From assembly GCA_045631885.1 (NCBI GenBank), contig JAZQVN010000035.1:262-64261 (forward strand): 64,000 nt of DNA. The letters run 5' to 3'. This DNA is from Bacilli bacterium. Its GTDB lineage: Bacteria; Bacillota_I; Bacilli_A; RFN20; CAG-826. The notes below the pieces were generated by a model, which was not told where the DNA came from, did not search any database, and worked only from the letters and a program-made list of their open reading frames with translations. Made by a program: the position numbers and the translations under genes. Position 1 is the first letter of the stretch. Each line of letters opens with the position of its first letter. Below are positions 1 through 64,000 of the stretch, piece by piece.

Positions 1-2629
1 CACGTAAAGATGCATCTTTACCTTCGTTAGTTTTTTCGCCAAAGATCGCCATTAAGAGTTTTTCTTCTGGAGTAGGTTCAGTTTGACCTCTAGGAGTCAC
101 TTTACCAACTAAGATATCGCCCTCTTTGACTTCAGTACCGATCACAACGATACCTCTTTCATCTAAGTGTGCTTTCGCATCTAAACCAACGTTTGGAATG
201 TCAGCGGTAATTTCTTCATCACCGAGCTTAGAGATAGAACGACATTCACAATCATATTTCTCAATATGGATTGATGTATAAACATCGTCTTTCACTAATC
301 TCTCGGACATGATGACAGCGTCTTCATAGTTGTAACCATTCCAAGTCATGAAAGCGATTGTGACGTTTTGACCTAAGGCTAAGTCACCATTTTGCATGGC
401 TGGACCATCAGCGATGATTTGTCCACGTTTGACTTTGTCACCGACTTTAACGATGCATGTTTGGTTAATACATGTACCTTGGTTAGAACGTTCAAATTTT
501 TGTAAATGATAAACGGTTGGTTCTTTCTTACCATTTTCTAAGATTTCGATCTCTAAACTATCAGCATAGGTTACAACACCATCTTCAGCGGCAACAACGG
601 CTAAACCGGAGTCACGAGCGATTTGGTTTTCTAAACCTGTACCGACGAATGGAGCGGTTGGTCTTAATAATGGTAAGGCTTGACGTTGCATGTTAGAACC
701 CATCAAAGCACGCATTGTATCATCGTTTTCGAGGAATGGAATACATCCTGCGGCGATGGAAACAATTTGTTTTGGGGAAACGTCGACAAAGTCGACATCT
801 TCTCTATTGGCCATGATGTTTTCGCCTTTAAATCTCGCGACGACATGTTCGTCTAAGATTTCACCGTCTGGGCCTAAATTAATATTCGCTTCAGCGATGA
901 CATAGTCCCATTCTTCATCCGCGCTTAAGTATAAGGAGTCATCTGGTTCATTTAAGACGCGATGAGTGGCCTTGTCCACTTTACGATAAGGAGTTTCAAT
1001 AAATCCGTATTTGTTAACTTTAGCATAGCTAGCCAAATTGTTAATCAAACCGATGTTTTGACCTTCAGGAGTTTCAATTGGACAGATTCTGCCGTAGTGA
1101 GAGACGTGAACGTCACGGACTTCGGTAGAAGCTCTATCTCTTGTCAAACCGCCAGGACCTAAAGCGGATAATCTTCTCTTGTTAGTTAATTCAGCAAGAG
1201 GATTGGTTTGATCCATGAATTGGGATAATTGGCTGGATGCAAAGAATTCACGAATAGAAGCGGTTAAAGGACGTGGGTTGATTAAGGCTTTTGGTTTGAT
1301 ATTGCCTAAATCAGAGATGGACATTTTTTGTTGAACAGTTTTGACCATCTTGCCTAAACCGATACGGAATTGATTTTGGATGAGTTCGCCCACTTGTCTT
1401 ATACGACGGTTGCCTAAGTGGTCGATATCATCAGTGTCACCAAAGTCTTCCATAATGTTGAGATAATAGGAGAAGACTGCGAAGATGTCACTGATAGTGA
1501 CATGTGTGCATGTACTATTCAAATCTGTACCAATGATATGGCAGACTTTCTTATCTTTTTCATTATTGTAAACTTTGACTAAGTTCACTGTACCGTTGGT
1601 GTCTAATCTTTCGTTAATAGAAAGTCTTAATGTGTGCGCACCATTTTCGAAGAAGTCTTCGTTTCTAAGTGCTTCAACATCTTCAACTGTTAATTGATAA
1701 CCTTTCTTGAAGCGAAGTTCACCATCGGAGGATTTTAAATTCTCAGCGAGGATTCTTCCCGCGAGACGATTATAAATCCCTAATTTTTTAATATATTTAT
1801 AGCGGCCGGCTCTTCCGAGATCGTATCTCTTATCATCGAAGAATTTTTGGACTAAATAGTTAATCGTACCTTCTTCGGTGACTGGTTCACCTGGTTTCAT
1901 CTTCTTGAAGATTTCAACGAGGGCTTTTCTAGAAGAATCGGTTTTTGAACTTTCATCTTTGCTCAAAGTATTTGTCAATACTTCGTTTTGTCCGAAAAGA
2001 TTGATGATGTCTTCATCGTTCTCTAAGCCTAAAGCTTTTAATAATAGACCAGCGTTCATTTTACGTTGTCTATCAATACGAACGGATAAGATATCTTTAC
2101 TATCACTTTCGAATTGTAACCATGTACCTCTACCTGGGATTAAATCGGCAGAATAAAGGAACTTACCGGCTTTCATCTCTTTGAAGAGATAGGCGCCCGG
2201 GGAACGGACGAGTTGGCTAACGATAACTCTTTCCGCACCATTGACGATGAATGTTCCGCTCTTGGTCATGATTGGGAATTCACCCATGTAGACTTCAGAT
2301 TCTTGAATTTCACCTGTCTCTTTGTGATTGAGACGTAAGGTGGCGAAAATTGGAATACTATATGTCAAGTCTTGGGCTTTACATTCTAAAAATGAATGTT
2401 TTGGTTCGCCAAAACGGATTGACACATAATCAATGGAAAGGGTCCCAGTGTAGTTATTGATTGGGAAACTTTCTCTGAAAACATCGTCTAAACCTTTGTT
2501 TTTGAATTCTTCGTATGACTTTGTTTGAATTTCAACGAGGTTTGGTAAAGGCAACTTGCCAGACACTCTGGAATAGTCATAACGATCATTGTTGAGTTTG
2601 TTTAACTCTAAGATGTTTCTTGTTGACAT
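1..2629 (-). CDS. rpoB: DNA-directed RNA polymerase beta subunit, N-terminal part; the gene continues beyond the window start
   Basis: The minus-strand reading frame has no stop before coordinate 1 and is therefore absent from the ORF track. ATG at 2627-2629 is preceded by AAGGAG. The translation starts [42 protein letters not shown] and contains the rpoB hallmarks [29 protein letters not shown] and LSALGPGGL. It is in the conserved position after rplL-ybxB. Confidence 0.95.
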
Positions 2630-2655
2630 TATAATGGCTCCTTAAATTTCAATAT

Positions 2656-3261
2656 TTACTTGTCCACTTTCTTCGCTTGATAGATGTAATACCCTTTATC
2701 TCTTTTAAGAAGAGTGATGTTTCCAAACAGGCTTTCGATATAAGCACTGGCGCTTGGACCACCTTGGGCTTTACGAATAACAATGAAGAGTGAACCGCCA
2801 TCAATTAAGCGTTGTTTCGCCCCCTCATACATGGCATAGGTAACTTTTTTCCCAGCCCGTATCGGAGGATTCACAACAATTGAATCATATGGTCCTTCTA
2901 TATTTTCGTAGATATCACTTTGAAGGATAGTGACTCTTTGGCTTAAACCTAGTTCTTCAGCGTTCCTTTCGCATAATGCTAGGGCGCGCGTATTAATGTC
3001 AGCAAGGTCGACCCTTGCTTCTTTTGAGGATACAGCAATAGTTAAGCCAATAGTGCCATACCCACAACCTAAATCGAGTATTTTTCCAGTGAGTTTGAGG
3101 GGGAGAAGTACCTTCAAAAAGGCAAAACTCCCCTCATCTACTCTACTTTTGGAAAATACACCATTATCCGTCCATAAGGACATATGTATCTCATTGATAT
3201 CAAAACTAATTTTATGCAAATTTGACGCTAAATTTGGATCGTTTTGGAAGTAATGGGACAT
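2656..3261 (-). CDS. Class I SAM-dependent methyltransferase of the RsmC/YbxB type
   Basis: 201 aa. SAM-binding motif LDLGCGYGTIG and substrate motif NPPIRAGK. Same size and position (rplL - MTase - rpoB) as B. subtilis YbxB. Confidence 0.8.
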   Translation of the reverse strand: MSHYFQNDPNLASNLHKISFDINEIHMSLWTDNGVFSKSRVDEGSFAFLKVLLPLKLTGKILDLGCGYGTIGLTIAVSSKEARVDLADINTRALALCERNAEELGLSQRVTILQSDIYENIEGPYDSIVVNPPIRAGKKVTYAMYEGAKQRLIDGGSLFIVIRKAQGGPSASAYIESLFGNITLLKRDKGYYIYQAKKVDK

Positions 3262-3294
3262 AGATAACGGATTTAATTAAATTGGTAAGTTAAA

Positions 3295-3675
3295 TTATTT
3301 AACTTCGACTTCAGCACCAGCGCCAACGAGAGTTTTCTTGTGTTCTTCCGCTTCGACTGGGGAAATCTTTTCTTTGATGGTGGCTGGTAAAACGTCAACG
3401 AGTTTCTTCGCATCCATTAAACCTAAACCTGTGATAGCTTGGACAGCTTTGATGACTGCAACTTTGCTGGCGCCGACAGATGTAACGATAACGCTAACTT
3501 CTGCTGGACCTTTTGCAGCTTCTTCTTCTTCAGCTGGGGCAGCGGCTGGACCAGCGACTGCGACTGCTGCTGTGACGCCGAATTCTTCTTCGACGGCTTT
3601 GACTAAATCATTTAATTCGAGAACGGTCATTTCTTTTAATGCCGCAACGATTTCTTCTTTTGTTAACTTTGCCAT
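3295..3675 (-). CDS. rplL: 50S ribosomal protein L7/L12
   Basis: 126 aa. [34 protein letters not shown], an Ala/Glu-rich hinge and a C-terminal domain ending VK. Confidence 0.95.
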
Positions 3676-3699
3676 AATTTGTTTTCCTCCTAATTGGCG

Positions 3700-4185
3700 T
3701 TATTTTTCCGCCACAGCTTTAACTGTAGCTGCAAATTGGCGGATTGGTGCTTGTAAGCACGATAAGAACATGGAAATGAGACCTTCTTTACCTGGTAATT
3801 TGGAAATTTCAATCATTCCCGCTTTATCGAAAGCTCTGCCTTCGACATAGCCACCCTTGATGGTAAGAGATTCTCCGAATTTTCTAGCATATTTCGCTAA
3901 GACCTTTGGTCCGTTACTGATTTCTTCAGAGAAGAAGAGAGCGTTAGGACCGGTTAAGAATTCATCTAAACCTTCGTAGCCGAGGTTTTTGACAGCGCGT
4001 TCAACAAGAGAATTCTTGTAAACACACATTTCAGTCTTTTCTTCGCGAAGAGCACGACGTAATGTTTGAATTTGAGCGACGGTTAATCCGCGATATTCAG
4101 CAATTGTTAAACTCTTACAAGCTTTTGCTTTTTCTTCAATTTCTTTCACTGCGGCTTGCTTGACAGCTAAGACTTCTTTATTCAT
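3700..4185 (-). CDS. rplJ: 50S ribosomal protein L10
   Basis: 161 aa L10-like sequence directly upstream of rplL. Confidence 0.9.
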   Translation of the reverse strand: MNKEVLAVKQAAVKEIEEKAKACKSLTIAEYRGLTVAQIQTLRRALREEKTEMCVYKNSLVERAVKNLGYEGLDEFLTGPNALFFSEEISNGPKVLAKYARKFGESLTIKGGYVEGRAFDKAGMIEISKLPGKEGLISMFLSCLQAPIRQFAATVKAVAEK

Positions 4186-4324
4186 ATTCTTCGACCTCCT
4201 TTTTTCAAAATTTTTGTTTTTGAGGCTCCAATATACGGGTAGAAAATTTTATTCGTACGCCTCGGTAACATGATTAAGGCTGCTTCGCCCGTTACTGTCT
4301 TTGGTATATTGAAATCTTTGTTAA
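4186..4324 (-). promoter_or_regulatory. Probable L10 (rplJ) autoregulatory leader RNA
   Basis: 139-nt untranslated gap between rplA and rplJ, GC-richer than its surroundings (ggctgcttcgcccgttactgtc...cgtacgcctcgg), in the position of the known L10 leader. Confidence 0.35.
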
Positions 4325-5008
4325 TTATCGACCGTTAAATGTAAATGGCACGGATGGACCCATGGTCGTATGGAGCACCGCGTTTTTGATGTAGACGCCT
4401 TTGCAAGCTGCTGGTTTAGCTTTGACCACCGCATCTGTTAAAGCTGTTAAGTTATCAACTAATTTCGCATCATCGAATGACACTCTACCAATTGAAACGT
4501 GCATATTCGCTTCTTTGTCGCAACGGTATTGAACTTTACCGGCTTTAATTTCTTTGACTGCTTTTGCGATATCTGGACCAACTGTTCCTGTTTTTGGGTT
4601 TGGCATTAAGCCTTTAGGACCTAAAACACGAGCAACTTTACCGATAATACCCATCATATTTGGGGTCGCAACGATAACGTCGTAATCAAACCAGTTTTCT
4701 TTTTGGATTTTATCGACCATTTCGGCTCCGCCAGCGAAATCCGCACCGGCAGCTAAAGCGTCATCAACTTTATCAGTAATTGCTAAGACTTTTTTGGTTT
4801 TGCCATTGCCGTGAGGAAGAATTAATGTTCCTCTAACTTGTTGATCGGCTTGTCTTGGGTCGACGCCGAGTCTGAATGAGACATCCACTGTCGCATCAAA
4901 TTTAACTGTTGAAGTTTCTTTGACTAATTTGACAGCTTCTTCGATTGTGTATAACTTGCTGGAGTCGACTTTACTTGCAGCAGCAACATATTTCTTTGCT
5001 CTTTTCAT
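4325..5008 (-). CDS. rplA: 50S ribosomal protein L1
   Basis: 227 aa. L1-like sequence with [15 protein letters not shown]. Confidence 0.95.
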
Positions 5009-5019
5009 AATTCTCCTCC

Positions 5020-5436
5020 TTAGTCATCCACGACAATGCCCATATTGAGAGCACTACCCTCAACGATTCTCATAGCTGCTTCGATGTCGTTGCAGTTGAG
5101 ATCTGGCATTTTGTATTCCGCGATTTCACGGATTTTGGCACGACTGACATGACCAACGACGTTTTTACGACCATTGGCTCCACCTTTTTCGATGCCGGCA
5201 GCCTTCAATAATAAAGGTGCAACTGGTGTGGTTTTGATGAAGAACTCAAATGTTTTGTCTTCATAGGTGATGATAAGAACTGGAACGATTTCACCACGTC
5301 TGTCCGCTGTTTTGGCGTTGAAATCCATTGTGAATTTCGCCATGTTTGGTAAACCAGCAGAAGCTAACTTTGGTCCTGGCTTTGCGTCACCACCAGGGAG
5401 TTCTAACTTCACCGCTTTTGCGATTTTTTTACTCAC
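5020..5436 (-). CDS. rplK: 50S ribosomal protein L11, with a GTG start
   Basis: The ORF track extends this frame to 5493. Homology ([31 protein letters not shown] matches the L11 N-terminus) begins at the GTG at 5434-5436, which is preceded by AAAGGAGGA with a 7-nt spacer. The upstream 19 codons are a spurious extension. Confidence 0.85.
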
Positions 5437-5656
5437 GTGACTTTCCTCCTTTTGTAGATTTGTCCGTGTCGTGGTTTGCGAGTGAATCACCACTCTTCCA
5501 CGAAACGATATTTACATATATGCGCAACACTCCTGTGTGAAGGCAACATGCTCGAATAGAATATCAAAGAATTAAATAAGAATGCAAGAAGTTTTTCTAA
5601 AAATAGTTTACGAAGAAAACGAAAAGTATTTTCAAATTATTATAATTTGATAAATG

Positions 5657-5685
5657 TAGACAAATTGACAGAGTGAGTATATAAT
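5657..5685 (+). promoter_or_regulatory. Candidate sigma-A promoter for the Trk/Ktr operon
   Basis: -35 element TAGACA, a 17-nt spacer, and -10 element TATAAT at 5680-5685, 23 nt upstream of the ATG at 5709. Confidence 0.4.
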
Positions 5686-5708
5686 TCTAATCAGCCGGAA
5701 TAGGTGCT

Positions 5709-7127
5709 ATGGCGAAAATTGTAAGAAAACATTCAATCAGTCCGTATCTACTAGTCATCCTCTCCTTCGTTGTTGTCATTGTCGTCGGAGCATTTTTGCT
5801 TGCGATGCCATTTTCACAGAAGAGCGGACAATGGGCTTTTGACTATACTAGCGCAGATGGAAGCATCCATATTACTTTCTTAGATTGCTTCTTCACCGCT
5901 GTATCAGCGACATGCGTGACTGGGTTATGCACATTCGTCGAAGGCATAGGTGGCGCGTTAACATTCACCGGCCAAATCATCGTCTTGCTTATGATCCAAA
6001 TCGGCGGTCTTGGATTTATTACCGTCTTAACCTTCGTTGTCACACTATTTAGAAGTAAATTACAGTTTAAAAATAGATTCTTTTTATCACAAGCTTTAAA
6101 CGCGACAAACTTCGCTAGCGTTGTTCTTTTCGTTAGAAAAATCATCGTTATTTCATTCCTTTGCGAATTAATCGGTTTCTTCTTAGGATTACCTGTCGCA
6201 CTTATCCTCTATCCTGATAATGTTAGCCACGCTTTATGGAGCAGTTTATTCACCTCTGTTTCCGCGTTCAATAACGCTGGATTTGATATCTTTGGAAGCA
6301 CTTCTTTAATCGCCGCTCCTGGCACTATGATGGCTCAATTAAAAGACACCGCGGAATGGGCGTATTACTATTATTTAAGTTATATTATGGTGCTCATCGT
6401 TTTAGGTGGTATCAGTTTCATGGTTATCATTGAATTATTCTCATTCAAGAAAACACCAAAACAATGGAGCCCATTTACGAAGATTGTTTTGACCACTACC
6501 GCATTTTTCTTATTATTTGGTTTTGGTTTATTTGTTATTAGTGACATTATTGTTGAAAACAATATTTCATTCTTTGATGCGGCTTTCCAATCAGTCACAT
6601 GTAGAACAGCTGGCTTTGCGACATTTGATCAATCAACATTATCCACCGCAGGAACAACTATTAGTTGTATCTTAATGTTCGTCGGTGGTTCACCATTAAG
6701 TACCGCTGGTGGTATTAAAACAACAACAATCTTTATTATCGCTATCGCCGTTGCCTCTCACTTAAGAGGAAAGCGCGTAGTCGCATTCAATCGTATTTAT
6801 TCAGAAAATACTGTTTTAAAAGGTATGACATTATTAGTCATCGCTGTTTTGACAGTCATCATAGCGTTTATGTTTGTTTCATTATTTGAAGAAGGAAATC
6901 CTTACGCGGATACATCCAGTGTCTTCTTTGAAACATTCTCCGCTTTTGGTACAGTCGGTTTATCCGCAAATCTCACACCAACTCTTTCAGTTGGTAGTAA
7001 AATAACATTGTGCATTATGATGTTCGCTGGCAGATTAGGTCCAATGACCTTCTTCCAAGTCTTCCGTAGTAATACTGAAGAATTAGGACATTATCAATAT
7101 ATAGAAGCAGACTTCTTAATCGGATAG
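5709..7127 (+). CDS. TrkH/KtrB-family K+ transporter membrane subunit
   Basis: 472 aa polytopic membrane protein with repeated pore-loop-like GGxG-type segments (QIGGLGFITV, GGSPLSTAGGIKTTT), typical of the TrkH/KtrB superfamily. Confidence 0.85.
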   Translation: MAKIVRKHSISPYLLVILSFVVVIVVGAFLLAMPFSQKSGQWAFDYTSADGSIHITFLDCFFTAVSATCVTGLCTFVEGIGGALTFTGQIIVLLMIQIGGLGFITVLTFVVTLFRSKLQFKNRFFLSQALNATNFASVVLFVRKIIVISFLCELIGFFLGLPVALILYPDNVSHALWSSLFTSVSAFNNAGFDIFGSTSLIAAPGTMMAQLKDTAEWAYYYYLSYIMVLIVLGGISFMVIIELFSFKKTPKQWSPFTKIVLTTTAFFLLFGFGLFVISDIIVENNISFFDAAFQSVTCRTAGFATFDQSTLSTAGTTISCILMFVGGSPLSTAGGIKTTTIFIIAIAVASHLRGKRVVAFNRIYSENTVLKGMTLLVIAVLTVIIAFMFVSLFEEGNPYADTSSVFFETFSAFGTVGLSANLTPTLSVGSKITLCIMMFAGRLGPMTFFQVFRSNTEELGHYQYIEADFLIG

Positions 7128-7140
7128 GAGAAATTAAGTT

Positions 7141-7812
7141 ATGGCAAAAAAATCATTCGCAGTTATCGGTTTAGGTCAATTCGGCCGCGCGGTTGTTGAA
7201 GAATTAGTCGACAACGGCAGAGACATCATCGCTATCGATAATGACAAAGAAGCGGTCAAGAAAATCTCTGGATTAGTTCCTACTTGCTTTGTCGCAGATT
7301 CCACAGATGAAATCGCGTTAAAAGAATTAGGCATCAAGGATGTTGACGCGGCAATCGTTGCTTTTGGTAATAACAAAGAAGCAAGCGTTTTAACCACAGT
7401 CGTTTTAAGAGAATTAGGCGTTAAACAAATCATCGTTCGTGTTGATGATGACTATTATGCATCCATCATTAAAAAGCTCGGTGCTACCGAAATTATTTCT
7501 CCACAAAAAGCCGCTGGTGTTGCTTTAGCCAATAGGTTAGGAAATGTCGACTATAGAGACTTCTATAAATTAGATGAAAAATACTCCATTATTTCCATCT
7601 TAATTAACTCCTCTTTCGTTCCAGAAACAATCATCGAATTGAGCCCAAAGGTGAAATATGGTGTTAACATTGTTCTCATTACCAGAAACGGTAAATCATT
7701 CGTCCCAGGTGGTAACGATTCATTACTCCCAGATGATACTTGTTTCGTTGTTGGAACCGATAAAGAAATTCACTCATTCCGTGAAGCAGTAAACGGCAAA
7801 AAGTCAAAATAA
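7141..7812 (+). CDS. TrkA/KtrA-type RCK (NAD-binding) K+ uptake regulatory subunit
   Basis: 223 aa. N-terminal Rossmann motif AVIGLGQFGRAVVEEL. Immediately downstream of the TrkH-family gene. Confidence 0.85.
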   Translation: MAKKSFAVIGLGQFGRAVVEELVDNGRDIIAIDNDKEAVKKISGLVPTCFVADSTDEIALKELGIKDVDAAIVAFGNNKEASVLTTVVLRELGVKQIIVRVDDDYYASIIKKLGATEIISPQKAAGVALANRLGNVDYRDFYKLDEKYSIISILINSSFVPETIIELSPKVKYGVNIVLITRNGKSFVPGGNDSLLPDDTCFVVGTDKEIHSFREAVNGKKSK

Positions 7813-7821
7813 AAGTCTGTT

Positions 7822-8694
7822 TTGTTGGTAAAATTGCAAGAAATGGACAAAAAGAAGAAGATTATCTTATTTACCACAATAGGCGTGCTAGTCACAGGTT
7901 TATGCGTAGCTACAGGCATATTCCTCGCGAGGCACGTTTTTGTTGATTATAACAATAAAGAAACCGAAAAAGGCATTGAAGATTATGAGATAAATTACTC
8001 TGATATCTATGCCTCATATTTAGCTAAGAAAGATAGCAAGACAACCGAACAATTATATCAGGAATCAAAAGGATATGAATTCGTCAATTATGCATTATCT
8101 AAGAAGGTTAATAGAGAATACGTCTCTTCTTATACTGAAGGCGCCACCAAAGCGGCGATTGCCACCCAAGAAATAGGTGGTAAATTCATCTATGATAACG
8201 GGCATATAATTCAAGAAAGCATATCAACTGGATTAATCAGCACCGCTAAGCGTTTTGAAAAAGATGGAGATACTATCCATGTCTATGATGGCACTCCTAA
8301 ATCAAGCAAAGAAGCGGATTGGAATAAGAACCCAACTGAATCATTATCATTGACCGCTTTTAAAGATAAATGGGGCATTGATTATTCTTTCCCCACTATC
8401 TTCATTATCAGTAACGAAACAGTCCTAAAAGAAGATAGACAAGTTGATGAAAATAACTATGTAGTAACTCTTGAATTAGATCCCACTATTTCTACATTAA
8501 AATATGTCAAACAGCAAAGAGAAATGGGCGAGATGAGTAAAGACCCAGTATTTAAGAAAGTTGAGCTCATATTCACGATTGATAGCAATCTAAATATATT
8601 GAAGTTAACCACTATCGAAGAAAGCGCAGTTAAGCGAGGATTATGGGTTGATAGTTCATCTAGTTACGATGAAATATTCACTTATACAAAATAA
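7822..8694 (+). CDS. Hypothetical membrane-anchored extracytoplasmic protein
   Basis: 290 aa. N-terminal KKKK plus a hydrophobic helix (IILFTTIGVLVTGLCVATGIFLA) followed by a hydrophilic domain. No motif recognised. An alternative start exists at 7843. Confidence 0.55.
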   Translation: MLVKLQEMDKKKKIILFTTIGVLVTGLCVATGIFLARHVFVDYNNKETEKGIEDYEINYSDIYASYLAKKDSKTTEQLYQESKGYEFVNYALSKKVNREYVSSYTEGATKAAIATQEIGGKFIYDNGHIIQESISTGLISTAKRFEKDGDTIHVYDGTPKSSKEADWNKNPTESLSLTAFKDKWGIDYSFPTIFIISNETVLKEDRQVDENNYVVTLELDPTISTLKYVKQQREMGEMSKDPVFKKVELIFTIDSNLNILKLTTIEESAVKRGLWVDSSSSYDEIFTYTK

Positions 8695-8722
8695 AAAGAC
8701 GGTCGAGCCGTCTTTTTTCTTA
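8692..8722. terminator. Bidirectional rho-independent terminator between the convergent 7822-8694 gene and nusG
   Basis: aaagacggtcgagccgtctttttt: a perfect 8-bp stem flanked by A- and T-runs. Confidence 0.6.
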
Positions 8723-8733
8723 CTAAGCAAAGC

Positions 8734-9354
8734 TTAGATTCTTTCGATTTCAGAGAAGTCAACTTCGACTTTGGTTGGTCTACCAAAGAAGATAGCTTCG
8801 ACTTCGACTAAACCAGTATCACGGTTGATGGATAAGATGTGACCTTCTGTTCCTTCAAATGGACCATGAATAATCTTCACTAAGTCACCATCAGCGTATC
8901 TATCATACATGGAGTCATCGACCATACCCATTCTCTTGAGGACTGGTTCAATTTGTTCTCTTGGAACTGGGAATGGTTTTGTACCTTTACCAGATGATCC
9001 GACGAAACCGGTAACGCCTGGAGTATTACGAACGACATACCAAGCATAGTCTGTCATGATCATTTCAACGAAGACATAACCTGGGTAGAGGTTTTTCATT
9101 CTTGTTTTACCATTTGGTAAGCCTGTTTCTCTATCGATAACCGGAACTTCTTGTTCAGCAACAACAATTCTGTTGATAAGGCTTTGTAATCCCATGGATT
9201 CGACACGTTTTGTTAAGTTGTCTGCAACTTTTCTTTCGTGTGTGGAGTATGTGTTAACAACATACCAAGCTTTTTCACCAAGTTTTTGTTCTTGGTCGTT
9301 ATTTTGTTCGGAAATATCCGTAGTGGAATCCGTAAACTTTAATTCTTCACCCAT
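8734..9354 (-). CDS. nusG: Transcription termination/antitermination factor NusG
   Basis: 206 aa. NGN domain (KAWYVVNTYSTHERKV) and a C-terminal KOW domain (GDLVKIIHGPFEG). Has an acidic N-terminal extension of about 25 aa. Confidence 0.9.
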   Translation of the reverse strand: MGEELKFTDSTTDISEQNNDQEQKLGEKAWYVVNTYSTHERKVADNLTKRVESMGLQSLINRIVVAEQEVPVIDRETGLPNGKTRMKNLYPGYVFVEMIMTDYAWYVVRNTPGVTGFVGSSGKGTKPFPVPREQIEPVLKRMGMVDDSMYDRYADGDLVKIIHGPFEGTEGHILSINRDTGLVEVEAIFFGRPTKVEVDFSEIERI

Positions 9355-9366
9355 TTTGATTTCCTC

Positions 9367-9558
9367 CTATTTGCCGAAAGCATCCTGTAAGATTTGGATT
9401 AATTTATTACCAGCAGCATCTTCTGCGAACAAAATTAAGGCTGCGACAACAGCGATAATTGTCACGACGACGATTGATGGAATTAAGACATCTCTTTTTG
9501 GCCAACGAACTCTTTTACCTTCTTTGACCACACCTTTTGCGTAACTCTTTAGACCCAT
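9367..9558 (-). CDS. secE: Preprotein translocase subunit SecE
   Basis: 63 aa. KRVRWPKRD followed by a single TM helix. Conserved position between rpmG and nusG. Confidence 0.85.
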   Translation of the reverse strand: MGLKSYAKGVVKEGKRVRWPKRDVLIPSIVVVTIIAVVAALILFAEDAAGNKLIQILQDAFGK

Positions 9559-9572
9559 AATTATGAATCCTC

Positions 9573-9719
9573 CTATTTGCTAATTTTGTGGATAGTATGC
9601 TTCCCACAACGCGGACAATACTTCTTGTATGTAAGTGGTTTGCCCTCTTCAATTTTGATCTTCATCGGATAGTTCCTAGAGAGGCACTCTTCGCAAATTA
9701 AAAGAACTTTTTCTCTCAT
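9573..9719 (-). CDS. rpmG: 50S ribosomal protein L33
   Basis: 48-aa minus-strand ORF not in the track: MREKVLLICEECLSRNYPMKIKIEEGKPLTYKKYCPRCGKHTIHKISK. Has the CxxC...CxxC zinc ribbon of L33. Confidence 0.85.
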   Translation of the reverse strand: MREKVLLICEECLSRNYPMKIKIEEGKPLTYKKYCPRCGKHTIHKISK

Positions 9720-9806
9720 TTATCTCATCCTCACTATCAAAATTTTACTGTCATAATATTACACACCTATTTGCAAAATGTAAATACAATTTACTATTTT
9801 ATTTTT

Positions 9807-10514
9807 CTATTCGACATCAGGAACATCAAATGTGGTTGTTCCATAATTACTAAACGTTAACTTAAAATCTTGTGACCAAGTATCCACTCGATAACTGATA
9901 TCTTGAACTTGATTGTTTAAGAAACTAATCTCCACATTTGAAACTTTATGTGTGAAATCATTTGTCGGAAGAGGAGGAAGCTGGGAAGTAGAAAAAATCT
10001 TTGAACTTGTATAAGACTTGCTCTCTTCAGAATAAGTGAAATCAGCCATCAATAATTTGGATAAATCTAGTGCTGGTAAAATCCAACCAGACATGATTTC
10101 TTTTAAATAACCACCTGTGACTTCATCATTTTTTGTGTATTCTTGGGTGCTGATATCTAAAACAATCGCAGAGTATGTTTCATATTTTCTAGTTTTCTCG
10201 TTATATTTCGATTCATCAAAGATGAAATAGAACTTCCCATATTCTTTCCAATCGATAAAAACTGTTCCGTTATTGATTTTACAATCGATATTTGTATCCA
10301 CAGCAAAGAAAGGATATCCACCATGTTCAAGAGTCAAACTAACGTTAGAAAAAGCACTGATGGCTTGACCACTATTGATTAAATCATACCAAGTGGATGA
10401 ATTAACTTGATTAGGCTGGACTTCTGGTTCTTTTCCACCACTGGAGCCACCACTTGATGAGCAACCAGTGAGAAGTAGAGATAACAATATTGTTCCGAAG
10501 AAAATCTTTTTCAT
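9807..10514 (-). CDS. Hypothetical lipoprotein
   Basis: Start revised to the internal Met at 10512-10514 (GAGGAG RBS 7 nt upstream). Signal peptide with lipobox MKKIFFGTILLSLLLTG-C, followed by a Ser/Gly linker. Confidence 0.7.
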   Translation of the reverse strand: MKKIFFGTILLSLLLTGCSSSGGSSGGKEPEVQPNQVNSSTWYDLINSGQAISAFSNVSLTLEHGGYPFFAVDTNIDCKINNGTVFIDWKEYGKFYFIFDESKYNEKTRKYETYSAIVLDISTQEYTKNDEVTGGYLKEIMSGWILPALDLSKLLMADFTYSEESKSYTSSKIFSTSQLPPLPTNDFTHKVSNVEISFLNNQVQDISYRVDTWSQDFKLTFSNYGTTTFDVPDVE

Positions 10515-10524
10515 AATGTGCTCC

Positions 10525-11232
10525 TCAACCAATAATCTTTTTGTCTTTAAAAATGTAGAAGATGCCAATTGAAGTCATACCAAAAGAGGCGACAATTAAA
10601 ATTAGAATAATCATCACGGTTTGAGGTATTTCTTTTGTTGTATTTTGACTAGAGCTTCTACCGGAAAAATAAGAGTCTAGATATTTAACACTATCATAGA
10701 TAGTGCCTGTGCCATCTTTTTTTGCATCAACTGTATTTCTATCATGAGTCTCTAACTCGTTATAGAGCTGTTTCATTTTGACATAATGTTCTCTTGTGAC
10801 ATTACAAATACTTGAACCATCAGTGTTAGGTCTAATATTAAGAGTCCAGTAATTTAAAAAGCCTTCATCGCAGCCGTATTCATAAACCACAACATTATTT
10901 GGATAATCGAATTCAATTTCAGATAATGCTCCTGTGAAATAAATAACTCCAAGAGTGTCAGGATATGTTGCTTGAACATCTTTGACAGTTTTAGAAATCA
11001 TTAATGTGGAAAATGAGCAATCATCAAAAGCGTGTTCACCAATGGTGGTTACTTCTTGTTCAGCATATATACGAACATTTGGAGTGTCCTTATCGTTAAC
11101 TGAAGTTAGAACATGGTTTTCTACGGTTATATCAGTGGTATATGGATAAGGAAACCAAGCCCAAGCATCAGAAGCCACGTTCAAATTAGAGGAGAATAAT
11201 AAAGGTAATAACGTTAATAACTTTGTTAGCAT
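10525..11232 (-). CDS. Hypothetical secreted protein with a C-terminal membrane anchor
   Basis: 235 aa. N-terminal signal peptide (MLTKLLTLLPLLFSSNLNVASDA) and a C-terminal TM helix (VMIILILIVASFGMTSIGIFYIF). Confidence 0.6.
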   Translation of the reverse strand: MLTKLLTLLPLLFSSNLNVASDAWAWFPYPYTTDITVENHVLTSVNDKDTPNVRIYAEQEVTTIGEHAFDDCSFSTLMISKTVKDVQATYPDTLGVIYFTGALSEIEFDYPNNVVVYEYGCDEGFLNYWTLNIRPNTDGSSICNVTREHYVKMKQLYNELETHDRNTVDAKKDGTGTIYDSVKYLDSYFSGRSSSQNTTKEIPQTVMIILILIVASFGMTSIGIFYIFKDKKIIG

Positions 11233-11376
11233 TTAATTATTCCTCACAACCAAAATAACAACGAGACAAATCGCCATAAGTAAAGAAATGATCCCGATAA
11301 CTATGAGACCAGAAATAGGAAAATGAACTTTTCCATCATCTACTAATTCTTCTTGTTCTTCACGTTCTTCTTCCAT
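11233..11376 (-). CDS. Small acidic-N-terminus single-TM protein of 47 aa, not in the ORF track
   Basis: MEEEREEQEELVDDGKVHFPISGLIVIGIISLLMAICLVVILVVRNN. Its stop codon abuts the ATG of the downstream gene (11230-11232), and its ATG is 2 nt from the upstream gene's stop. Confidence 0.35.
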   Translation of the reverse strand: MEEEREEQEELVDDGKVHFPISGLIVIGIISLLMAICLVVILVVRNN

Positions 11377-11378
11377 AA

Positions 11379-12146
11379 TTACACAACATCACATCTAATG
11401 TTTTTCTTTTTGATGACATTAGTTATCAAAGAAATTATAACCGTATTTAACGGAACATTGACAAACAAAACAATTATTTGACAAAGCAAAATAACTGGAT
11501 AGGTGGCAAAGCCAAACGCTAAGCCTTTCATTAAGGTGCCAAACATCACCATTATCGTGATTTCAATAAGTAGTAATGCAAATGACACTTTATAAACATT
11601 GATTGTTTGATTCTTTCTTGCGTAAACAAATATGAATACTAAAAGTATTGCGCTTAAAACCACTAAACCAGCGGTTATAGAAATCTTTTGCCATAACTCA
11701 AGGACATAAGTGCTTCCATATAATTGAAGCTCAGGAGCAAGCCAAATCGGTAAGATGACTCCTAATGACGCCAAAACAACAAAAGAAGGCAAAACAGCTT
11801 TGATCACTTTTTCACTAATTAGTCTCTTCACAAATAAGAAAACAAAATATGAAGCAAAACCTAATAAGGCATATATCGCGGTGATTTGAGGAAAGAAGGC
11901 ATTGTTCTTTGGATCAAAAATAAAATAACCAAGAACATCTGAGCCTAGTCCAACAAGTAAACCAAACCATGGGCCAAGGAATATCGATGAGAAAATAATC
12001 ATCGCTGGTCCACCTAATGAGATTCTCAAAAAGGGAATGATTGGGATATAGTTAATCGCTACTACTTTTTGTAAAATAACCGCTAAAACCATAAAGATAG
12101 CGGCTAAACAAATCTTAGAAGTTAATGAGAGATTTTTATTGTCCAT
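11379..12146 (-). CDS. Polytopic membrane protein, possibly an ECF-type folate-family S component
   Basis: 255 aa with about 6-7 hydrophobic helices. Overlaps folC by 11 nt, which is the usual folC-folT arrangement. It is longer than a typical FolT, so the family assignment is tentative. Confidence 0.4.
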   Translation of the reverse strand: MDNKNLSLTSKICLAAIFMVLAVILQKVVAINYIPIIPFLRISLGGPAMIIFSSIFLGPWFGLLVGLGSDVLGYFIFDPKNNAFFPQITAIYALLGFASYFVFLFVKRLISEKVIKAVLPSFVVLASLGVILPIWLAPELQLYGSTYVLELWQKISITAGLVVLSAILLVFIFVYARKNQTINVYKVSFALLLIEITIMVMFGTLMKGLAFGFATYPVILLCQIIVLFVNVPLNTVIISLITNVIKKKNIRCDVV

Positions 12147-13359
12147 CTTTTAACCTCTTAGACATACACGCAGCAAAAGCTAAAGAACCAGTAATAACAA
12201 TCGTATCTTCCGGATATCTTTCCTTTAATGTTTTGAAAGCCTCTATTGGATTTTCGATAAAATCATAATCTGATAAATATAAGAAATAGTCATCTTGAGT
12301 TCTCGCTCTTGGATGATCAAAAGTCGTTAAGATAATCGTATCAGCTATAGAACCAATTGAAGACAACATTTGGATTAAGTTTTTATCTTTAAAACACGCT
12401 AATAAAACTCGAATTCCACTTGAAATACGGGCTTTTTGCAATGAAATTACTAATTTATCAAAGGCTTCTGGATTGTGACCACCATCGATAATTACAAGTG
12501 GATCTTTTTCTAATCTTTCCATTCTGCAAGGCATTTGAACATTTAATAATCCGGCCTTGATTTGTTCATCAGAAATAGGAAATTGACCTTTTAATATTTG
12601 CACTGCATCAATCGCAATGCACGCATCATTCACGCTATAATATGCGGGTGATTTAATTTGGATGTTTTCAATCGTACCATATGTAAATTGATAACCTTCA
12701 TCATTTGGCTTAGGTTGATGGCTTTCTCCAACTGAATATATCTTTGAATTATTCCCTTTTGCGACATCCGCGATAACATCAATCGCTTCTTCTGGAATGC
12801 TACCTAAAAGAACAGGAATATCTTCTTTAATGATTCCTGCTTTTTGTAGAGCGATCTCTGAAATGCTTCTACCTAAAAACGCAGTGTGTTCTAAGCTGAT
12901 TGATGTGATGATGGATAAGATTGGTTCGAAGATATTTGTCGCATCTACTTCTCCACCCATGCCACATTCAATAACACAAATATCGCATTTCTCTTTTAAG
13001 AAATATTCAAATGCAACATATGTTAAAACTTCAAAACTTGATAAGTCGTATTTTTGAATTTCTTTTTTCTTATCTAAAACAATCGATTTGATTTCGTCAT
13101 CACTAATAGGATTACCATTAATGGCCATCATTTCATTAATTTCATATAAAGCAGGCGAAGTATATAAACCAACTTTATATCCGGCTTCTTTATAAATAGA
13201 GGCAATATAAGTCGCGGTGCTACCTTTGCCATTGGTGCCTGCGATATGTATCGCTGGTAAATTAAAAGAGAATTTTATTTTCTTTAGAAAATCATCAAAA
13301 TTATCTCTTTGATAATCCGCACCATCTCTTAATTCGATAATATCTTTCAAATCAATCAT
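12136..13359 (-). CDS. folC: Folylpolyglutamate synthase / dihydrofolate synthase
   Basis: 407 aa. Mur-ligase-type P-loop IHIAGTNGKGSTATY. Confidence 0.9.
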   Translation of the reverse strand: MIDLKDIIELRDGADYQRDNFDDFLKKIKFSFNLPAIHIAGTNGKGSTATYIASIYKEAGYKVGLYTSPALYEINEMMAINGNPISDDEIKSIVLDKKKEIQKYDLSSFEVLTYVAFEYFLKEKCDICVIECGMGGEVDATNIFEPILSIITSISLEHTAFLGRSISEIALQKAGIIKEDIPVLLGSIPEEAIDVIADVAKGNNSKIYSVGESHQPKPNDEGYQFTYGTIENIQIKSPAYYSVNDACIAIDAVQILKGQFPISDEQIKAGLLNVQMPCRMERLEKDPLVIIDGGHNPEAFDKLVISLQKARISSGIRVLLACFKDKNLIQMLSSIGSIADTIILTTFDHPRARTQDDYFLYLSDYDFIENPIEAFKTLKERYPEDTIVITGSLAFAACMSKRLKDGQ

Positions 13360-13807
13360 CGTAATGGCCGCCTTTCAAAGATCTCTCGATATCTCTTTGT
13401 TTAATGGTTTCGCGTTTATCGTAATCTTTTTTACCTTTTGCTAAAGCAATTTCTACCTTTACTTTTCCATGAGAAAAATAAACTTTCGTAGGAACAACCG
13501 TAAATCCACCTCTTTGGACTTTATCAGCAAACCATCTAATTTCTTTTTTATGTAATAAAAGTTTTCTCGTTCTTAATGGATCATGATTAAAAATATTACC
13601 TTGTTCATAAATTGGAATATGAACATTTAATAATTCGGCTTCGCCATTTCTAAAAACGACATAGGCATCATTTAGTGAACAGTTATGCACTCTTAAGGAT
13701 TTGATTTCTGTTCCTTGTAAAGCAATACCACATTCAGTGAACTCACTTAGATAATAGTTAAAAGAAGCTTTCTTGTTTTGAGCAATAATCTTAATGCTTT
13801 TGTTCAT
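13352..13807 (-). CDS. smpB: SsrA-binding protein
   Basis: 151 aa. ALQGTEIKSLR motif and a basic C-terminal tail, as in SmpB. Confidence 0.9.
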   Translation of the reverse strand: MNKSIKIIAQNKKASFNYYLSEFTECGIALQGTEIKSLRVHNCSLNDAYVVFRNGEAELLNVHIPIYEQGNIFNHDPLRTRKLLLHKKEIRWFADKVQRGGFTVVPTKVYFSHGKVKVEIALAKGKKDYDKRETIKQRDIERSLKGGHYDD

Positions 13808-13947
13808 AAAAAGTCTCCTTTCTTATCTAAGATAATCGTTTTTCAAACGGTAATGACAATTATATTGTAAATATAGAGAAATAACAAAAGAAAAAGAAAA
13901 ATAAGAAAATATTTTCTTCTTTTTCGACTCAAAAGTATAATGAATGT

Positions 13948-14673
13948 ATGAGTAAATATGATAGTTTAAAACAAATTTTAGATGATGCGAGTCAAATCGT
14001 CGTCTTTACTGGTGCAGGCATTTCTGTACCAAGCGGTATCCCTGATTTTAGAAGCGCGGATGGTATCTATAATCAGAAGACAAAACTAAACATCCGTCCA
14101 GAAGAAATCATTTCTCACACATTCTTCTATAACCACACGAAAGAATTCTTTGAATTCTACAAAGATAAAATGGTATATGAAGATGCTGAGCCTAATTACG
14201 CTCATAAATTCATCGCCAATTTAGAAAAACAAGGAAAGAATGTCATTGTTGTCACCCAAAACATTGATGGCCTTCATCAAAAAGCAGGCAGTAATACAGT
14301 TTATGAACTACATGGTTCAATCCATCGTAATTATTGTGATAAATGTAATCGTTCATTTGGACTTAAATATGTCATGACACATAATCCAATTCCTTATTGC
14401 GATAGATGCCACGGAATCGTTAAACCAGATGTCGTTTTATATGAAGAGCCATTAAATGAATTTATTATTGAAAGAGCTATAACAGCGATTATGACTTGCG
14501 ATGTCCTTTTAGTCATCGGAACTTCTTTAACTGTTTATCCTGCAGCGGGATTCATCCGTTACTTCAAAGGAAGATATTTAGTTCTCATTAATAAAGATCC
14601 AACACCATACGATAATAATTGTGATTTAGTTATCAATGAAGATGTTGTGAAGGTCTTTCAAAATGTTAAATGA
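13948..14673 (+). CDS. NAD-dependent protein deacylase of the Sir2/CobB family
   Basis: 241 aa. GAGISVPSGIPDFRS and QNIDGLHQKAG, followed by two CxxC zinc pairs (CDKC...CDRC). Confidence 0.85.
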   Translation: MSKYDSLKQILDDASQIVVFTGAGISVPSGIPDFRSADGIYNQKTKLNIRPEEIISHTFFYNHTKEFFEFYKDKMVYEDAEPNYAHKFIANLEKQGKNVIVVTQNIDGLHQKAGSNTVYELHGSIHRNYCDKCNRSFGLKYVMTHNPIPYCDRCHGIVKPDVVLYEEPLNEFIIERAITAIMTCDVLLVIGTSLTVYPAAGFIRYFKGRYLVLINKDPTPYDNNCDLVINEDVVKVFQNVK

Positions 14674-15323
14674 AAAAGTTATTAATTTTTGACCTTGACG
14701 GCACTCTTTTAAATACACTTGAAGATTTAAGAAACGCGGTAAATCACGCTTTAAATTTGCGAAATTATCCATTAAGAAGCCTTGAAGACATCAGAAAAGC
14801 AATAGGTAATGGAGTGGCTAAATTAGTGGCTCGTTCTATCCCGAATGGAACTGGCAATCCAGACTATGAAGATACTTTAAAAGAGTTTAGAAAATACTAC
14901 TCAGTTCATAGTGAAGATTATACCTCTCCATACCTTGGAGTACATGAAGCACTACTTAACCTAAAATCACAAGGATACATTTTAACGGTTGCGACCAATA
15001 AATTAACAGATATCGCACGTCCTTTATTAGAAAAGTTCTTCCCAAAAGTATTTGATTATATTCAAGGCGATGAACCGGGAATGGATCGAAAACCCGCGCC
15101 GATGATGATCAACACAATATGTTCAAAATTCGGTATTGATAAAAAAGATGCCTTCTATATTGGAGATACCAATGTTGATATGCAGACCGCAGAGAATTCA
15201 GAAGTTGACTTTGTATTAGTAACTTATGGATTTAGAACAAAAGAAGAATTAAAAGTTCAATGTCCTGGTAGACCTACAATTGATGACATAAAAGAATTAG
15301 ATTCATTCTTGCAAAATCGTTGA
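14670..15323 (+). CDS. HAD-superfamily hydrolase, phosphoglycolate-phosphatase-like
   Basis: 217 aa. Motif I FDLDGTLLNT and a distal GDTNVD motif. Confidence 0.8.
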   Translation: MKKLLIFDLDGTLLNTLEDLRNAVNHALNLRNYPLRSLEDIRKAIGNGVAKLVARSIPNGTGNPDYEDTLKEFRKYYSVHSEDYTSPYLGVHEALLNLKSQGYILTVATNKLTDIARPLLEKFFPKVFDYIQGDEPGMDRKPAPMMINTICSKFGIDKKDAFYIGDTNVDMQTAENSEVDFVLVTYGFRTKEELKVQCPGRPTIDDIKELDSFLQNR

Positions 15324-15328
15324 AACAA

Positions 15329-15358
15329 AAACCGACTTCATTGTGAGGTCGGTTTTAT
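15329..15358. terminator. Bidirectional terminator between the HAD gene and the CarD-like gene
   Basis: aaccgac-ttcattgtgag-gtcggtt followed by a T-run. Confidence 0.5.
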
Positions 15359-15837
15359 TAATCTATCTTATTATTCACAAACTCTTCAATCTTGTCTCTA
15401 TCTTGATTGTAGGAGAGAGCAAGTTCATCTAAGAAAATGTTTGAAGCGTAACTTAACATATCTAAATCTGAAGGACCTAATTTAGCGTTACCTGGGTTAG
15501 ATTTATATAATTCGTATTGACGGAACAAGAAAGCGATATCTTTAACATCTCCTGATCCTAATCTTTTTTTATAGCCATCACGTCTTTGTTTAGTATTTGA
15601 ATTATATTCTAAATGAATATCTTTTAATTCTTTTAAAACAATATCCGCTTCTTCTACTGTCATCACCGGTCTAATGATGTTGTCGGATGTAGCAACCGGA
15701 ACATAAATGTTCTCGTTATCACCCCTTAAAGCGCGTATAACAAAATACTCGCGGCCACCCATTTCAGTTACATTCACAATTATGGATACGCCGTTTCGAC
15801 AATGAACTACATTTTCGTTCACAGCATATTTCATCAC
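15358..15837 (-). CDS. CarD/CdnL-family RNA-polymerase-binding regulator
   Basis: 159 aa. N-terminal VVHCRNGVSII...YFVIRA resembling the CarD-TRCF RNAP-interaction domain (YdeB-like). Confidence 0.6.
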   Translation of the reverse strand: MMKYAVNENVVHCRNGVSIIVNVTEMGGREYFVIRALRGDNENIYVPVATSDNIIRPVMTVEEADIVLKELKDIHLEYNSNTKQRRDGYKKRLGSGDVKDIAFLFRQYELYKSNPGNAKLGPSDLDMLSYASNIFLDELALSYNQDRDKIEEFVNNKID

Positions 15838-15993
15838 TATAATTATCTCAAAAAAAGAGTCAACATGTAAGATAAAAATACTTTTTCTCGAAAAGAAATC
15901 TCTTTTTCTATTTTCTTGACTTTATTTAAAAATAAATTATAGTAATGGTAGATAGATTTCCAAAATGATAGCCTGACTATCAAAAATTGTGTT

Positions 15994-16611
15994 ATGAGTT
16001 TAAAAGAAGCAAAATTGAACTTTGTCGTGGATGTATCCACTAATCTTTTTATGCGCAGTTCAATCGCCGATGTCACAATTAGAGACATCGCTGAAGCCGC
16101 GGAAATTGGTGAAGCCACCATTTATCGTTATTTTAAAAAGAAAGAAAACATTGTTGTCGCTTGTGTTTTAAAATTACAAAACGATATCAATCAGAAATAC
16201 TTCAAGTTATCACAAGGCAAAACTGGATTTGAAAAACTAGAAATCTTCTATGATAGTTTCTTAGGTGTTTTTAAAGACAATCCAGATTATTTTTACTTTG
16301 TAAAAGAATTTGATGCCTATATTTACAATCAAAAAGATCCTGAACTTAAGGATTACGAAAGAGAAATAGATAATTACAAAACAGATTTTATCAACGCCTA
16401 TGAATTAGGATTAAAAGACGGAAGTGTTCGACAAGTTAAGAACATTGAAGTTTTCTATTTCTCCACGACCCATTCATTGTTAGAACTTTGTAAAAAATTA
16501 TCTTTAAAGAGAAACTTATTAACTCAAGACAAGTCTTTAAAAAAGACTAGTGAGATTAACTGTTTAATTAAAATAATTTTAAATTCGCTTAGAAACAGCG
16601 AAGAGAAATAG
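15994..16611 (+). CDS. TetR-family transcriptional regulator
   Basis: 205 aa. HTH segment VTIRDIAEAAEIGEATIYRYFKKKENIV. Confidence 0.8.
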   Translation: MSLKEAKLNFVVDVSTNLFMRSSIADVTIRDIAEAAEIGEATIYRYFKKKENIVVACVLKLQNDINQKYFKLSQGKTGFEKLEIFYDSFLGVFKDNPDYFYFVKEFDAYIYNQKDPELKDYEREIDNYKTDFINAYELGLKDGSVRQVKNIEVFYFSTTHSLLELCKKLSLKRNLLTQDKSLKKTSEINCLIKIILNSLRNSEEK

Positions 16612-16626
16612 AACAAGGAGGCAAAT

Positions 16627-18240
16627 ATGCGCTTATTTTATTTGAAAAACGGCCGTAAACGTTCGACCCAATACACCAATGAAGATGTATTTATCGCCAC
16701 TCACATCGATAACGAACACACAGTCATCAAGGTTAGAGCTAAAACCGACATTACTTTGTTAAAAGCCGAAGAAGTTATTCCATTTCACGTTAACTTCTCA
16801 GATTTATATTTCTTAAACGGATATCAATCTTGGACAGATACAAAGGAATATAAACTCGCAAAGAGATTAAGAAATGTAGATAAAAGTCCACACATCATTA
16901 CTAAAAAATATGCCTTAAAAGCGTATGGTGATTCTTTGTTCTACAAATATTCAATCAAGAAAAGCCACGGTTATGATGTCTTTTATAGTAAAGGTTCAAA
17001 TGAATCATTTATTTATAACTTAAATTTCAAAACCGCTTATCTCATCATCGAGTTAATTAAAGATAAAAGAAATCTCTTCTTAACTAGTGAAGTGAAAAAC
17101 CTTTCATTGAAAGCCAGTGAACAAGCGACTGTTTTCGATTACAAATTGTTCTACGACTATAACGAAGGATTAAAGAACTTCCAAAAAGATTTCCCTAAAT
17201 TAAATAAGGAAAAAGTATTTGGATACACCTCTTGGTATAACTACTATCAAAACATCAACGAAGAAATCATTTTAAGAGATTTATCCGCTTTAGATTCTCG
17301 CTTCAATGTTTTCCAAATCGATGATGGTTATGAAACATTTGTTGGTGACTGGTTAGATGTCGACCCAGTTAAATTCCCAAATGGCTTAAAACCAATCGTC
17401 GATAAGATTCACGAGAAAGGCTATAAGGCGGGATTGTGGCTTGCTCCATTTATCGCTGAAACAAAAAGTAAACTATATCAAGAACACAAAGAGTTATTTA
17501 AAAGAGATGAAAAAGGTAACATCGTTAAAACCGGTGGCAACTGGTCTCATTTCTATTCTTTAGATTTAGATAATCCTGATGCAGTTAATTATATTAAGAA
17601 ATTCTTAACTCATTATATGGATATGGGTTTTGACTTCTTCAAATTAGACTTCTTATACGCTTCCGCTTTACCAGTTTATGAATGTAGAAGCAGATGCATG
17701 GTCCAAGACCAAGCTTATCAATTATTACGCGATATCTTGAAAGATAAACTAATTTTAGGTTGTGGAGCTAATGTCATTAACTCCTATCAACATTTCGATT
17801 ATTTAAGAATCGGACCAGATGTCTCTTTAAGTTTTGATGACGCACCAATTATGAGATTATTACACCGCGAAAGAATCTCTACAAAAGTAACATTGCAAAA
17901 CACCATTTTCCGTTCAATCTTTGATGATAGATTGTTCGCGAATGACCCAGACGTCTTCTTATTAAGAGATGAAAATATGAAAATGTCTCCTGAACAAAGA
18001 TATGCTTTAACGAAGATTAATGCTTTATTTGGTTCAGTCTTAATGACCAGTGATGATTTAGCGACCTATGACGAGAAAAAGAAGGAGATTTTAAACACTG
18101 CTTTAGATCTCTTCCGAAACGCTGAAGTTGATTCTTATGTCATCCAAGGAAACGACATCACAGTTCAATATCATATCAACGATGAAAAACATCAATTTGT
18201 CTACAATACCGAAAAGGGGGTAATTTCAGATGAAAGATAG
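16627..18240 (+). CDS. Glycoside hydrolase family 36 (clan GH-D) alpha-galactosidase-like protein
   Basis: 537 aa. FQIDDGYETF...GLWLAPF and FFKLDFLYA match the DDGW and KxD catalytic-region motifs of GH36/GH27 enzymes. Overlaps the next gene by 11 nt. Confidence 0.55.
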   Translation: MRLFYLKNGRKRSTQYTNEDVFIATHIDNEHTVIKVRAKTDITLLKAEEVIPFHVNFSDLYFLNGYQSWTDTKEYKLAKRLRNVDKSPHIITKKYALKAYGDSLFYKYSIKKSHGYDVFYSKGSNESFIYNLNFKTAYLIIELIKDKRNLFLTSEVKNLSLKASEQATVFDYKLFYDYNEGLKNFQKDFPKLNKEKVFGYTSWYNYYQNINEEIILRDLSALDSRFNVFQIDDGYETFVGDWLDVDPVKFPNGLKPIVDKIHEKGYKAGLWLAPFIAETKSKLYQEHKELFKRDEKGNIVKTGGNWSHFYSLDLDNPDAVNYIKKFLTHYMDMGFDFFKLDFLYASALPVYECRSRCMVQDQAYQLLRDILKDKLILGCGANVINSYQHFDYLRIGPDVSLSFDDAPIMRLLHRERISTKVTLQNTIFRSIFDDRLFANDPDVFLLRDENMKMSPEQRYALTKINALFGSVLMTSDDLATYDEKKKEILNTALDLFRNAEVDSYVIQGNDITVQYHINDEKHQFVYNTEKGVISDER

Positions 18241-19666
18241 AACGGCTGTTATTTTTAACAATCAAATTGATACAAAAACAATCAAAAAAGCCTGCAAAAG
18301 TAAGGCGAAATACGTGAAAAAGTATGGAGATGACTCCGCTGCTAATTACAAAATTGGCTTCAAAGACATCGATACTTTAGACTTCATTGGAGCGAGTAAT
18401 ATCGTCTTCGCTGAAGAGAATGAACCAATGGATAAAAACGCTGTTATAGTCGGTAACATCCGTATGGGATTTGGTCATTATCGTATTTCAATCGCGATGG
18501 CTTCTGCTGCTAGAGCGCTCGGTTATAAACCTTATTGGTTAGACTTAGCGTCATTTGATGCAACAGGCAGCAAGATGATTAGAGAACAAAACGATATGTA
18601 TTCTCTCGCTTCTCGTATTTCTCAAAAATCTAAACTCTTTAATAAGATTGTTTGGGAACCACTCAATAGCGAAGGTTTCAAAAAGATTACATATAACGCA
18701 AAAGATCAGAAGAACAGTGAATTACTCGTTCCTATCTTTAAGAATATTAATAAAAATGTTCCATATATCGCGACACACGTTTGGCCAGCGCAAGGCGCTA
18801 TCCACGCTGGCATGACACACGTCGTTAACGCTATTCCAGATAACTGGCCAATGGGTTTACATCTTGCGGAAGGTGCTATCCACGCAGTTCAAACTCCATT
18901 CGCATACTTTGGATATAAAACATTAGATGGCTTTGCTAAATATCCACTACATGGCATGCCTGAAAAAGACATCAAACAAGTCGGTTGTTTTGTTGACCAC
19001 GAATTACTCGTTGATTTAGAAAACGACAACAAACGTCGTAAGGCGAGATTAAAAGCTGGTAAACCAATGAGAATTCTTATGACAGTCGGTGGCGCGGGTG
19101 CTGGCTTTGATATGTATTTAGCAATGATTAAGCACCTCATTCCATTCGTAAAAGAAAATAAAGTTGCTTTATTCATCAACTTCGGTGATCACGTCGATGT
19201 ATATAACAAACTAGTGAAAAAGATTGGTGAAATTGAAACTACAAACTTCTTCAATCAATATGGTGAATTAAAAGAATTCGCTAAAAAGATTAAAGATGGA
19301 GATTGTAATGGCATCTACGCTATTTATAACGACAACATCTTTGAAGCGGTCTATTCCACTAACTTATTAATGCCTGTTTCTGATTTATTAATTACAAAAC
19401 CATCAGAATTAGCATATTACCCAATCCCAAAATTATTCATGAAACACATCGGTGGTCATGAAGTTTATGGTGCGATTAACGGCAGAGAATATGGTGACGC
19501 TACACCAGAATGCCCAACCAAGAAATCAATAAATGGTATGCTTGATACCCTTATCTTTGATAAAGATATTATCTATCATATGTGTGATCGTATTGATTCA
19601 CTTAAGAAAGCGGGTCATTATGATGGCGCCTATGAATGTGTTAAACTAGCAGTAGGAGAAAAATAA
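18230..19666 (+). CDS. GT-B fold glycosyltransferase resembling UgtP/MGDG synthase (GT28-like)
   Basis: 478 aa. N-terminal G-loop VIVGNIRMGFGHYRISIAMASAARALG (compare UgtP ILTANYGNGHVQVA). C-terminal ILMTVGGAGAG and DLLITKPSE (compare UgtP LLIMAGAHG and DCMITKPGG). Confidence 0.5.
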   Translation: MKDRTAVIFNNQIDTKTIKKACKSKAKYVKKYGDDSAANYKIGFKDIDTLDFIGASNIVFAEENEPMDKNAVIVGNIRMGFGHYRISIAMASAARALGYKPYWLDLASFDATGSKMIREQNDMYSLASRISQKSKLFNKIVWEPLNSEGFKKITYNAKDQKNSELLVPIFKNINKNVPYIATHVWPAQGAIHAGMTHVVNAIPDNWPMGLHLAEGAIHAVQTPFAYFGYKTLDGFAKYPLHGMPEKDIKQVGCFVDHELLVDLENDNKRRKARLKAGKPMRILMTVGGAGAGFDMYLAMIKHLIPFVKENKVALFINFGDHVDVYNKLVKKIGEIETTNFFNQYGELKEFAKKIKDGDCNGIYAIYNDNIFEAVYSTNLLMPVSDLLITKPSELAYYPIPKLFMKHIGGHEVYGAINGREYGDATPECPTKKSINGMLDTLIFDKDIIYHMCDRIDSLKKAGHYDGAYECVKLAVGEK

Positions 19667-20829
19667 TGAACTTAGACCAACTCTTCTTTGAAAACTTCCA
19701 AACAAAACCAGAGCTCAGGTATAGAGCTCCTGCACGTATCAACTTAATCGGTGAACATATCGACTATAATGGCGGTAGAGTTCTTCCTGCAGCCATATCA
19801 AGTTACATCAAAGCGCTTGTCTCCAAAAGAGATGACAATATCATTTCAGCCTATTCATCAAACATTAACACCAAACATTCAATTGAATTAAATAACATCA
19901 AATTCAAAAAAGAGAACGATTGGGCTAATTATGTTTTCGGTGTTTTCGAAATACTTCAAAACGCTGGATACCGCATTCCATTCGGTTTAAATATTCTCGT
20001 TGATAGCGAGATTCCAGTTGGCTCTGGATTATCATCATCCGCGGCCTTATTAGACTTAATTACATACATTTGCTCAGATATCTATAATTTAGGAATTTCT
20101 TTAAAAAACGTTGCAAAACTCGCACAAAAAACAGAAACTTCATTCTGCGGACTCAAATGCGGAATTATGGATGAAGCCGCGATTGCACTCGGTTTAAAGA
20201 ACAAATGTTTACTCTTAGATTGCGCAAAATTTGAGTATGAATATATCGATTTAGATTTAGGCGAATATACCTTTGTCGTCATGAAAACAAATAAGCCAAG
20301 AGCTCTTGTCGAATCGAAATATAACGACAGAGTCGCGGAATGTGAAGAAGGTCTTAACGCGATTAAAGGAGAATTCAATGTCGCTAATCTTTGCGAATTA
20401 AAAGTGGAAGATTTACCTCGCGTTAAAGAACTCATCAATAACGAAACAGTTTATAGACGCGTTAGACATGTTGTGACAGAGAATAATCGTGTCCACTTAT
20501 TCATTCGCGAATTAAGAAACCGCAACATTCAAGCATTAGGTGAATTGCTCAATGCTTCTCACCAATCATTAAAAGAAGATTATGAAGTGACAGGTATTCA
20601 CTTAGACACAATCGTTGAAGCCGCGATGAAAGCAGGCGCAATTGGTGCAAGAATGACAGGCGCTGGTTTCGGAGGATGCGCGATTGCTTTAATCAATAAA
20701 AACAATTACAGACAATTTAAAGAAGATGTTGAAAACTACTATTATGAAAAACTAAACATCATGCCAGAAGTTTTCAATGTTGATATCGTTGATGGTCCAA
20801 TGAAAGAGGAAAATTATGGAAATCTATGA
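19666..20829 (+). CDS. galK: Galactokinase
   Basis: 387 aa. Galactokinase signature PARINLIGEHIDYNGG and GHMP ATP-binding motif PVGSGLSSSAA. Confidence 0.9.
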   Translation: MNLDQLFFENFQTKPELRYRAPARINLIGEHIDYNGGRVLPAAISSYIKALVSKRDDNIISAYSSNINTKHSIELNNIKFKKENDWANYVFGVFEILQNAGYRIPFGLNILVDSEIPVGSGLSSSAALLDLITYICSDIYNLGISLKNVAKLAQKTETSFCGLKCGIMDEAAIALGLKNKCLLLDCAKFEYEYIDLDLGEYTFVVMKTNKPRALVESKYNDRVAECEEGLNAIKGEFNVANLCELKVEDLPRVKELINNETVYRRVRHVVTENNRVHLFIRELRNRNIQALGELLNASHQSLKEDYEVTGIHLDTIVEAAMKAGAIGARMTGAGFGGCAIALINKNNYRQFKEDVENYYYEKLNIMPEVFNVDIVDGPMKEENYGNL

Positions 20830-22291
20830 TTTAATTGAAACCTTATTAAAATACGGATTAGACAAAGAATTATTCCCTGAAGAAGATAAAGTCTACATTG
20901 CTAATCGTCTCATCGCCTTTTTAGGTCTAGATGAATATAAACCAGGCCAAGTTTTAGATTTATCTCTTGAGCAACTCGTCGAAGCTTTTGATGATATCGC
21001 TGTTTCACAAAATAAAATCAACGATACAGTGACAGAAAGAGATTTATACGACACTGAATTAATGACTATCTTATTAGATAGACCATCACATATCAGTGAG
21101 AAATTCTTTTCTATCTATAAAGATAATAAAGAAAAAGCCACTGAGTATTTTTATCAAACAAATATTGATTCTAACTATGTTAGGAAATATCGTGTTGACC
21201 GCGATTTGAAATGGAAAACTGAAACTGATTACGGACTAATTGATATCACCATCAACTTATCTAAACCAGAAAAAGATCCAAGAGATATCGCTCGTCAAAA
21301 AGATATGCCAAAGAGCAATTATCCAATCTGTTTACTTTGTAAAGAAAACGAAGGATATAAGGGAAGACTCAATCATCCTGCAAGAGGAAATATCCGTCTT
21401 GTTCCATTAGAACTTCAAGGCGCACCATTCTTCTTACAATATTCTCCATATTCTTATTACAATGAACACTGCATCGTTTTATCCGCTGAACATAAACCGA
21501 TGGTCATCGATAAAGCCACTATTGCTAAATTATTAGACTTTGTCTCATTCTTACCACATTACTTTGTTGGTTCAAATGCTGATTTACCAATAGTCGGTGG
21601 TTCTATCCTTGCTCACGAACATTTCCAAGGTGGTCATTATCGTTTTGCAATGGTTGACGCTAAATCAATATTTGATTTTGAAGTTCCAGGATTTAATGCC
21701 AAAGCGCATATCTTAAAATGGCCATTATCAGTCATTAGAATTAATGGCGTTAATAAAGATGAATTAGTCCGCTTAGCAGATCACATTTTACAAAAATGGA
21801 TTCCATATATTGATGAAGAAGTCGATATCATCGCTTATTCAGGCGAAACTAGACATAACACCATTACTCCAATCGCCAGAATTAACGATAACGGTGAATA
21901 CGAATTAGATTTAGTTTTAAGAAATAATAGAACAAGTGATGACTATCCATTGGGCATCTTCCATCCACACGAAGAATATCATCACATTAAAAAGGAAAAT
22001 ATCGGTTTAATCGAAGTTATGGGTTTAGCGGTCCTTCCTTCTAGACTCAAAAATGAATTAGCGTTATTAAAGAGATATATCCTTGATGGCATTGAAGATG
22101 AAGCGATTGAAAAACATTATGAATGGGTCAATGAATTAAAAGAACGTTATGAATTCACGCCAGATAATGTTGAAGAAATCTTAGAAAAAGAAATCGGCTT
22201 AACATTCGCGAAGATATTAGAAAACGCGGGCGTCTATAAGCAAGACGAAAAAGGTATTGAACACTTTAAAAAGTTTGCTACATCCTTATAA
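20816..22291 (+). CDS. galT: Galactose-1-phosphate uridylyltransferase, long Gram-positive type
   Basis: 491 aa, the size and architecture of Firmicutes GalT. Translationally coupled to galK (14-nt overlap). Confidence 0.8.
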   Translation: MEIYDLIETLLKYGLDKELFPEEDKVYIANRLIAFLGLDEYKPGQVLDLSLEQLVEAFDDIAVSQNKINDTVTERDLYDTELMTILLDRPSHISEKFFSIYKDNKEKATEYFYQTNIDSNYVRKYRVDRDLKWKTETDYGLIDITINLSKPEKDPRDIARQKDMPKSNYPICLLCKENEGYKGRLNHPARGNIRLVPLELQGAPFFLQYSPYSYYNEHCIVLSAEHKPMVIDKATIAKLLDFVSFLPHYFVGSNADLPIVGGSILAHEHFQGGHYRFAMVDAKSIFDFEVPGFNAKAHILKWPLSVIRINGVNKDELVRLADHILQKWIPYIDEEVDIIAYSGETRHNTITPIARINDNGEYELDLVLRNNRTSDDYPLGIFHPHEEYHHIKKENIGLIEVMGLAVLPSRLKNELALLKRYILDGIEDEAIEKHYEWVNELKERYEFTPDNVEEILEKEIGLTFAKILENAGVYKQDEKGIEHFKKFATSL

Positions 22292-22295
22292 AGAA

Positions 22296-22327
22296 TGGGT
22301 CTTATGAAAAATAAGACCTTTTTCTTA
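22296..22327 (+). terminator. Rho-independent terminator after galT
   Basis: ggtcttat-gaaaaa-ataagacc followed by tttttctt. Confidence 0.6.
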
Positions 22328-22406
22328 TGTTTTATGTTAGAATATTTGCCAGCGGAGTTCGGGCTCTAAATCCTTCGCTATATAAAATAAAACCAAGGAG
22401 GTCTTT

Positions 22407-23183
22407 TTGATGACAGATTCAAAACCAAGACGCACATTTAAACAGTGGGCGCGTCAGGAACTTAAACTTACAGTCTTGTTATTACGTGCGATCCCTTCTC
22501 CTGTGGTCGCTCTTTTTGTTGTTTCAGTAATAACGATGAACTTATTAGCTAACAAAACAATATTCCAAAATGAGATCATTGCTATCGATGGAGGTATCCT
22601 CGTAAGCTGGTTATCTTTCCTATCAATGGATGTAGTAACTAAGCACTTTGGACCAAGGGCATCAACAAGGATGTCAGTGTTTGCAATATGTGTTAATTTG
22701 TTAACCTGCTTAATTTTCTTTATTGTGAGCATAATTCCTACTCCAAGCCAGGATTACGCCACTTTTAACACGATTATTGGAGGGACTTGGTTTATTCTCT
22801 TATCCTCTACTGTTGCATTTTTCTCTAGCGCAATTATCAACAATTTTATGAATTATGGATTAGGAAAATTGTTCAAAAATAATCCAGATGGAAAGCTTGC
22901 TTATATCACAAGAAGTTATGTCTCAACATTCATCGGACAATTCGCTGATAACTTCATTTTTGCAATCTTAACATTTACTGTTTTCGCCCCAATATTCTGG
23001 GATGGTTTCCACTGGACAATCTTACAGTGTTTGACCTGTTCTCTCTTAGGAGCGTTATTAGAATTAGCGATGGAAATCATCTTCTCACCGTTTGGTTATT
23101 TCGTCACAAAGAAATGGAGTAATTCCAATGTCGGAAGAGATTACTTCACTTATTTAAGAGAATTAAAAGGAGAGCTTGCCTAA
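22407..23183 (+). CDS. YhhQ/VUT-family (DUF165) putative queuosine-precursor transporter
   Basis: 258 aa polytopic membrane protein. NLLANKTIF and SxFIGQFADNFIFAILTF resemble conserved YhhQ-family segments. Confidence 0.45.
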   Translation: MMTDSKPRRTFKQWARQELKLTVLLLRAIPSPVVALFVVSVITMNLLANKTIFQNEIIAIDGGILVSWLSFLSMDVVTKHFGPRASTRMSVFAICVNLLTCLIFFIVSIIPTPSQDYATFNTIIGGTWFILLSSTVAFFSSAIINNFMNYGLGKLFKNNPDGKLAYITRSYVSTFIGQFADNFIFAILTFTVFAPIFWDGFHWTILQCLTCSLLGALLELAMEIIFSPFGYFVTKKWSNSNVGRDYFTYLRELKGELA

Positions 23184-23851
23184 TGAAAATATTAATTAGT
23201 GGTTCCTCAAAAGGAATCGGTAGAACTACCGCGATTAGTTTTTTAGAAAAAGGATTTGAAGTATATGGTTTAGATTTATTGCCTTCATCAATTGAAGATA
23301 AGAATTATCACCACTTCATCGTTGATATTTCTAAAAAAGAACAATTACCAGAAATAAAGGATATTGATTACATTTTTAATAACGCTGGGCTACAAAACTC
23401 CAAAGACGATATTGATAACAACTTAAAAGGCAACATTAACGTCACTGAAAAATATGCTTTTCAAAATAATATCAAATCAGTTCTTTTTAATGCCTCTGCT
23501 TCCGCACATTCTGGTTTTGAATTCCCAGAATATGTCGCCTCCAAAGCGGGATTAATAGGATATATGAAAAATGCTGCGGTTAGATTAGCGAAATACAAAG
23601 CGACATGTAATTCCATCTCTTTGGGGGGAGTTACCACCGAAAGTAATAGACCAGTTATGGAAGATAAAGAGAGCTGGGAAAAGATCATGAAAGTCACTCC
23701 ACTTAAGAAGTGGGCCAGCGAAGATGAAGTCGCTGATTGGGTTTATTTCTTATTAGTGACAAATAAATCTGTGACCGGGATTGATATCTTAATTGATAAC
23801 GGTGAATTTAATTTAAATTCCACTTTTGTGTGGCCCGACTATAACAATTAG
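23183..23851 (+). CDS. Short-chain dehydrogenase/reductase (SDR)
   Basis: 222 aa. Coenzyme motif GSSKGIGRTTA, NNAG, and catalytic S...YVASK. Confidence 0.85.
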   Translation: MKILISGSSKGIGRTTAISFLEKGFEVYGLDLLPSSIEDKNYHHFIVDISKKEQLPEIKDIDYIFNNAGLQNSKDDIDNNLKGNINVTEKYAFQNNIKSVLFNASASAHSGFEFPEYVASKAGLIGYMKNAAVRLAKYKATCNSISLGGVTTESNRPVMEDKESWEKIMKVTPLKKWASEDEVADWVYFLLVTNKSVTGIDILIDNGEFNLNSTFVWPDYNN

Positions 23852-23875
23852 TTAAAAGTTGCTAAAATAGATGAT

Positions 23876-24553
23876 ATGAAAAACATCGCTTTAATTACTG
23901 CCGCTGGAAGCGGAACAAGAATGGGAGAAGGCAAACCAAAACAATTTTTAATTGTTAATGGTAAACCACTACTTTCTTACACAATTGAAGCGTTTAATAA
24001 TCATCCACTTATCGATGAAATCATCATCGTTACCAACGAAGACTTTATTGATGAAGTGAAATCTTTCTCAGGTAATTATCAAAAAGTTAAACATATTGTA
24101 AAAGGTGGATCTACACGTCAACAATCAGTGTTTTTAGGTTTATCTTTCTTAAAAGAAAATGGTGTTAATCCAAACGACATTATTCTCATCCATGATGGGG
24201 CTAGACCATTAGTTAGTGAAAGAATTATCGCCGCGAATATTGAAGCGTGCAAGGAAAACAATGCTGTTGAAACAGTTATATCGGCAACAGATACAATCAT
24301 CCAATCTAAAGACGGTGAGATTAATAACCAAACACTAAATAGAAAAGAACTTTATCAAGTTCAAACTCCTCAAACATTTAAATTTGATTTAATTTATAAG
24401 GCTCATTCATCTTTACAAAATGATGATGCAACTGATGACGCTCAATTAGTGGCGAAACTAGGAAAAGATATCTACCTCGTAAATGGAGATAAGAAAAACT
24501 TCAAAGTCACCACTAAAGAAGATTTAGAATATTTTGAATTATTAACTAAGTAA
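23876..24553 (+). CDS. IspD/TarI-family sugar-phosphate cytidylyltransferase
   Basis: 225 aa. ITAAGSGTRMGEGKPKQFL is the IspD/TarI signature. Confidence 0.8.
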   Translation: MKNIALITAAGSGTRMGEGKPKQFLIVNGKPLLSYTIEAFNNHPLIDEIIIVTNEDFIDEVKSFSGNYQKVKHIVKGGSTRQQSVFLGLSFLKENGVNPNDIILIHDGARPLVSERIIAANIEACKENNAVETVISATDTIIQSKDGEINNQTLNRKELYQVQTPQTFKFDLIYKAHSSLQNDDATDDAQLVAKLGKDIYLVNGDKKNFKVTTKEDLEYFELLTK

Positions 24554-25204
24554 TTTTTTAAAAGAAGCTATAGAGGCATGGACATAGTCCATGTCTTTTG
24601 TATATGGAGTCATATCTTCCACCATCACAGTGAAACAACCTGCTTGATAAGAAGCGATTAATCCATTTGGAGAATCTTCAAAAACGATAATGTCTTCTGG
24701 TTTCTTTTTTACCTTTTCGCATGCATAAATAAAAACATTTGGAAATGGTTTTCCTTTATCCACTTCTTTTGCGGTAATGATTCCATCAATTAGATGTTGG
24801 AAATTGATCTCTTTTAATATGCATTCTGCTTTTTCTATTTCATTCGCAGTGACAATATATAACTTCTTTCTTTGGGTTTTTAAGAGTTCAAGGAATTCTC
24901 TTGCGTATGACTTAATCTCTATTTCATGGGTGAGAAAGTATTCGTTCATTAATTCAATTCTTTTATTTCTCGTTATCACATAATCTAAACCAATAGATTT
25001 AAACATTTTCATCGCGGTGTTACTTTCTAAAGACCGCAAGTTTAAAGCTTCTTCATCAGTTAGTTCACGACCACAAAACTTACTAGCTTCTTTCCAAAAA
25101 CGGAAATAGAGTTTTTCAGTATCAATTAAAGTACCATCTAAATCAAAAAAGATGACATCTACTTGTTTTAATTTTCCTTTTAACTGTCCAACATTACTTT
25201 CCAT
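24542..25204 (-). CDS. HAD-superfamily hydrolase, beta-phosphoglucomutase-like
   Basis: 220 aa. Motif I IFFDLDGTLIDTE. Its 3' end overlaps the convergent cytidylyltransferase gene by 12 nt. Confidence 0.8.
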   Translation of the reverse strand: MESNVGQLKGKLKQVDVIFFDLDGTLIDTEKLYFRFWKEASKFCGRELTDEEALNLRSLESNTAMKMFKSIGLDYVITRNKRIELMNEYFLTHEIEIKSYAREFLELLKTQRKKLYIVTANEIEKAECILKEINFQHLIDGIITAKEVDKGKPFPNVFIYACEKVKKKPEDIIVFEDSPNGLIASYQAGCFTVMVEDMTPYTKDMDYVHASIASFKKLLS

Positions 25205-25252
25205 TTTTACGTTATGATAACACTTTCTTTACTAATTTAGTAAAATAATCTC

Positions 25253-26320
25253 ATGAATATCATCGACTATTTAGAAAGTTATAAAGATTTGTCATTAAAA
25301 GAAGCACCGTTCAATGAACTAGACGCGGCGATATTCTCTTGTCTAGCTTATTTCCCTTTTGATTTATTAAATGAAACAAAGAAATCTTTTAAAAACGACA
25401 AGATCCTTTCTTTTATTGATAGTTATTATCCAGGCGATAATGTTGGCGAACATATCGTTTTGAATATCAAAGCGATGTCTTTAGTCCTCAATTCCAAAAG
25501 ATTTAAAGGGATTAAATTCACTAACTTTGAAAAGAAAAGAAGCGATGACTCCATCGAGCAATTCCAAGCAGTCACCATCGAAATGAAGAAATTCACATAT
25601 GTTTCCTTCTCTGGCACTGATGCGACGACATTAGGCTGGAGAGAAGACTTTAATATGGGTTATTTAGATATCGTTCCTTCGGAAGTTGATGCGATTAGAT
25701 ATATCAATAAGATTAGAAAGAAACATCCATTTAAACCAATCTATATTGGAGGCCACTCCAAAGGTGGGCGTCTAGCAGTACGTGCAGGAAAAGAAGTTTA
25801 TAAAAAGAACACTCTTGTTTCGGTATTCTCTTTTGACGGTCCTAACTTCACTGAAGAATTCTACGATGAAACTTATGAAGAGATGAAACATCTCATTTAT
25901 GAATACGCGCCAAATGAATCAATCGTTGGAAGATTAATTACTGATAGAAATAATAAGATTATCGTTCAATCAGATGCTTCATTTATTTATCAACACAGTT
26001 TATACACATGGTTAGTGGATGATAATCATTTTATCCACGAAGATAAATATACAGATCGTTCTAACAAGATTGCACTTATTTGCCATGAAGTGTTCACCAA
26101 ATATGACAATCACACTAAAAGTGTGTTCGTGAATACTTTGTTTGATTTATTTGATAGATTAAACATCACTGAATTAAAAGATACTGAATATAACAAACAA
26201 CTAGTTCTTAATTCATTAAGCAGTATCCGCGTGGAATGGAAAAACATCCCAAAAGAAAGCCGCAAAGTTATTGTCGGTATTATCTTTACTATCGTTTTAT
26301 TAGCAATAAAAAGAAGGTAA
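25253..26320 (+). CDS. Alpha/beta hydrolase (lipase-like, DUF2974/Mbeg1-like) with a C-terminal TM anchor
   Basis: 355 aa. Nucleophile elbow IGGHSKGG and a C-terminal hydrophobic segment VIVGIIFTIVLLAI. Confidence 0.5.
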   Translation: MNIIDYLESYKDLSLKEAPFNELDAAIFSCLAYFPFDLLNETKKSFKNDKILSFIDSYYPGDNVGEHIVLNIKAMSLVLNSKRFKGIKFTNFEKKRSDDSIEQFQAVTIEMKKFTYVSFSGTDATTLGWREDFNMGYLDIVPSEVDAIRYINKIRKKHPFKPIYIGGHSKGGRLAVRAGKEVYKKNTLVSVFSFDGPNFTEEFYDETYEEMKHLIYEYAPNESIVGRLITDRNNKIIVQSDASFIYQHSLYTWLVDDNHFIHEDKYTDRSNKIALICHEVFTKYDNHTKSVFVNTLFDLFDRLNITELKDTEYNKQLVLNSLSSIRVEWKNIPKESRKVIVGIIFTIVLLAIKRR

Positions 26321-27256
26321 TTAATTACCTTCCTCAATAAATTTAATGATCGCAGATATTATCTTTTCGTCTTGGTAAGTCATCTTTAACGCTGATTTAT
26401 CAGACATATATTTTTGTTTGTCCTCTAATGTTTTTAACTTCTTTTCTTTGACTAGTTGATTATAAGTTCCAAACACTTCATTCATATAATTAACTGATTC
26501 GAGTGTGTAGTTAGGGTTGTGTTTCTTTCCATCTTCTTCTATGAAGGAAAAGTTTGGATTACCGATTTCTTGCACTAGTTTAAGTGAATTATTAAAACTC
26601 ACCATTTGGTCATCTTTGGAATGGATGAACAATAACTTATCTGAGGCATTCTTCAAGTAATTCATATTATCGATACCGAAATACTTTGGATCCGCTTTCT
26701 TTTCGATATTAAGAATTCTCTTTCTTAAGAAGTTTGATTTAGTCCATTGTTGAAGTTGTAATTCCACACTTAAAAAACCAGAGATAAGGACCGCTTTAGA
26801 AATATGGTTGTTGATGTTAACGATATTTAATCCTGTATATCCACCTAGTGAATGGCCAACCACAATAATCTTCTTATCGAGTTTTAAATGATTTAATAAA
26901 TCAACGACATCTCTGGTTGGTTCATTAAAAGAAAATAAACTTTCACCTTCGGATTTATCGCATCCCATATAATCAAGGGTTAACACTTTATATCCATTTG
27001 AACATAAAGCATTTATCTCTGACATATAAGCGGTATGACCTGGTCCAATACCGGGAAGGAATAAAATGATTCTGTCTTTTTTGAAATTTGGAAAGCTATA
27101 CACAAAGTAAGAAATCTTTGCTTCTCGAGAGTTAACAAAGGTTCCTTTTTCTTCTTTTAAACCAGGAAAATCTTCCGCTGATAAATATGGAATAATGCCG
27201 TCTTTATCATAACGGTGAATTAATAATTTTTTGTAAACAAATCTAAGCAAACCCAT
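26321..27256 (-). CDS. Alpha/beta hydrolase (esterase/lipase type)
   Basis: 311 aa. GHSLGG nucleophile elbow and a LPGIGPG oxyanion region. Confidence 0.7.
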   Translation of the reverse strand: MGLLRFVYKKLLIHRYDKDGIIPYLSAEDFPGLKEEKGTFVNSREAKISYFVYSFPNFKKDRIILFLPGIGPGHTAYMSEINALCSNGYKVLTLDYMGCDKSEGESLFSFNEPTRDVVDLLNHLKLDKKIIVVGHSLGGYTGLNIVNINNHISKAVLISGFLSVELQLQQWTKSNFLRKRILNIEKKADPKYFGIDNMNYLKNASDKLLFIHSKDDQMVSFNNSLKLVQEIGNPNFSFIEEDGKKHNPNYTLESVNYMNEVFGTYNQLVKEKKLKTLEDKQKYMSDKSALKMTYQDEKIISAIIKFIEEGN

Positions 27257-27345
27257 AATTACTTTCCTATAATATTCTACTCTATTTTTTGTTTTCTATT
27301 GCACTAAACTTTTACTTATGTAAAATAATTTTGAGGATTTTATTT

Positions 27346-28992
27346 ATGGAAGAAATCAACAACTTCATTAAAACAATCATGGAAAAGGATTTGGAAGAAG
27401 GCCGAGTTAAACAAATCATTACTCGTTTCCCACCTGAACCAAATGCTTATTTACACATCGGTCACGCTAGAGCAATCGTTAACGATTTTGAACTCGCTAA
27501 TGCTTTTGGTGGTTATACCAATTTAAGATTTGATGATACTAACCCAGTCAATGAAGGCGCTGAATATGTCGACGCGATTATCGAAGATTTAAAATGGCTT
27601 GGTTATACTCCAAAAAATATCTATTTTGGCAGTGATTATTTTGAAAAAACCTATCAAAAAGCCATTCTTTTAATCAAAAAAGGTTTAGCGTATGTTGATG
27701 ATTTATCCCCAGAAGAAATGACTGAATATCGTGGAACTTTAACCGAACCAGGTAAAGAATCTCCATGGAGAAATAGATCAATTGAAGAGAACTTAAAACT
27801 CTTTGAAGAGATGAGAGAAGGTAAATACGCGAACGGTGAAAAGACCTTAAGAGCTAAGATTGATATGTCTTCTCCAAACATCAATATGCGTGACCCAGTC
27901 ATGTATCGTATCTTACATGTCCCACATCATAGACAAGGCGATAAATGGTGTATCTATCCAATGTATGACTTCGCTCATCCATTACAAGATGCCTTTGAAG
28001 GAGTCACCCACTCCCTTTGCTCATTAGAATATGATAACCATAGAGTCTTATATGATTGGTTTGTCGAAAAATGTGAAACGGAACATGTCCCACATCAGTA
28101 TGAATGGGGTAGATTAAATATCACTAACACAGTGATGTCAAAAAGATATCTCCGTCAATTAGTGGAAGGCGGCTATGTCACAGGTTACGATGATCCACGT
28201 ATGCCAACACTCGTTGCATTAAAAAGAAAAGGCTTCACTCCAGAAGCAATTAAGAGTTTCATCATTTATACAGGTTTATCAAGAATCAACTCCACGACTG
28301 AAGCTGATAATTTAGATTATTTCTTAAGAGAAGAACAAAAGATGAAAGCCACTCGTCCAATGGCGGTCATTCATCCATTAAAAGTCGTTATTGATAATTA
28401 CCCAGAAGGTGAAATTGAATATCTCGATGCGAGTAACAATATGGAAAATGAAGAACTCGGTCATAGACAAATCGCTTTTGGTAAATATCTCTACATTGAA
28501 AAAGAAGATTTCATTGAAGAAAAGCCAAACCGTAAATGGAAGAGATTATCTCTTGGTGATGAAGTGAGATTAATGCATGCTTACTTCATTAAAGCCAATA
28601 GTGTTGTTAAAGATGATAATGGCGAAATCATCGAAGTCCACTGCACATATGATCCAGAAACAAAATCTGGAAGTGGATTTGAAGGAAGAAAACCAAATGG
28701 CACAATCCACTTTGTGGAAGCCACTACTGCTTTACCAGCCACATTCAATTTATTTGAACCATTAGTGTTTGATGAAACCGAAGAAACCAAGGGTTTATCA
28801 TTCTTAGAAAGATTAAATCCAAATTCCTGGATTAAAGAAGAAGGTTTTGTTGAAGCATCACTCAAAGACACAAAACCACTAGACCGTTATCAATTCATTA
28901 GAAATGGTTATTACTGCACTGACAAGTTATCTAGTAAAGAACATTTAATCTTTAATAGAACTTGCCCATTAAAATCATCATTCAACGGTTAA
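27346..28992 (+). CDS. glnS: Glutaminyl-tRNA synthetase
   Basis: Start revised to the Met at 27346 (GAGGA RBS). RFPPEPNAYLHIGHARAI matches the GlnRS HIGH region, VMSKR is the KMSKS motif, and the length is about 548 aa. Confidence 0.85.
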   Translation: MEEINNFIKTIMEKDLEEGRVKQIITRFPPEPNAYLHIGHARAIVNDFELANAFGGYTNLRFDDTNPVNEGAEYVDAIIEDLKWLGYTPKNIYFGSDYFEKTYQKAILLIKKGLAYVDDLSPEEMTEYRGTLTEPGKESPWRNRSIEENLKLFEEMREGKYANGEKTLRAKIDMSSPNINMRDPVMYRILHVPHHRQGDKWCIYPMYDFAHPLQDAFEGVTHSLCSLEYDNHRVLYDWFVEKCETEHVPHQYEWGRLNITNTVMSKRYLRQLVEGGYVTGYDDPRMPTLVALKRKGFTPEAIKSFIIYTGLSRINSTTEADNLDYFLREEQKMKATRPMAVIHPLKVVIDNYPEGEIEYLDASNNMENEELGHRQIAFGKYLYIEKEDFIEEKPNRKWKRLSLGDEVRLMHAYFIKANSVVKDDNGEIIEVHCTYDPETKSGSGFEGRKPNGTIHFVEATTALPATFNLFEPLVFDETEETKGLSFLERLNPNSWIKEEGFVEASLKDTKPLDRYQFIRNGYYCTDKLSSKEHLIFNRTCPLKSSFNG

Positions 28993-28996
28993 TAAA

Positions 28997-29027
28997 AGAG
29001 CCACTCTTACAAAGGGTGGCTTTATTT
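28997..29027. terminator. Bidirectional terminator between glnS and the convergent HAD gene
   Basis: agccac-tcttacaaag-ggtggct followed by ttatttt. Confidence 0.5.
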
Positions 29028-29687
29028 TAATATATCAATGATTTCTTGGAAGTTATGAATTAATAGATGACTATTTTCAAGACACTTCTTTTCATCTTTT
29101 GTTGATTCTTTATCGTATACTGCGACGATATTAAATCCTGACTTATACGCGGTCATAATTGGAACAAGCATATCTTCAAAGATAATAGTCTCTTCTCTAT
29201 TAACTCCAAATTGTTCTCTCGCTTTATCGTATATCTCTGGAGAACTCTTTCCTTCTTTACAAGAATTCACATCCACAACATAAGAGAAATATTCTAATAT
29301 TCCTAATCTAGTTAGACATACTTCATATATCTCTTTACTATTTGCAGTGGCTAAAGCGATAGGAATATTATTCTTATAGAATAATTCTAATAATTCTTTC
29401 GCATTTTCTTTTAAAGACACTCTTTCTTTATATTCTTCAAAAGATAGATCAATCCATTCTTGCATGATATCTTCTTCATCTTCATCGGGAAGGTATTTTG
29501 TTCTAGTTATTTCCGCGGCTTTAGTTAATCCAACATGAGCGATTTCTAATCCGTATGTTGGAGGTATTTCCATATGACGACGGGCAAAGAAGATGCGGTC
29601 GATGTCCGCCCAAATACCCGTGGAATCAATTAGAGTTCCATCTAGGTCAAATATCGCCAACTTGATTTCTCGATCTTGAAATTTCAT
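29022..29687 (-). CDS. HAD-superfamily hydrolase
   Basis: 221 aa. Motif I IFDLDGTLIDS. Confidence 0.8.
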   Translation of the reverse strand: MKFQDREIKLAIFDLDGTLIDSTGIWADIDRIFFARRHMEIPPTYGLEIAHVGLTKAAEITRTKYLPDEDEEDIMQEWIDLSFEEYKERVSLKENAKELLELFYKNNIPIALATANSKEIYEVCLTRLGILEYFSYVVDVNSCKEGKSSPEIYDKAREQFGVNREETIIFEDMLVPIMTAYKSGFNIVAVYDKESTKDEKKCLENSHLLIHNFQEIIDILK

Positions 29688-29688
29688 A

Positions 29689-30207
29689 TCAAAAATTATA
29701 CTTCTCTCTTTGCTTCTTTATAACCCCTGTTTTAATCACTAATTGAGCGATAATTCCAACGAATACACCGGTGATAATCGCAGAAACAGAAATGACTGGT
29801 AAATAGTAAAGGATATATGGAGTGTTAAGGAAGAATAACGCGACGATGATTTGCCCAAAAACATGGAACAAAGAACCAATCACACTTACTCCGATAACAG
29901 AGAATTTTTTTATTAACACATAAAACAATATCATAATTCCTAAAGATAAAACTGCGCCTGTTAATGACATTAAAAATCCCATCGTCAAGAATGTTCCTCT
30001 AAGGATACCCACTAAAAAGACACGGGCAAGATTAACACAAATCGCTTCCACTATTCCTAATTCATATAAAATGATGAGAATCATAATGTTGGCTAAACCA
30101 AGTTTTACTCCAGGAATACCAATGCTTGGAATAAAAGATTCTAAAATCGCGATGATGATAGTACCCGCGGTTAATACACCTAATAAAGCAATCTTATGCG
30201 TATTCAT
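29689..30207 (-). CDS. Gx-transporter-family (HepS-like) membrane protein
   Basis: 172 aa with 5-6 TM helices. In the typical position next to a NusG-II-domain protein and ApbE. Confidence 0.5.
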   Translation of the reverse strand: MNTHKIALLGVLTAGTIIIAILESFIPSIGIPGVKLGLANIMILIILYELGIVEAICVNLARVFLVGILRGTFLTMGFLMSLTGAVLSLGIMILFYVLIKKFSVIGVSVIGSLFHVFGQIIVALFFLNTPYILYYLPVISVSAIITGVFVGIIAQLVIKTGVIKKQREKYNF

Positions 30208-30593
30208 TATCCAACCCTCACATCCATATCGTTATTAGAGTTACCACCTTCAATAACGACATACACTGCGTTATACGCACAAATAATTGGTCTATTAGTT
30301 TCATAGACATAGCCCATATTGACGCAATCATGATGTGGACAATTAGATTCGACAATCGCGACTCCGCCATCATGGGTTTTAATATGAACTTTGCCTTTTA
30401 ATCCATCGATATAATAATCAGCGTCTTCTTTATTTGATAAATCGATTGTTTCAGCAACTTCGTTTTGAACATATACTTTGGCCACTAAATCAGTTTTCAC
30501 TCTGAAAGCTAAAACCAACACTAAAGAAACTACCGCTACTAAAAGTAAAGAGGCAATAAGGATAATATCGTTTCTTAATCTCTTCCTATCCAT
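30207..30593 (-). CDS. NusG-domain-II-like small membrane-anchored protein
   Basis: 128 aa. N-terminal TM followed by KVHIKTHDGGVAIVESNCPHHDC. Confidence 0.45.
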   Translation of the reverse strand: MDRKRLRNDIILIASLLLVAVVSLVLVLAFRVKTDLVAKVYVQNEVAETIDLSNKEDADYYIDGLKGKVHIKTHDGGVAIVESNCPHHDCVNMGYVYETNRPIICAYNAVYVVIEGGNSNNDMDVRVG

Positions 30594-31555
30594 TAGTACT
30601 TATTGACCTCAATATCTTCGTTTTGATAAATAATCAAGCCGTCTTTAACGACAATTGTTTTTAAATTATATGTTTCTTCAAGTTCTTTAATCTCATCGAC
30701 TGCATTCATCATCATTGATGTTGACATTGCATCGCCAAAATAGCCTTCTTCAGAAATAACCACTACCGCATCATTCAAACTTACCGCACTGCCAGTTACT
30801 GGATTTACAATGTGTGAGTAGGTTACTCCATCAATTGTTTTACCTTGCTTATATATACCAGATGTAGAAATAAAACAATCTTTGATTTTTAAATAATATT
30901 TATCGATACATATCTCGCTTAAATCGACATTGAAATGCCCATCTTCAGTATTCTTTTTGCCTAGTAAAATAGATGACATTCCTCCGTCTATGAGGCAACG
31001 TTTAATGTCATGTTCTTTAAGGTATTCTTGTGCCCTATCTAATGCATATCCTTTAACTATTCCACCAAGGTCGATTTCAGCCTCTCCAACTCTTTGAACT
31101 ATATTGTTATCTTTAAAGAGCAAACTGCTGTTTTGAATCTTAGTTAATTCTTCATTTACGATATTTTCATCGAGGATTTGCCCGTTATTTAAAGATTCTT
31201 TCCATTTTTTTGAAAGAGATCCACACATGATATTATAGTTAGATGCACCATTATCTTTGACTTCATAAGCAACCTTTAAAAGATCGTATAAATCTTCATC
31301 GATTTGGATTTCGTCATTAGTCTCATTTATTGAATAAACATTAGTGATATTTCTTTTTAAATAATTGTCTGATAAGGCATCGTAACGATTAAAAATATCA
31401 GTGAGATTTTTTAAATCGGTTTCTTCCCCTTCGTATAATCTGATGTTCACATATGAATCAAAAGGAAAAATCCTCTTTTCGAGGACAGAAGGACTTTGAT
31501 TACAAGCAGATATGAAGGTTATTAATGCCAAAGGCAATATTTTTTTAATTTTCAT
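30593..31555 (-). CDS. apbE: FAD:protein FMN transferase ApbE, lipoprotein
   Basis: 320 aa. Lipobox LITFISAC. ApbE-like DLGGIVKGYALD and a C-terminal GDAMSTS. Confidence 0.8.
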   Translation of the reverse strand: MKIKKILPLALITFISACNQSPSVLEKRIFPFDSYVNIRLYEGEETDLKNLTDIFNRYDALSDNYLKRNITNVYSINETNDEIQIDEDLYDLLKVAYEVKDNGASNYNIMCGSLSKKWKESLNNGQILDENIVNEELTKIQNSSLLFKDNNIVQRVGEAEIDLGGIVKGYALDRAQEYLKEHDIKRCLIDGGMSSILLGKKNTEDGHFNVDLSEICIDKYYLKIKDCFISTSGIYKQGKTIDGVTYSHIVNPVTGSAVSLNDAVVVISEEGYFGDAMSTSMMMNAVDEIKELEETYNLKTIVVKDGLIIYQNEDIEVNKY

Positions 31556-31557
31556 AT

Positions 31558-31875
31558 TTATAGATGGGCTTTAACTTTAGTGCCATCTTCATTTGGATGT
31601 TGATCCAAGTATTCGATAATTGGTTTAAAGTTAAGGTCTTCTTTTCCCGGTTTGCATTTTCTTAAGTTTTCTTCTTTACCAGCGATAATTGCTTCCGCCA
31701 TTGCTTTACAGCCAGCATAACCACAGCTACCACAATTATAATTTGGTAATCTCTTTGCGACTTCTTCAATTCTTTCATCTTCTTTAACATGGAGAATCTT
31801 CGCGGCGATAGCTAAACCAAGACCAAATAATAAGCCTAAACCCAATAAGATAAGAATAGCCCATAAAATTTCCAT
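31558..31875 (-). CDS. rnfB: RnfB-like protein consisting of the N-terminal TM helix plus Fe-S domain only
   Basis: 105 aa. A TM helix, then CGSCGYAGCKAMAEA...C (the RnfB N-terminal Cys4 cluster), with no ferredoxin CxxCxxCxxxCP repeats. Confidence 0.55.
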   Translation of the reverse strand: MEILWAILILLGLGLLFGLGLAIAAKILHVKEDERIEEVAKRLPNYNCGSCGYAGCKAMAEAIIAGKEENLRKCKPGKEDLNFKPIIEYLDQHPNEDGTKVKAHL

Positions 31876-32069
31876 TATTCTTTAGCCTCCCCTTTATAAA
31901 ACGAACATTCTGCATGAGAACATGAAGAACAATTTTCATCATTGATTTTGATATTTTCACATCCCTTAGGAACTGGAGTGCGTCTATATAAAACAAATGA
32001 AACGAGAAATACGATGAGTAAAATCACCAATATGGATATCGCAATGATTAAATAACCGACTTGACTCAT
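31875..32069 (-). CDS. Small TM protein with a C-x9-C-x2-C-x4-C cluster
   Basis: 64 aa. Hydrophobic helix followed by CENIKINDENCSSCSHAEC. Its stop codon and the ATG of the rnfB-like ORF overlap by 1 nt, and its ATG overlaps the rnfA stop (ATGA). Confidence 0.4.
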   Translation of the reverse strand: MSQVGYLIIAISILVILLIVFLVSFVLYRRTPVPKGCENIKINDENCSSCSHAECSFYKGEAKE

Positions 32070-32665
32070 AATGAAATACCTGAGAATAATCCTTGTAAAC
32101 CCATAAAGGCTAACGCCATTAAGGCCGCGGTAATTAAAGCGATTGGTAAACCTTTAAATGCTTTTGGTGTATTCGCGGATTCTAATCTTGTACGAACACA
32201 ACTAAAGACAACGATAATGGCAAAGAAGCCTAAAGATGTACCAATACCATTCGCTAATGCTTCAAGGAAGTTTAATCCTTGATCGGTATTACCTTGAGCG
32301 ACACCAAGAACTGCACAGTTCGTGGTAATTAATGGTAAATAAATACCCAAACTCTTATAAAGAGTTGGTGAGAATTTCTTAATGAATAAGCCCACTAATT
32401 GAACTAAAGAAGCAATAACTAAAATATAAGCCACTGTATCCATAAATGGGATACCAGCAGGAACTAAGATAAAGTTATATAATGGCCAACAAATTAATGT
32501 GGCTAAAACAATAACAAAGATAACGGCAAAGCCCATACCAATTGACGATTTAACTCTCTTAGAAACACCTAAGAATGGGCAAATACCATAGAATCTTGAT
32601 AAGACAACATTATCAATGAGCATACTAGAAGTAACGGCTAAAATAAACGCGACGAGCATTTGCAT
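32066..32665 (-). CDS. rnfA: Rnf electron transport complex subunit A
   Basis: 199 aa. Six-TM RnfA/NqrE-like protein. Confidence 0.85.
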   Translation of the reverse strand: MQMLVAFILAVTSSMLIDNVVLSRFYGICPFLGVSKRVKSSIGMGFAVIFVIVLATLICWPLYNFILVPAGIPFMDTVAYILVIASLVQLVGLFIKKFSPTLYKSLGIYLPLITTNCAVLGVAQGNTDQGLNFLEALANGIGTSLGFFAIIVVFSCVRTRLESANTPKAFKGLPIALITAALMALAFMGLQGLFSGISL

Positions 32666-33429
32666 TATTCTTTACCTCCTTCTGCTTTCGCTTTTGCAGC
32701 GGCAGCTTGTGCTTCTTGAGCTTTTCTAATCTTTTCTTGTCTTTCCAAATTGGCTTTTAATTCATCTTTTCTATTCTTAATGAAAGCGATGACCGCTAAG
32801 ATGAGAGCAAAGACAATAAATGCACCCGCTGGATTCTGGAATATCGCTATTTCATATCCAACTGGAATAATTCTTAATTTGAAATAAGGAATAAAGGTAA
32901 AGATTTTACCAAATGTAAATGTTCCACTACCGATGATTTCTCTAAATAAAGCCATTGACATAATGGCTAAGGTATAACCAACACCCATTCCTAAAGCATC
33001 GATAAACGAATCAAACGGTCCATTCTTACTCGCATACGCTTCCGCTCTACCTAAAACAATACAGTTAACGACAATTAATGAGATAAAGACTCCTAATGTT
33101 GAATAAAGTTCTGGTAAGAATGCATTAGTTAGCATCTTCACGATAGTAACGAATGTCGCGATGATAACGATATATGATGGGGTTCTAATTTCTTCAGGAA
33201 TTAATTTTCTTAACAAGGAAACGATGACATTAGAGCAAATCAAAACAATGGTGAATAATAAGCCCATACCTAAAGCGGCCTCTAACGTTTTGGTGGTCGC
33301 TAAAGCTGGGCAAGTACCGAGAATAGACACGAATAATGGATTCTCGTTAACTATACCCTTGAGGAAGTTCTTTTTGGTGTAACCTTTTTCTCTACTCATA
33401 TCACCAACTCCAATATTCCTCGGCGGCAT
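32665..33429 (-). CDS. rnfE: Rnf complex subunit E
   Basis: 254 aa. RnfE/NqrD-like, with a C-terminal Ala/Lys-rich tail. Confidence 0.85.
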   Translation of the reverse strand: MPPRNIGVGDMSREKGYTKKNFLKGIVNENPLFVSILGTCPALATTKTLEAALGMGLLFTIVLICSNVIVSLLRKLIPEEIRTPSYIVIIATFVTIVKMLTNAFLPELYSTLGVFISLIVVNCIVLGRAEAYASKNGPFDSFIDALGMGVGYTLAIMSMALFREIIGSGTFTFGKIFTFIPYFKLRIIPVGYEIAIFQNPAGAFIVFALILAVIAFIKNRKDELKANLERQEKIRKAQEAQAAAAKAKAEGGKE

Positions 33430-33946
33430 CTTTCGCCTCGTTAACCATATCTCTAATTAGTTTTGCTCCATAAGTCGCTCCACAAGAGACATCGTTTAAA
33501 TCTCTACTTCCTTCATTAAGTGGATCGATATAATTCTCTTCTAACGCAGCGGCATATGTCTGCTCATTAACCACTACTGATAAGCCAGTGAAGCCATGAC
33601 TTTCAACATCAAAGCCAACGATAAGAGAGATTTTTCCATACATATTTGAACCACTTGTTTTGAACGCTAATCCAAAAGCAGAAGTAATAGTTTCGTCATA
33701 TATTTTATAGGCTGTTTGGACGTACTTATAATCTTCAGAAACATCCAATTCTTCATAATCTACGCGGTTTTTGCCGTAAATTTCGCACATTCCCGCGCCA
33801 ATTTTCATTTTTTCATTTTGGGCAATTTTCTCTTTAGTGACTAAGTTTGTTAAGCCAATTAAAGCACCACTAGCGGCAGCGACTAAACCCAAAGTGATAG
33901 AGGTAATAATATAATGTTTTTTATTAGCCATTATAGGTACCTCCAT
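33401..33946 (-). CDS. rnfG: Rnf complex subunit G (FMN-binding)
   Basis: 181 aa. N-terminal TM plus an FMN-bind-like domain. Confidence 0.75.
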   Translation of the reverse strand: MEVPIMANKKHYIITSITLGLVAAASGALIGLTNLVTKEKIAQNEKMKIGAGMCEIYGKNRVDYEELDVSEDYKYVQTAYKIYDETITSAFGLAFKTSGSNMYGKISLIVGFDVESHGFTGLSVVVNEQTYAAALEENYIDPLNEGSRDLNDVSCGATYGAKLIRDMVNEAKDAAEEYWSW

Positions 33947-35045
33947 AGAATATTGCTAAGAAAGTAATTAGCCCTGAGATAACAATAATTAATCCCATCG
34001 CTAAGAACTTCTTCCATGTATAACGTGGATTGCTCCATTCGTAGTGATCTAAAACAACCGCCATCATATTGGCAATTAAAATTGAATAGCCCATACCTTC
34101 TGGTAAGGCGGCAAATAAACGGATGAAGACTGTTACTACCGCGGCAATCATGCCATAAATATATCTCGATGGCGAGTTGATCGGGCTCGTTACTGGATCA
34201 GTGAGCATAAATGTCACGCCAAATAAAACACCACCGCTTAAGACATTGTATAGAACGAATAAGAACGGATTGACTTCGTTATTTAAACCATAGATTGATA
34301 ATCCTGCGATTAAACTTAAGAAAACAAATGTTCCTAAATAACCAACGACAATTCGATAATCAGCGCTTCTTCTCACTAATAAGTAAATTAAACCAATGAG
34401 AATAGTAATCTTATATACTTCACCTAAAGTTCCAGGAATTCTTCCTAAGAATAAATCTAGGATTGGATATTGAGTGATATTGGAATACATTCCTTCACTT
34501 AATAAACCGAGTGGAGTGGCGCCTGCAGCGACATCAGGAATTGTGTAGAACCAAGTATCAACATAAGTAACATACTGAGAACCAAAACAGAATTTAGCAA
34601 AAATCATGCCCACGACTGCGGGGTTAAAGATATTGCTTCCTAATCCACCAAACACTAATTTACCAAAAACAATGCCAACAAATGCTCCAACGATAACTGC
34701 GTAGATAGGTGCGCCTGCAGGCATAATTAAAGTAAAGATTGTCGCGGAGATAGACGCGGTCAATACATTATTCTTATTAAATTTACCTTTATAGGCATAA
34801 ATGAATTTTTCTTTAAATGTATGTTTTTGCCCATCTAAAGGCATCATATTTCTGAGTCCAACATAAACGAATTCAGAACCAATCATCACTAACATAGCTA
34901 CTGCGAAGAATAAAAGTGTATTAAGTGGATAAACGACAATAGAGAAAATAAGCGTTGGAGCAAGCGCGATTAAAACATCAATCATCATTCTACTGACGGT
35001 TGCTTTTCTTCTAAGATGTGGCGCGGTCTCTTTTGTAATTGTCAT
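33924..35045 (-). CDS. rnfD: Rnf complex subunit D
   Basis: 373 aa polytopic RnfD/NqrB-like protein. Confidence 0.85.
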   Translation of the reverse strand: MTITKETAPHLRRKATVSRMMIDVLIALAPTLIFSIVVYPLNTLLFFAVAMLVMIGSEFVYVGLRNMMPLDGQKHTFKEKFIYAYKGKFNKNNVLTASISATIFTLIMPAGAPIYAVIVGAFVGIVFGKLVFGGLGSNIFNPAVVGMIFAKFCFGSQYVTYVDTWFYTIPDVAAGATPLGLLSEGMYSNITQYPILDLFLGRIPGTLGEVYKITILIGLIYLLVRRSADYRIVVGYLGTFVFLSLIAGLSIYGLNNEVNPFLFVLYNVLSGGVLFGVTFMLTDPVTSPINSPSRYIYGMIAAVVTVFIRLFAALPEGMGYSILIANMMAVVLDHYEWSNPRYTWKKFLAMGLIIVISGLITFLAIFYGGTYNG

Positions 35046-36343
35046 AACTTCGCAATCATCTTTGCCTTTCTCACATAATCAGTCACTTGAATCTTTGATG
35101 TACAAGAATAGGCACAAAGTCCACATTCAATACATTTCAAAGGATTGAGAGCTTTGATTCTCTCTTTATCTAATGTTTTCACCGCGTTCATAATCTGCAC
35201 AGGTTCAAGATGAACTGGGCAAGATAAAACACAGCTTCCACACCTAATACACGGTTCTTCTTTATCAGTGTTCTTATCAAGAATAATAATAGAGGTCACG
35301 GTTTTAGTGATGATACAATCATCACTCGGGACAGAGGCCCCCATCATTGGACCACCTAAAATAAAGACTTTTTCTTTATCTGGGTTTTTATATCCCCCAC
35401 ACATTGGAATTAAATCTTTAATCGATGTTCCTACTCTCACTCTAAAGTTCTTTGGGAAATTGATACCATCACCAGTGATAGTCACAAATCTTTTGATAAC
35501 TGGCATATTGTATCTAATAGCCTTATAAATACCCACCATCGTGGAAACATTGAAATTAATAATTCCACGATTAGATGGCAATTCACCTGGTTTTAATTCA
35601 ATGCCTGTCGCTGATTTAATCATCGCCACTTCCCAACCTTGAGGATAGAAATTACCAACACAGCATAATTCAATACCGGAGCCAGCGTATTCTTTAATCA
35701 CTTGAGAATAAACCGCTTTGATATCGGTATATTTAGATTTGATACAAATCTTCGCGTGCTTACAGTTAAAAGCTTGCATCGTATATTTGATACCTTCCAT
35801 CACTCGATATGGGAATTCAAGCATTAAGCGATGGTCCGCGGAAATATATGGTTCACATTCAATACCGTTAACTAAAATCATATTAATTGGCTTATCGGTT
35901 TGGAACTTAATATAAGTTGGGAAAGAAGATCCACCTAAACCAACATTCGCTGTTTCTTTAATGATTTCAGTCATTTCTTCTTTAGTTAAAGCAGCGATTT
36001 GTTCCGGAGTTCTCACAAATACACCAGAATCTAATGTGTCTTTAAAATCATTTTCAATTTTGATGAAATCAGTTAATTTACCATTTCTATGATAATGTTT
36101 TTCTAAACCGACATATGTACCAGAACATGTCGCGTGAATTGGTTGTTCAAAAAATGGACCATGACGAACACCAATGACTTGGCAAGAATTAACATGGTCT
36201 CCTTCTTTGATAAAAAGATCCGCTTTTGGACAACGGGCATTTGCCACGGCAATATAAAGATATTGCGGTTTTGTGAATCTAATCGCAGGTAAAGAACCCA
36301 CCAACTTTTTGGTATCTTTGATATGATCAGTTTTTGCAATCAT
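35042..36343 (-). CDS. rnfC: Rnf complex subunit C
   Basis: 433 aa. Two ferredoxin-type motifs, CIRCGSCVLSCP and CIECGLCAYSCT, distinguish it from NqrA. Confidence 0.9.
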   Translation of the reverse strand: MIAKTDHIKDTKKLVGSLPAIRFTKPQYLYIAVANARCPKADLFIKEGDHVNSCQVIGVRHGPFFEQPIHATCSGTYVGLEKHYHRNGKLTDFIKIENDFKDTLDSGVFVRTPEQIAALTKEEMTEIIKETANVGLGGSSFPTYIKFQTDKPINMILVNGIECEPYISADHRLMLEFPYRVMEGIKYTMQAFNCKHAKICIKSKYTDIKAVYSQVIKEYAGSGIELCCVGNFYPQGWEVAMIKSATGIELKPGELPSNRGIINFNVSTMVGIYKAIRYNMPVIKRFVTITGDGINFPKNFRVRVGTSIKDLIPMCGGYKNPDKEKVFILGGPMMGASVPSDDCIITKTVTSIIILDKNTDKEEPCIRCGSCVLSCPVHLEPVQIMNAVKTLDKERIKALNPLKCIECGLCAYSCTSKIQVTDYVRKAKMIAKL

Positions 36344-36543
36344 AGAATTATTTTAACTTATGTAAAATAATAACAAAAGAGTTAAATGATATAGATTTAC
36401 CCGATGGTGACTTTTTTTCATTCTGTCTTTATCGCTAAAAGGCTGATGCAATCTTATCAACTGGTAGTTTTCATAGAAAAAGCACTAGTTAATTATTTCA
36501 ATCTTTCTTAACTAATACATAAATATATGCGAAAATTATATAA

Positions 36544-36783
36544 ATGATTGATGTTAGAAAAGAAGTATATAAAGAGATTAAAAATGTCATCGGTGACGAT
36601 GTCGATTTTAATGATGATTCTTTATTTAAAGAAGATTTAGGAATTGACTCATACAAAGCGGTCACTATTTTACTTAATCTCGACAAAAAGAAAATCGGTT
36701 TTAAAAGCGATAACTTACCTTCGATTAAAACAGTCAAAGACTTATTAGATTCATTAACTTTTTATGGAGCACAATCTCGTTAG
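36544..36783 (+). CDS. Stand-alone acyl/peptidyl carrier protein (phosphopantetheine-binding)
   Basis: 79 aa four-helix ACP pattern. FKEDLGIDSYKAVTILLNL carries the LGxDS phosphopantetheinylation site. The C-terminal helix TVKDLLDSL is also ACP-like. Confidence 0.7.
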   Translation: MIDVRKEVYKEIKNVIGDDVDFNDDSLFKEDLGIDSYKAVTILLNLDKKKIGFKSDNLPSIKTVKDLLDSLTFYGAQSR

Positions 36784-38089
36784 TTTAGTCATATCATCAA
36801 TTAATAAGAACTCTGATAAAGTTTTTATCATTAATAAAAATGTCGAATATACATATTCTAGATTTTTTGATGATGTCAAAAGAGTTTGCCCTCATTTAAG
36901 AAACGGAAGAATCCTTTTAAAAGCGGGCGATAAATATTATTACGCTTTATCTTTTATCGCTGGATTAATGATGCACTCAATGATGTTTTTATCAAATAAA
37001 GATTCCTCCATTTATGATGATTATAAATTTGATCAAATCATCGATGATGAATTCATTCAAAACGTTCTTGATAAAGGTGAAGAACCAATATCTATTGATA
37101 ATATCAATACTTCTATCGACGAAGATGACCCAATGATGGTTGTTTTATCTTCTGGAACATCACTTAAACCAAAGCCAATTGTTCTCTCCTATAAAGCGGT
37201 GAGAAAGAATATTGAATCAGGCTTAAGAATTCTTTATGTTGAATCTTCTTGGACATTTGTGTCCCTCTTACCTTTAGATCACGCATTCGGGATTACTAGC
37301 GACTTCCTAGATTTATTACTTTCTGGCGCGAAAGTTGTCTACTCATATTCTTTAATAGAATATTTCATGTATTTAAGAAAATATTCTCCAGATATGATTA
37401 GTATTCCAATCACCATCTTAAAAACACTTCAAGAGATGATGAAAGAACAAGGAAAAACCGCATTAGGAAATAACATCAAACAAATCCTTGTCGGTGGTTC
37501 TAAATGTTATAAAGAGATTATTGAATTCTTTAAAAAATATGACATCACTGTCTGCACATCATATGGTTTAACCGAATGTGCGCCTTGTGTATCAATCTGT
37601 TCACCAAAATACTTTATGTTAGAGTCTGATGGTAAAGTTTTAGATTGCCATCAAATTAGATTTTCTAAAGAAAATGAAATCATCGTTTCTGGTGAATCGA
37701 TCATGCTTAATTATTTAGATGAATATGATAAAGGAATTATCGCGACAGAAGTTCACACCAAAGATGTTGGATATATGAAAGATGGCTATTTATTTGTGAC
37801 AGGTAGATTAGATAATCTCATCGTCATGGATAACGGATTTAAAATCCAACCAGAGACATTTGAAAAAGACTTATTAATTAATAATCCTTATATAAAAGAA
37901 TGTGTGATTTATTATTTTGATAGCAAACTCAATTTAGATGTCGTCATGGATGAATCGTATTTAAAAGAATTAAGGAAGCAATTAGATTATTTAGATATCA
38001 ACATTAACATCGTTAATGAAATTAAGAAAAACGCACTAGGAAAAATATCGCGTATCTACTACAAAAATGGCAAAAAAGAAGAGAACTAA
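36764..38089 (+). CDS. ANL-superfamily adenylating enzyme (carrier-protein ligase; DltA/acyl-ACP-synthetase-like)
   Basis: 441 aa. A3 motif VVLSSGTSLKPKPIV, A5 motif TSYGLTE, A7/A8 motif GYLFVTGRLDNLIVMDNGFKIQPETFE, A10 motif KNALGKISR. Overlaps the carrier gene by 20 nt. Confidence 0.8.
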   Translation: MEHNLVSLVISSINKNSDKVFIINKNVEYTYSRFFDDVKRVCPHLRNGRILLKAGDKYYYALSFIAGLMMHSMMFLSNKDSSIYDDYKFDQIIDDEFIQNVLDKGEEPISIDNINTSIDEDDPMMVVLSSGTSLKPKPIVLSYKAVRKNIESGLRILYVESSWTFVSLLPLDHAFGITSDFLDLLLSGAKVVYSYSLIEYFMYLRKYSPDMISIPITILKTLQEMMKEQGKTALGNNIKQILVGGSKCYKEIIEFFKKYDITVCTSYGLTECAPCVSICSPKYFMLESDGKVLDCHQIRFSKENEIIVSGESIMLNYLDEYDKGIIATEVHTKDVGYMKDGYLFVTGRLDNLIVMDNGFKIQPETFEKDLLINNPYIKECVIYYFDSKLNLDVVMDESYLKELRKQLDYLDININIVNEIKKNALGKISRIYYKNGKKEEN

Positions 38090-38750
38090 AAGAGATACAT
38101 TTTTATTCAAAGTCATGAGAGTCATCTCTCGTCCTTTTGATCATAAACCAAAGTTTATCTTCACCACTCCTCTAGAAGAGCCGAGTATCATTATTTGTAA
38201 TCATAACCATCCTCGTGGCCCAACGAAATGGAGCTTTTATTTTCCAAGTGATAAATTCATGATGTGGGGAAATGGAAGATTATGCGGAGGCATAAAAGAA
38301 GTCTTCTTTGCTATTATCGATACAATGGTAAGAAACGGGACTAATAAAGTTCTCGCCACATTCTTCGCGATATTCGCCACTCCATTTATCAAACTAAGTT
38401 TTTCTCAAAGTCGTATTATCCCTGTTTATTACGATATGAGATTTTATCAAACCATCAAAATGAGTATTGAAGAGTATAAAGACGGCAATCACATCATCAT
38501 CTTCCCAGATAAAAAAGACATCAAATTCTCGTATAACATCACAGAAATCATGCCAGGATTTTTGATTTTAGCTCGTCAATTAAAGGAAGAAGGATATGAC
38601 CCATATATCGTTCCTTCTAAATCAAATAAGAAAAGAAAAAAGATTGTTTTAGATAAACCAATTCGATTAAGCGAAGTGGAAGCACAATATAAAAATGATG
38701 AAGAAATCTTAGAATTCTTCAAAAATAAAATCAACGGACTGATTGAATAA
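38067..38750 (+). CDS. Putative LPLAT/PlsC-like acyltransferase with a divergent motif I
   Basis: 227 aa. TPLEEPSIIICNHNHPRGP lies where the NHxxxxD block is expected. IIIFPDKKD resembles FPEGTR, and GYDPYIVPS resembles the VPIVPV block. Overlaps the ligase gene by 23 nt. Confidence 0.45.
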   Translation: MAKKKRTKRDTFLFKVMRVISRPFDHKPKFIFTTPLEEPSIIICNHNHPRGPTKWSFYFPSDKFMMWGNGRLCGGIKEVFFAIIDTMVRNGTNKVLATFFAIFATPFIKLSFSQSRIIPVYYDMRFYQTIKMSIEEYKDGNHIIIFPDKKDIKFSYNITEIMPGFLILARQLKEEGYDPYIVPSKSNKKRKKIVLDKPIRLSEVEAQYKNDEEILEFFKNKINGLIE

Positions 38751-38755
38751 ACATC

Positions 38756-38786
38756 CACCGGACAATCCGGTGGTTTTTCATAGTCG
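38756..38786 (+). terminator. Rho-independent terminator after the acyltransferase gene
   Basis: ccaccgga-caat-ccggtgg followed by ttttt. Confidence 0.6.
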
Positions 38787-38879
38787 GGCAGATATTAGCC
38801 CTCTATTACTAGCCGCCCTCCTCAAGGGCGAAATACGGACCATCGCTTGCTTTTGTCCTTAGCTACCCGTAAACGGGTC

Positions 38880-39050
38880 TCAGTCGAAGTCGATGGTCAA
38901 TTGCTTGAACTCGCAAAGCTTCCTTAGAATCTTTCCGATTTCAAGTCTTTTTTGTCCGAAGAACACTTGTCTTCGGTATTTCGGTGCAAACACGATGTGG
39001 TACTTACAGTTCCATACAGTGTGTGCTAAACTATACTCGTCTCGAGACAT
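38880..39050 (-). pseudogene. tnpA: Truncated IS200/IS605 Y1 transposase (TnpA), N-terminal about 56 aa only
   Basis: MSRDEYSLAHTVWNCKYHIVFAPKYRRQVFFGQKRLEIGKILRKLCEFKQLTIDFD followed by a stop. Matches the N-terminus of IS200 TnpA but ends before the HUH histidines and the catalytic Tyr. Confidence 0.65.
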
Positions 39051-39244
39051 ATTTCTCCTTTCATATTCAAGCGTTGGTCCGCATGAATATTGTAAGGAGA
39101 TTTTATTTTTGGGCAAAACTATAAGTTTTACCTCCACCCCAGACTATCTGGGGGTTTTAACTCGCTCAGCCTTTGCAGGACTGGCTCAGACAAGAAAAGC
39201 CTCGGTTTCCCAAGGCTTCTCATTTTAAAATATCTTTATCAGTA

Positions 39245-39619
39245 CTACCCTTGCGACCGCTGTATTATTTGCATATATAAGTCTACTATTTTTGACCAGT
39301 TAATAACTAAAGCAACAATAATGGCAATTAGCAACAATGTATGCAATATAATCCCAATCCATGCCCCTATATTTGTTCTTCTTTTATTTATTGCCAACGC
39401 AATAATTAATCCAGGAAAACCAAAGAAAAACACAAGAAGAAAACCAGCAATCGAACTTCCTTGGTCTTGATAAAGAATCAGTCCGTTTGTGTTTGATATT
39501 CTCGTTAAATCTGCGGTCGATGCAACTGGTTGAATCGGTTGCAAGTATTCATGGCAAAGAGGACATTGAGTAACTCCTTGTTGAAGATACAAACCACATT
39601 TAGGACACCTATAGCTCAT
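39245..39619 (-). CDS. Zinc-ribbon membrane protein
   Basis: 124 aa. N-terminal CPKCG...CPLC ribbon, linker, and two TM helices. Confidence 0.55.
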   Translation of the reverse strand: MSYRCPKCGLYLQQGVTQCPLCHEYLQPIQPVASTADLTRISNTNGLILYQDQGSSIAGFLLVFFFGFPGLIIALAINKRRTNIGAWIGIILHTLLLIAIIVALVINWSKIVDLYMQIIQRSQG

Positions 39620-39718
39620 TATATGTAAACCTTTTCTTTACTTTTCTTATTAATTATAGATAACTTTGCTTTACGTTTCTACATTTTTGAATAATTTAGT
39701 AAAGAAAATACTTACAAT

Positions 39719-39991
39719 TTGAGTATGGAAAATAGATTACAAGAATATAGAAAGAAAAGAGGTTACACTCAAGATCAAATGGCGTCTTTGATTTCTGTGT
39801 CCAGGCAGACATACATTAACTATGAGTCAGGAAAAGCCGAACCTTCATTTGAAACTCTTAAATTGATTTCTAAAATATTGAAGACTCCTATTGATGATTT
39901 GCTAGATAATGATTGCTATGCCTCTGATAGAAATGGAATCACGAAACAACTTGTAAATGACATTGAAGAAATCTTAAAACAATATAAATAG
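39719..39991 (+). CDS. XRE-family helix-turn-helix transcriptional regulator
   Basis: 90 aa. RLQEYRKKRGYTQDQMASLISVSRQTYINYESGKAEP is a classic Cro/C1-type HTH. Confidence 0.8.
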   Translation: MSMENRLQEYRKKRGYTQDQMASLISVSRQTYINYESGKAEPSFETLKLISKILKTPIDDLLDNDCYASDRNGITKQLVNDIEEILKQYK

Positions 39992-40208
39992 GTATATGAA
40001 TTGACGAAGGTAGCCAGTGGCTACTTTTTAATATATTCAGAATGTGTTCAAACGTTTTAATAATTCCAATATTTTTTTCTCTTTCATATTGATTGTTAAA
40101 TATCAATAACATAATATAAAAGCACACATAACGGGAACATCCACTTATTAAGTTCATTTATTCATTTTTAATTCTTTTTATCAATTGTCAATTCTAACCA
40201 CTAGTTAA

Positions 40209-40252
40209 ATATATCGTTCCCACTAAAAAATCTTTCTATAGGGACGATATAT
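40209..40252. promoter_or_regulatory. Imperfect 12/13-bp inverted repeat upstream of the 117-aa ORF; candidate operator or 5'-UTR hairpin
   Basis: atatatcgttccc ... gggacgatatat, with arms 19 nt apart, ending 8 nt before the AAAGGTGG RBS. Confidence 0.3.
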
Positions 40253-40269
40253 AGAAAGGTGGTTTTATT

Positions 40270-40623
40270 ATGCCGAGATATAGAAAGTACAACGGAAAAG
40301 ACAAATATCATTTTCGTTTTTTCCGCAAAAATGGTCGCCATCCATTTATCGTTGTCTTAGTAGAAACGAAAGGAGAAAGCAAAAAAACACGATTAAGTGG
40401 ATACATGATTACCCATGATATTAGTAAGAAATTGGATTATCCTGATTCTTATATTCAATTAAACATGAATCCAAATCCTAAAGACGATAGTCCTTCTTAT
40501 TTGTGCGTCACAAGGATTGACAATGTCTTGCAAAAGTTTTTCTCAAAACCTTTTCCGAATTGGCATCTATCAAAAGAAGATGAAGAGTTAATTGATGAGT
40601 TGGAAAAGAAAAAATCTTCCTAA
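40270..40623 (+). CDS. Hypothetical basic protein
   Basis: 117 aa. Lys/Arg-rich N-terminus and an acidic C-terminus (EDEELIDELEKKK). No motif recognised. Confidence 0.45.
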   Translation: MPRYRKYNGKDKYHFRFFRKNGRHPFIVVLVETKGESKKTRLSGYMITHDISKKLDYPDSYIQLNMNPNPKDDSPSYLCVTRIDNVLQKFFSKPFPNWHLSKEDEELIDELEKKKSS

Positions 40624-40818
40624 TGGAAGATACTTTCACATTGAACCGCTTACCCCAATAAGCTAATGAATAATCTCTATGGCTCAAATGCTTTCGTATA
40701 GTTACATGAATGAGGGCTATACTTACCAAGGATGGATTATCACCCTTCTGTTCTTGAAGCGTTTCCCGAAGAATAGCTTCCTTTCTATGTTTACCAGTTA
40801 ACTGGTATCGGGTAATTT

Positions 40819-40894
40819 TGGTGGATCTGACGAGGATCGAACTCGCTACCTCCTCCATGCCATGGAGGCGCTCTCCCAGGTGAGCTACAGACCC
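40819..40894 (-). tRNA. tRNA-Ala (anticodon GGC)
   Basis: Reverse complement GGGTCTGTAGCTCACCTGGGAGAGCGCCTCCATGGCATGGAGGAGGTAGCGAGTTCGATCCTCGTCAGATCCACCA folds as a cloverleaf with the G3:U70 identity pair and an encoded CCA. Confidence 0.85.
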
Positions 40895-40975
40895 GTTAGC
40901 GTTTTTAATCTTATACAAAGTCGATAAAAATAGCAATAGAAATTTATTCTTATTATCTTTCTAAATAGAAAGAGA

Positions 40976-42325
40976 CTATTTATCTTGTTTTTCTTGATCG
41001 ATTTCCTCAATAGTCCTGGAATCTTTATGAGGAATTTGTTTCCATTTCACTTTAAAGAATAAAGAGATAATAGAAATTGGAATAGAAATTAAATCATACC
41101 AAGGCCAAACGATGATGTAGAAAATAGCTTTCGGTAATGAGCAATGGATATTCTTCCATTCTTTAATAGCAATCAATACACCTGCGAACCACGCGGCTAT
41201 ACATATACCTAATATATTATTAATAGTGAACGCTAAGAAGGAGTTCCAGTTATAATCCGCTCCTCCAGTAAATCCCAAGATTAACGAAGTTACATTATAA
41301 ATTAATGTGACTAAGAAGGTGAATAAAGCATATGGGAAGATATCCCAGAAGATATCATATTTTGCCCATGTTGGTTTTTTGAAGAATGATTTCACCAATC
41401 TCCAAGAATCTAAAGCCCAAACGATTAATGAACCTTTGTTCCATCTGAAACGCTGTCTCATTTGGATAAAGAAGTTTGTTGGTTGTTCATCGTAACATAT
41501 CGCTTCATCGGTATAACCTAAACGATTATTCGCGGAGATATTTTTAATAACGAATTCCATATCTTCCACCAATCGATGCCATTTCCAGCCATCCATTAAT
41601 AACTTGCTGCTCACGAGATAACCACTACCGGTTCCGGAAGTTAATGATTTTAAAATCATTCTTGGTCTATGGTTAGCCATTGTAATACGGTAGAAGTTAA
41701 AGCCATATGCAGATGAAATGATGTTGTCTTGGAAATTCTTTGGGCAGCGATAACCGGTAATAACATCAAATCTTCCGGTTTGGAAAGCATCATTCATCTT
41801 ACTAACGAATTGATGGTCAACAACATTATCTGCATCTAAAAGTAAGTAAGCATCATAATAATCGATGCCAACTTCTTCTTTAATGTGATTGAAAAGGAAT
41901 TCTAATCCCCAACCTTTTCTCGCTTTACTTAAATCATGTCTTTCAAAAACATGACAGCCTAATTCTCTAGCGATTTCTGCGGTTTTATCATTCTCGCTAC
42001 AATTGTCTGCGACTAGCCAAATATCAATTAATTCACTTGGATAGTCTTGTTTTCTCATTGATTCAATTGTGTTTCTGATAACTAGTTCTTCGTTCTTCGC
42101 AGAAATGATGAATGCATATCTTTTATCTTTTGGAGCTTCTGGGTAGGAGATTCTTTTACCAAAGAAACCGATTAAAATATAAACAAATCTATACGCGGTA
42201 AATATACCAATCACTAAAGTGATAATGACACAGATAAAGTTTAAAAGACCTTGCACTGTATCTAATTTATCTAAACCAAGGTAATCATTTAAAAGATAGT
42301 TTTTTAACCATTCCCAAAATTCCAT
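40976..42325 (-). CDS. Family-2 processive glycosyltransferase (QxxRW type; PgaC/chitin- or cellulose-synthase-like)
   Basis: Start revised to the Met at 42325, because the tracked N-terminal extension overlaps tRNA-Arg. N-terminal TM, GT-A domain with DAD, the QRFRW motif, and a C-terminal multi-TM region. Confidence 0.75.
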   Translation of the reverse strand: MEFWEWLKNYLLNDYLGLDKLDTVQGLLNFICVIITLVIGIFTAYRFVYILIGFFGKRISYPEAPKDKRYAFIISAKNEELVIRNTIESMRKQDYPSELIDIWLVADNCSENDKTAEIARELGCHVFERHDLSKARKGWGLEFLFNHIKEEVGIDYYDAYLLLDADNVVDHQFVSKMNDAFQTGRFDVITGYRCPKNFQDNIISSAYGFNFYRITMANHRPRMILKSLTSGTGSGYLVSSKLLMDGWKWHRLVEDMEFVIKNISANNRLGYTDEAICYDEQPTNFFIQMRQRFRWNKGSLIVWALDSWRLVKSFFKKPTWAKYDIFWDIFPYALFTFLVTLIYNVTSLILGFTGGADYNWNSFLAFTINNILGICIAAWFAGVLIAIKEWKNIHCSLPKAIFYIIVWPWYDLISIPISIISLFFKVKWKQIPHKDSRTIEEIDQEKQDK

Positions 42326-42342
42326 AATAAACCCTTTCTTAG

Positions 42343-42419
42343 TGGCGCGCCCGAGACGATTTGAACGTCCGACTCCCAACTTAGGAGGTTGGTACTCTAT
42401 CCAGCTGAGTTACGGGCGC
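42343..42419 (-). tRNA. tRNA-Arg (anticodon CCT)
   Basis: Reverse complement GCGCCCGTAACTCAGCTGGATAGAGTACCAACCTCCTAAGTTGGGAGTCGGACGTTCAAATCGTCTCGGGCGCGCCA folds as a cloverleaf with anticodon loop CTCCTAA. Confidence 0.85.
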
Positions 42420-42433
42420 AAACCATTAATAAC

Positions 42434-43342
42434 TTATTTTAAGAAGAAATCTAAGATGTCTTTCGCCACTTCTTCCTTGCGATCTTCGTTTAAGATTTCA
42501 TGACGTAATCCTTCATAGATTTTCGTGGAGACATCTTTAACTCCATATTTGTGATACATCTCTTCTAAGATGCCAACAGCTTTACCATATGTGGTAACTG
42601 GGTCATCACTACCGGAGATAATAAAGATTTTTGTATCAGGATTCAATAATTTTAAAGATTTATCTTTATGAATTGGTAACATGCCTTCGATAAATTCTAA
42701 GCAGAAACCTTTTCTTGGACCAAATCCACATAATGGGTCAGCGATATATTTATCAACGTTTTCTTCGTTAACTGATAACCAGTCAAATGGTGTTCTTGGG
42801 TTTTTGATCTTCTTATTGAAAGAACCAAACATTAAGCTGTTCATTAAACCCGCTTTTTCATCTCTATTTTTCTTAGAGGTTGTCATCTTCGCTAACATAT
42901 GACCCATACCTAAGACTGGGTTTTTGCTTCCTGAACCACATAAAACGATTTTCTCTACTTCGCCTGGGAAGACTTGTAAAAATCTTTGACCCATAAATGA
43001 ACCCATAGAGTGGGAGAAGATATATGTTGGTTTCTTTGTTTCTTCTTTTAATTGAACGATTAATGCGTGAACCGCTTCGATTTGACGCATAAAACCATTT
43101 TCTGGCCAAATACCAATATTGGATAAATCTTCTTTGACATTGAGACCTTGACCAAAGGTATCTAAAGCATAAGCATCCGCGCCATGTTCGTTAAGGTACT
43201 TCGCTAAGAAGTCATAACGGGAACAATGTTCCTCCATACCTTCCATGATAACAACATTGAATTTGCTATCTTTTGTTAACCACTTTAAACCTTGTAAAGT
43301 GTCTTCACCATTAGTGAATGAGAATTGTTTTGCTTCGCTCAT
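42434..43342 (-). CDS. Alpha/beta hydrolase, lysophospholipase / monoacylglycerol-lipase-like
   Basis: Start revised to the Met at 43342, 3 nt after the galE stop. GHSMGS nucleophile elbow. Confidence 0.65.
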   Translation of the reverse strand: MSEAKQFSFTNGEDTLQGLKWLTKDSKFNVVIMEGMEEHCSRYDFLAKYLNEHGADAYALDTFGQGLNVKEDLSNIGIWPENGFMRQIEAVHALIVQLKEETKKPTYIFSHSMGSFMGQRFLQVFPGEVEKIVLCGSGSKNPVLGMGHMLAKMTTSKKNRDEKAGLMNSLMFGSFNKKIKNPRTPFDWLSVNEENVDKYIADPLCGFGPRKGFCLEFIEGMLPIHKDKSLKLLNPDTKIFIISGSDDPVTTYGKAVGILEEMYHKYGVKDVSTKIYEGLRHEILNEDRKEEVAKDILDFFLK

Positions 43343-43344
43343 AA

Positions 43345-44361
43345 TTAATCTCCATATCCGTTTGGATTGTTCTTTTGCCAATGCCATGAATCTCGACATG
43401 CATCAACGATATCTAATTGAGTCTTAAAGCCCATTTCATCATAAGCTTTTTGGCAATCCGCATAGTTTTCATCAACATCGCCTGGACGACGTTCGCAAAT
43501 TACATAATTGATTTTGATGTTATTGGCTTTTTCAAAAGCGTGAACTAATTCAAGAACGCTTGTTCCTTTGCCAGTGCCTAAGTTATAGATGACTAAGCCT
43601 GGTTTAGTTTCTAATTTCTTTAAAGCGCAGAGGTGGCCTCTTGCTAAATCGACAACGTGGATATAGTCTCTGACACCAGTGCCATCGACGGTTTTATAAT
43701 CATCACCATAAACATTTAAATGATCTCTTTTACCGACAGCGACTTGAGTGATATATGGCATTAAGTTATTTGGAATACCTTGTGGGTCTTCACCAATTAA
43801 ACCAGATGAATGCGCACCGATTGGGTTGAAGTAACGCAAGATTGCGATGTTGGCATCCTTATGTTCTTTCGCGTAATCTTTGAGTAAATATTCAATGTCT
43901 AATTTGGTTTGTCCATAAGGGTTTGTACATCCACCAACTTTATCAGTTTCTTTAAGTGGGACATGATCTGGAACACCATAAACTGTCGCGCTCGAGGAGA
44001 AGACAATGTTATGTACTCCATATTTTGTCATGAGCTTTAAAAGAACCTTACTGCTACCGACGTTATTATCGATATAAAGTTGAGGTTTTGCCACTGATTC
44101 CGCGACGCTTTTTAAGCCGGCGAAATGGATGACATCGGTGATGTTTTCCTTTTCAAAAACTTCACTCATTTTTTCTTCATCTTGCACAGAAACTTCGTAA
44201 AATCTTGGCTTTTTGCCGGTAATTTTGAAAATTCTGTTCAAAACTTCTGGTTTAGAATTGACATAGTTATCGACGATGACAACGTCGTATCCGTTGTTTA
44301 ATAAATCAACAACTGTATGGGAACCAATATACCCGGTTCCACCTGTAACTAGAATGGCCAT
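43345..44361 (-). CDS. galE: UDP-glucose 4-epimerase
   Basis: 338 aa. MAILVTGGTGYIGSH Rossmann motif and a catalytic Y..K. Confidence 0.9.
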   Translation of the reverse strand: MAILVTGGTGYIGSHTVVDLLNNGYDVVIVDNYVNSKPEVLNRIFKITGKKPRFYEVSVQDEEKMSEVFEKENITDVIHFAGLKSVAESVAKPQLYIDNNVGSSKVLLKLMTKYGVHNIVFSSSATVYGVPDHVPLKETDKVGGCTNPYGQTKLDIEYLLKDYAKEHKDANIAILRYFNPIGAHSSGLIGEDPQGIPNNLMPYITQVAVGKRDHLNVYGDDYKTVDGTGVRDYIHVVDLARGHLCALKKLETKPGLVIYNLGTGKGTSVLELVHAFEKANNIKINYVICERRPGDVDENYADCQKAYDEMGFKTQLDIVDACRDSWHWQKNNPNGYGD

Positions 44362-44364
44362 TTG

Positions 44365-45786
44365 CTATCTCCTTTTCAGTTCTTCCACTACCATTTTATT
44401 TGTCAAAGCTGGATTAGCTTTTCCTGATGTTTTCTTTATGACTATCCCGACTACATAGCCGACTATTCGAGTCTTTCCGTTTTTGTAGTCATCCACTAGT
44501 TGAGGGGAGTCATTTAAAATTTCTTTAATGATTTCGTTTATTTCTTCAGCGTTATTATTTATCGCTCCAATGCTCTCAATAATAGATTGAGGGGAATCAC
44601 TCACATCTATCATTTTAACAAATATTTCTCTTCCTTGCTTATTAGATATTTCACCTTTTTCAATTAAGCGTATTAATTCTGCGAGTCGAGAAGGTCTAAT
44701 TGGGAATGAAGATATATCAATTTCGTTTTTGATAATATACGATCTCACTTCGCCGTTTACCCAGTTAGCGCCTATCTTTGGATTGATGTTATTTTCTAAA
44801 AGTTCATCGTAATATTCTGATGTCTCTTTATCGATGAGGAGTAACGAGCAATCATAATCACTTAACCCCAAAGATTTATATCTAGCATATTTTTCTTTTG
44901 CTAGTTCTGGAGAAGTATTAATCGCATCATCAATGAATTCTTTTGATAACTTAATTGGTAAGATATTTGCTTCTGTGTAATATTTGTAGTCAATTGAATC
45001 CATCTTTAATCTCATCGGAACTGTCTTTTGACTATTTTCATCAAATCTTCTTGTTTCTTGAATAACAGTTTTACCTTCTTGATAAAGTTTTGTTTGACGG
45101 AAGATTTCATAATCAATGGCTTTTTGGATGTTTGTTAAGGTATTGATGTTCTTAATTTCCGCTTTCGGACCGAGTTTATCACTACCTATTGTTCTCAAGG
45201 AGACATTGACATCACACCTTAAAGAACCTTCCTCCATTTTTCCGTTTGAAACACCTAAGAAGGTCGCGATAGAACGTATTTCTTCAACGAATTTCATCGC
45301 TTCTTCACCGTTATGGAACTCTGGATTTGACACTATTTCAATAAGCGGGATACCCGCTCTATTGTAATCAAGATATGAACGGACAGGAGAGTGGGTTTGT
45401 TTACAAGTATCTTCTTCGATATGTAATCTTTCGATATTTATTCTCTTTTCACCTAAAGATGTTTTGATTATTACATAACCATTTTTACCAAGCGGTCTTC
45501 TAAATTGAGTGATTTGATATCCCTTTGGTAAATCGCTATAAAAATAGTTTTTACGATCAAACCATAACTCATCATCAATTTCCATATTTAAAGCGTGAGC
45601 TAATCTAATCGCATTAATCACCGCTTGTTTATTGACTAAAGGAAGAGCTCCAGGAAAAGCGATATCTAAAGGAGCAACATGGCTATTTGGTTCATCACCA
45701 AAACTAACCGCAGAAGCGGAGAACATTTTGCTCTTAGTTTTCATTTGGACATGGAGTTCTAGTCCAATAATCGCTTCAAATTCCAA
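44365..45786 (-). CDS. gatB: Asp/Glu-tRNA amidotransferase subunit B
   Basis: 473 aa. MEFEAIIGLELHVQ is the GatB N-terminus. Confidence 0.95.
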   Translation of the reverse strand: MEFEAIIGLELHVQMKTKSKMFSASAVSFGDEPNSHVAPLDIAFPGALPLVNKQAVINAIRLAHALNMEIDDELWFDRKNYFYSDLPKGYQITQFRRPLGKNGYVIIKTSLGEKRINIERLHIEEDTCKQTHSPVRSYLDYNRAGIPLIEIVSNPEFHNGEEAMKFVEEIRSIATFLGVSNGKMEEGSLRCDVNVSLRTIGSDKLGPKAEIKNINTLTNIQKAIDYEIFRQTKLYQEGKTVIQETRRFDENSQKTVPMRLKMDSIDYKYYTEANILPIKLSKEFIDDAINTSPELAKEKYARYKSLGLSDYDCSLLLIDKETSEYYDELLENNINPKIGANWVNGEVRSYIIKNEIDISSFPIRPSRLAELIRLIEKGEISNKQGREIFVKMIDVSDSPQSIIESIGAINNNAEEINEIIKEILNDSPQLVDDYKNGKTRIVGYVVGIVIKKTSGKANPALTNKMVVEELKRR

Positions 45787-45788
45787 GA

Positions 45789-47249
45789 CTATCTCTCCTT
45801 TCCCGCTACTAGATCTTTTAATCCAGTGATATCTTCAATATTTTTAGCTAAAGCTAAAACGTTTTCTTCATCAAAAATCTTACCAGTTAAATTAGCCCCA
45901 AAAGGCATACCGTCTTTAAAACCAATTGGCACTGTAATAGATGGTTGTCCACCAAAGTTAGCAAACGCTAAATAGTTATTTGAGACAATCATATTCTTAT
46001 TGAGCCAGTCAGACGCTCCGTGAGAAAAATATGGGGCGATATCAGGCGCAGCTGGTAAATAAATCGCATCGTTATCTTTCAAGATATCATTAATCGCGTT
46101 AACAATTAATCTTCGACACTTTTGAGCTCTTAAAAAGACTTCATTTTGATTTTCTCTTAAAAGAGAATAACTTCCGATAACAAATCTTCTTTTAATTAAT
46201 TCTGAGAAACCCTGGGTTCTTGCTTTCATCATTACTTTTTGATAATCTTCGCCTTCAAAACGTGTACCAAATTTAATGCCATCTAAATTCGCATCATTAC
46301 TAGTTGCCTCTGCGCTAGAAAGAACGATATATGTTGGATAAATTGCTTGGCACAATTTTGAATCCATATGAACGTGATTAATTTTGACTCCTTTAGATGC
46401 GAGCTCTAATAGAGTTTTCTCAAAAGCACTTCTCACTATCTCATCAGTAAATAAACCATAGATTTCATCGATGATCGCGATAGACATTCCTTCAATGTTT
46501 CTGTTTACCGCACCAACATAGTTAGGCACTTCTCTTTCTGAACTAGTCATGTCTTTTTCATCTCTACCAGCAAGAGTTTGTAAAATAATTGCTGAATCTA
46601 AAACATTTCTAGTAAAGAAACCAACGTGATCTAAGGATGGGGCAAATGGGAATAAACCAAAACGAGAGATTCTTCCCCAAGTAGGCTTAAAGCCGACAGT
46701 TCCCGAATGGGACGCTGGTTTTCTCACGCTATCACCCGTATCTGAACCAATGGCAAAAGGAACGATACCAGCGCTTTCAGCTGCAGCGGATCCACAAGAA
46801 GAACCGCCCACCATTCTTTTATGAGACTTATCCCAAGGATTAAATGTTTTGCCTAGATGGCCGGCCATACCGCTTCCACCCATGCCTAATTCATCGAGAG
46901 TGGTTTTACCAATCAATATAGCGCCTTGTTCGGCTAGTCTTAAATAAACTTCGGAAGAATAAACTGGAACATATCCATTAAGGATATTGCTTGATGCGGT
47001 TGTAGGAATATCTTTTGTCGAGAAATTATCTTTTAAAACATATGGGATACCCCATAATAAGTTATTCTTTTTACTTTCATCTAAATGAGACACTGCTTCA
47101 AGGGCTTCTTTTTCACAGATATATTCAAAAGCGTTATTATCGTCAGTTTTAGCTTTCTCGATTGCTTCTTTAACTAAATCTAAAGGAGTTACTTTTCCTT
47201 CGAGTAACAATTGATGGATTTCAAGGATGGACTTATCTAAATAACTCAT
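45789..47249 (-). CDS. gatA: Asp/Glu-tRNA amidotransferase subunit A
   Basis: 486 aa. Amidase signature GGSSCGSAAA and the Ser-cisSer-Lys region. Confidence 0.95.
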   Translation of the reverse strand: MSYLDKSILEIHQLLLEGKVTPLDLVKEAIEKAKTDDNNAFEYICEKEALEAVSHLDESKKNNLLWGIPYVLKDNFSTKDIPTTASSNILNGYVPVYSSEVYLRLAEQGAILIGKTTLDELGMGGSGMAGHLGKTFNPWDKSHKRMVGGSSCGSAAAESAGIVPFAIGSDTGDSVRKPASHSGTVGFKPTWGRISRFGLFPFAPSLDHVGFFTRNVLDSAIILQTLAGRDEKDMTSSEREVPNYVGAVNRNIEGMSIAIIDEIYGLFTDEIVRSAFEKTLLELASKGVKINHVHMDSKLCQAIYPTYIVLSSAEATSNDANLDGIKFGTRFEGEDYQKVMMKARTQGFSELIKRRFVIGSYSLLRENQNEVFLRAQKCRRLIVNAINDILKDNDAIYLPAAPDIAPYFSHGASDWLNKNMIVSNNYLAFANFGGQPSITVPIGFKDGMPFGANLTGKIFDEENVLALAKNIEDITGLKDLVAGKER

Positions 47250-47545
47250 TATCCAATCACCTTTGGAAGAGTAATCATTCCATCCCTTACTTCTTTAGCG
47301 TTTTTCAAAATCTCTTTTTTAGTTAAAGTTTCATCAACTTCATCTTCTCTTAAGTAAGTCGAAAAACAATCATAAGGAAAAACCATTGGTTCAACATCAT
47401 CCACTCCTTCGATTTGAGAAATGATTTCCATTTGATTGAGAATGACATCAAATTCTTTTAGCAAAGTATCGTATTCTTCTTCGCTCATCTCAAATAGTAA
47501 TTTTGATGATGCTTCTTTTAATGTTTCCTTATCGACTTTTTTCAT
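47249..47545 (-). CDS. gatC: Asp/Glu-tRNA amidotransferase subunit C
   Basis: 98 aa, coupled upstream of gatA (1-nt overlap). Confidence 0.8.
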   Translation of the reverse strand: MKKVDKETLKEASSKLLFEMSEEEYDTLLKEFDVILNQMEIISQIEGVDDVEPMVFPYDCFSTYLREDEVDETLTKKEILKNAKEVRDGMITLPKVIG

Positions 47546-47649
47546 AATACAAAGTTCAATCGTATGTATTTTATCACAAAACTTATTTTTGTTTTACATA
47601 AATAAAATCGCCCATAAGAAGGCGAGATTATTTGTGCGTATATTGTTTA

Positions 47650-51872
<4,223 letters not shown>

Positions 51873-51931
51873 ATATTGCTAAGCAATATAATACCATAAC
51901 GACATATCATTTTCAATTTAAATTGAAACCA

Positions 51932-52420
51932 TTAAAAATTGTGGGGTAGGTGTTCTAAGAATTCCAAGATATCTTTTTCTCCTGCAATATTTAGAGTTAA
52001 GGTTTTGTTAGTAATACCTAGCATTGTTGGAGTTCCTAAAATTCCTATATCTTCAGTCTTTGTTTTCCCGATTGTAATTTTAGTATTTGTGATAATAGGA
52101 ATTAGAGAAGAATACTCCATAATGTAAAACCAATCTTTTTCGTTATAAACATAGTCTAGAACAGTTTTCTTGATGTTGTTGCAATGACCACATGTTTGAC
52201 TATAAATATAAACAAAATATTGGCTTTTTGCCGGTAAAAATAGGTTTTTCCATTCAATTTTGACATCGAAGAAATCGTTATAATTTAGTTGCTCCTTTCC
52301 GTCTTCGACATCTACTTTCAAATCGCTAGCTGTACATCCCGCTAGTATGGGGGTAATTAAAAGAAATGGTAAAAAATGCCTCATATATATTAATGCGACA
52401 AAATTGCGATTTTTTTTCAT
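51932..52420 (-). CDS. Thioredoxin-fold lipoprotein with a CGHC active site
   Basis: 162 aa. Lipobox ILAG-C and a thioredoxin-type YSQTCGHCNNIKK motif. Confidence 0.55.
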   Translation of the reverse strand: MKKNRNFVALIYMRHFLPFLLITPILAGCTASDLKVDVEDGKEQLNYNDFFDVKIEWKNLFLPAKSQYFVYIYSQTCGHCNNIKKTVLDYVYNEKDWFYIMEYSSLIPIITNTKITIGKTKTEDIGILGTPTMLGITNKTLTLNIAGEKDILEFLEHLPHNF

Positions 52421-52449
52421 AATTTTTGAAAAAATAATAAAATATTTTC

Positions 52450-53355
52450 ATGAAGGTGTTCAAAAAGCAGGAAACATTAGTCCAAAACATGGCCTATATG
52501 GGGCTGATGGCAGCGGTCAATGTGATATTCGTTGTCCTAACCTATTTCGTTCCGTTTTTGTTGTTTGTCCTCGTTTTTGTTTTACCACTTTGTAGTGCAA
52601 TTATTTCCTATTACTGCAAAAAGAGATACTTCCCCATTTATCTCATTGTTGTTTCAGTAATTTGTTTATTGATTGATCTCCCTGACACAATCTTCTATGT
52701 AATCCCATCGTTAATCACTGGATTCTTATTTGGCTTATTCATCCAATTAAAGTTTCCATCCGTTTATATCATTTCAATTACAACAATTGTGCAATTTGGG
52801 ATCTCTTTAGCGTCACTACCATTAATCAAACTTATTTCCGGAAGAGACATTGTCATTGATATGGCGACGATGTTCCAATTACAAAATTATGAGTATCTAG
52901 ATTATGTTAAATATTTCTTCATTTACTTCATATCCTTAGTCCAGATTATTTTGACATTCTTAGTCTTGCAATCAGAGCTAGGAAAGTTTGGCATTTCTTT
53001 CCCAGATGGAAAAAACCGCTTATATCTTTTAGATATACTAAGTATTATTTGCTGTTTGTTAGTGGTCTTATTTGCGTTTTTGGTTCCAGAGATTTCTTAT
53101 CTATTTTTAATCACCAGTTTAATCTTTGTCGTGGGTAGAATTATTTATCTTAATTTTTCCCATTACAAATTATATTTGATTGAGTTAGGGGCTTTCATTT
53201 TAATCACAATTTTCTTTGTGGCGTTAGTTTATTCAAATATCAACAAACCACTCGGATTAACTAGCCTTGCAATTCTCCCATTTTTAATTTCTTGTGCGTG
53301 TTTGATTAATAATTGTTTGTTAAGCAAGCGTAACAAAGATACAATTAATAATTGA
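52450..53355 (+). CDS. Hypothetical polytopic membrane protein
   Basis: 301 aa with about 8 hydrophobic helices. No motif recognised. Confidence 0.5.
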   Translation: MKVFKKQETLVQNMAYMGLMAAVNVIFVVLTYFVPFLLFVLVFVLPLCSAIISYYCKKRYFPIYLIVVSVICLLIDLPDTIFYVIPSLITGFLFGLFIQLKFPSVYIISITTIVQFGISLASLPLIKLISGRDIVIDMATMFQLQNYEYLDYVKYFFIYFISLVQIILTFLVLQSELGKFGISFPDGKNRLYLLDILSIICCLLVVLFAFLVPEISYLFLITSLIFVVGRIIYLNFSHYKLYLIELGAFILITIFFVALVYSNINKPLGLTSLAILPFLISCACLINNCLLSKRNKDTINN

Positions 53356-53356
53356 T

Positions 53357-53974
53357 ATGATGAACTTACTGAAAAACGTTGGAAAAGGTGTCTTATACAT
53401 AATCGGCTTGCCGTTCTTTTTAATCGTGTTAGCGGGCACCGCTGTCGCTGGAATAGTGATAATCGTTTTCATGTTCATTAAATCAATCCTTCTTTTCTTC
53501 ACTGGAAGATCATTGAATGATGATTTACCAGAAGATAGAAAGGCAAGAGAAATCAAAGAAGGCAGAACACAAGGTGCTGTTTATACTAGCCAACCTTATG
53601 TCAATCAACCAGCTCCTCAAGTTAACACAAATCCTCAACCTGTTATTCAACCACAACAACCGGTTCAACAACAACCTGTTGAAGCGGTCACAATTGAAGA
53701 AGCTGTTTTTGGACCAAGTACACCTGTTCAAGAAGAGCCAGAAGAAGAACCTGTTATTGTGGAAGAACCAGTAGAACAAGAGCCAGTTAAACCAGTTATT
53801 GAAGAAACAATAATTGAATCTGCCCCAATTCAAAATAATCCTCGACCAGTAGAAAAAGAAATCACTATTGGTGAATATAGACCAAAGACCGGAGGAAGTA
53901 GAGTTATCGAAGACTTTGAAGATGACGAGGAAACAGATGGAGTAACCATCACATTTGGAGATGACGATGAATAG
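53357..53974 (+). CDS. Hypothetical single-TM protein with a Pro/Gln/Glu-rich low-complexity linker and an acidic C-terminus
   Basis: 205 aa. N-terminal TM, then QPQQPVQQQPVEAV...EEPEEEPVIVEEPVEQEPVKPV, and a C-terminal EDFEDDEETDG...GDDDE. Confidence 0.5.
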   Translation: MMNLLKNVGKGVLYIIGLPFFLIVLAGTAVAGIVIIVFMFIKSILLFFTGRSLNDDLPEDRKAREIKEGRTQGAVYTSQPYVNQPAPQVNTNPQPVIQPQQPVQQQPVEAVTIEEAVFGPSTPVQEEPEEEPVIVEEPVEQEPVKPVIEETIIESAPIQNNPRPVEKEITIGEYRPKTGGSRVIEDFEDDEETDGVTITFGDDDE

Positions 53975-54653
53975 TTTAATTTTATTAAAATTAACTGAAA
54001 ATGATAAAAGAATAATCTTCATCCTTTTAGCGGTGGTCATTTTACTCTTGGTCTTAATCGCTTATATAGGCTATTTAGTGACTATTGTCATGAAATGGCA
54101 AGGTAAGAAGATTAATAATCATGTCACTGATGTTGTCGTAACTGGCGTTATTAAAAACGAAGATGAATTTAAGAGATACGCGAAGAAGAAGAACCTTTGG
54201 TTATTCTATCATCAAGCAAGATTGCCCGCTGTCTTATTAGCGCTTTCAATCATCTTCTATATCGTTATGTCATCTATTTTTGGATACAGAAATCCATTTG
54301 ATATTGAAACAGGCTTTGGAACCTTATTGTTCGTTTGGGATTTCTCCACTATTATCACCGTTCCAGAAGGTGGCGTGGGCTTATTACTTAAATGGCCTGA
54401 ATTAATCAACACACCGCATTTCACCGCGGATGCTTGGATAAGCTATGTCTTTATTCCTGCGGTCACAATAAGCGGTATTTGGTATTTAGTAACTGTTCAA
54501 GCCTTTATCGCTAGATATCTCCAAATCAAGAGATTAGGGCAAAAGATATTCAATGAACAAATTGAACACTTCGTCGCTGGTCAAGGTTATGTCCCTCCTC
54601 AACAAGCCGCTAATCCACTTCAAGAAGAAAATAAAAATGGTCCAGTTCAATAA
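53955..54653 (+). CDS. Hypothetical membrane protein
   Basis: 232 aa with 4-5 TM helices. Start overlaps the previous gene by 20 nt. Confidence 0.5.
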   Translation: MEMTMNSLILLKLTENDKRIIFILLAVVILLLVLIAYIGYLVTIVMKWQGKKINNHVTDVVVTGVIKNEDEFKRYAKKKNLWLFYHQARLPAVLLALSIIFYIVMSSIFGYRNPFDIETGFGTLLFVWDFSTIITVPEGGVGLLLKWPELINTPHFTADAWISYVFIPAVTISGIWYLVTVQAFIARYLQIKRLGQKIFNEQIEHFVAGQGYVPPQQAANPLQEENKNGPVQ

Positions 54654-54670
54654 CGGACCATTTCTTTTTA
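54638..54670. terminator. Terminator hairpin overlapping the stop codon of the 232-aa gene
   Basis: tggtcc-agttcaataac-ggacca followed by tttctttttattt. Confidence 0.45.
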
Positions 54671-54811
54671 TTTAACTAATAACGCGATTTGAATAATTAG
54701 ATAGATAGCTAAGGCAACATCAAGAGCCACTAAGATCCAGAATAATCTGTTCTTTAAAGTTACTCTTCTTTCGATTTGTTCTTCGGTTAAAACTTTTTCT
54801 TCTTTAGCCAT
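54668..54811 (-). CDS. Possible 47-aa small membrane protein directly downstream of asnS (not in the ORF track)
   Basis: MAKEEKVLTEEQIERRVTLKNRLFWILVALDVALAIYLIIQIALLVK. Its ATG is 2 nt after the asnS stop. No convincing RBS apart from this coupling. Confidence 0.25.
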   Translation of the reverse strand: MAKEEKVLTEEQIERRVTLKNRLFWILVALDVALAIYLIIQIALLVK

Positions 54812-54813
54812 AA

Positions 54814-56199
54814 TTAATATTTTATGCTACCAGATGTTCTTGGATAAGGTTGAACATCTCTAATGTTTTGCATGCCTGTCACATACATTAATAATCTATC
54901 AAATCCAATTCCGAATCCGGAGTGTTTGCAACCACCATAACGTCTTGTATCGAGGTACCAATCTAATTCTTTATCGATACCCATTGAGACCATTTTCTCT
55001 TTTAATAATTCATATCTTTCTTCTCTTTGGGAGCCACCGACTAATTCACCGACTGATGGGACTAATAAGTCACAAGCGGCGACTGTCTTACCATCATCGT
55101 TTTGTCTCATATAGAAGGCTTTAATATCTTTTGGATAGTTGATAAGGAATAATGGTCCTTTAACGATTTCTTCGGTTAAATAACGTTCGTGTTCAGATTG
55201 TAAATCCATACCCCAAACAATGTCATTATTCTCAAATTTGTGGCCGTTTTGCACTGCTTTTTGCAAAAGTTCGATACCTTTTGAGTAATCCATTCTTTCA
55301 AATTTGGAGTTCACAACATGGTGTAATCTTTCTAATAAAGTTTTATCAATCATGCTGTTGAAAAATTCCATTTCCGCTGGGCAAGATCTCTCGACATATT
55401 CGATGCAGAATTTGATGCAATCTTCAATGACATCCATGTTGTCGTTCAAATCACAGAACGCCATTTCTGGTTCAATCATCCAGAATTCACTCGCGTGTCT
55501 AACGGTGTTTGAATGCTCCGCTCTAAAGGCAGGACCAAATGTATAAACATCTTTAAATGCTAATGCAAATGGTTCGACATGTAATTGACCAGTCACTGTT
55601 AAATTGACTTTATGACCATAGAATGAGAACGGATCTTTTGTGTCGTGAGTTGTGACATCAAAAACGTTTCCTGCTCCTTCACCATCGTTCGTGGTAATTA
55701 ATGGAGTATGAACATAAATGAATCCTCTTTGTTGGAAGAATTCATGAATTGCGAAAGATAAAACGTTTCTTACACGATAGACAGCTTGGAATGTATTTGC
55801 TCTTGGTCTAATGTGAGCGATATCTCTTAAAAATTCGAATGTGTGTCTTTTCTTTTGAAGTGGATAATCATCATCGACATCACCTTCTAAGACACATTCA
55901 TCAGCTTGAATTTCAAATGGTTGTTTATTTTCAGGAGTGAAAACTAATTTACCAGTTACTGTAATTGCAGAACCGGTTTTTAATTTGGATAACACTTCGT
56001 AATCTTTACTATCCTTGTTATAAACAAGTTGAACATTCTTAAAGTAGGTTCCATCATTGAATTCAACGAAACCAATAGAGCCATTATCACGGTTGGTTTT
56101 CACCCATCCTTGAAGTGTGACTTCTTTAAGTTGCAATAGTTCTTCTTCATCGCCCCCTGTGACGATATCGTAAAGTTGGAAATTTGTATATTTTGCCAT
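54814..56199 (-). CDS. asnS: Asparaginyl-tRNA synthetase
   Basis: 461 aa class II synthetase. FRAEHSNTVRHASEFWMIEPEMAF is motif 2, and GGSQREERYELL matches the AsnRS-specific C-terminal motif (E. coli GGSQREERLDVL). Confidence 0.85.
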   Translation of the reverse strand: MAKYTNFQLYDIVTGGDEEELLQLKEVTLQGWVKTNRDNGSIGFVEFNDGTYFKNVQLVYNKDSKDYEVLSKLKTGSAITVTGKLVFTPENKQPFEIQADECVLEGDVDDDYPLQKKRHTFEFLRDIAHIRPRANTFQAVYRVRNVLSFAIHEFFQQRGFIYVHTPLITTNDGEGAGNVFDVTTHDTKDPFSFYGHKVNLTVTGQLHVEPFALAFKDVYTFGPAFRAEHSNTVRHASEFWMIEPEMAFCDLNDNMDVIEDCIKFCIEYVERSCPAEMEFFNSMIDKTLLERLHHVVNSKFERMDYSKGIELLQKAVQNGHKFENNDIVWGMDLQSEHERYLTEEIVKGPLFLINYPKDIKAFYMRQNDDGKTVAACDLLVPSVGELVGGSQREERYELLKEKMVSMGIDKELDWYLDTRRYGGCKHSGFGIGFDRLLMYVTGMQNIRDVQPYPRTSGSIKY

Positions 56200-56254
56200 C
56201 TCTTTTTCCTCCTAGTGTTTTAATTATAGCCACTCAAAATGATAAAATCATTTA

Positions 56255-57274
56255 CTAATTATCAAATTTATCATAATCCTCGATTTTCCAGTTTGGATCA
56301 ACTCCTAAATCGAGTCCTGCGAACATTTTTCTTTCATATAAATGCTCTGCGACTTTCGCAATCATCGCAGCGTTATCGGTGCAACACCACATCGGTGGAA
56401 TGATGATTTTGACACCTAACTTTGTTATTTCTCTTTGCATTTCACTTCTCAAATATGAGTTCGCGGAAACTCCACCAGCGAGAATAACTTCTTTAACATT
56501 AAATTCTTTAACGGCTTTAATCGTTCTATCCATTACTAATCCCACTGCGACATCTTGGAAAGAACGACACATATCTGGAACATTAACTTCTTCACCATTC
56601 TGTTCTAATTTATGAACTAAGTTGATGACGTTGGTCTTTAGACCAGAATATGATAAGTCATATGTGTGTTCGCCTTTTAAAGGTGTTGGTAAGTTGTATG
56701 TATGATTACCTTCTTTAGCTAGTTTATCAATTGGGATACCGCCTGGATAAGGTAAGCCTAAGACTCTGGCTACTTTATCGTAGCATTCACCAATCGCATC
56801 ATCTCTAGTTTCACCAATTATTTCAAATTCAAGATGATCTTTCATTAATACTAATTCAGTATTACCACCTGACACCACGACTGCGAGAAGTGGAAATTCT
56901 AATTCAGTAATAAATTCATTCGCGTAAATATGACCCGCTAAATGGTGGACTGGAATTAATGGTTTTTTATAAAGCATCGCTAATGTCTTAGCGGCTTGTA
57001 AACCAACATGAAGCGCGCCAATTAAGCCAGGACCACGAGTTACTGCAAAAGCATCAATGTCTTCAAGTTTGACATTCGCTTGTTCCAAGCACTCTTGTAA
57101 AACCACCGATATATTTTCCGCGTGTAAACGGCTAGCGATTTCTGGCATAACTCCACCGTATTTACGGTGAACATCTATTTGAGTCGAAACGATATTGGAA
57201 AGGAGTTTACCATTTTCAATAATCGCCGCAGCAGTTTCATCACAGCTTGATTCAATTGCTAATATCTTTGCCAT
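56255..57274 (-). CDS. tsaD: tRNA N6-adenosine threonylcarbamoyltransferase
   Basis: 339 aa. MAKILAIESSCDETAAAI and the conserved His pair HHLAGHIY. Confidence 0.95.
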   Translation of the reverse strand: MAKILAIESSCDETAAAIIENGKLLSNIVSTQIDVHRKYGGVMPEIASRLHAENISVVLQECLEQANVKLEDIDAFAVTRGPGLIGALHVGLQAAKTLAMLYKKPLIPVHHLAGHIYANEFITELEFPLLAVVVSGGNTELVLMKDHLEFEIIGETRDDAIGECYDKVARVLGLPYPGGIPIDKLAKEGNHTYNLPTPLKGEHTYDLSYSGLKTNVINLVHKLEQNGEEVNVPDMCRSFQDVAVGLVMDRTIKAVKEFNVKEVILAGGVSANSYLRSEMQREITKLGVKIIIPPMWCCTDNAAMIAKVAEHLYERKMFAGLDLGVDPNWKIEDYDKFDN

Positions 57275-57729
57275 TATTCTTCCCCCATTTCCTTTACCAT
57301 ATAAACAGCATTATCACCATTGGTGTAATATCTTTCTTTTAACAAAACGCTTTTGAAACCAAACTTTTCATAAAGCTTACGAGCATTAACGTTATGCTCT
57401 CTCACTTCTAAAGTAATATTTCTCACTTTATTAGCCTTGCAATCTTTAATCATCTCTTCCATTAAGATTGAGGCAAGACCGCGTTTTCTAAATAATGGAT
57501 TAACGCATATTTGACACACTGTTGAAGAATCAAATGTAATCCAATAATCAACAAATCCCACAACACCAGTGTTATCGCTTTCAATAACCCACAAATTGCT
57601 AACAGGATTCTCGTTTAATTCATATTTAATTTGATTCAATCCCCATGGCGCAACAAAACAAGCGTTCTCAAGATACATGACAACATCTAAGTCTCTTTGT
57701 TCCATTGGTCTGATTGAGAAAAAATCCAT
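57274..57729 (-). CDS. rimI: Ribosomal-protein-alanine N-acetyltransferase (GNAT)
   Basis: 151 aa. GNAT motif RKRGLASILM, lying between tsaB and tsaD. Confidence 0.85.
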   Translation of the reverse strand: MDFFSIRPMEQRDLDVVMYLENACFVAPWGLNQIKYELNENPVSNLWVIESDNTGVVGFVDYWITFDSSTVCQICVNPLFRKRGLASILMEEMIKDCKANKVRNITLEVREHNVNARKLYEKFGFKSVLLKERYYTNGDNAVYMVKEMGEE

Positions 57730-57730
57730 A

Positions 57731-58318
57731 TTAGTCCTTTAAATAAACTGGCCTTAAAGCACGAGCGTCTTCGCAAGGCTTTAACTCTTTTAATAGGGAA
57801 AACATCCCTTCTGCGACATTCCCTTGATACCCATCAATTCCTAAATATGCGGTTGATCCGCAGATAAAATAATCTGGATGAGAATTAATGTATTCTTTCA
57901 CTTCATCATTGCTCATAATTTGGTCGGGGAGTAAACATTTATCGTGTTCATAAACTCCGATATAAGAACGGTTACTTCTCGCATTTATCAAGCAAATCGA
58001 AGGTTTTTTATCGTTTTTTAAAATTTGTAATGAGCTAACAGGATATACAGGAACGTTCAAACTAACCGCGATAACTTTAGTAATTGTTAATGCAATTCTC
58101 ACGCCTGTATAGGAGCCTGGTCCGATTGAACAAACCACTCCATCAATGTCTTCTCTATTAACTGAATATTTGCCTAAAAGAGCATTGATCTCTGGTATCA
58201 TATGCTCGGATTGACTTTGCCAAGCTTCATAAGAAACGAAATCAATAATCGCTTCCTTATTAGCCAAACACACAGTCAAAGAAGTATTTGAAGAATCTAA
58301 AAGTAGATAATATTTCAT
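57731..58318 (-). CDS. tsaB: tRNA threonylcarbamoyladenosine biosynthesis protein TsaB
   Basis: 195 aa inactive Kae1/YeaZ-like protein (LLLDSSNTSLTV). Confidence 0.85.
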   Translation of the reverse strand: MKYYLLLDSSNTSLTVCLANKEAIIDFVSYEAWQSQSEHMIPEINALLGKYSVNREDIDGVVCSIGPGSYTGVRIALTITKVIAVSLNVPVYPVSSLQILKNDKKPSICLINARSNRSYIGVYEHDKCLLPDQIMSNDEVKEYINSHPDYFICGSTAYLGIDGYQGNVAEGMFSLLKELKPCEDARALRPVYLKD

Positions 58319-58764
58319 AAATTAACGCTCTTTAAAAAATCGATGTTTTCCCAATTAAACACGAAGGTTCTCTTTTCATCACCATCGTTGGTGATTTTAA
58401 CCTCAATAAAATTATCTGGAATTAAGTCCTTAATATAGATTGGCCACTCAATAACGGTTATTCCAGATTCATAACCAATATATTCATCTAGGCCAATATC
58501 ATTATTGATATCCGCTAAGCGATAAGCATCAATATGGATTAATGGTCTATCGCCTTTTGGATATATTTTCATGATGTTAAATGTTGGAGATTGAACGACA
58601 TCTTTGATATGTAATCCTCTAGCGATTCCTCTCACTAAAGTGGTTTTGCCAGCGCCTAAATCTCCGGTTAATAAAAGTGTCGAGCCACTAGGAAGAAAAC
58701 GAGCTAACAGCTCGCCTAATTCTAAAGTTTGTTTTTCTAATTCAACTTTAATAACAACTTCCAT
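58315..58764 (-). CDS. tsaE: tRNA threonylcarbamoyladenosine biosynthesis ATPase TsaE
   Basis: 149 aa. P-loop GDLGAGKTT. Confidence 0.85.
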   Translation of the reverse strand: MEVVIKVELEKQTLELGELLARFLPSGSTLLLTGDLGAGKTTLVRGIARGLHIKDVVQSPTFNIMKIYPKGDRPLIHIDAYRLADINNDIGLDEYIGYESGITVIEWPIYIKDLIPDNFIEVKITNDGDEKRTFVFNWENIDFLKSVNL

Positions 58765-58766
58765 AA

Positions 58767-59297
58767 TTAGCCACGTTTAATCATTTGAAGGAATTGATCA
58801 AAATAACTCTTGATTAAATCACTCTCAAATGGGAACTCACCTTTTTTCATTCTCTCCACAATGACTTTGGTTTGATATTTTAAAACTGTATCGAGATCAT
58901 CATTATATTTATATAATGCACGGTGATGTTGATATTCTTTTTCATCTAAAACTCTGATTTCTCCATCGGGGAACAATTTAGCATCCAAATCATAATCGAT
59001 GTACTTAATGTTTTCTTTATTCACCAAGGCTGGAGAAGCGATGTTGCAATAAAAACAAATGCCATCTTTTTTAAACATGCAGATAGCGTTCCACCATTCT
59101 TTTTTAGAGAAGATAGTAACTGCAGGTTCTTTGGTAAACCAGCAGCGACCATTATATTCCACTACTTTTGCTTTCTTTGAAGCAATGACGATGTAATCGT
59201 CGTTATTTTCCAAGACTAAGCCACGGTCCCAGTAGCGGTGCAAAGAACCATTATGTTTAAAACACTGAATGCCTAGCCAACGTCCTACTAATTCCAT
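58767..59297 (-). CDS. DUF402-family protein (nucleoside tri/diphosphatase Ntdp-like)
   Basis: 176 aa. Overall similarity pattern to the YgaC/FomD-like DUF402 family. Tentative. Confidence 0.45.
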   Translation of the reverse strand: MELVGRWLGIQCFKHNGSLHRYWDRGLVLENNDDYIVIASKKAKVVEYNGRCWFTKEPAVTIFSKKEWWNAICMFKKDGICFYCNIASPALVNKENIKYIDYDLDAKLFPDGEIRVLDEKEYQHHRALYKYNDDLDTVLKYQTKVIVERMKKGEFPFESDLIKSYFDQFLQMIKRG

Positions 59298-59299
59298 AA

Positions 59300-60340
59300 C
59301 TACTCTTTGTTAACCAACACTTTTAAAGCTTCAAACATTTGGTATAAATCTCTTCTATAAGATTCCACTGTTTCTTCTTGGAACGGTTCATAGAAAGGAA
59401 GTGTAATCGTTGGATCGTCATAACTCGCATAAATGATGGTTTTACCGCTCCAAACCACGACCGTTAAGTTGAGTAAGTGATTGGAAACGGAAATATTCTT
59501 TAATTCAGAGATGAATTTCTTATCTAATTCTTTTAAAGAATTATTGTTTAATCCATAAGCGAAGTAATTACCTTCGTTAGCAAGTTGTTGTAAATCAGAT
59601 AAACCATTTGGAATATCTTCATCTTTTTCACCTTTAAAGACTAAAACGATTCTGCCTTCAAAATGGAGGTCGTTTGGGAAGGTGATATATTTACCGATAA
59701 ATGCTGGAGATTGTTTTCTTCCTTGTGGAGGATAAAATAATGCGCATTCACAAACTTTGAATGAATGCTTTTCGTATTTTCCTTCCACTAAATTTCTAGA
59801 AGCAATTCTCGCAAGATTTTCATAAATGCCATCCATTGAAACATCAGATAATTCTAATTTATCTTTTGGATCAAAAGTCACATCGCTAAAGCGATTATCA
59901 GCAAAAACATATTCATTGATTGCCACTGATGCTTTACGAATATAACCATTAACATCTGGTCTCATTACTCTGTGATTGATAATTGAGAAAACAATTAATA
60001 CTGCAAGTGCAACACCCATGAGCACATAGGAAACAATCGCGTTAACTTGTAATAAGAAAATGCCTGTGATAGAAAGCGCCATCACTGCAACGATAGAAAG
60101 TGTTGATAAAAGATTGCCCTTTTTGCTTTGAGCAATTATCTTTGCTCTTTCTTCTTCGACAAGTTGACCATATGGTTTTTCTTCTGGGTTTGGCTTATTG
60201 ATTTTAATTCTTGTGTCGAATTCATCGACTTCTTCTTGAACTGGTTCTTCAGCTGGAGCTTCCTCTACCGGAGCGGCTTCTTCAACTGGTTGTTCTTCTT
60301 TGATTGGTTGATCTTCATTGATAATTTCTTTGTCTTCCAT
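59300..60340 (-). CDS. Hypothetical membrane protein with an acidic Pro/Glu-rich N-terminus
   Basis: 346 aa. EEQPVEEAAPVEEAPAEEPVQEE, then two TM helices, then a domain of about 230 aa of unknown function. Confidence 0.5.
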   Translation of the reverse strand: MEDKEIINEDQPIKEEQPVEEAAPVEEAPAEEPVQEEVDEFDTRIKINKPNPEEKPYGQLVEEERAKIIAQSKKGNLLSTLSIVAVMALSITGIFLLQVNAIVSYVLMGVALAVLIVFSIINHRVMRPDVNGYIRKASVAINEYVFADNRFSDVTFDPKDKLELSDVSMDGIYENLARIASRNLVEGKYEKHSFKVCECALFYPPQGRKQSPAFIGKYITFPNDLHFEGRIVLVFKGEKDEDIPNGLSDLQQLANEGNYFAYGLNNNSLKELDKKFISELKNISVSNHLLNLTVVVWSGKTIIYASYDDPTITLPFYEPFQEETVESYRRDLYQMFEALKVLVNKE

Positions 60341-60489
60341 AATATAGTCCTCGCTAATTAATATAACAAATTAATTAGTCTTTGTTTATAACAAGTATTA
60401 TAAACCTATAATGAAAATACTGAATAAAACATTTTATCTCTTTGAGATATTTTTTTCTCAAATTGCATTAAAAAGAAAACAAAACTATC

Positions 60490-60612
60490 ATAATTGTTGG
60501 GAGCCGACATTAATCAGGCTGAGAGGATTCTTCTTGGAATCGACCATACCTGATCTAGGTAATGCTAGCGGAGGGATTGTTTTTAAATCATTCCCTTTTC
60601 TAGTTTGAAAAG
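60490..60612 (+). ncRNA. TPP (thiamine pyrophosphate) riboswitch with a terminator-type expression platform
   Basis: gggagccgac...ggctgagagga...accatacctgatctaggtaatgctagcggagggat matches the THI-element consensus (CTGAGA ... ACCTGATCTGGATAATGCCAGCG.AGGGA). It is followed by gggattg-tttttaaat-cattccc and a T-run. Confidence 0.8.
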
Positions 60613-60637
60613 GGTTTTCTTTTAGAGGTAAATAAAA

Positions 60638-61684
60638 ATGAAAAAAGCAAATCTCAATGTTAGAACAATGTGCGAAATCGGTATCTTTGCTGCGATTGGT
60701 TATGTCTTAGATGAACTTCAAGGCATTATCAGTAAAGGTTTATTTATCAATGGCGGTTCAATTGGTTTTGCAATGGTTGCAGTTTTATTTATCGCTTTCC
60801 GTAGAGGTTGGTTACCCGCGATATTAACAGGATTAATCATCGGTGGATTAGACGTCTCAACTGGTGCCTATATTCTCCATCCCGCGCAATTGTTATTAGA
60901 CTATATTCTCCCATATACATTAGTCGGGTTAGCAGGATTCTTCAAACCACTATTTGACAATAGTCAAACAAAAGGAAAAAAGATGATGTGGTTAGCTGTC
61001 GGTACTTTTATTGGGGGTGTATTAAAACTCGGTTCTCATTTTGCAGCGGGAGTTATCTTCTGGGCAGACCCTGAATATTTTGCATGGGGATTAAATAACA
61101 TGAATGTCTATCTCTATTGCTTCTTATATAACTTTGCATTCATCGGTCCATCCATCGTTCTTTCTGGTGGTTTGCTTATTGGTTTATATGTTAGAGCGCC
61201 AAAGTTATTGCTCGACAACAATATCTATGTTCCTGAGTCATATGATACAAGCCGTAATCACTTACAAGTTATCTCATCTAGTATCTTTTTATCAGGCGGA
61301 TTATTCCTATTTGTCTACTTCCTTATTAAGTATATTAAGAGCTTTTATCAAGAAGGTGGAGAAGGATGGGTCGACTTCAGTTTTGATGCTGATAGTATGT
61401 TAATTATGTTAATTGGCTTCTTCTTTGTTTGCCTCGGTATTTATTCCATCATTTCAATCAGAAGAGAAAAATACTCATATAAAATTGTAAATATAGTTTT
61501 CTGTTTTATCTGTGCTGATTCGTTCTTCTATGGATTGGCGAGATTAATAAGAGATTATTCAAAAGGAAAAGATCCAATGATGCACTGGATATGGGTTGGA
61601 GTTGGATTTATCGGATTAGTGTTTTCTATATTTGCGCTTATTTATTACAAAGTTAAAGTCGAGAAAAAAGGGTCATCTATTTGA
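60638..61684 (+). CDS. ThiT/YuaJ-like thiamine ECF-transporter S component with an additional C-terminal membrane domain
   Basis: 348 aa. The N-terminal 190 aa or so have the 6-helix ThiT-like pattern. The C-terminal 150 aa or so add about 4 further TM helices. Sits directly behind the TPP riboswitch. Confidence 0.55.
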   Translation: MKKANLNVRTMCEIGIFAAIGYVLDELQGIISKGLFINGGSIGFAMVAVLFIAFRRGWLPAILTGLIIGGLDVSTGAYILHPAQLLLDYILPYTLVGLAGFFKPLFDNSQTKGKKMMWLAVGTFIGGVLKLGSHFAAGVIFWADPEYFAWGLNNMNVYLYCFLYNFAFIGPSIVLSGGLLIGLYVRAPKLLLDNNIYVPESYDTSRNHLQVISSSIFLSGGLFLFVYFLIKYIKSFYQEGGEGWVDFSFDADSMLIMLIGFFFVCLGIYSIISIRREKYSYKIVNIVFCFICADSFFYGLARLIRDYSKGKDPMMHWIWVGVGFIGLVFSIFALIYYKVKVEKKGSSI

Positions 61685-62348
61685 CCCATTTTATTTCTTT
61701 TACGCCGTTTTTGCGGAGATAATCGTTAGTTTTTACAAAATGATTGTTGCCAAACCATCCACCTCGATTAGCAGCAAGAGGAGATGGGTGTGCGGATTCT
61801 AATATCAGATGTGAAGGGTTATGGAGATACTTTTTAAATTTCCTCGCTGAATTACCCCAAAGTAAGAAAACCATTGGCTGATATTGATGGTCTAATACAT
61901 CCAAAACATCGTTGAAGAACTCTTCATATTCTTTAATATTGTGGCTCATTGGTTCGTGGGCTCGGACAGAAAGAATAGAGTTCAAGAGCAAAACTCCTTG
62001 GTTTGCTAAGTAGGTCAAATCTCCACTAGACATATCAACCTTTTGTTTATATTCATTTGATATCTCTTTATAGATGTTAATTAATGAAGGCGGAACCATA
62101 ATTCCTTTTGGCACGGAGAAAGATAACCCCATTGCTTGGCCTGGTTCATGATATGGGTCTTGTCCAATGATAACAACCTTTACTTCTGATAAAGGAGTCA
62201 ACTTAAAAGCATTAAACATAAACTGTCTTGGTGGATAACAAACATGACTTTCATATTCTCGATCTAAAAACTTGTGAAGAGAAATAGAATAGTCCTTATC
62301 TTGAATGCTTTTGAAGAATTCGCTCCAGGTGTTTATACTTTTTTGCAT
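61677..62348 (-). CDS. ung: Uracil-DNA glycosylase
   Basis: 223 aa. Water-activating motif GQDPYH and a C-terminal HPSPL. Confidence 0.9.
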   Translation of the reverse strand: MQKSINTWSEFFKSIQDKDYSISLHKFLDREYESHVCYPPRQFMFNAFKLTPLSEVKVVIIGQDPYHEPGQAMGLSFSVPKGIMVPPSLINIYKEISNEYKQKVDMSSGDLTYLANQGVLLLNSILSVRAHEPMSHNIKEYEEFFNDVLDVLDHQYQPMVFLLWGNSARKFKKYLHNPSHLILESAHPSPLAANRGGWFGNNHFVKTNDYLRKNGVKEIKWVK

Positions 62349-62377
62349 GTAAAAATGATAACATTTTTCCTTATTAT

Positions 62378-63484
62378 TTGTATAATGGTAGTTGCATGAA
62401 AGTTTTAATTGTTTTCAATCATCCTGCTCCATATAAAATCAGGCTATTTAATGAATTAGCTAAATATTTTGATTTGGAAGTGATTTTTGAAAGAGAAAAA
62501 GCCTCTGATAGACCCGATGCTTTTTATAATATAAAAGATTTCAATTTTAAGTACACAATCTTAAAGCACGGTGCTTTTTATAAAGAGAATTCTTGGAGCG
62601 GTGAATTAACTAAGATAATCAAAGAAAGACACCAAGAATTTGATTTGATTATCATGAATGGCTATAGCAAAATTGCCGAATTAAGAGCAATTCGCTACAT
62701 GAATAAACACAATATTCCTTTCGTTTTATATATCAACGGGGGAATTATAAAAAAAGAATCTTCTTTTAAGAAGAAATATAAAACTAAATATATCTCCACC
62801 GCTAAATACTATTTCTCACCATGCGACGAAGCTGATGAATACTTAAGACATTATGGCGCGGTTCAAGATAAGATTTTTCACTACGTCTATAGCACGGTTT
62901 ATGAAAAAGATATTATAGAAAAACCTTTAACCGCCAAAGAGAAAAGCGAACTTAGAGAAAAATATGGTTTGCCATCAGGCCCACTATTTATTTCTGCTTC
63001 GCAGTTTATTAAAAGAAAGAATAACACTCAATTAATTGATTGCTTTAAAGATTTAGATGCAAAATTGCTTCTCGTCGGAGAAGGAAAACAAAAAGAAGAA
63101 TATGAACAGATTATCAGAGATAATAACCAAAGTAATGTCATCATCAGACCTTTTGAAAAGAGAGATGCTTTATTTGAACTAATGAAAGCTTGTGATGGTT
63201 TCATCACATTGTCGCAAGAAGATATTTATGGACACACCACTAATGAGGCTATGGCGATGGGTTTACCTGTTTTATCTTCAGATAAAGTGATCGGTTCTAG
63301 ACACCTGATCAAAGATGGTGAAAATGGATTTATAGTTGAATTATCAGAAAATAATGTGATAAAAAATAAGATAAACAATTTAAAAAACTGTTTATCTCAA
63401 AATTCTATTAACACCGCGAAAGAAAATACAATCGAATTGATGGTTAAATCAATGGTCGATATTATAAAGAAGGCTAGTGAATGA
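62378..63484 (+). CDS. GT4-family glycosyltransferase
   Basis: 368 aa. C-terminal EX7E-type motif (EDIYGHTTNEAMAMGLPV). Confidence 0.75.
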   Translation: MYNGSCMKVLIVFNHPAPYKIRLFNELAKYFDLEVIFEREKASDRPDAFYNIKDFNFKYTILKHGAFYKENSWSGELTKIIKERHQEFDLIIMNGYSKIAELRAIRYMNKHNIPFVLYINGGIIKKESSFKKKYKTKYISTAKYYFSPCDEADEYLRHYGAVQDKIFHYVYSTVYEKDIIEKPLTAKEKSELREKYGLPSGPLFISASQFIKRKNNTQLIDCFKDLDAKLLLVGEGKQKEEYEQIIRDNNQSNVIIRPFEKRDALFELMKACDGFITLSQEDIYGHTTNEAMAMGLPVLSSDKVIGSRHLIKDGENGFIVELSENNVIKNKINNLKNCLSQNSINTAKENTIELMVKSMVDIIKKASE

Positions 63485-64000
63485 AAATAATCTATGTCAC
63501 AACATCAATAGAAGAAAACGATTACATTGAATTTAATAAGCAATGGAAAGTTTCTCTTAATCCATCGAATCAAAACTTCCATAACAAGATGATTCGTGCT
63601 TTAAGCATCAATAATGAAGTTGATGTCATTTCCATTCGCCCATTTTCCAAAACTAAATGCAATCTCTTCCACTTAAAAGCGGAAGAAAAGAAATATGGCA
63701 ATATCACATATCACTATTTAAAGATTAAAAGAACAGGAATTCTTAGAGTCTGGTCTTTGAAAAGACAAGTTAAAGACTTATTTGAAAAAGAAGATTTATC
63801 AAAAACAATTGTCGTCGCAGATACGATTAATCCAAAGTGTGTTTATATCGCTAATCACATTAAGAAATTATTTAACTGTCAAGTAATTGGCATCTGTACT
63901 GACTCTCCATCTAACATTACCGGAACAAATAGATCCTATACGATGTTCCTACTCCGTCAATGTCAAAAGATGGATGGTTTTGTCACATTAACAGAAGGAT
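63481..64000 (+). CDS. Glycosyltransferase-like protein, 5' part (runs off the window end)
   Basis: The ATG at 63481 overlaps the previous stop (ATGA). Open for 173 codons to the window edge. GT4-N-terminal-domain-like. Confidence 0.45.
   Translation, partial: MKIIYVTTSIEENDYIEFNKQWKVSLNPSNQNFHNKMIRALSINNEVDVISIRPFSKTKCNLFHLKAEEKKYGNITYHYLKIKRTGILRVWSLKRQVKDLFEKEDLSKTIVVADTINPKCVYIANHIKKLFNCQVIGICTDSPSNITGTNRSYTMFLLRQCQKMDGFVTLTEG

Follow-up and report, generated by a model that had tools for sequence, protein, structure and literature searches.

A recurrent carrier protein, ligase and LPLAT-fold acyltransferase trio in Acholeplasmatales-like Bacilli, a candidate fatty-acylation cassette

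Described systems and the architecture of the locus

The known routes for exogenous fatty acids run through fatty-acid kinase/PlsX or through the fused Aas enzyme. Aas is a single protein with its parts in the order acyltransferase-synthetase (AT-AAS), and it uses the housekeeping ACP and carries the canonical HX4D motif. In the AcpR/AasR system, a dedicated ACP and a dedicated acyl-ACP synthetase direct free fatty acid to a single lipid pathway (PMC9386255). We analyzed a 64,000-nucleotide stretch of DNA from an uncultured gut bacterium of the Bacilli (GenBank assembly GCA_045631885.1, contig JAZQVN010000035.1, positions 262 to 64,261; hereafter the window) in which a carrier protein, an adenylating ligase and an acyltransferase-like protein are encoded side by side. 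The original prediction had placed this trio in overlapping plus-strand ORFs divergent from rnfC, and its positions, strands, overlaps and orientation proved exact. The features of the locus are:

35042-36343, minus strand: rnfC, with RnfC_N, Complex1_51K, SLBB and Fer4 domains, divergent from the trio
36344-36543, no strand assigned: intergenic region separating the carrier gene from rnfC, presumed to hold promoters for both directions
36544-36783, plus strand: gene 1, stand-alone carrier protein of 79 aa, pI 5.0 (PP-binding profile, LGIDS motif)
36764-38089, plus strand: gene 2, ANL-superfamily adenylating enzyme of 441 aa, a presumed carrier-protein ligase (AMP-binding profile, motifs, fold)
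38067-38750, plus strand: gene 3, basic LPLAT-fold acyltransferase of 227 aa, pI 9.7, from an unnamed clade (fold searches, conserved residues)
38755-38781, plus strand: terminator-like hairpin, CCACCGGACAATCCGGTGG then TTTTT, 5 nt past the stop codon of gene 3

The ORFs overlap by 20 nt (carrier/ligase) and 23 nt (ligase/transferase). The carrier-ligase-transferase order, with genes overlapping or abutting, was found in seven further independent metagenomic contexts, giving eight loci with the window, and the flanking genes differ among all of them. Identity to the window proteins ranges across these loci from 37 to 51% for the carrier, 40 to 60% for the ligase and 25 to 48% for the transferase, indicating parallel divergence. 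We do not regard the trio as a chance arrangement, given its recurrence in seven other contexts whose flanks are unrelated. The gene order and overlaps kept in eight loci, together with the terminator-like hairpin after gene 3, also support the single operon and translational coupling that had been proposed. A hairpin and T-run lie directly 3' of gene 3 at three other loci as well (L010, L011 and L015), and in the window the terminator-like hairpin at 38755-38781 marks the end of the operon. Within the rnfC/carrier intergenic region, a promoter-like site was seen on the minus strand only (36366-36339); no plus-strand promoter was identified in 36344-36543, and inspection of the sequence revealed no Shine-Dalgarno-like sequence 5' of any trio gene.

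Examination of the gene neighborhoods indicated that the trio itself is the conserved unit. No conserved fourth gene was found next to it in the eight loci, nor, except in one lineage, was a lipid-synthesis gene a conserved neighbor. In one lineage (L017/L018) two genes lie immediately upstream, encoding a PPTase of the Sfp type and a PF01553 acyltransferase that carries the canonical HX4D; GGDEF, transketolase, 4HBT and other neighbors are lineage-specific. The lipases and lysophospholipase of the window, which had been offered as functional context, turned out to be generic alpha/beta hydrolases, and since they are not conserved neighbors of the trio elsewhere, we rejected a functional link. 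A Hydrolase_4 protein adjoins the trio in L011, and it is not orthologous to the hydrolase in the window. The trio is rare, with about 23 protein clusters and, in 185,579 species genomes, a single match; an exact look-up of the window transferase returned no contig. It has no name in any curated family, and the literature searched gave no description of the carrier-ligase-transferase combination.

The closest analogue in logic is AcpR/AasR. In the AcpR/AasR/serine palmitoyltransferase module of Rhodobacteria, as in the trio, a specialized small ACP gene adjoins an ANL ligase gene (PMC9386255). AasR acylates AcpR only (PMC9386255), whereas what is known for the trio is the adjacency of the carrier and ligase genes in eight loci. 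The acyl group is used in the former by a PLP-dependent serine palmitoyltransferase (SPT) making a sphingoid base and in the latter, which has no SPT, would be used by an LPLAT-fold O-acyltransferase. AcpR/AasR occurs in Proteobacteria and the trio in Acholeplasmatales-like Bacilli, and the likeness is one of logic, with no sequence-level orthology shown. The claim that the system had not been described thus held for the three-protein architecture but not for the pairing of a dedicated ACP with a dedicated ligase; it looks as if the architecture is new and the strategy already known. E. coli Aas (2-acyl-GPE acyltransferase / acyl-ACP synthetase) and chlamydial AasC resemble the trio, as we read it, in combining an LPLAT-type acyltransferase with an ANL acyl-ACP synthetase so that free fatty acid can be re-used in acylating membrane lipids. 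Unlike Aas, the trio consists of three separate proteins in the order ACP-ligase-acyltransferase, with a private carrier and without the HX4D Asp.

The ligase and its carrier protein

The ligase matches the Pfam AMP-binding profile (PF00501) at 85 bits (cut-off 29.9), and its AF2 model (pLDDT 88) has the two-domain ANL fold. The motifs are located at residues 129-138 (A3), 267-271 (A5, YGLTE), 332-334 (TKD), 347-348 (hinge GR) and Lys427 (A10, nt 38042-38044). Residues S129-S133, K137, Y267-G268-L269-E271, T332-K333-D334, G347-R348-D350 and G426-K427 are invariant in 15 ligase homologues. The protein is short, with a divergent N-terminal part, and deviates in two motifs, A3 reading SSGTSxxxKP and A7 reading TKD, not TGD. 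The profile match and the motif residues invariant in 15 homologues nonetheless confirm the complete ANL adenylating enzyme that had been proposed.

In both sequence and structure, the ligase is closest to acyl/aryl-CoA synthetases (MenE, FadD-type enzymes, the ligase part of Aas and ttLC-FACS). Foldseek placed MenE, FadD13 and ttLC-FACS at the top (E=1.5e-27, TM 0.65-0.78 to ANL structures), but the fold search does not tell substrates apart, as E values of about 1e-24 to 1e-27 were shared by luciferases, MenE and the oxalyl-CoA, feruloyl-CoA and fatty-acyl-CoA synthetases. The ligase reaches 111 bits with the MenE model (TIGR01923), below the equivalog cut-off of 330, and no men genes lie near the trio. 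It is about equally near the MenE and FadD models, and all curated cut-offs are far above its scores. It also aligns over nearly its full length to the short PRK08308 ligase model. The description of the trio as a disassembled Aas is fair as to logic but fails as to membership, since the NCBIfam Aas models (NF005291, NF006386 and NF005959) give 57-73 bits where 886-1349 are required, over the ligase part only, with MenE and FadD equally near.

The carrier assignment was likewise upheld. The 79-aa protein marginally passes the Pfam PP-binding cut-off (PF00550, 22.4 bits against 20.8, residues 9-69), and the predicted phosphopantetheine-attachment residue, Ser36 of LGIDS (nt 36649-36651), is invariant in all eight loci. 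The Sfp-type PPTase gene beside the trio in L017 would accord, indirectly, with such a modification. Matches to NCBIfam ACP models are weak and spread over many models (16-23 bits, cut-offs 65-146), and the carrier is therefore not an AcpP equivalog. Its helix II reads DS(Y/F)KA, which we take to be PCP/ArCP-like rather than AcpP-like.

The transferase and its clade

Fold searches assigned the third protein to the alpha/beta GPAT/LPLAT fold, with GPATs as the nearest structures. The LPLAT-type identity that had been proposed is thus borne out by fold, although the Pfam cut-off for PF01553 is not reached (15.1 bits against 23, E=0.02, blocks 2-4 only). Distant members of the clade do exceed this cut-off (P0193, 37.5 bits; P0180, 29.7; P0207, 24.9; P0098, 24.5; P0200, 23.4). 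Sequence searches of PDB chains with a narrow or a broad transferase-family profile recovered no LPLAT. An hhalign comparison of the transferase with E. coli PlsC, using a PlsC sequence that may be inexact, gave only E=0.074; this same weak alignment pairs IPxYxD with LLIDRN, IFPEDS with MFPEGTR and DxxI with VPIIPI. The conserved blocks of the window protein, all on the plus strand, are:

block 1: N45-H46-x4-G51-P52, with His46 at nt 38202-38204
block 2: I118-P-V-Y121-x-D123-x-R125
block 3: F146-P147-D148, nt 38508-38510

Among 265 relatives, N45 is kept in 255 and His46 in 261. Position 51 (H+5) is Gly in 151, Ala in 87, Ser in 18 and Asp in none, and in 254 the next residue is Pro. The acidic residue of block 3 is retained in 262/265, as Glu in most and as Asp148 in the window, and the Arg of FPEGTR is absent from this block. 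In two relatives (P0207 and P0180) the NH stretch matches the first positions of the PF01553 and TIGR00530 profiles, where NHxSxxD would be expected. In PatA, HtrB and MsbB a block-3 Glu or Asp is reported to be used in place of the HX4D Asp (PMC4792965; PMC8519569). The pattern of the transferase, a His and a block-3 acid with no HX4D Asp, appears to fit this arrangement. The altered motif I had been thought to suggest unusual chemistry, a claim that we find unsupported because the arrangement is published for these enzymes and is the norm throughout the clade.

The likeness does not extend far in sequence, as PatA and HtrB/MsbB (LpxL/LpxM) share about 10% identity with the transferase. PatA, a mycobacterial PIM acyltransferase, differs further in using palmitoyl-CoA as donor and in keeping a structural Asp at H+5. 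The plastid GPAT of plants (squash, 1iuq/1k30; 10-12% identity) also differs, being soluble, with a canonical HX4D and an Arg/Lys-rich G3P pocket. Squash GPAT, the nearest structure, uses acyl-ACP, and to our knowledge all characterized LPLAT-fold members transfer fatty acyl groups.

With 523 cluster representatives, the LPLAT clade that contains the transferase is large, and it has no name. Its members mostly stand alone, in Clostridia, Erysipelotrichales and Spirochaetes, and only the subclade of the window has its own carrier and ligase. Because distant members carry fused membrane modules (GPH/MFS_2 transporter, EamA, GtrA, PAP2-like and unnamed multi-TM regions), we place the family at the membrane. 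In all eight trio loci the transferase has a pI of 9-9.7 and a basic amphipathic N-terminus, which in the window protein is a helix rich in Lys and Arg.

A proposed function and its alternatives

We propose that the trio is a self-contained, carrier-protein-dependent fatty-acylation cassette that transfers scavenged fatty acid to a membrane-lipid hydroxyl, a reading to which, with acid and acceptor as we infer them, we give a probability of about 0.55. Its family and the invariance of its motifs suggest that the ANL enzyme would activate a free carboxylic acid by adenylation; the most probable substrate is a fatty acid of medium or long chain taken from outside the cell. That the carrier and ligase genes overlap and stay paired suggests that the ligase would then move the acyl group to 4'-phosphopantetheine on Ser36 of the carrier and not to CoA or the housekeeping ACP. 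From its fold and conserved residues, the transferase may act as a membrane-peripheral enzyme that takes the acyl-carrier thioester and esterifies a membrane-lipid hydroxyl. His46 would serve as general base with Asp148 of block 3 as its partner, replacing the missing HX4D Asp, and candidate acceptors are a lyso-glycerolipid or lysophosphatidate, or the sugar of a glycolipid. In evolutionary terms, a family of stand-alone acyltransferases may have gained a private acyl-carrier supply from scavenged fatty acid in one Acholeplasmatales-related subclade.

Observations on the side of fatty acylation include the conserved trio, the invariant carrier Ser and ligase motifs, the LPLAT fold, the membrane fusions and the basic N-terminus. 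The PPTase and HX4D acyltransferase of L017/L018 and the AcpR/AasR precedent add to these. On the other side are the top ligase models, MenE with its aryl-type acid, at scores far below the curated cut-offs; a carrier helix II that is PCP/ArCP-like rather than AcpP-like; and a transferase below the Pfam cut-off, with no sequence match to solved LPLATs.

A narrower reading, possible though rather improbable, is that the trio uses scavenged fatty acid for PatA-like O-acylation of a glycolipid or another non-phosphate lipid; it could then be the hitherto unassigned activity behind the acylated glycolipids that typify Acholeplasma-type membranes, and define the function of the clade. We also consider it rather unlikely that the trio is a housekeeping route to phosphatidic acid, acylating sn-1 or sn-2 of G3P or LPA with exogenous fatty acid and replacing FakAB/PlsX/PlsC in a FASII-poor genome, with no specialized modification involved. 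The Acholeplasmatales-related host, the GPATs as nearest transferase structures and the second, canonical acyltransferase adjoining the trio in L017 are consistent with such a role, as are Arg125 (233/265 relatives) and Thr129 (256/265) of block 2, which could bind phosphate. However, were the route essential, one would expect a wider spread through the order than so rare a trio shows, the stand-alone relatives in Clostridia, Erysipelotrichales and Spirochaetes occur in presumed PlsC carriers, and the block-3 Arg is missing.

Less likely still is a minimal, secondary-metabolite-style A-T-transferase set, with a logic like that of AsbC/AsbD/AsbE, in which the acid is not a fatty acid but an aromatic, hydroxy or short one and its acyl group is passed to a polymer or a small molecule. 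The MenE and 4-coumarate-type enzymes among the best ligase models, the nearly full-length PRK08308 alignment, the carrier helix II and a 4HBT thioesterase upstream of the trio in L010 point this way. Against it, every ligase score is far under the family cut-offs, the eight loci share no further biosynthetic gene close to the trio, and the transferase has relatives fused to membrane modules and a fold that, as far as we know, serves only fatty-acyl transfer at membranes.

A Dlt-like system, in which the carrier would receive an amino acid such as D-Ala for esterification to a surface polymer, had been put forward as an equal alternative and is now very improbable. As in DltA/DltC, a small carrier adjoins the adenylating enzyme that would load it; the carrier weakly matches the DltC model (E=0.0035), and DltA appears at rank 26 in the ligase Foldseek list. 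However, a PDB phmmer search with the ligase gave no DltA or NRPS A-domain chains at E<=1e-5, the DltA model is absent among the best 25 NCBIfam models for the ligase, and AA-adenyl-dom reaches 39.5 bits where menE reaches 111, which groups the enzyme with acyl/aryl-CoA synthetases. Neither DltB (MBOAT) nor DltD lies beside any of the eight trios or among the window ORFs scanned, and the third component has the LPLAT fold. That the adjacency is meaningless, with a ligase that supplies acyl-CoA to general metabolism and an unrelated carrier or third ORF, draws on the Shine-Dalgarno sites and plus-strand promoter that were not found, but is hardly credible given the order and overlaps kept in eight loci with different flanks, the parallel divergence and the shared terminator after gene 3.

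As a compact three-gene unit, the trio should be easy to reconstitute in vitro. If the glycolipid reading were true, it would provide a function for the NHx4[G/A/S]P clade of gut Clostridia, Erysipelotrichales, Spirochaetes and Acholeplasmatales. If the fatty-acylation cassette is as we propose, some gut and rumen Acholeplasmatales-like bacteria would send scavenged fatty acid to membrane lipid via a private carrier, a third solution beside fatty-acid kinase/PlsX and fused Aas, and the trio would give a first clue to the function of an LPLAT clade that comprises more than 500 sequence clusters and has no Pfam or NCBIfam name.

Operon structure and chromosomal setting

Re-checking the carrier, ligase and transferase genes (the trio) reproduced exactly the coordinates, strand and overlaps of the original prediction. 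The carrier and ligase ORFs overlap by 20 nt and the ligase and transferase ORFs by 23 nt, rnfC is divergent and heads the rnf operon, and a hairpin follows the third gene; the trio is therefore, as originally proposed, a single three-gene operon. In three related loci a comparable hairpin lies 3' of the transferase gene. The trio genes of the window show neither Shine-Dalgarno-like sequences nor a plus-strand promoter consensus; we attach no weight to this, since the organism may not rely on such signals.

Features of the trio neighborhood (window positions)
35042-36343, minus: rnfC (domains RnfC_N, Complex1_51K, SLBB and Fer4)
36544-36783, plus: carrier ORF, 79 aa
36764-38089, plus: ligase ORF, 441 aa
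38067-38750, plus: transferase ORF, 227 aa
38755-38781: G+C-rich hairpin, then a T-run, 5 nt past the third stop codon
38880-39137, minus: truncated IS200-like (Y1_Tnp) transposase fragment just 3' of the trio, profile positions 1-43 of 121 only
39719-39991: XRE-type HTH gene beyond the Y1_Tnp fragment, with small ORFs without a family match
40819-40894: tRNA-Ala(GGC), Rfam at gathering threshold
40976-42379, minus: GT2 glycosyltransferase ORF, mechanical TTG start
42343-42419: tRNA-Arg(CCT), ARAGORN

The DNA separating the trio from tRNA-Ala resembles a small patch of rearranged or island-like sequence. G+C content reaches its minimum in the window at 36001-38000, where the trio lies (0.305-0.311; average ~0.35). 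Together with flanks that differ by lineage, this could indicate a cassette mobile between genomes, but could equally be attributed to coding rich in Lys, Asn and Ile. tRNA-Ala(GGC) is the sole tRNA listed by Rfam, where tRNA-Arg(CCT) is not; as the TTG start of the GT2 gene overlaps the latter, its true start is probably a downstream ATG (MEFWEW...).

The window is otherwise an ordinary chromosomal stretch, with ribosomal genes and their L10 leader, NusG, SmpB, GatA/GatB, LigA, a PcrA-type helicase, TsaD, GlnRS/GluRS-type and AsnRS/AspRS-type synthetases, the rnf operon and galactose genes. The window's RnfC groups with a protein from a 'Bacilli bacterium' MAG. The lipases and lysophospholipase once offered as context for the trio turned out to be generic alpha/beta hydrolases that are not kept beside it in other loci.

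Other features of the window
4232-4322, minus: ribosomal protein L10 leader (RF00557, 47.6 bits), upstream of an rplJ-like ORF
9807-12146, minus, and 52450-54653, plus: two sets of three adjacent ORFs, each of about 200-300 aa, none with a Pfam match at E<=1e-4 to 1e-5
15994-16611: TetR regulator, upstream of the galactose-utilization genes
16627-18240: GH31/melibiase-like gene
18230-19666, plus: DUF6937/DUF6938 protein (366 and 289 bits), between the GH31/melibiase-like gene and GalK; may be an uncharacterized sugar-pathway enzyme
19666-20829: GalK
20816-22291: GalT
25253-27256 and 42434-43399: generic alpha/beta hydrolases
29689-36343, minus: rnf operon (rnfC, D, G-like, E, A), then ApbE, a NusG_II-domain protein and a Hpre_diP_synt_I protein; an rnfB-like gene might have been looked for in the 500-nt gap at 31556-32065

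Carrier and ligase

The carrier narrowly passes the Pfam PP-binding model (22.4 bits, cut-off 20.8) and has many weak matches to ACP models. The motif (K/E)E(D/E)L(G/N)(I/L)DS(F/Y)(K/R)A is retained in the carriers of eight loci, its Ser invariant, which upholds the prediction of an ACP-like protein. Carrier pI ranges from acidic to near-neutral (4.7-6.5) across all trio loci, and we take helix II, in its DSxKA form, to be nearer that of peptidyl or aryl carrier proteins than the acidic AcpP helix.

By sequence the ligase is clearly an ANL enzyme (Pfam AMP-binding, 85 bits), with a confident AF2 model (pLDDT 88). The canonical A-domain motifs first noticed hold up, the A3, A5, A7, A8 and A10 residues, including Lys427, being invariant in 15 homologues of 40-83% identity. 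The nearest NCBIfam models are MenE (111 bits) and long-chain fatty-acid-CoA ligases (95 bits); Aas models (57-73 bits, over their ligase part) and the model of the short PRK08308 ligase are also near, and every score falls far short of its model's cut-off. A phmmer search of the PDB found MenE, 4-coumarate-CoA ligase, luciferases and a long-chain acyl-CoA synthetase nearest, and no DltA or NRPS adenylation domain at E<=1e-5; Foldseek returned the same mixed set, with DltA first at rank 26. These neighbors therefore put the ligase on the acyl/aryl-CoA-synthetase side of the superfamily and do not indicate its substrate. The Dlt-like alternative that the original prediction entertained is essentially excluded. 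Among the window ORFs scanned there was no DltB or DltD, nor any FASII, plsX/Y/C or fak gene.

The transferase family and its active site

An exhaustive profile search with the transferase yielded 523 cluster representatives at E<=1e-3, of which 191 reach E<=1e-10. Relatives that a source names, from MAGs of Erysipelotrichales, Clostridia and Spirochaetaceae, are 'hypothetical protein' only, and precomputed Pfam domains are nearly absent from the representatives. Some distant relatives pass the PF01553 cut-off; the clade is therefore a divergent offshoot of this superfamily. Against an approximate sequence of E. coli PlsC, profile-profile alignment paired blocks 2-4 in the expected way, but weakly (E=0.074). 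In all trio loci the transferase has a basic pI (9.0-9.7) and an amphipathic N-terminus rich in Lys and Arg. Several relatives are fused to GPH/MFS_2 transporter, EamA, GtrA, PAP2-like or unnamed multi-TM modules, which places the family at the membrane; the GPH/MFS_2 fusion recalls the LplT-Aas pairing. The fusions occur among distant relatives (representatives P0193, P0128, P0130, P0207 and P0159/P0197/P0200), with the multi-TM regions N-terminal.

Conservation at transferase positions (265 family members)
N45: 255
H46: 261
Position 51 (H+5): G 151, A 87, S 18, D in none
P52: 254
Y121: 251
D123: 245
R125: 233
T129: 256
P147: 250
Position 148 (block-3 acid): E 235, D 27

By these statistics the clade as a whole carries the signature NHx4(G/A/S)P, of which NHNHPRGP is the window's version. 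The altered HX4D originally noticed is real; the unusual chemistry read into it does not appear to follow. PatA, HtrB and MsbB are the closest proteins in active-site pattern; according to the PatA structure paper, they appear to tune the catalytic His by a block-3 Glu/Asp rather than the HX4D Asp (PMC4792965; also PMC8519569), and by this analogy the chemistry is probably not exotic.

Distribution and proposed function of the trio

The order carrier, ligase, transferase is kept in the metagenomic trio loci (L001-L004; L005; L010; L011/L012; L013/L014; L015/L016; L017/L018), with neighboring genes overlapping by -1 to about 30 nt. Metagenomes of gut and rumen are the source of the close relatives of the trio. 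Of 185,579 species genomes, only L005, an Acholeplasmatales MAG from goat omasum, gave a match. Divergence runs in parallel in the three proteins (identity to the window 37-51% for carrier, 40-60% for ligase, 25-48% for transferase), and the flanks are unlike in every context, including transketolase with GGDEF-EAL, pyruvate kinase with GGDEF, a 4HBT thioesterase with a PALP enzyme, and peptidase C69 with a Hydrolase_4 protein. The distant transferase relatives sampled (L006-L009, L019) stand alone, so that carrier and ligase are an addition particular to one subclade, roughly the six best-scoring representatives after the window's own group. Near two stand-alone transferases lie DegV/FakB genes (L019 1598-2847, where MarR and then DegV/FakB follow the transferase; L009 10586-10753), which points weakly to fatty acids as the context of such members.

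The best-supported reading, in which we infer every step, is a three-step, carrier-dependent acylation of a lipid hydroxyl. The ligase would adenylate a free, most likely fatty, acid and load it onto the Ser36-phosphopantetheine of its private carrier, from which the membrane-peripheral LPLAT-fold enzyme (His46 with Asp148) would move the acyl group to the acceptor. The acceptor could be a lysophospholipid, as for Aas, a glycolipid sugar, as for PatA, or, in a housekeeping replacement, G3P or LPA. In one lineage (L017/L018), two more genes lie directly upstream of the trio (L017 100-2029) and give independent support, from this lineage only, to a holo-carrier and a glycerolipid context. One encodes a 213-aa Sfp-type PPTase, the other a divergent PF01553 acyltransferase of 415 aa whose HX4D is canonical (THASMLD) and which ends in a zinc-ribbon-like CxxC...CxxC segment. 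The acid is called fatty on the strength of the transferase fold and ligase class, not of any specificity determinant; a non-fatty acid is possible, the ligase being MenE-like and the carrier PCP-like.

Lipid acylation through a private carrier has its closest proven counterpart in logic in AcpR/AasR/SPT, where a specialized acyl-ACP synthetase acylates only a specialized ACP and steers free fatty acids to one pathway (PMC9386255). Aas is closest in enzyme content, and the trio has none of the properties that define Aas membership. The literature searched contained no description of the three-protein architecture or the LPLAT clade. Overall the trio is of moderate interest, mainly for bacterial lipid scavenging and Mollicutes-like membranes.
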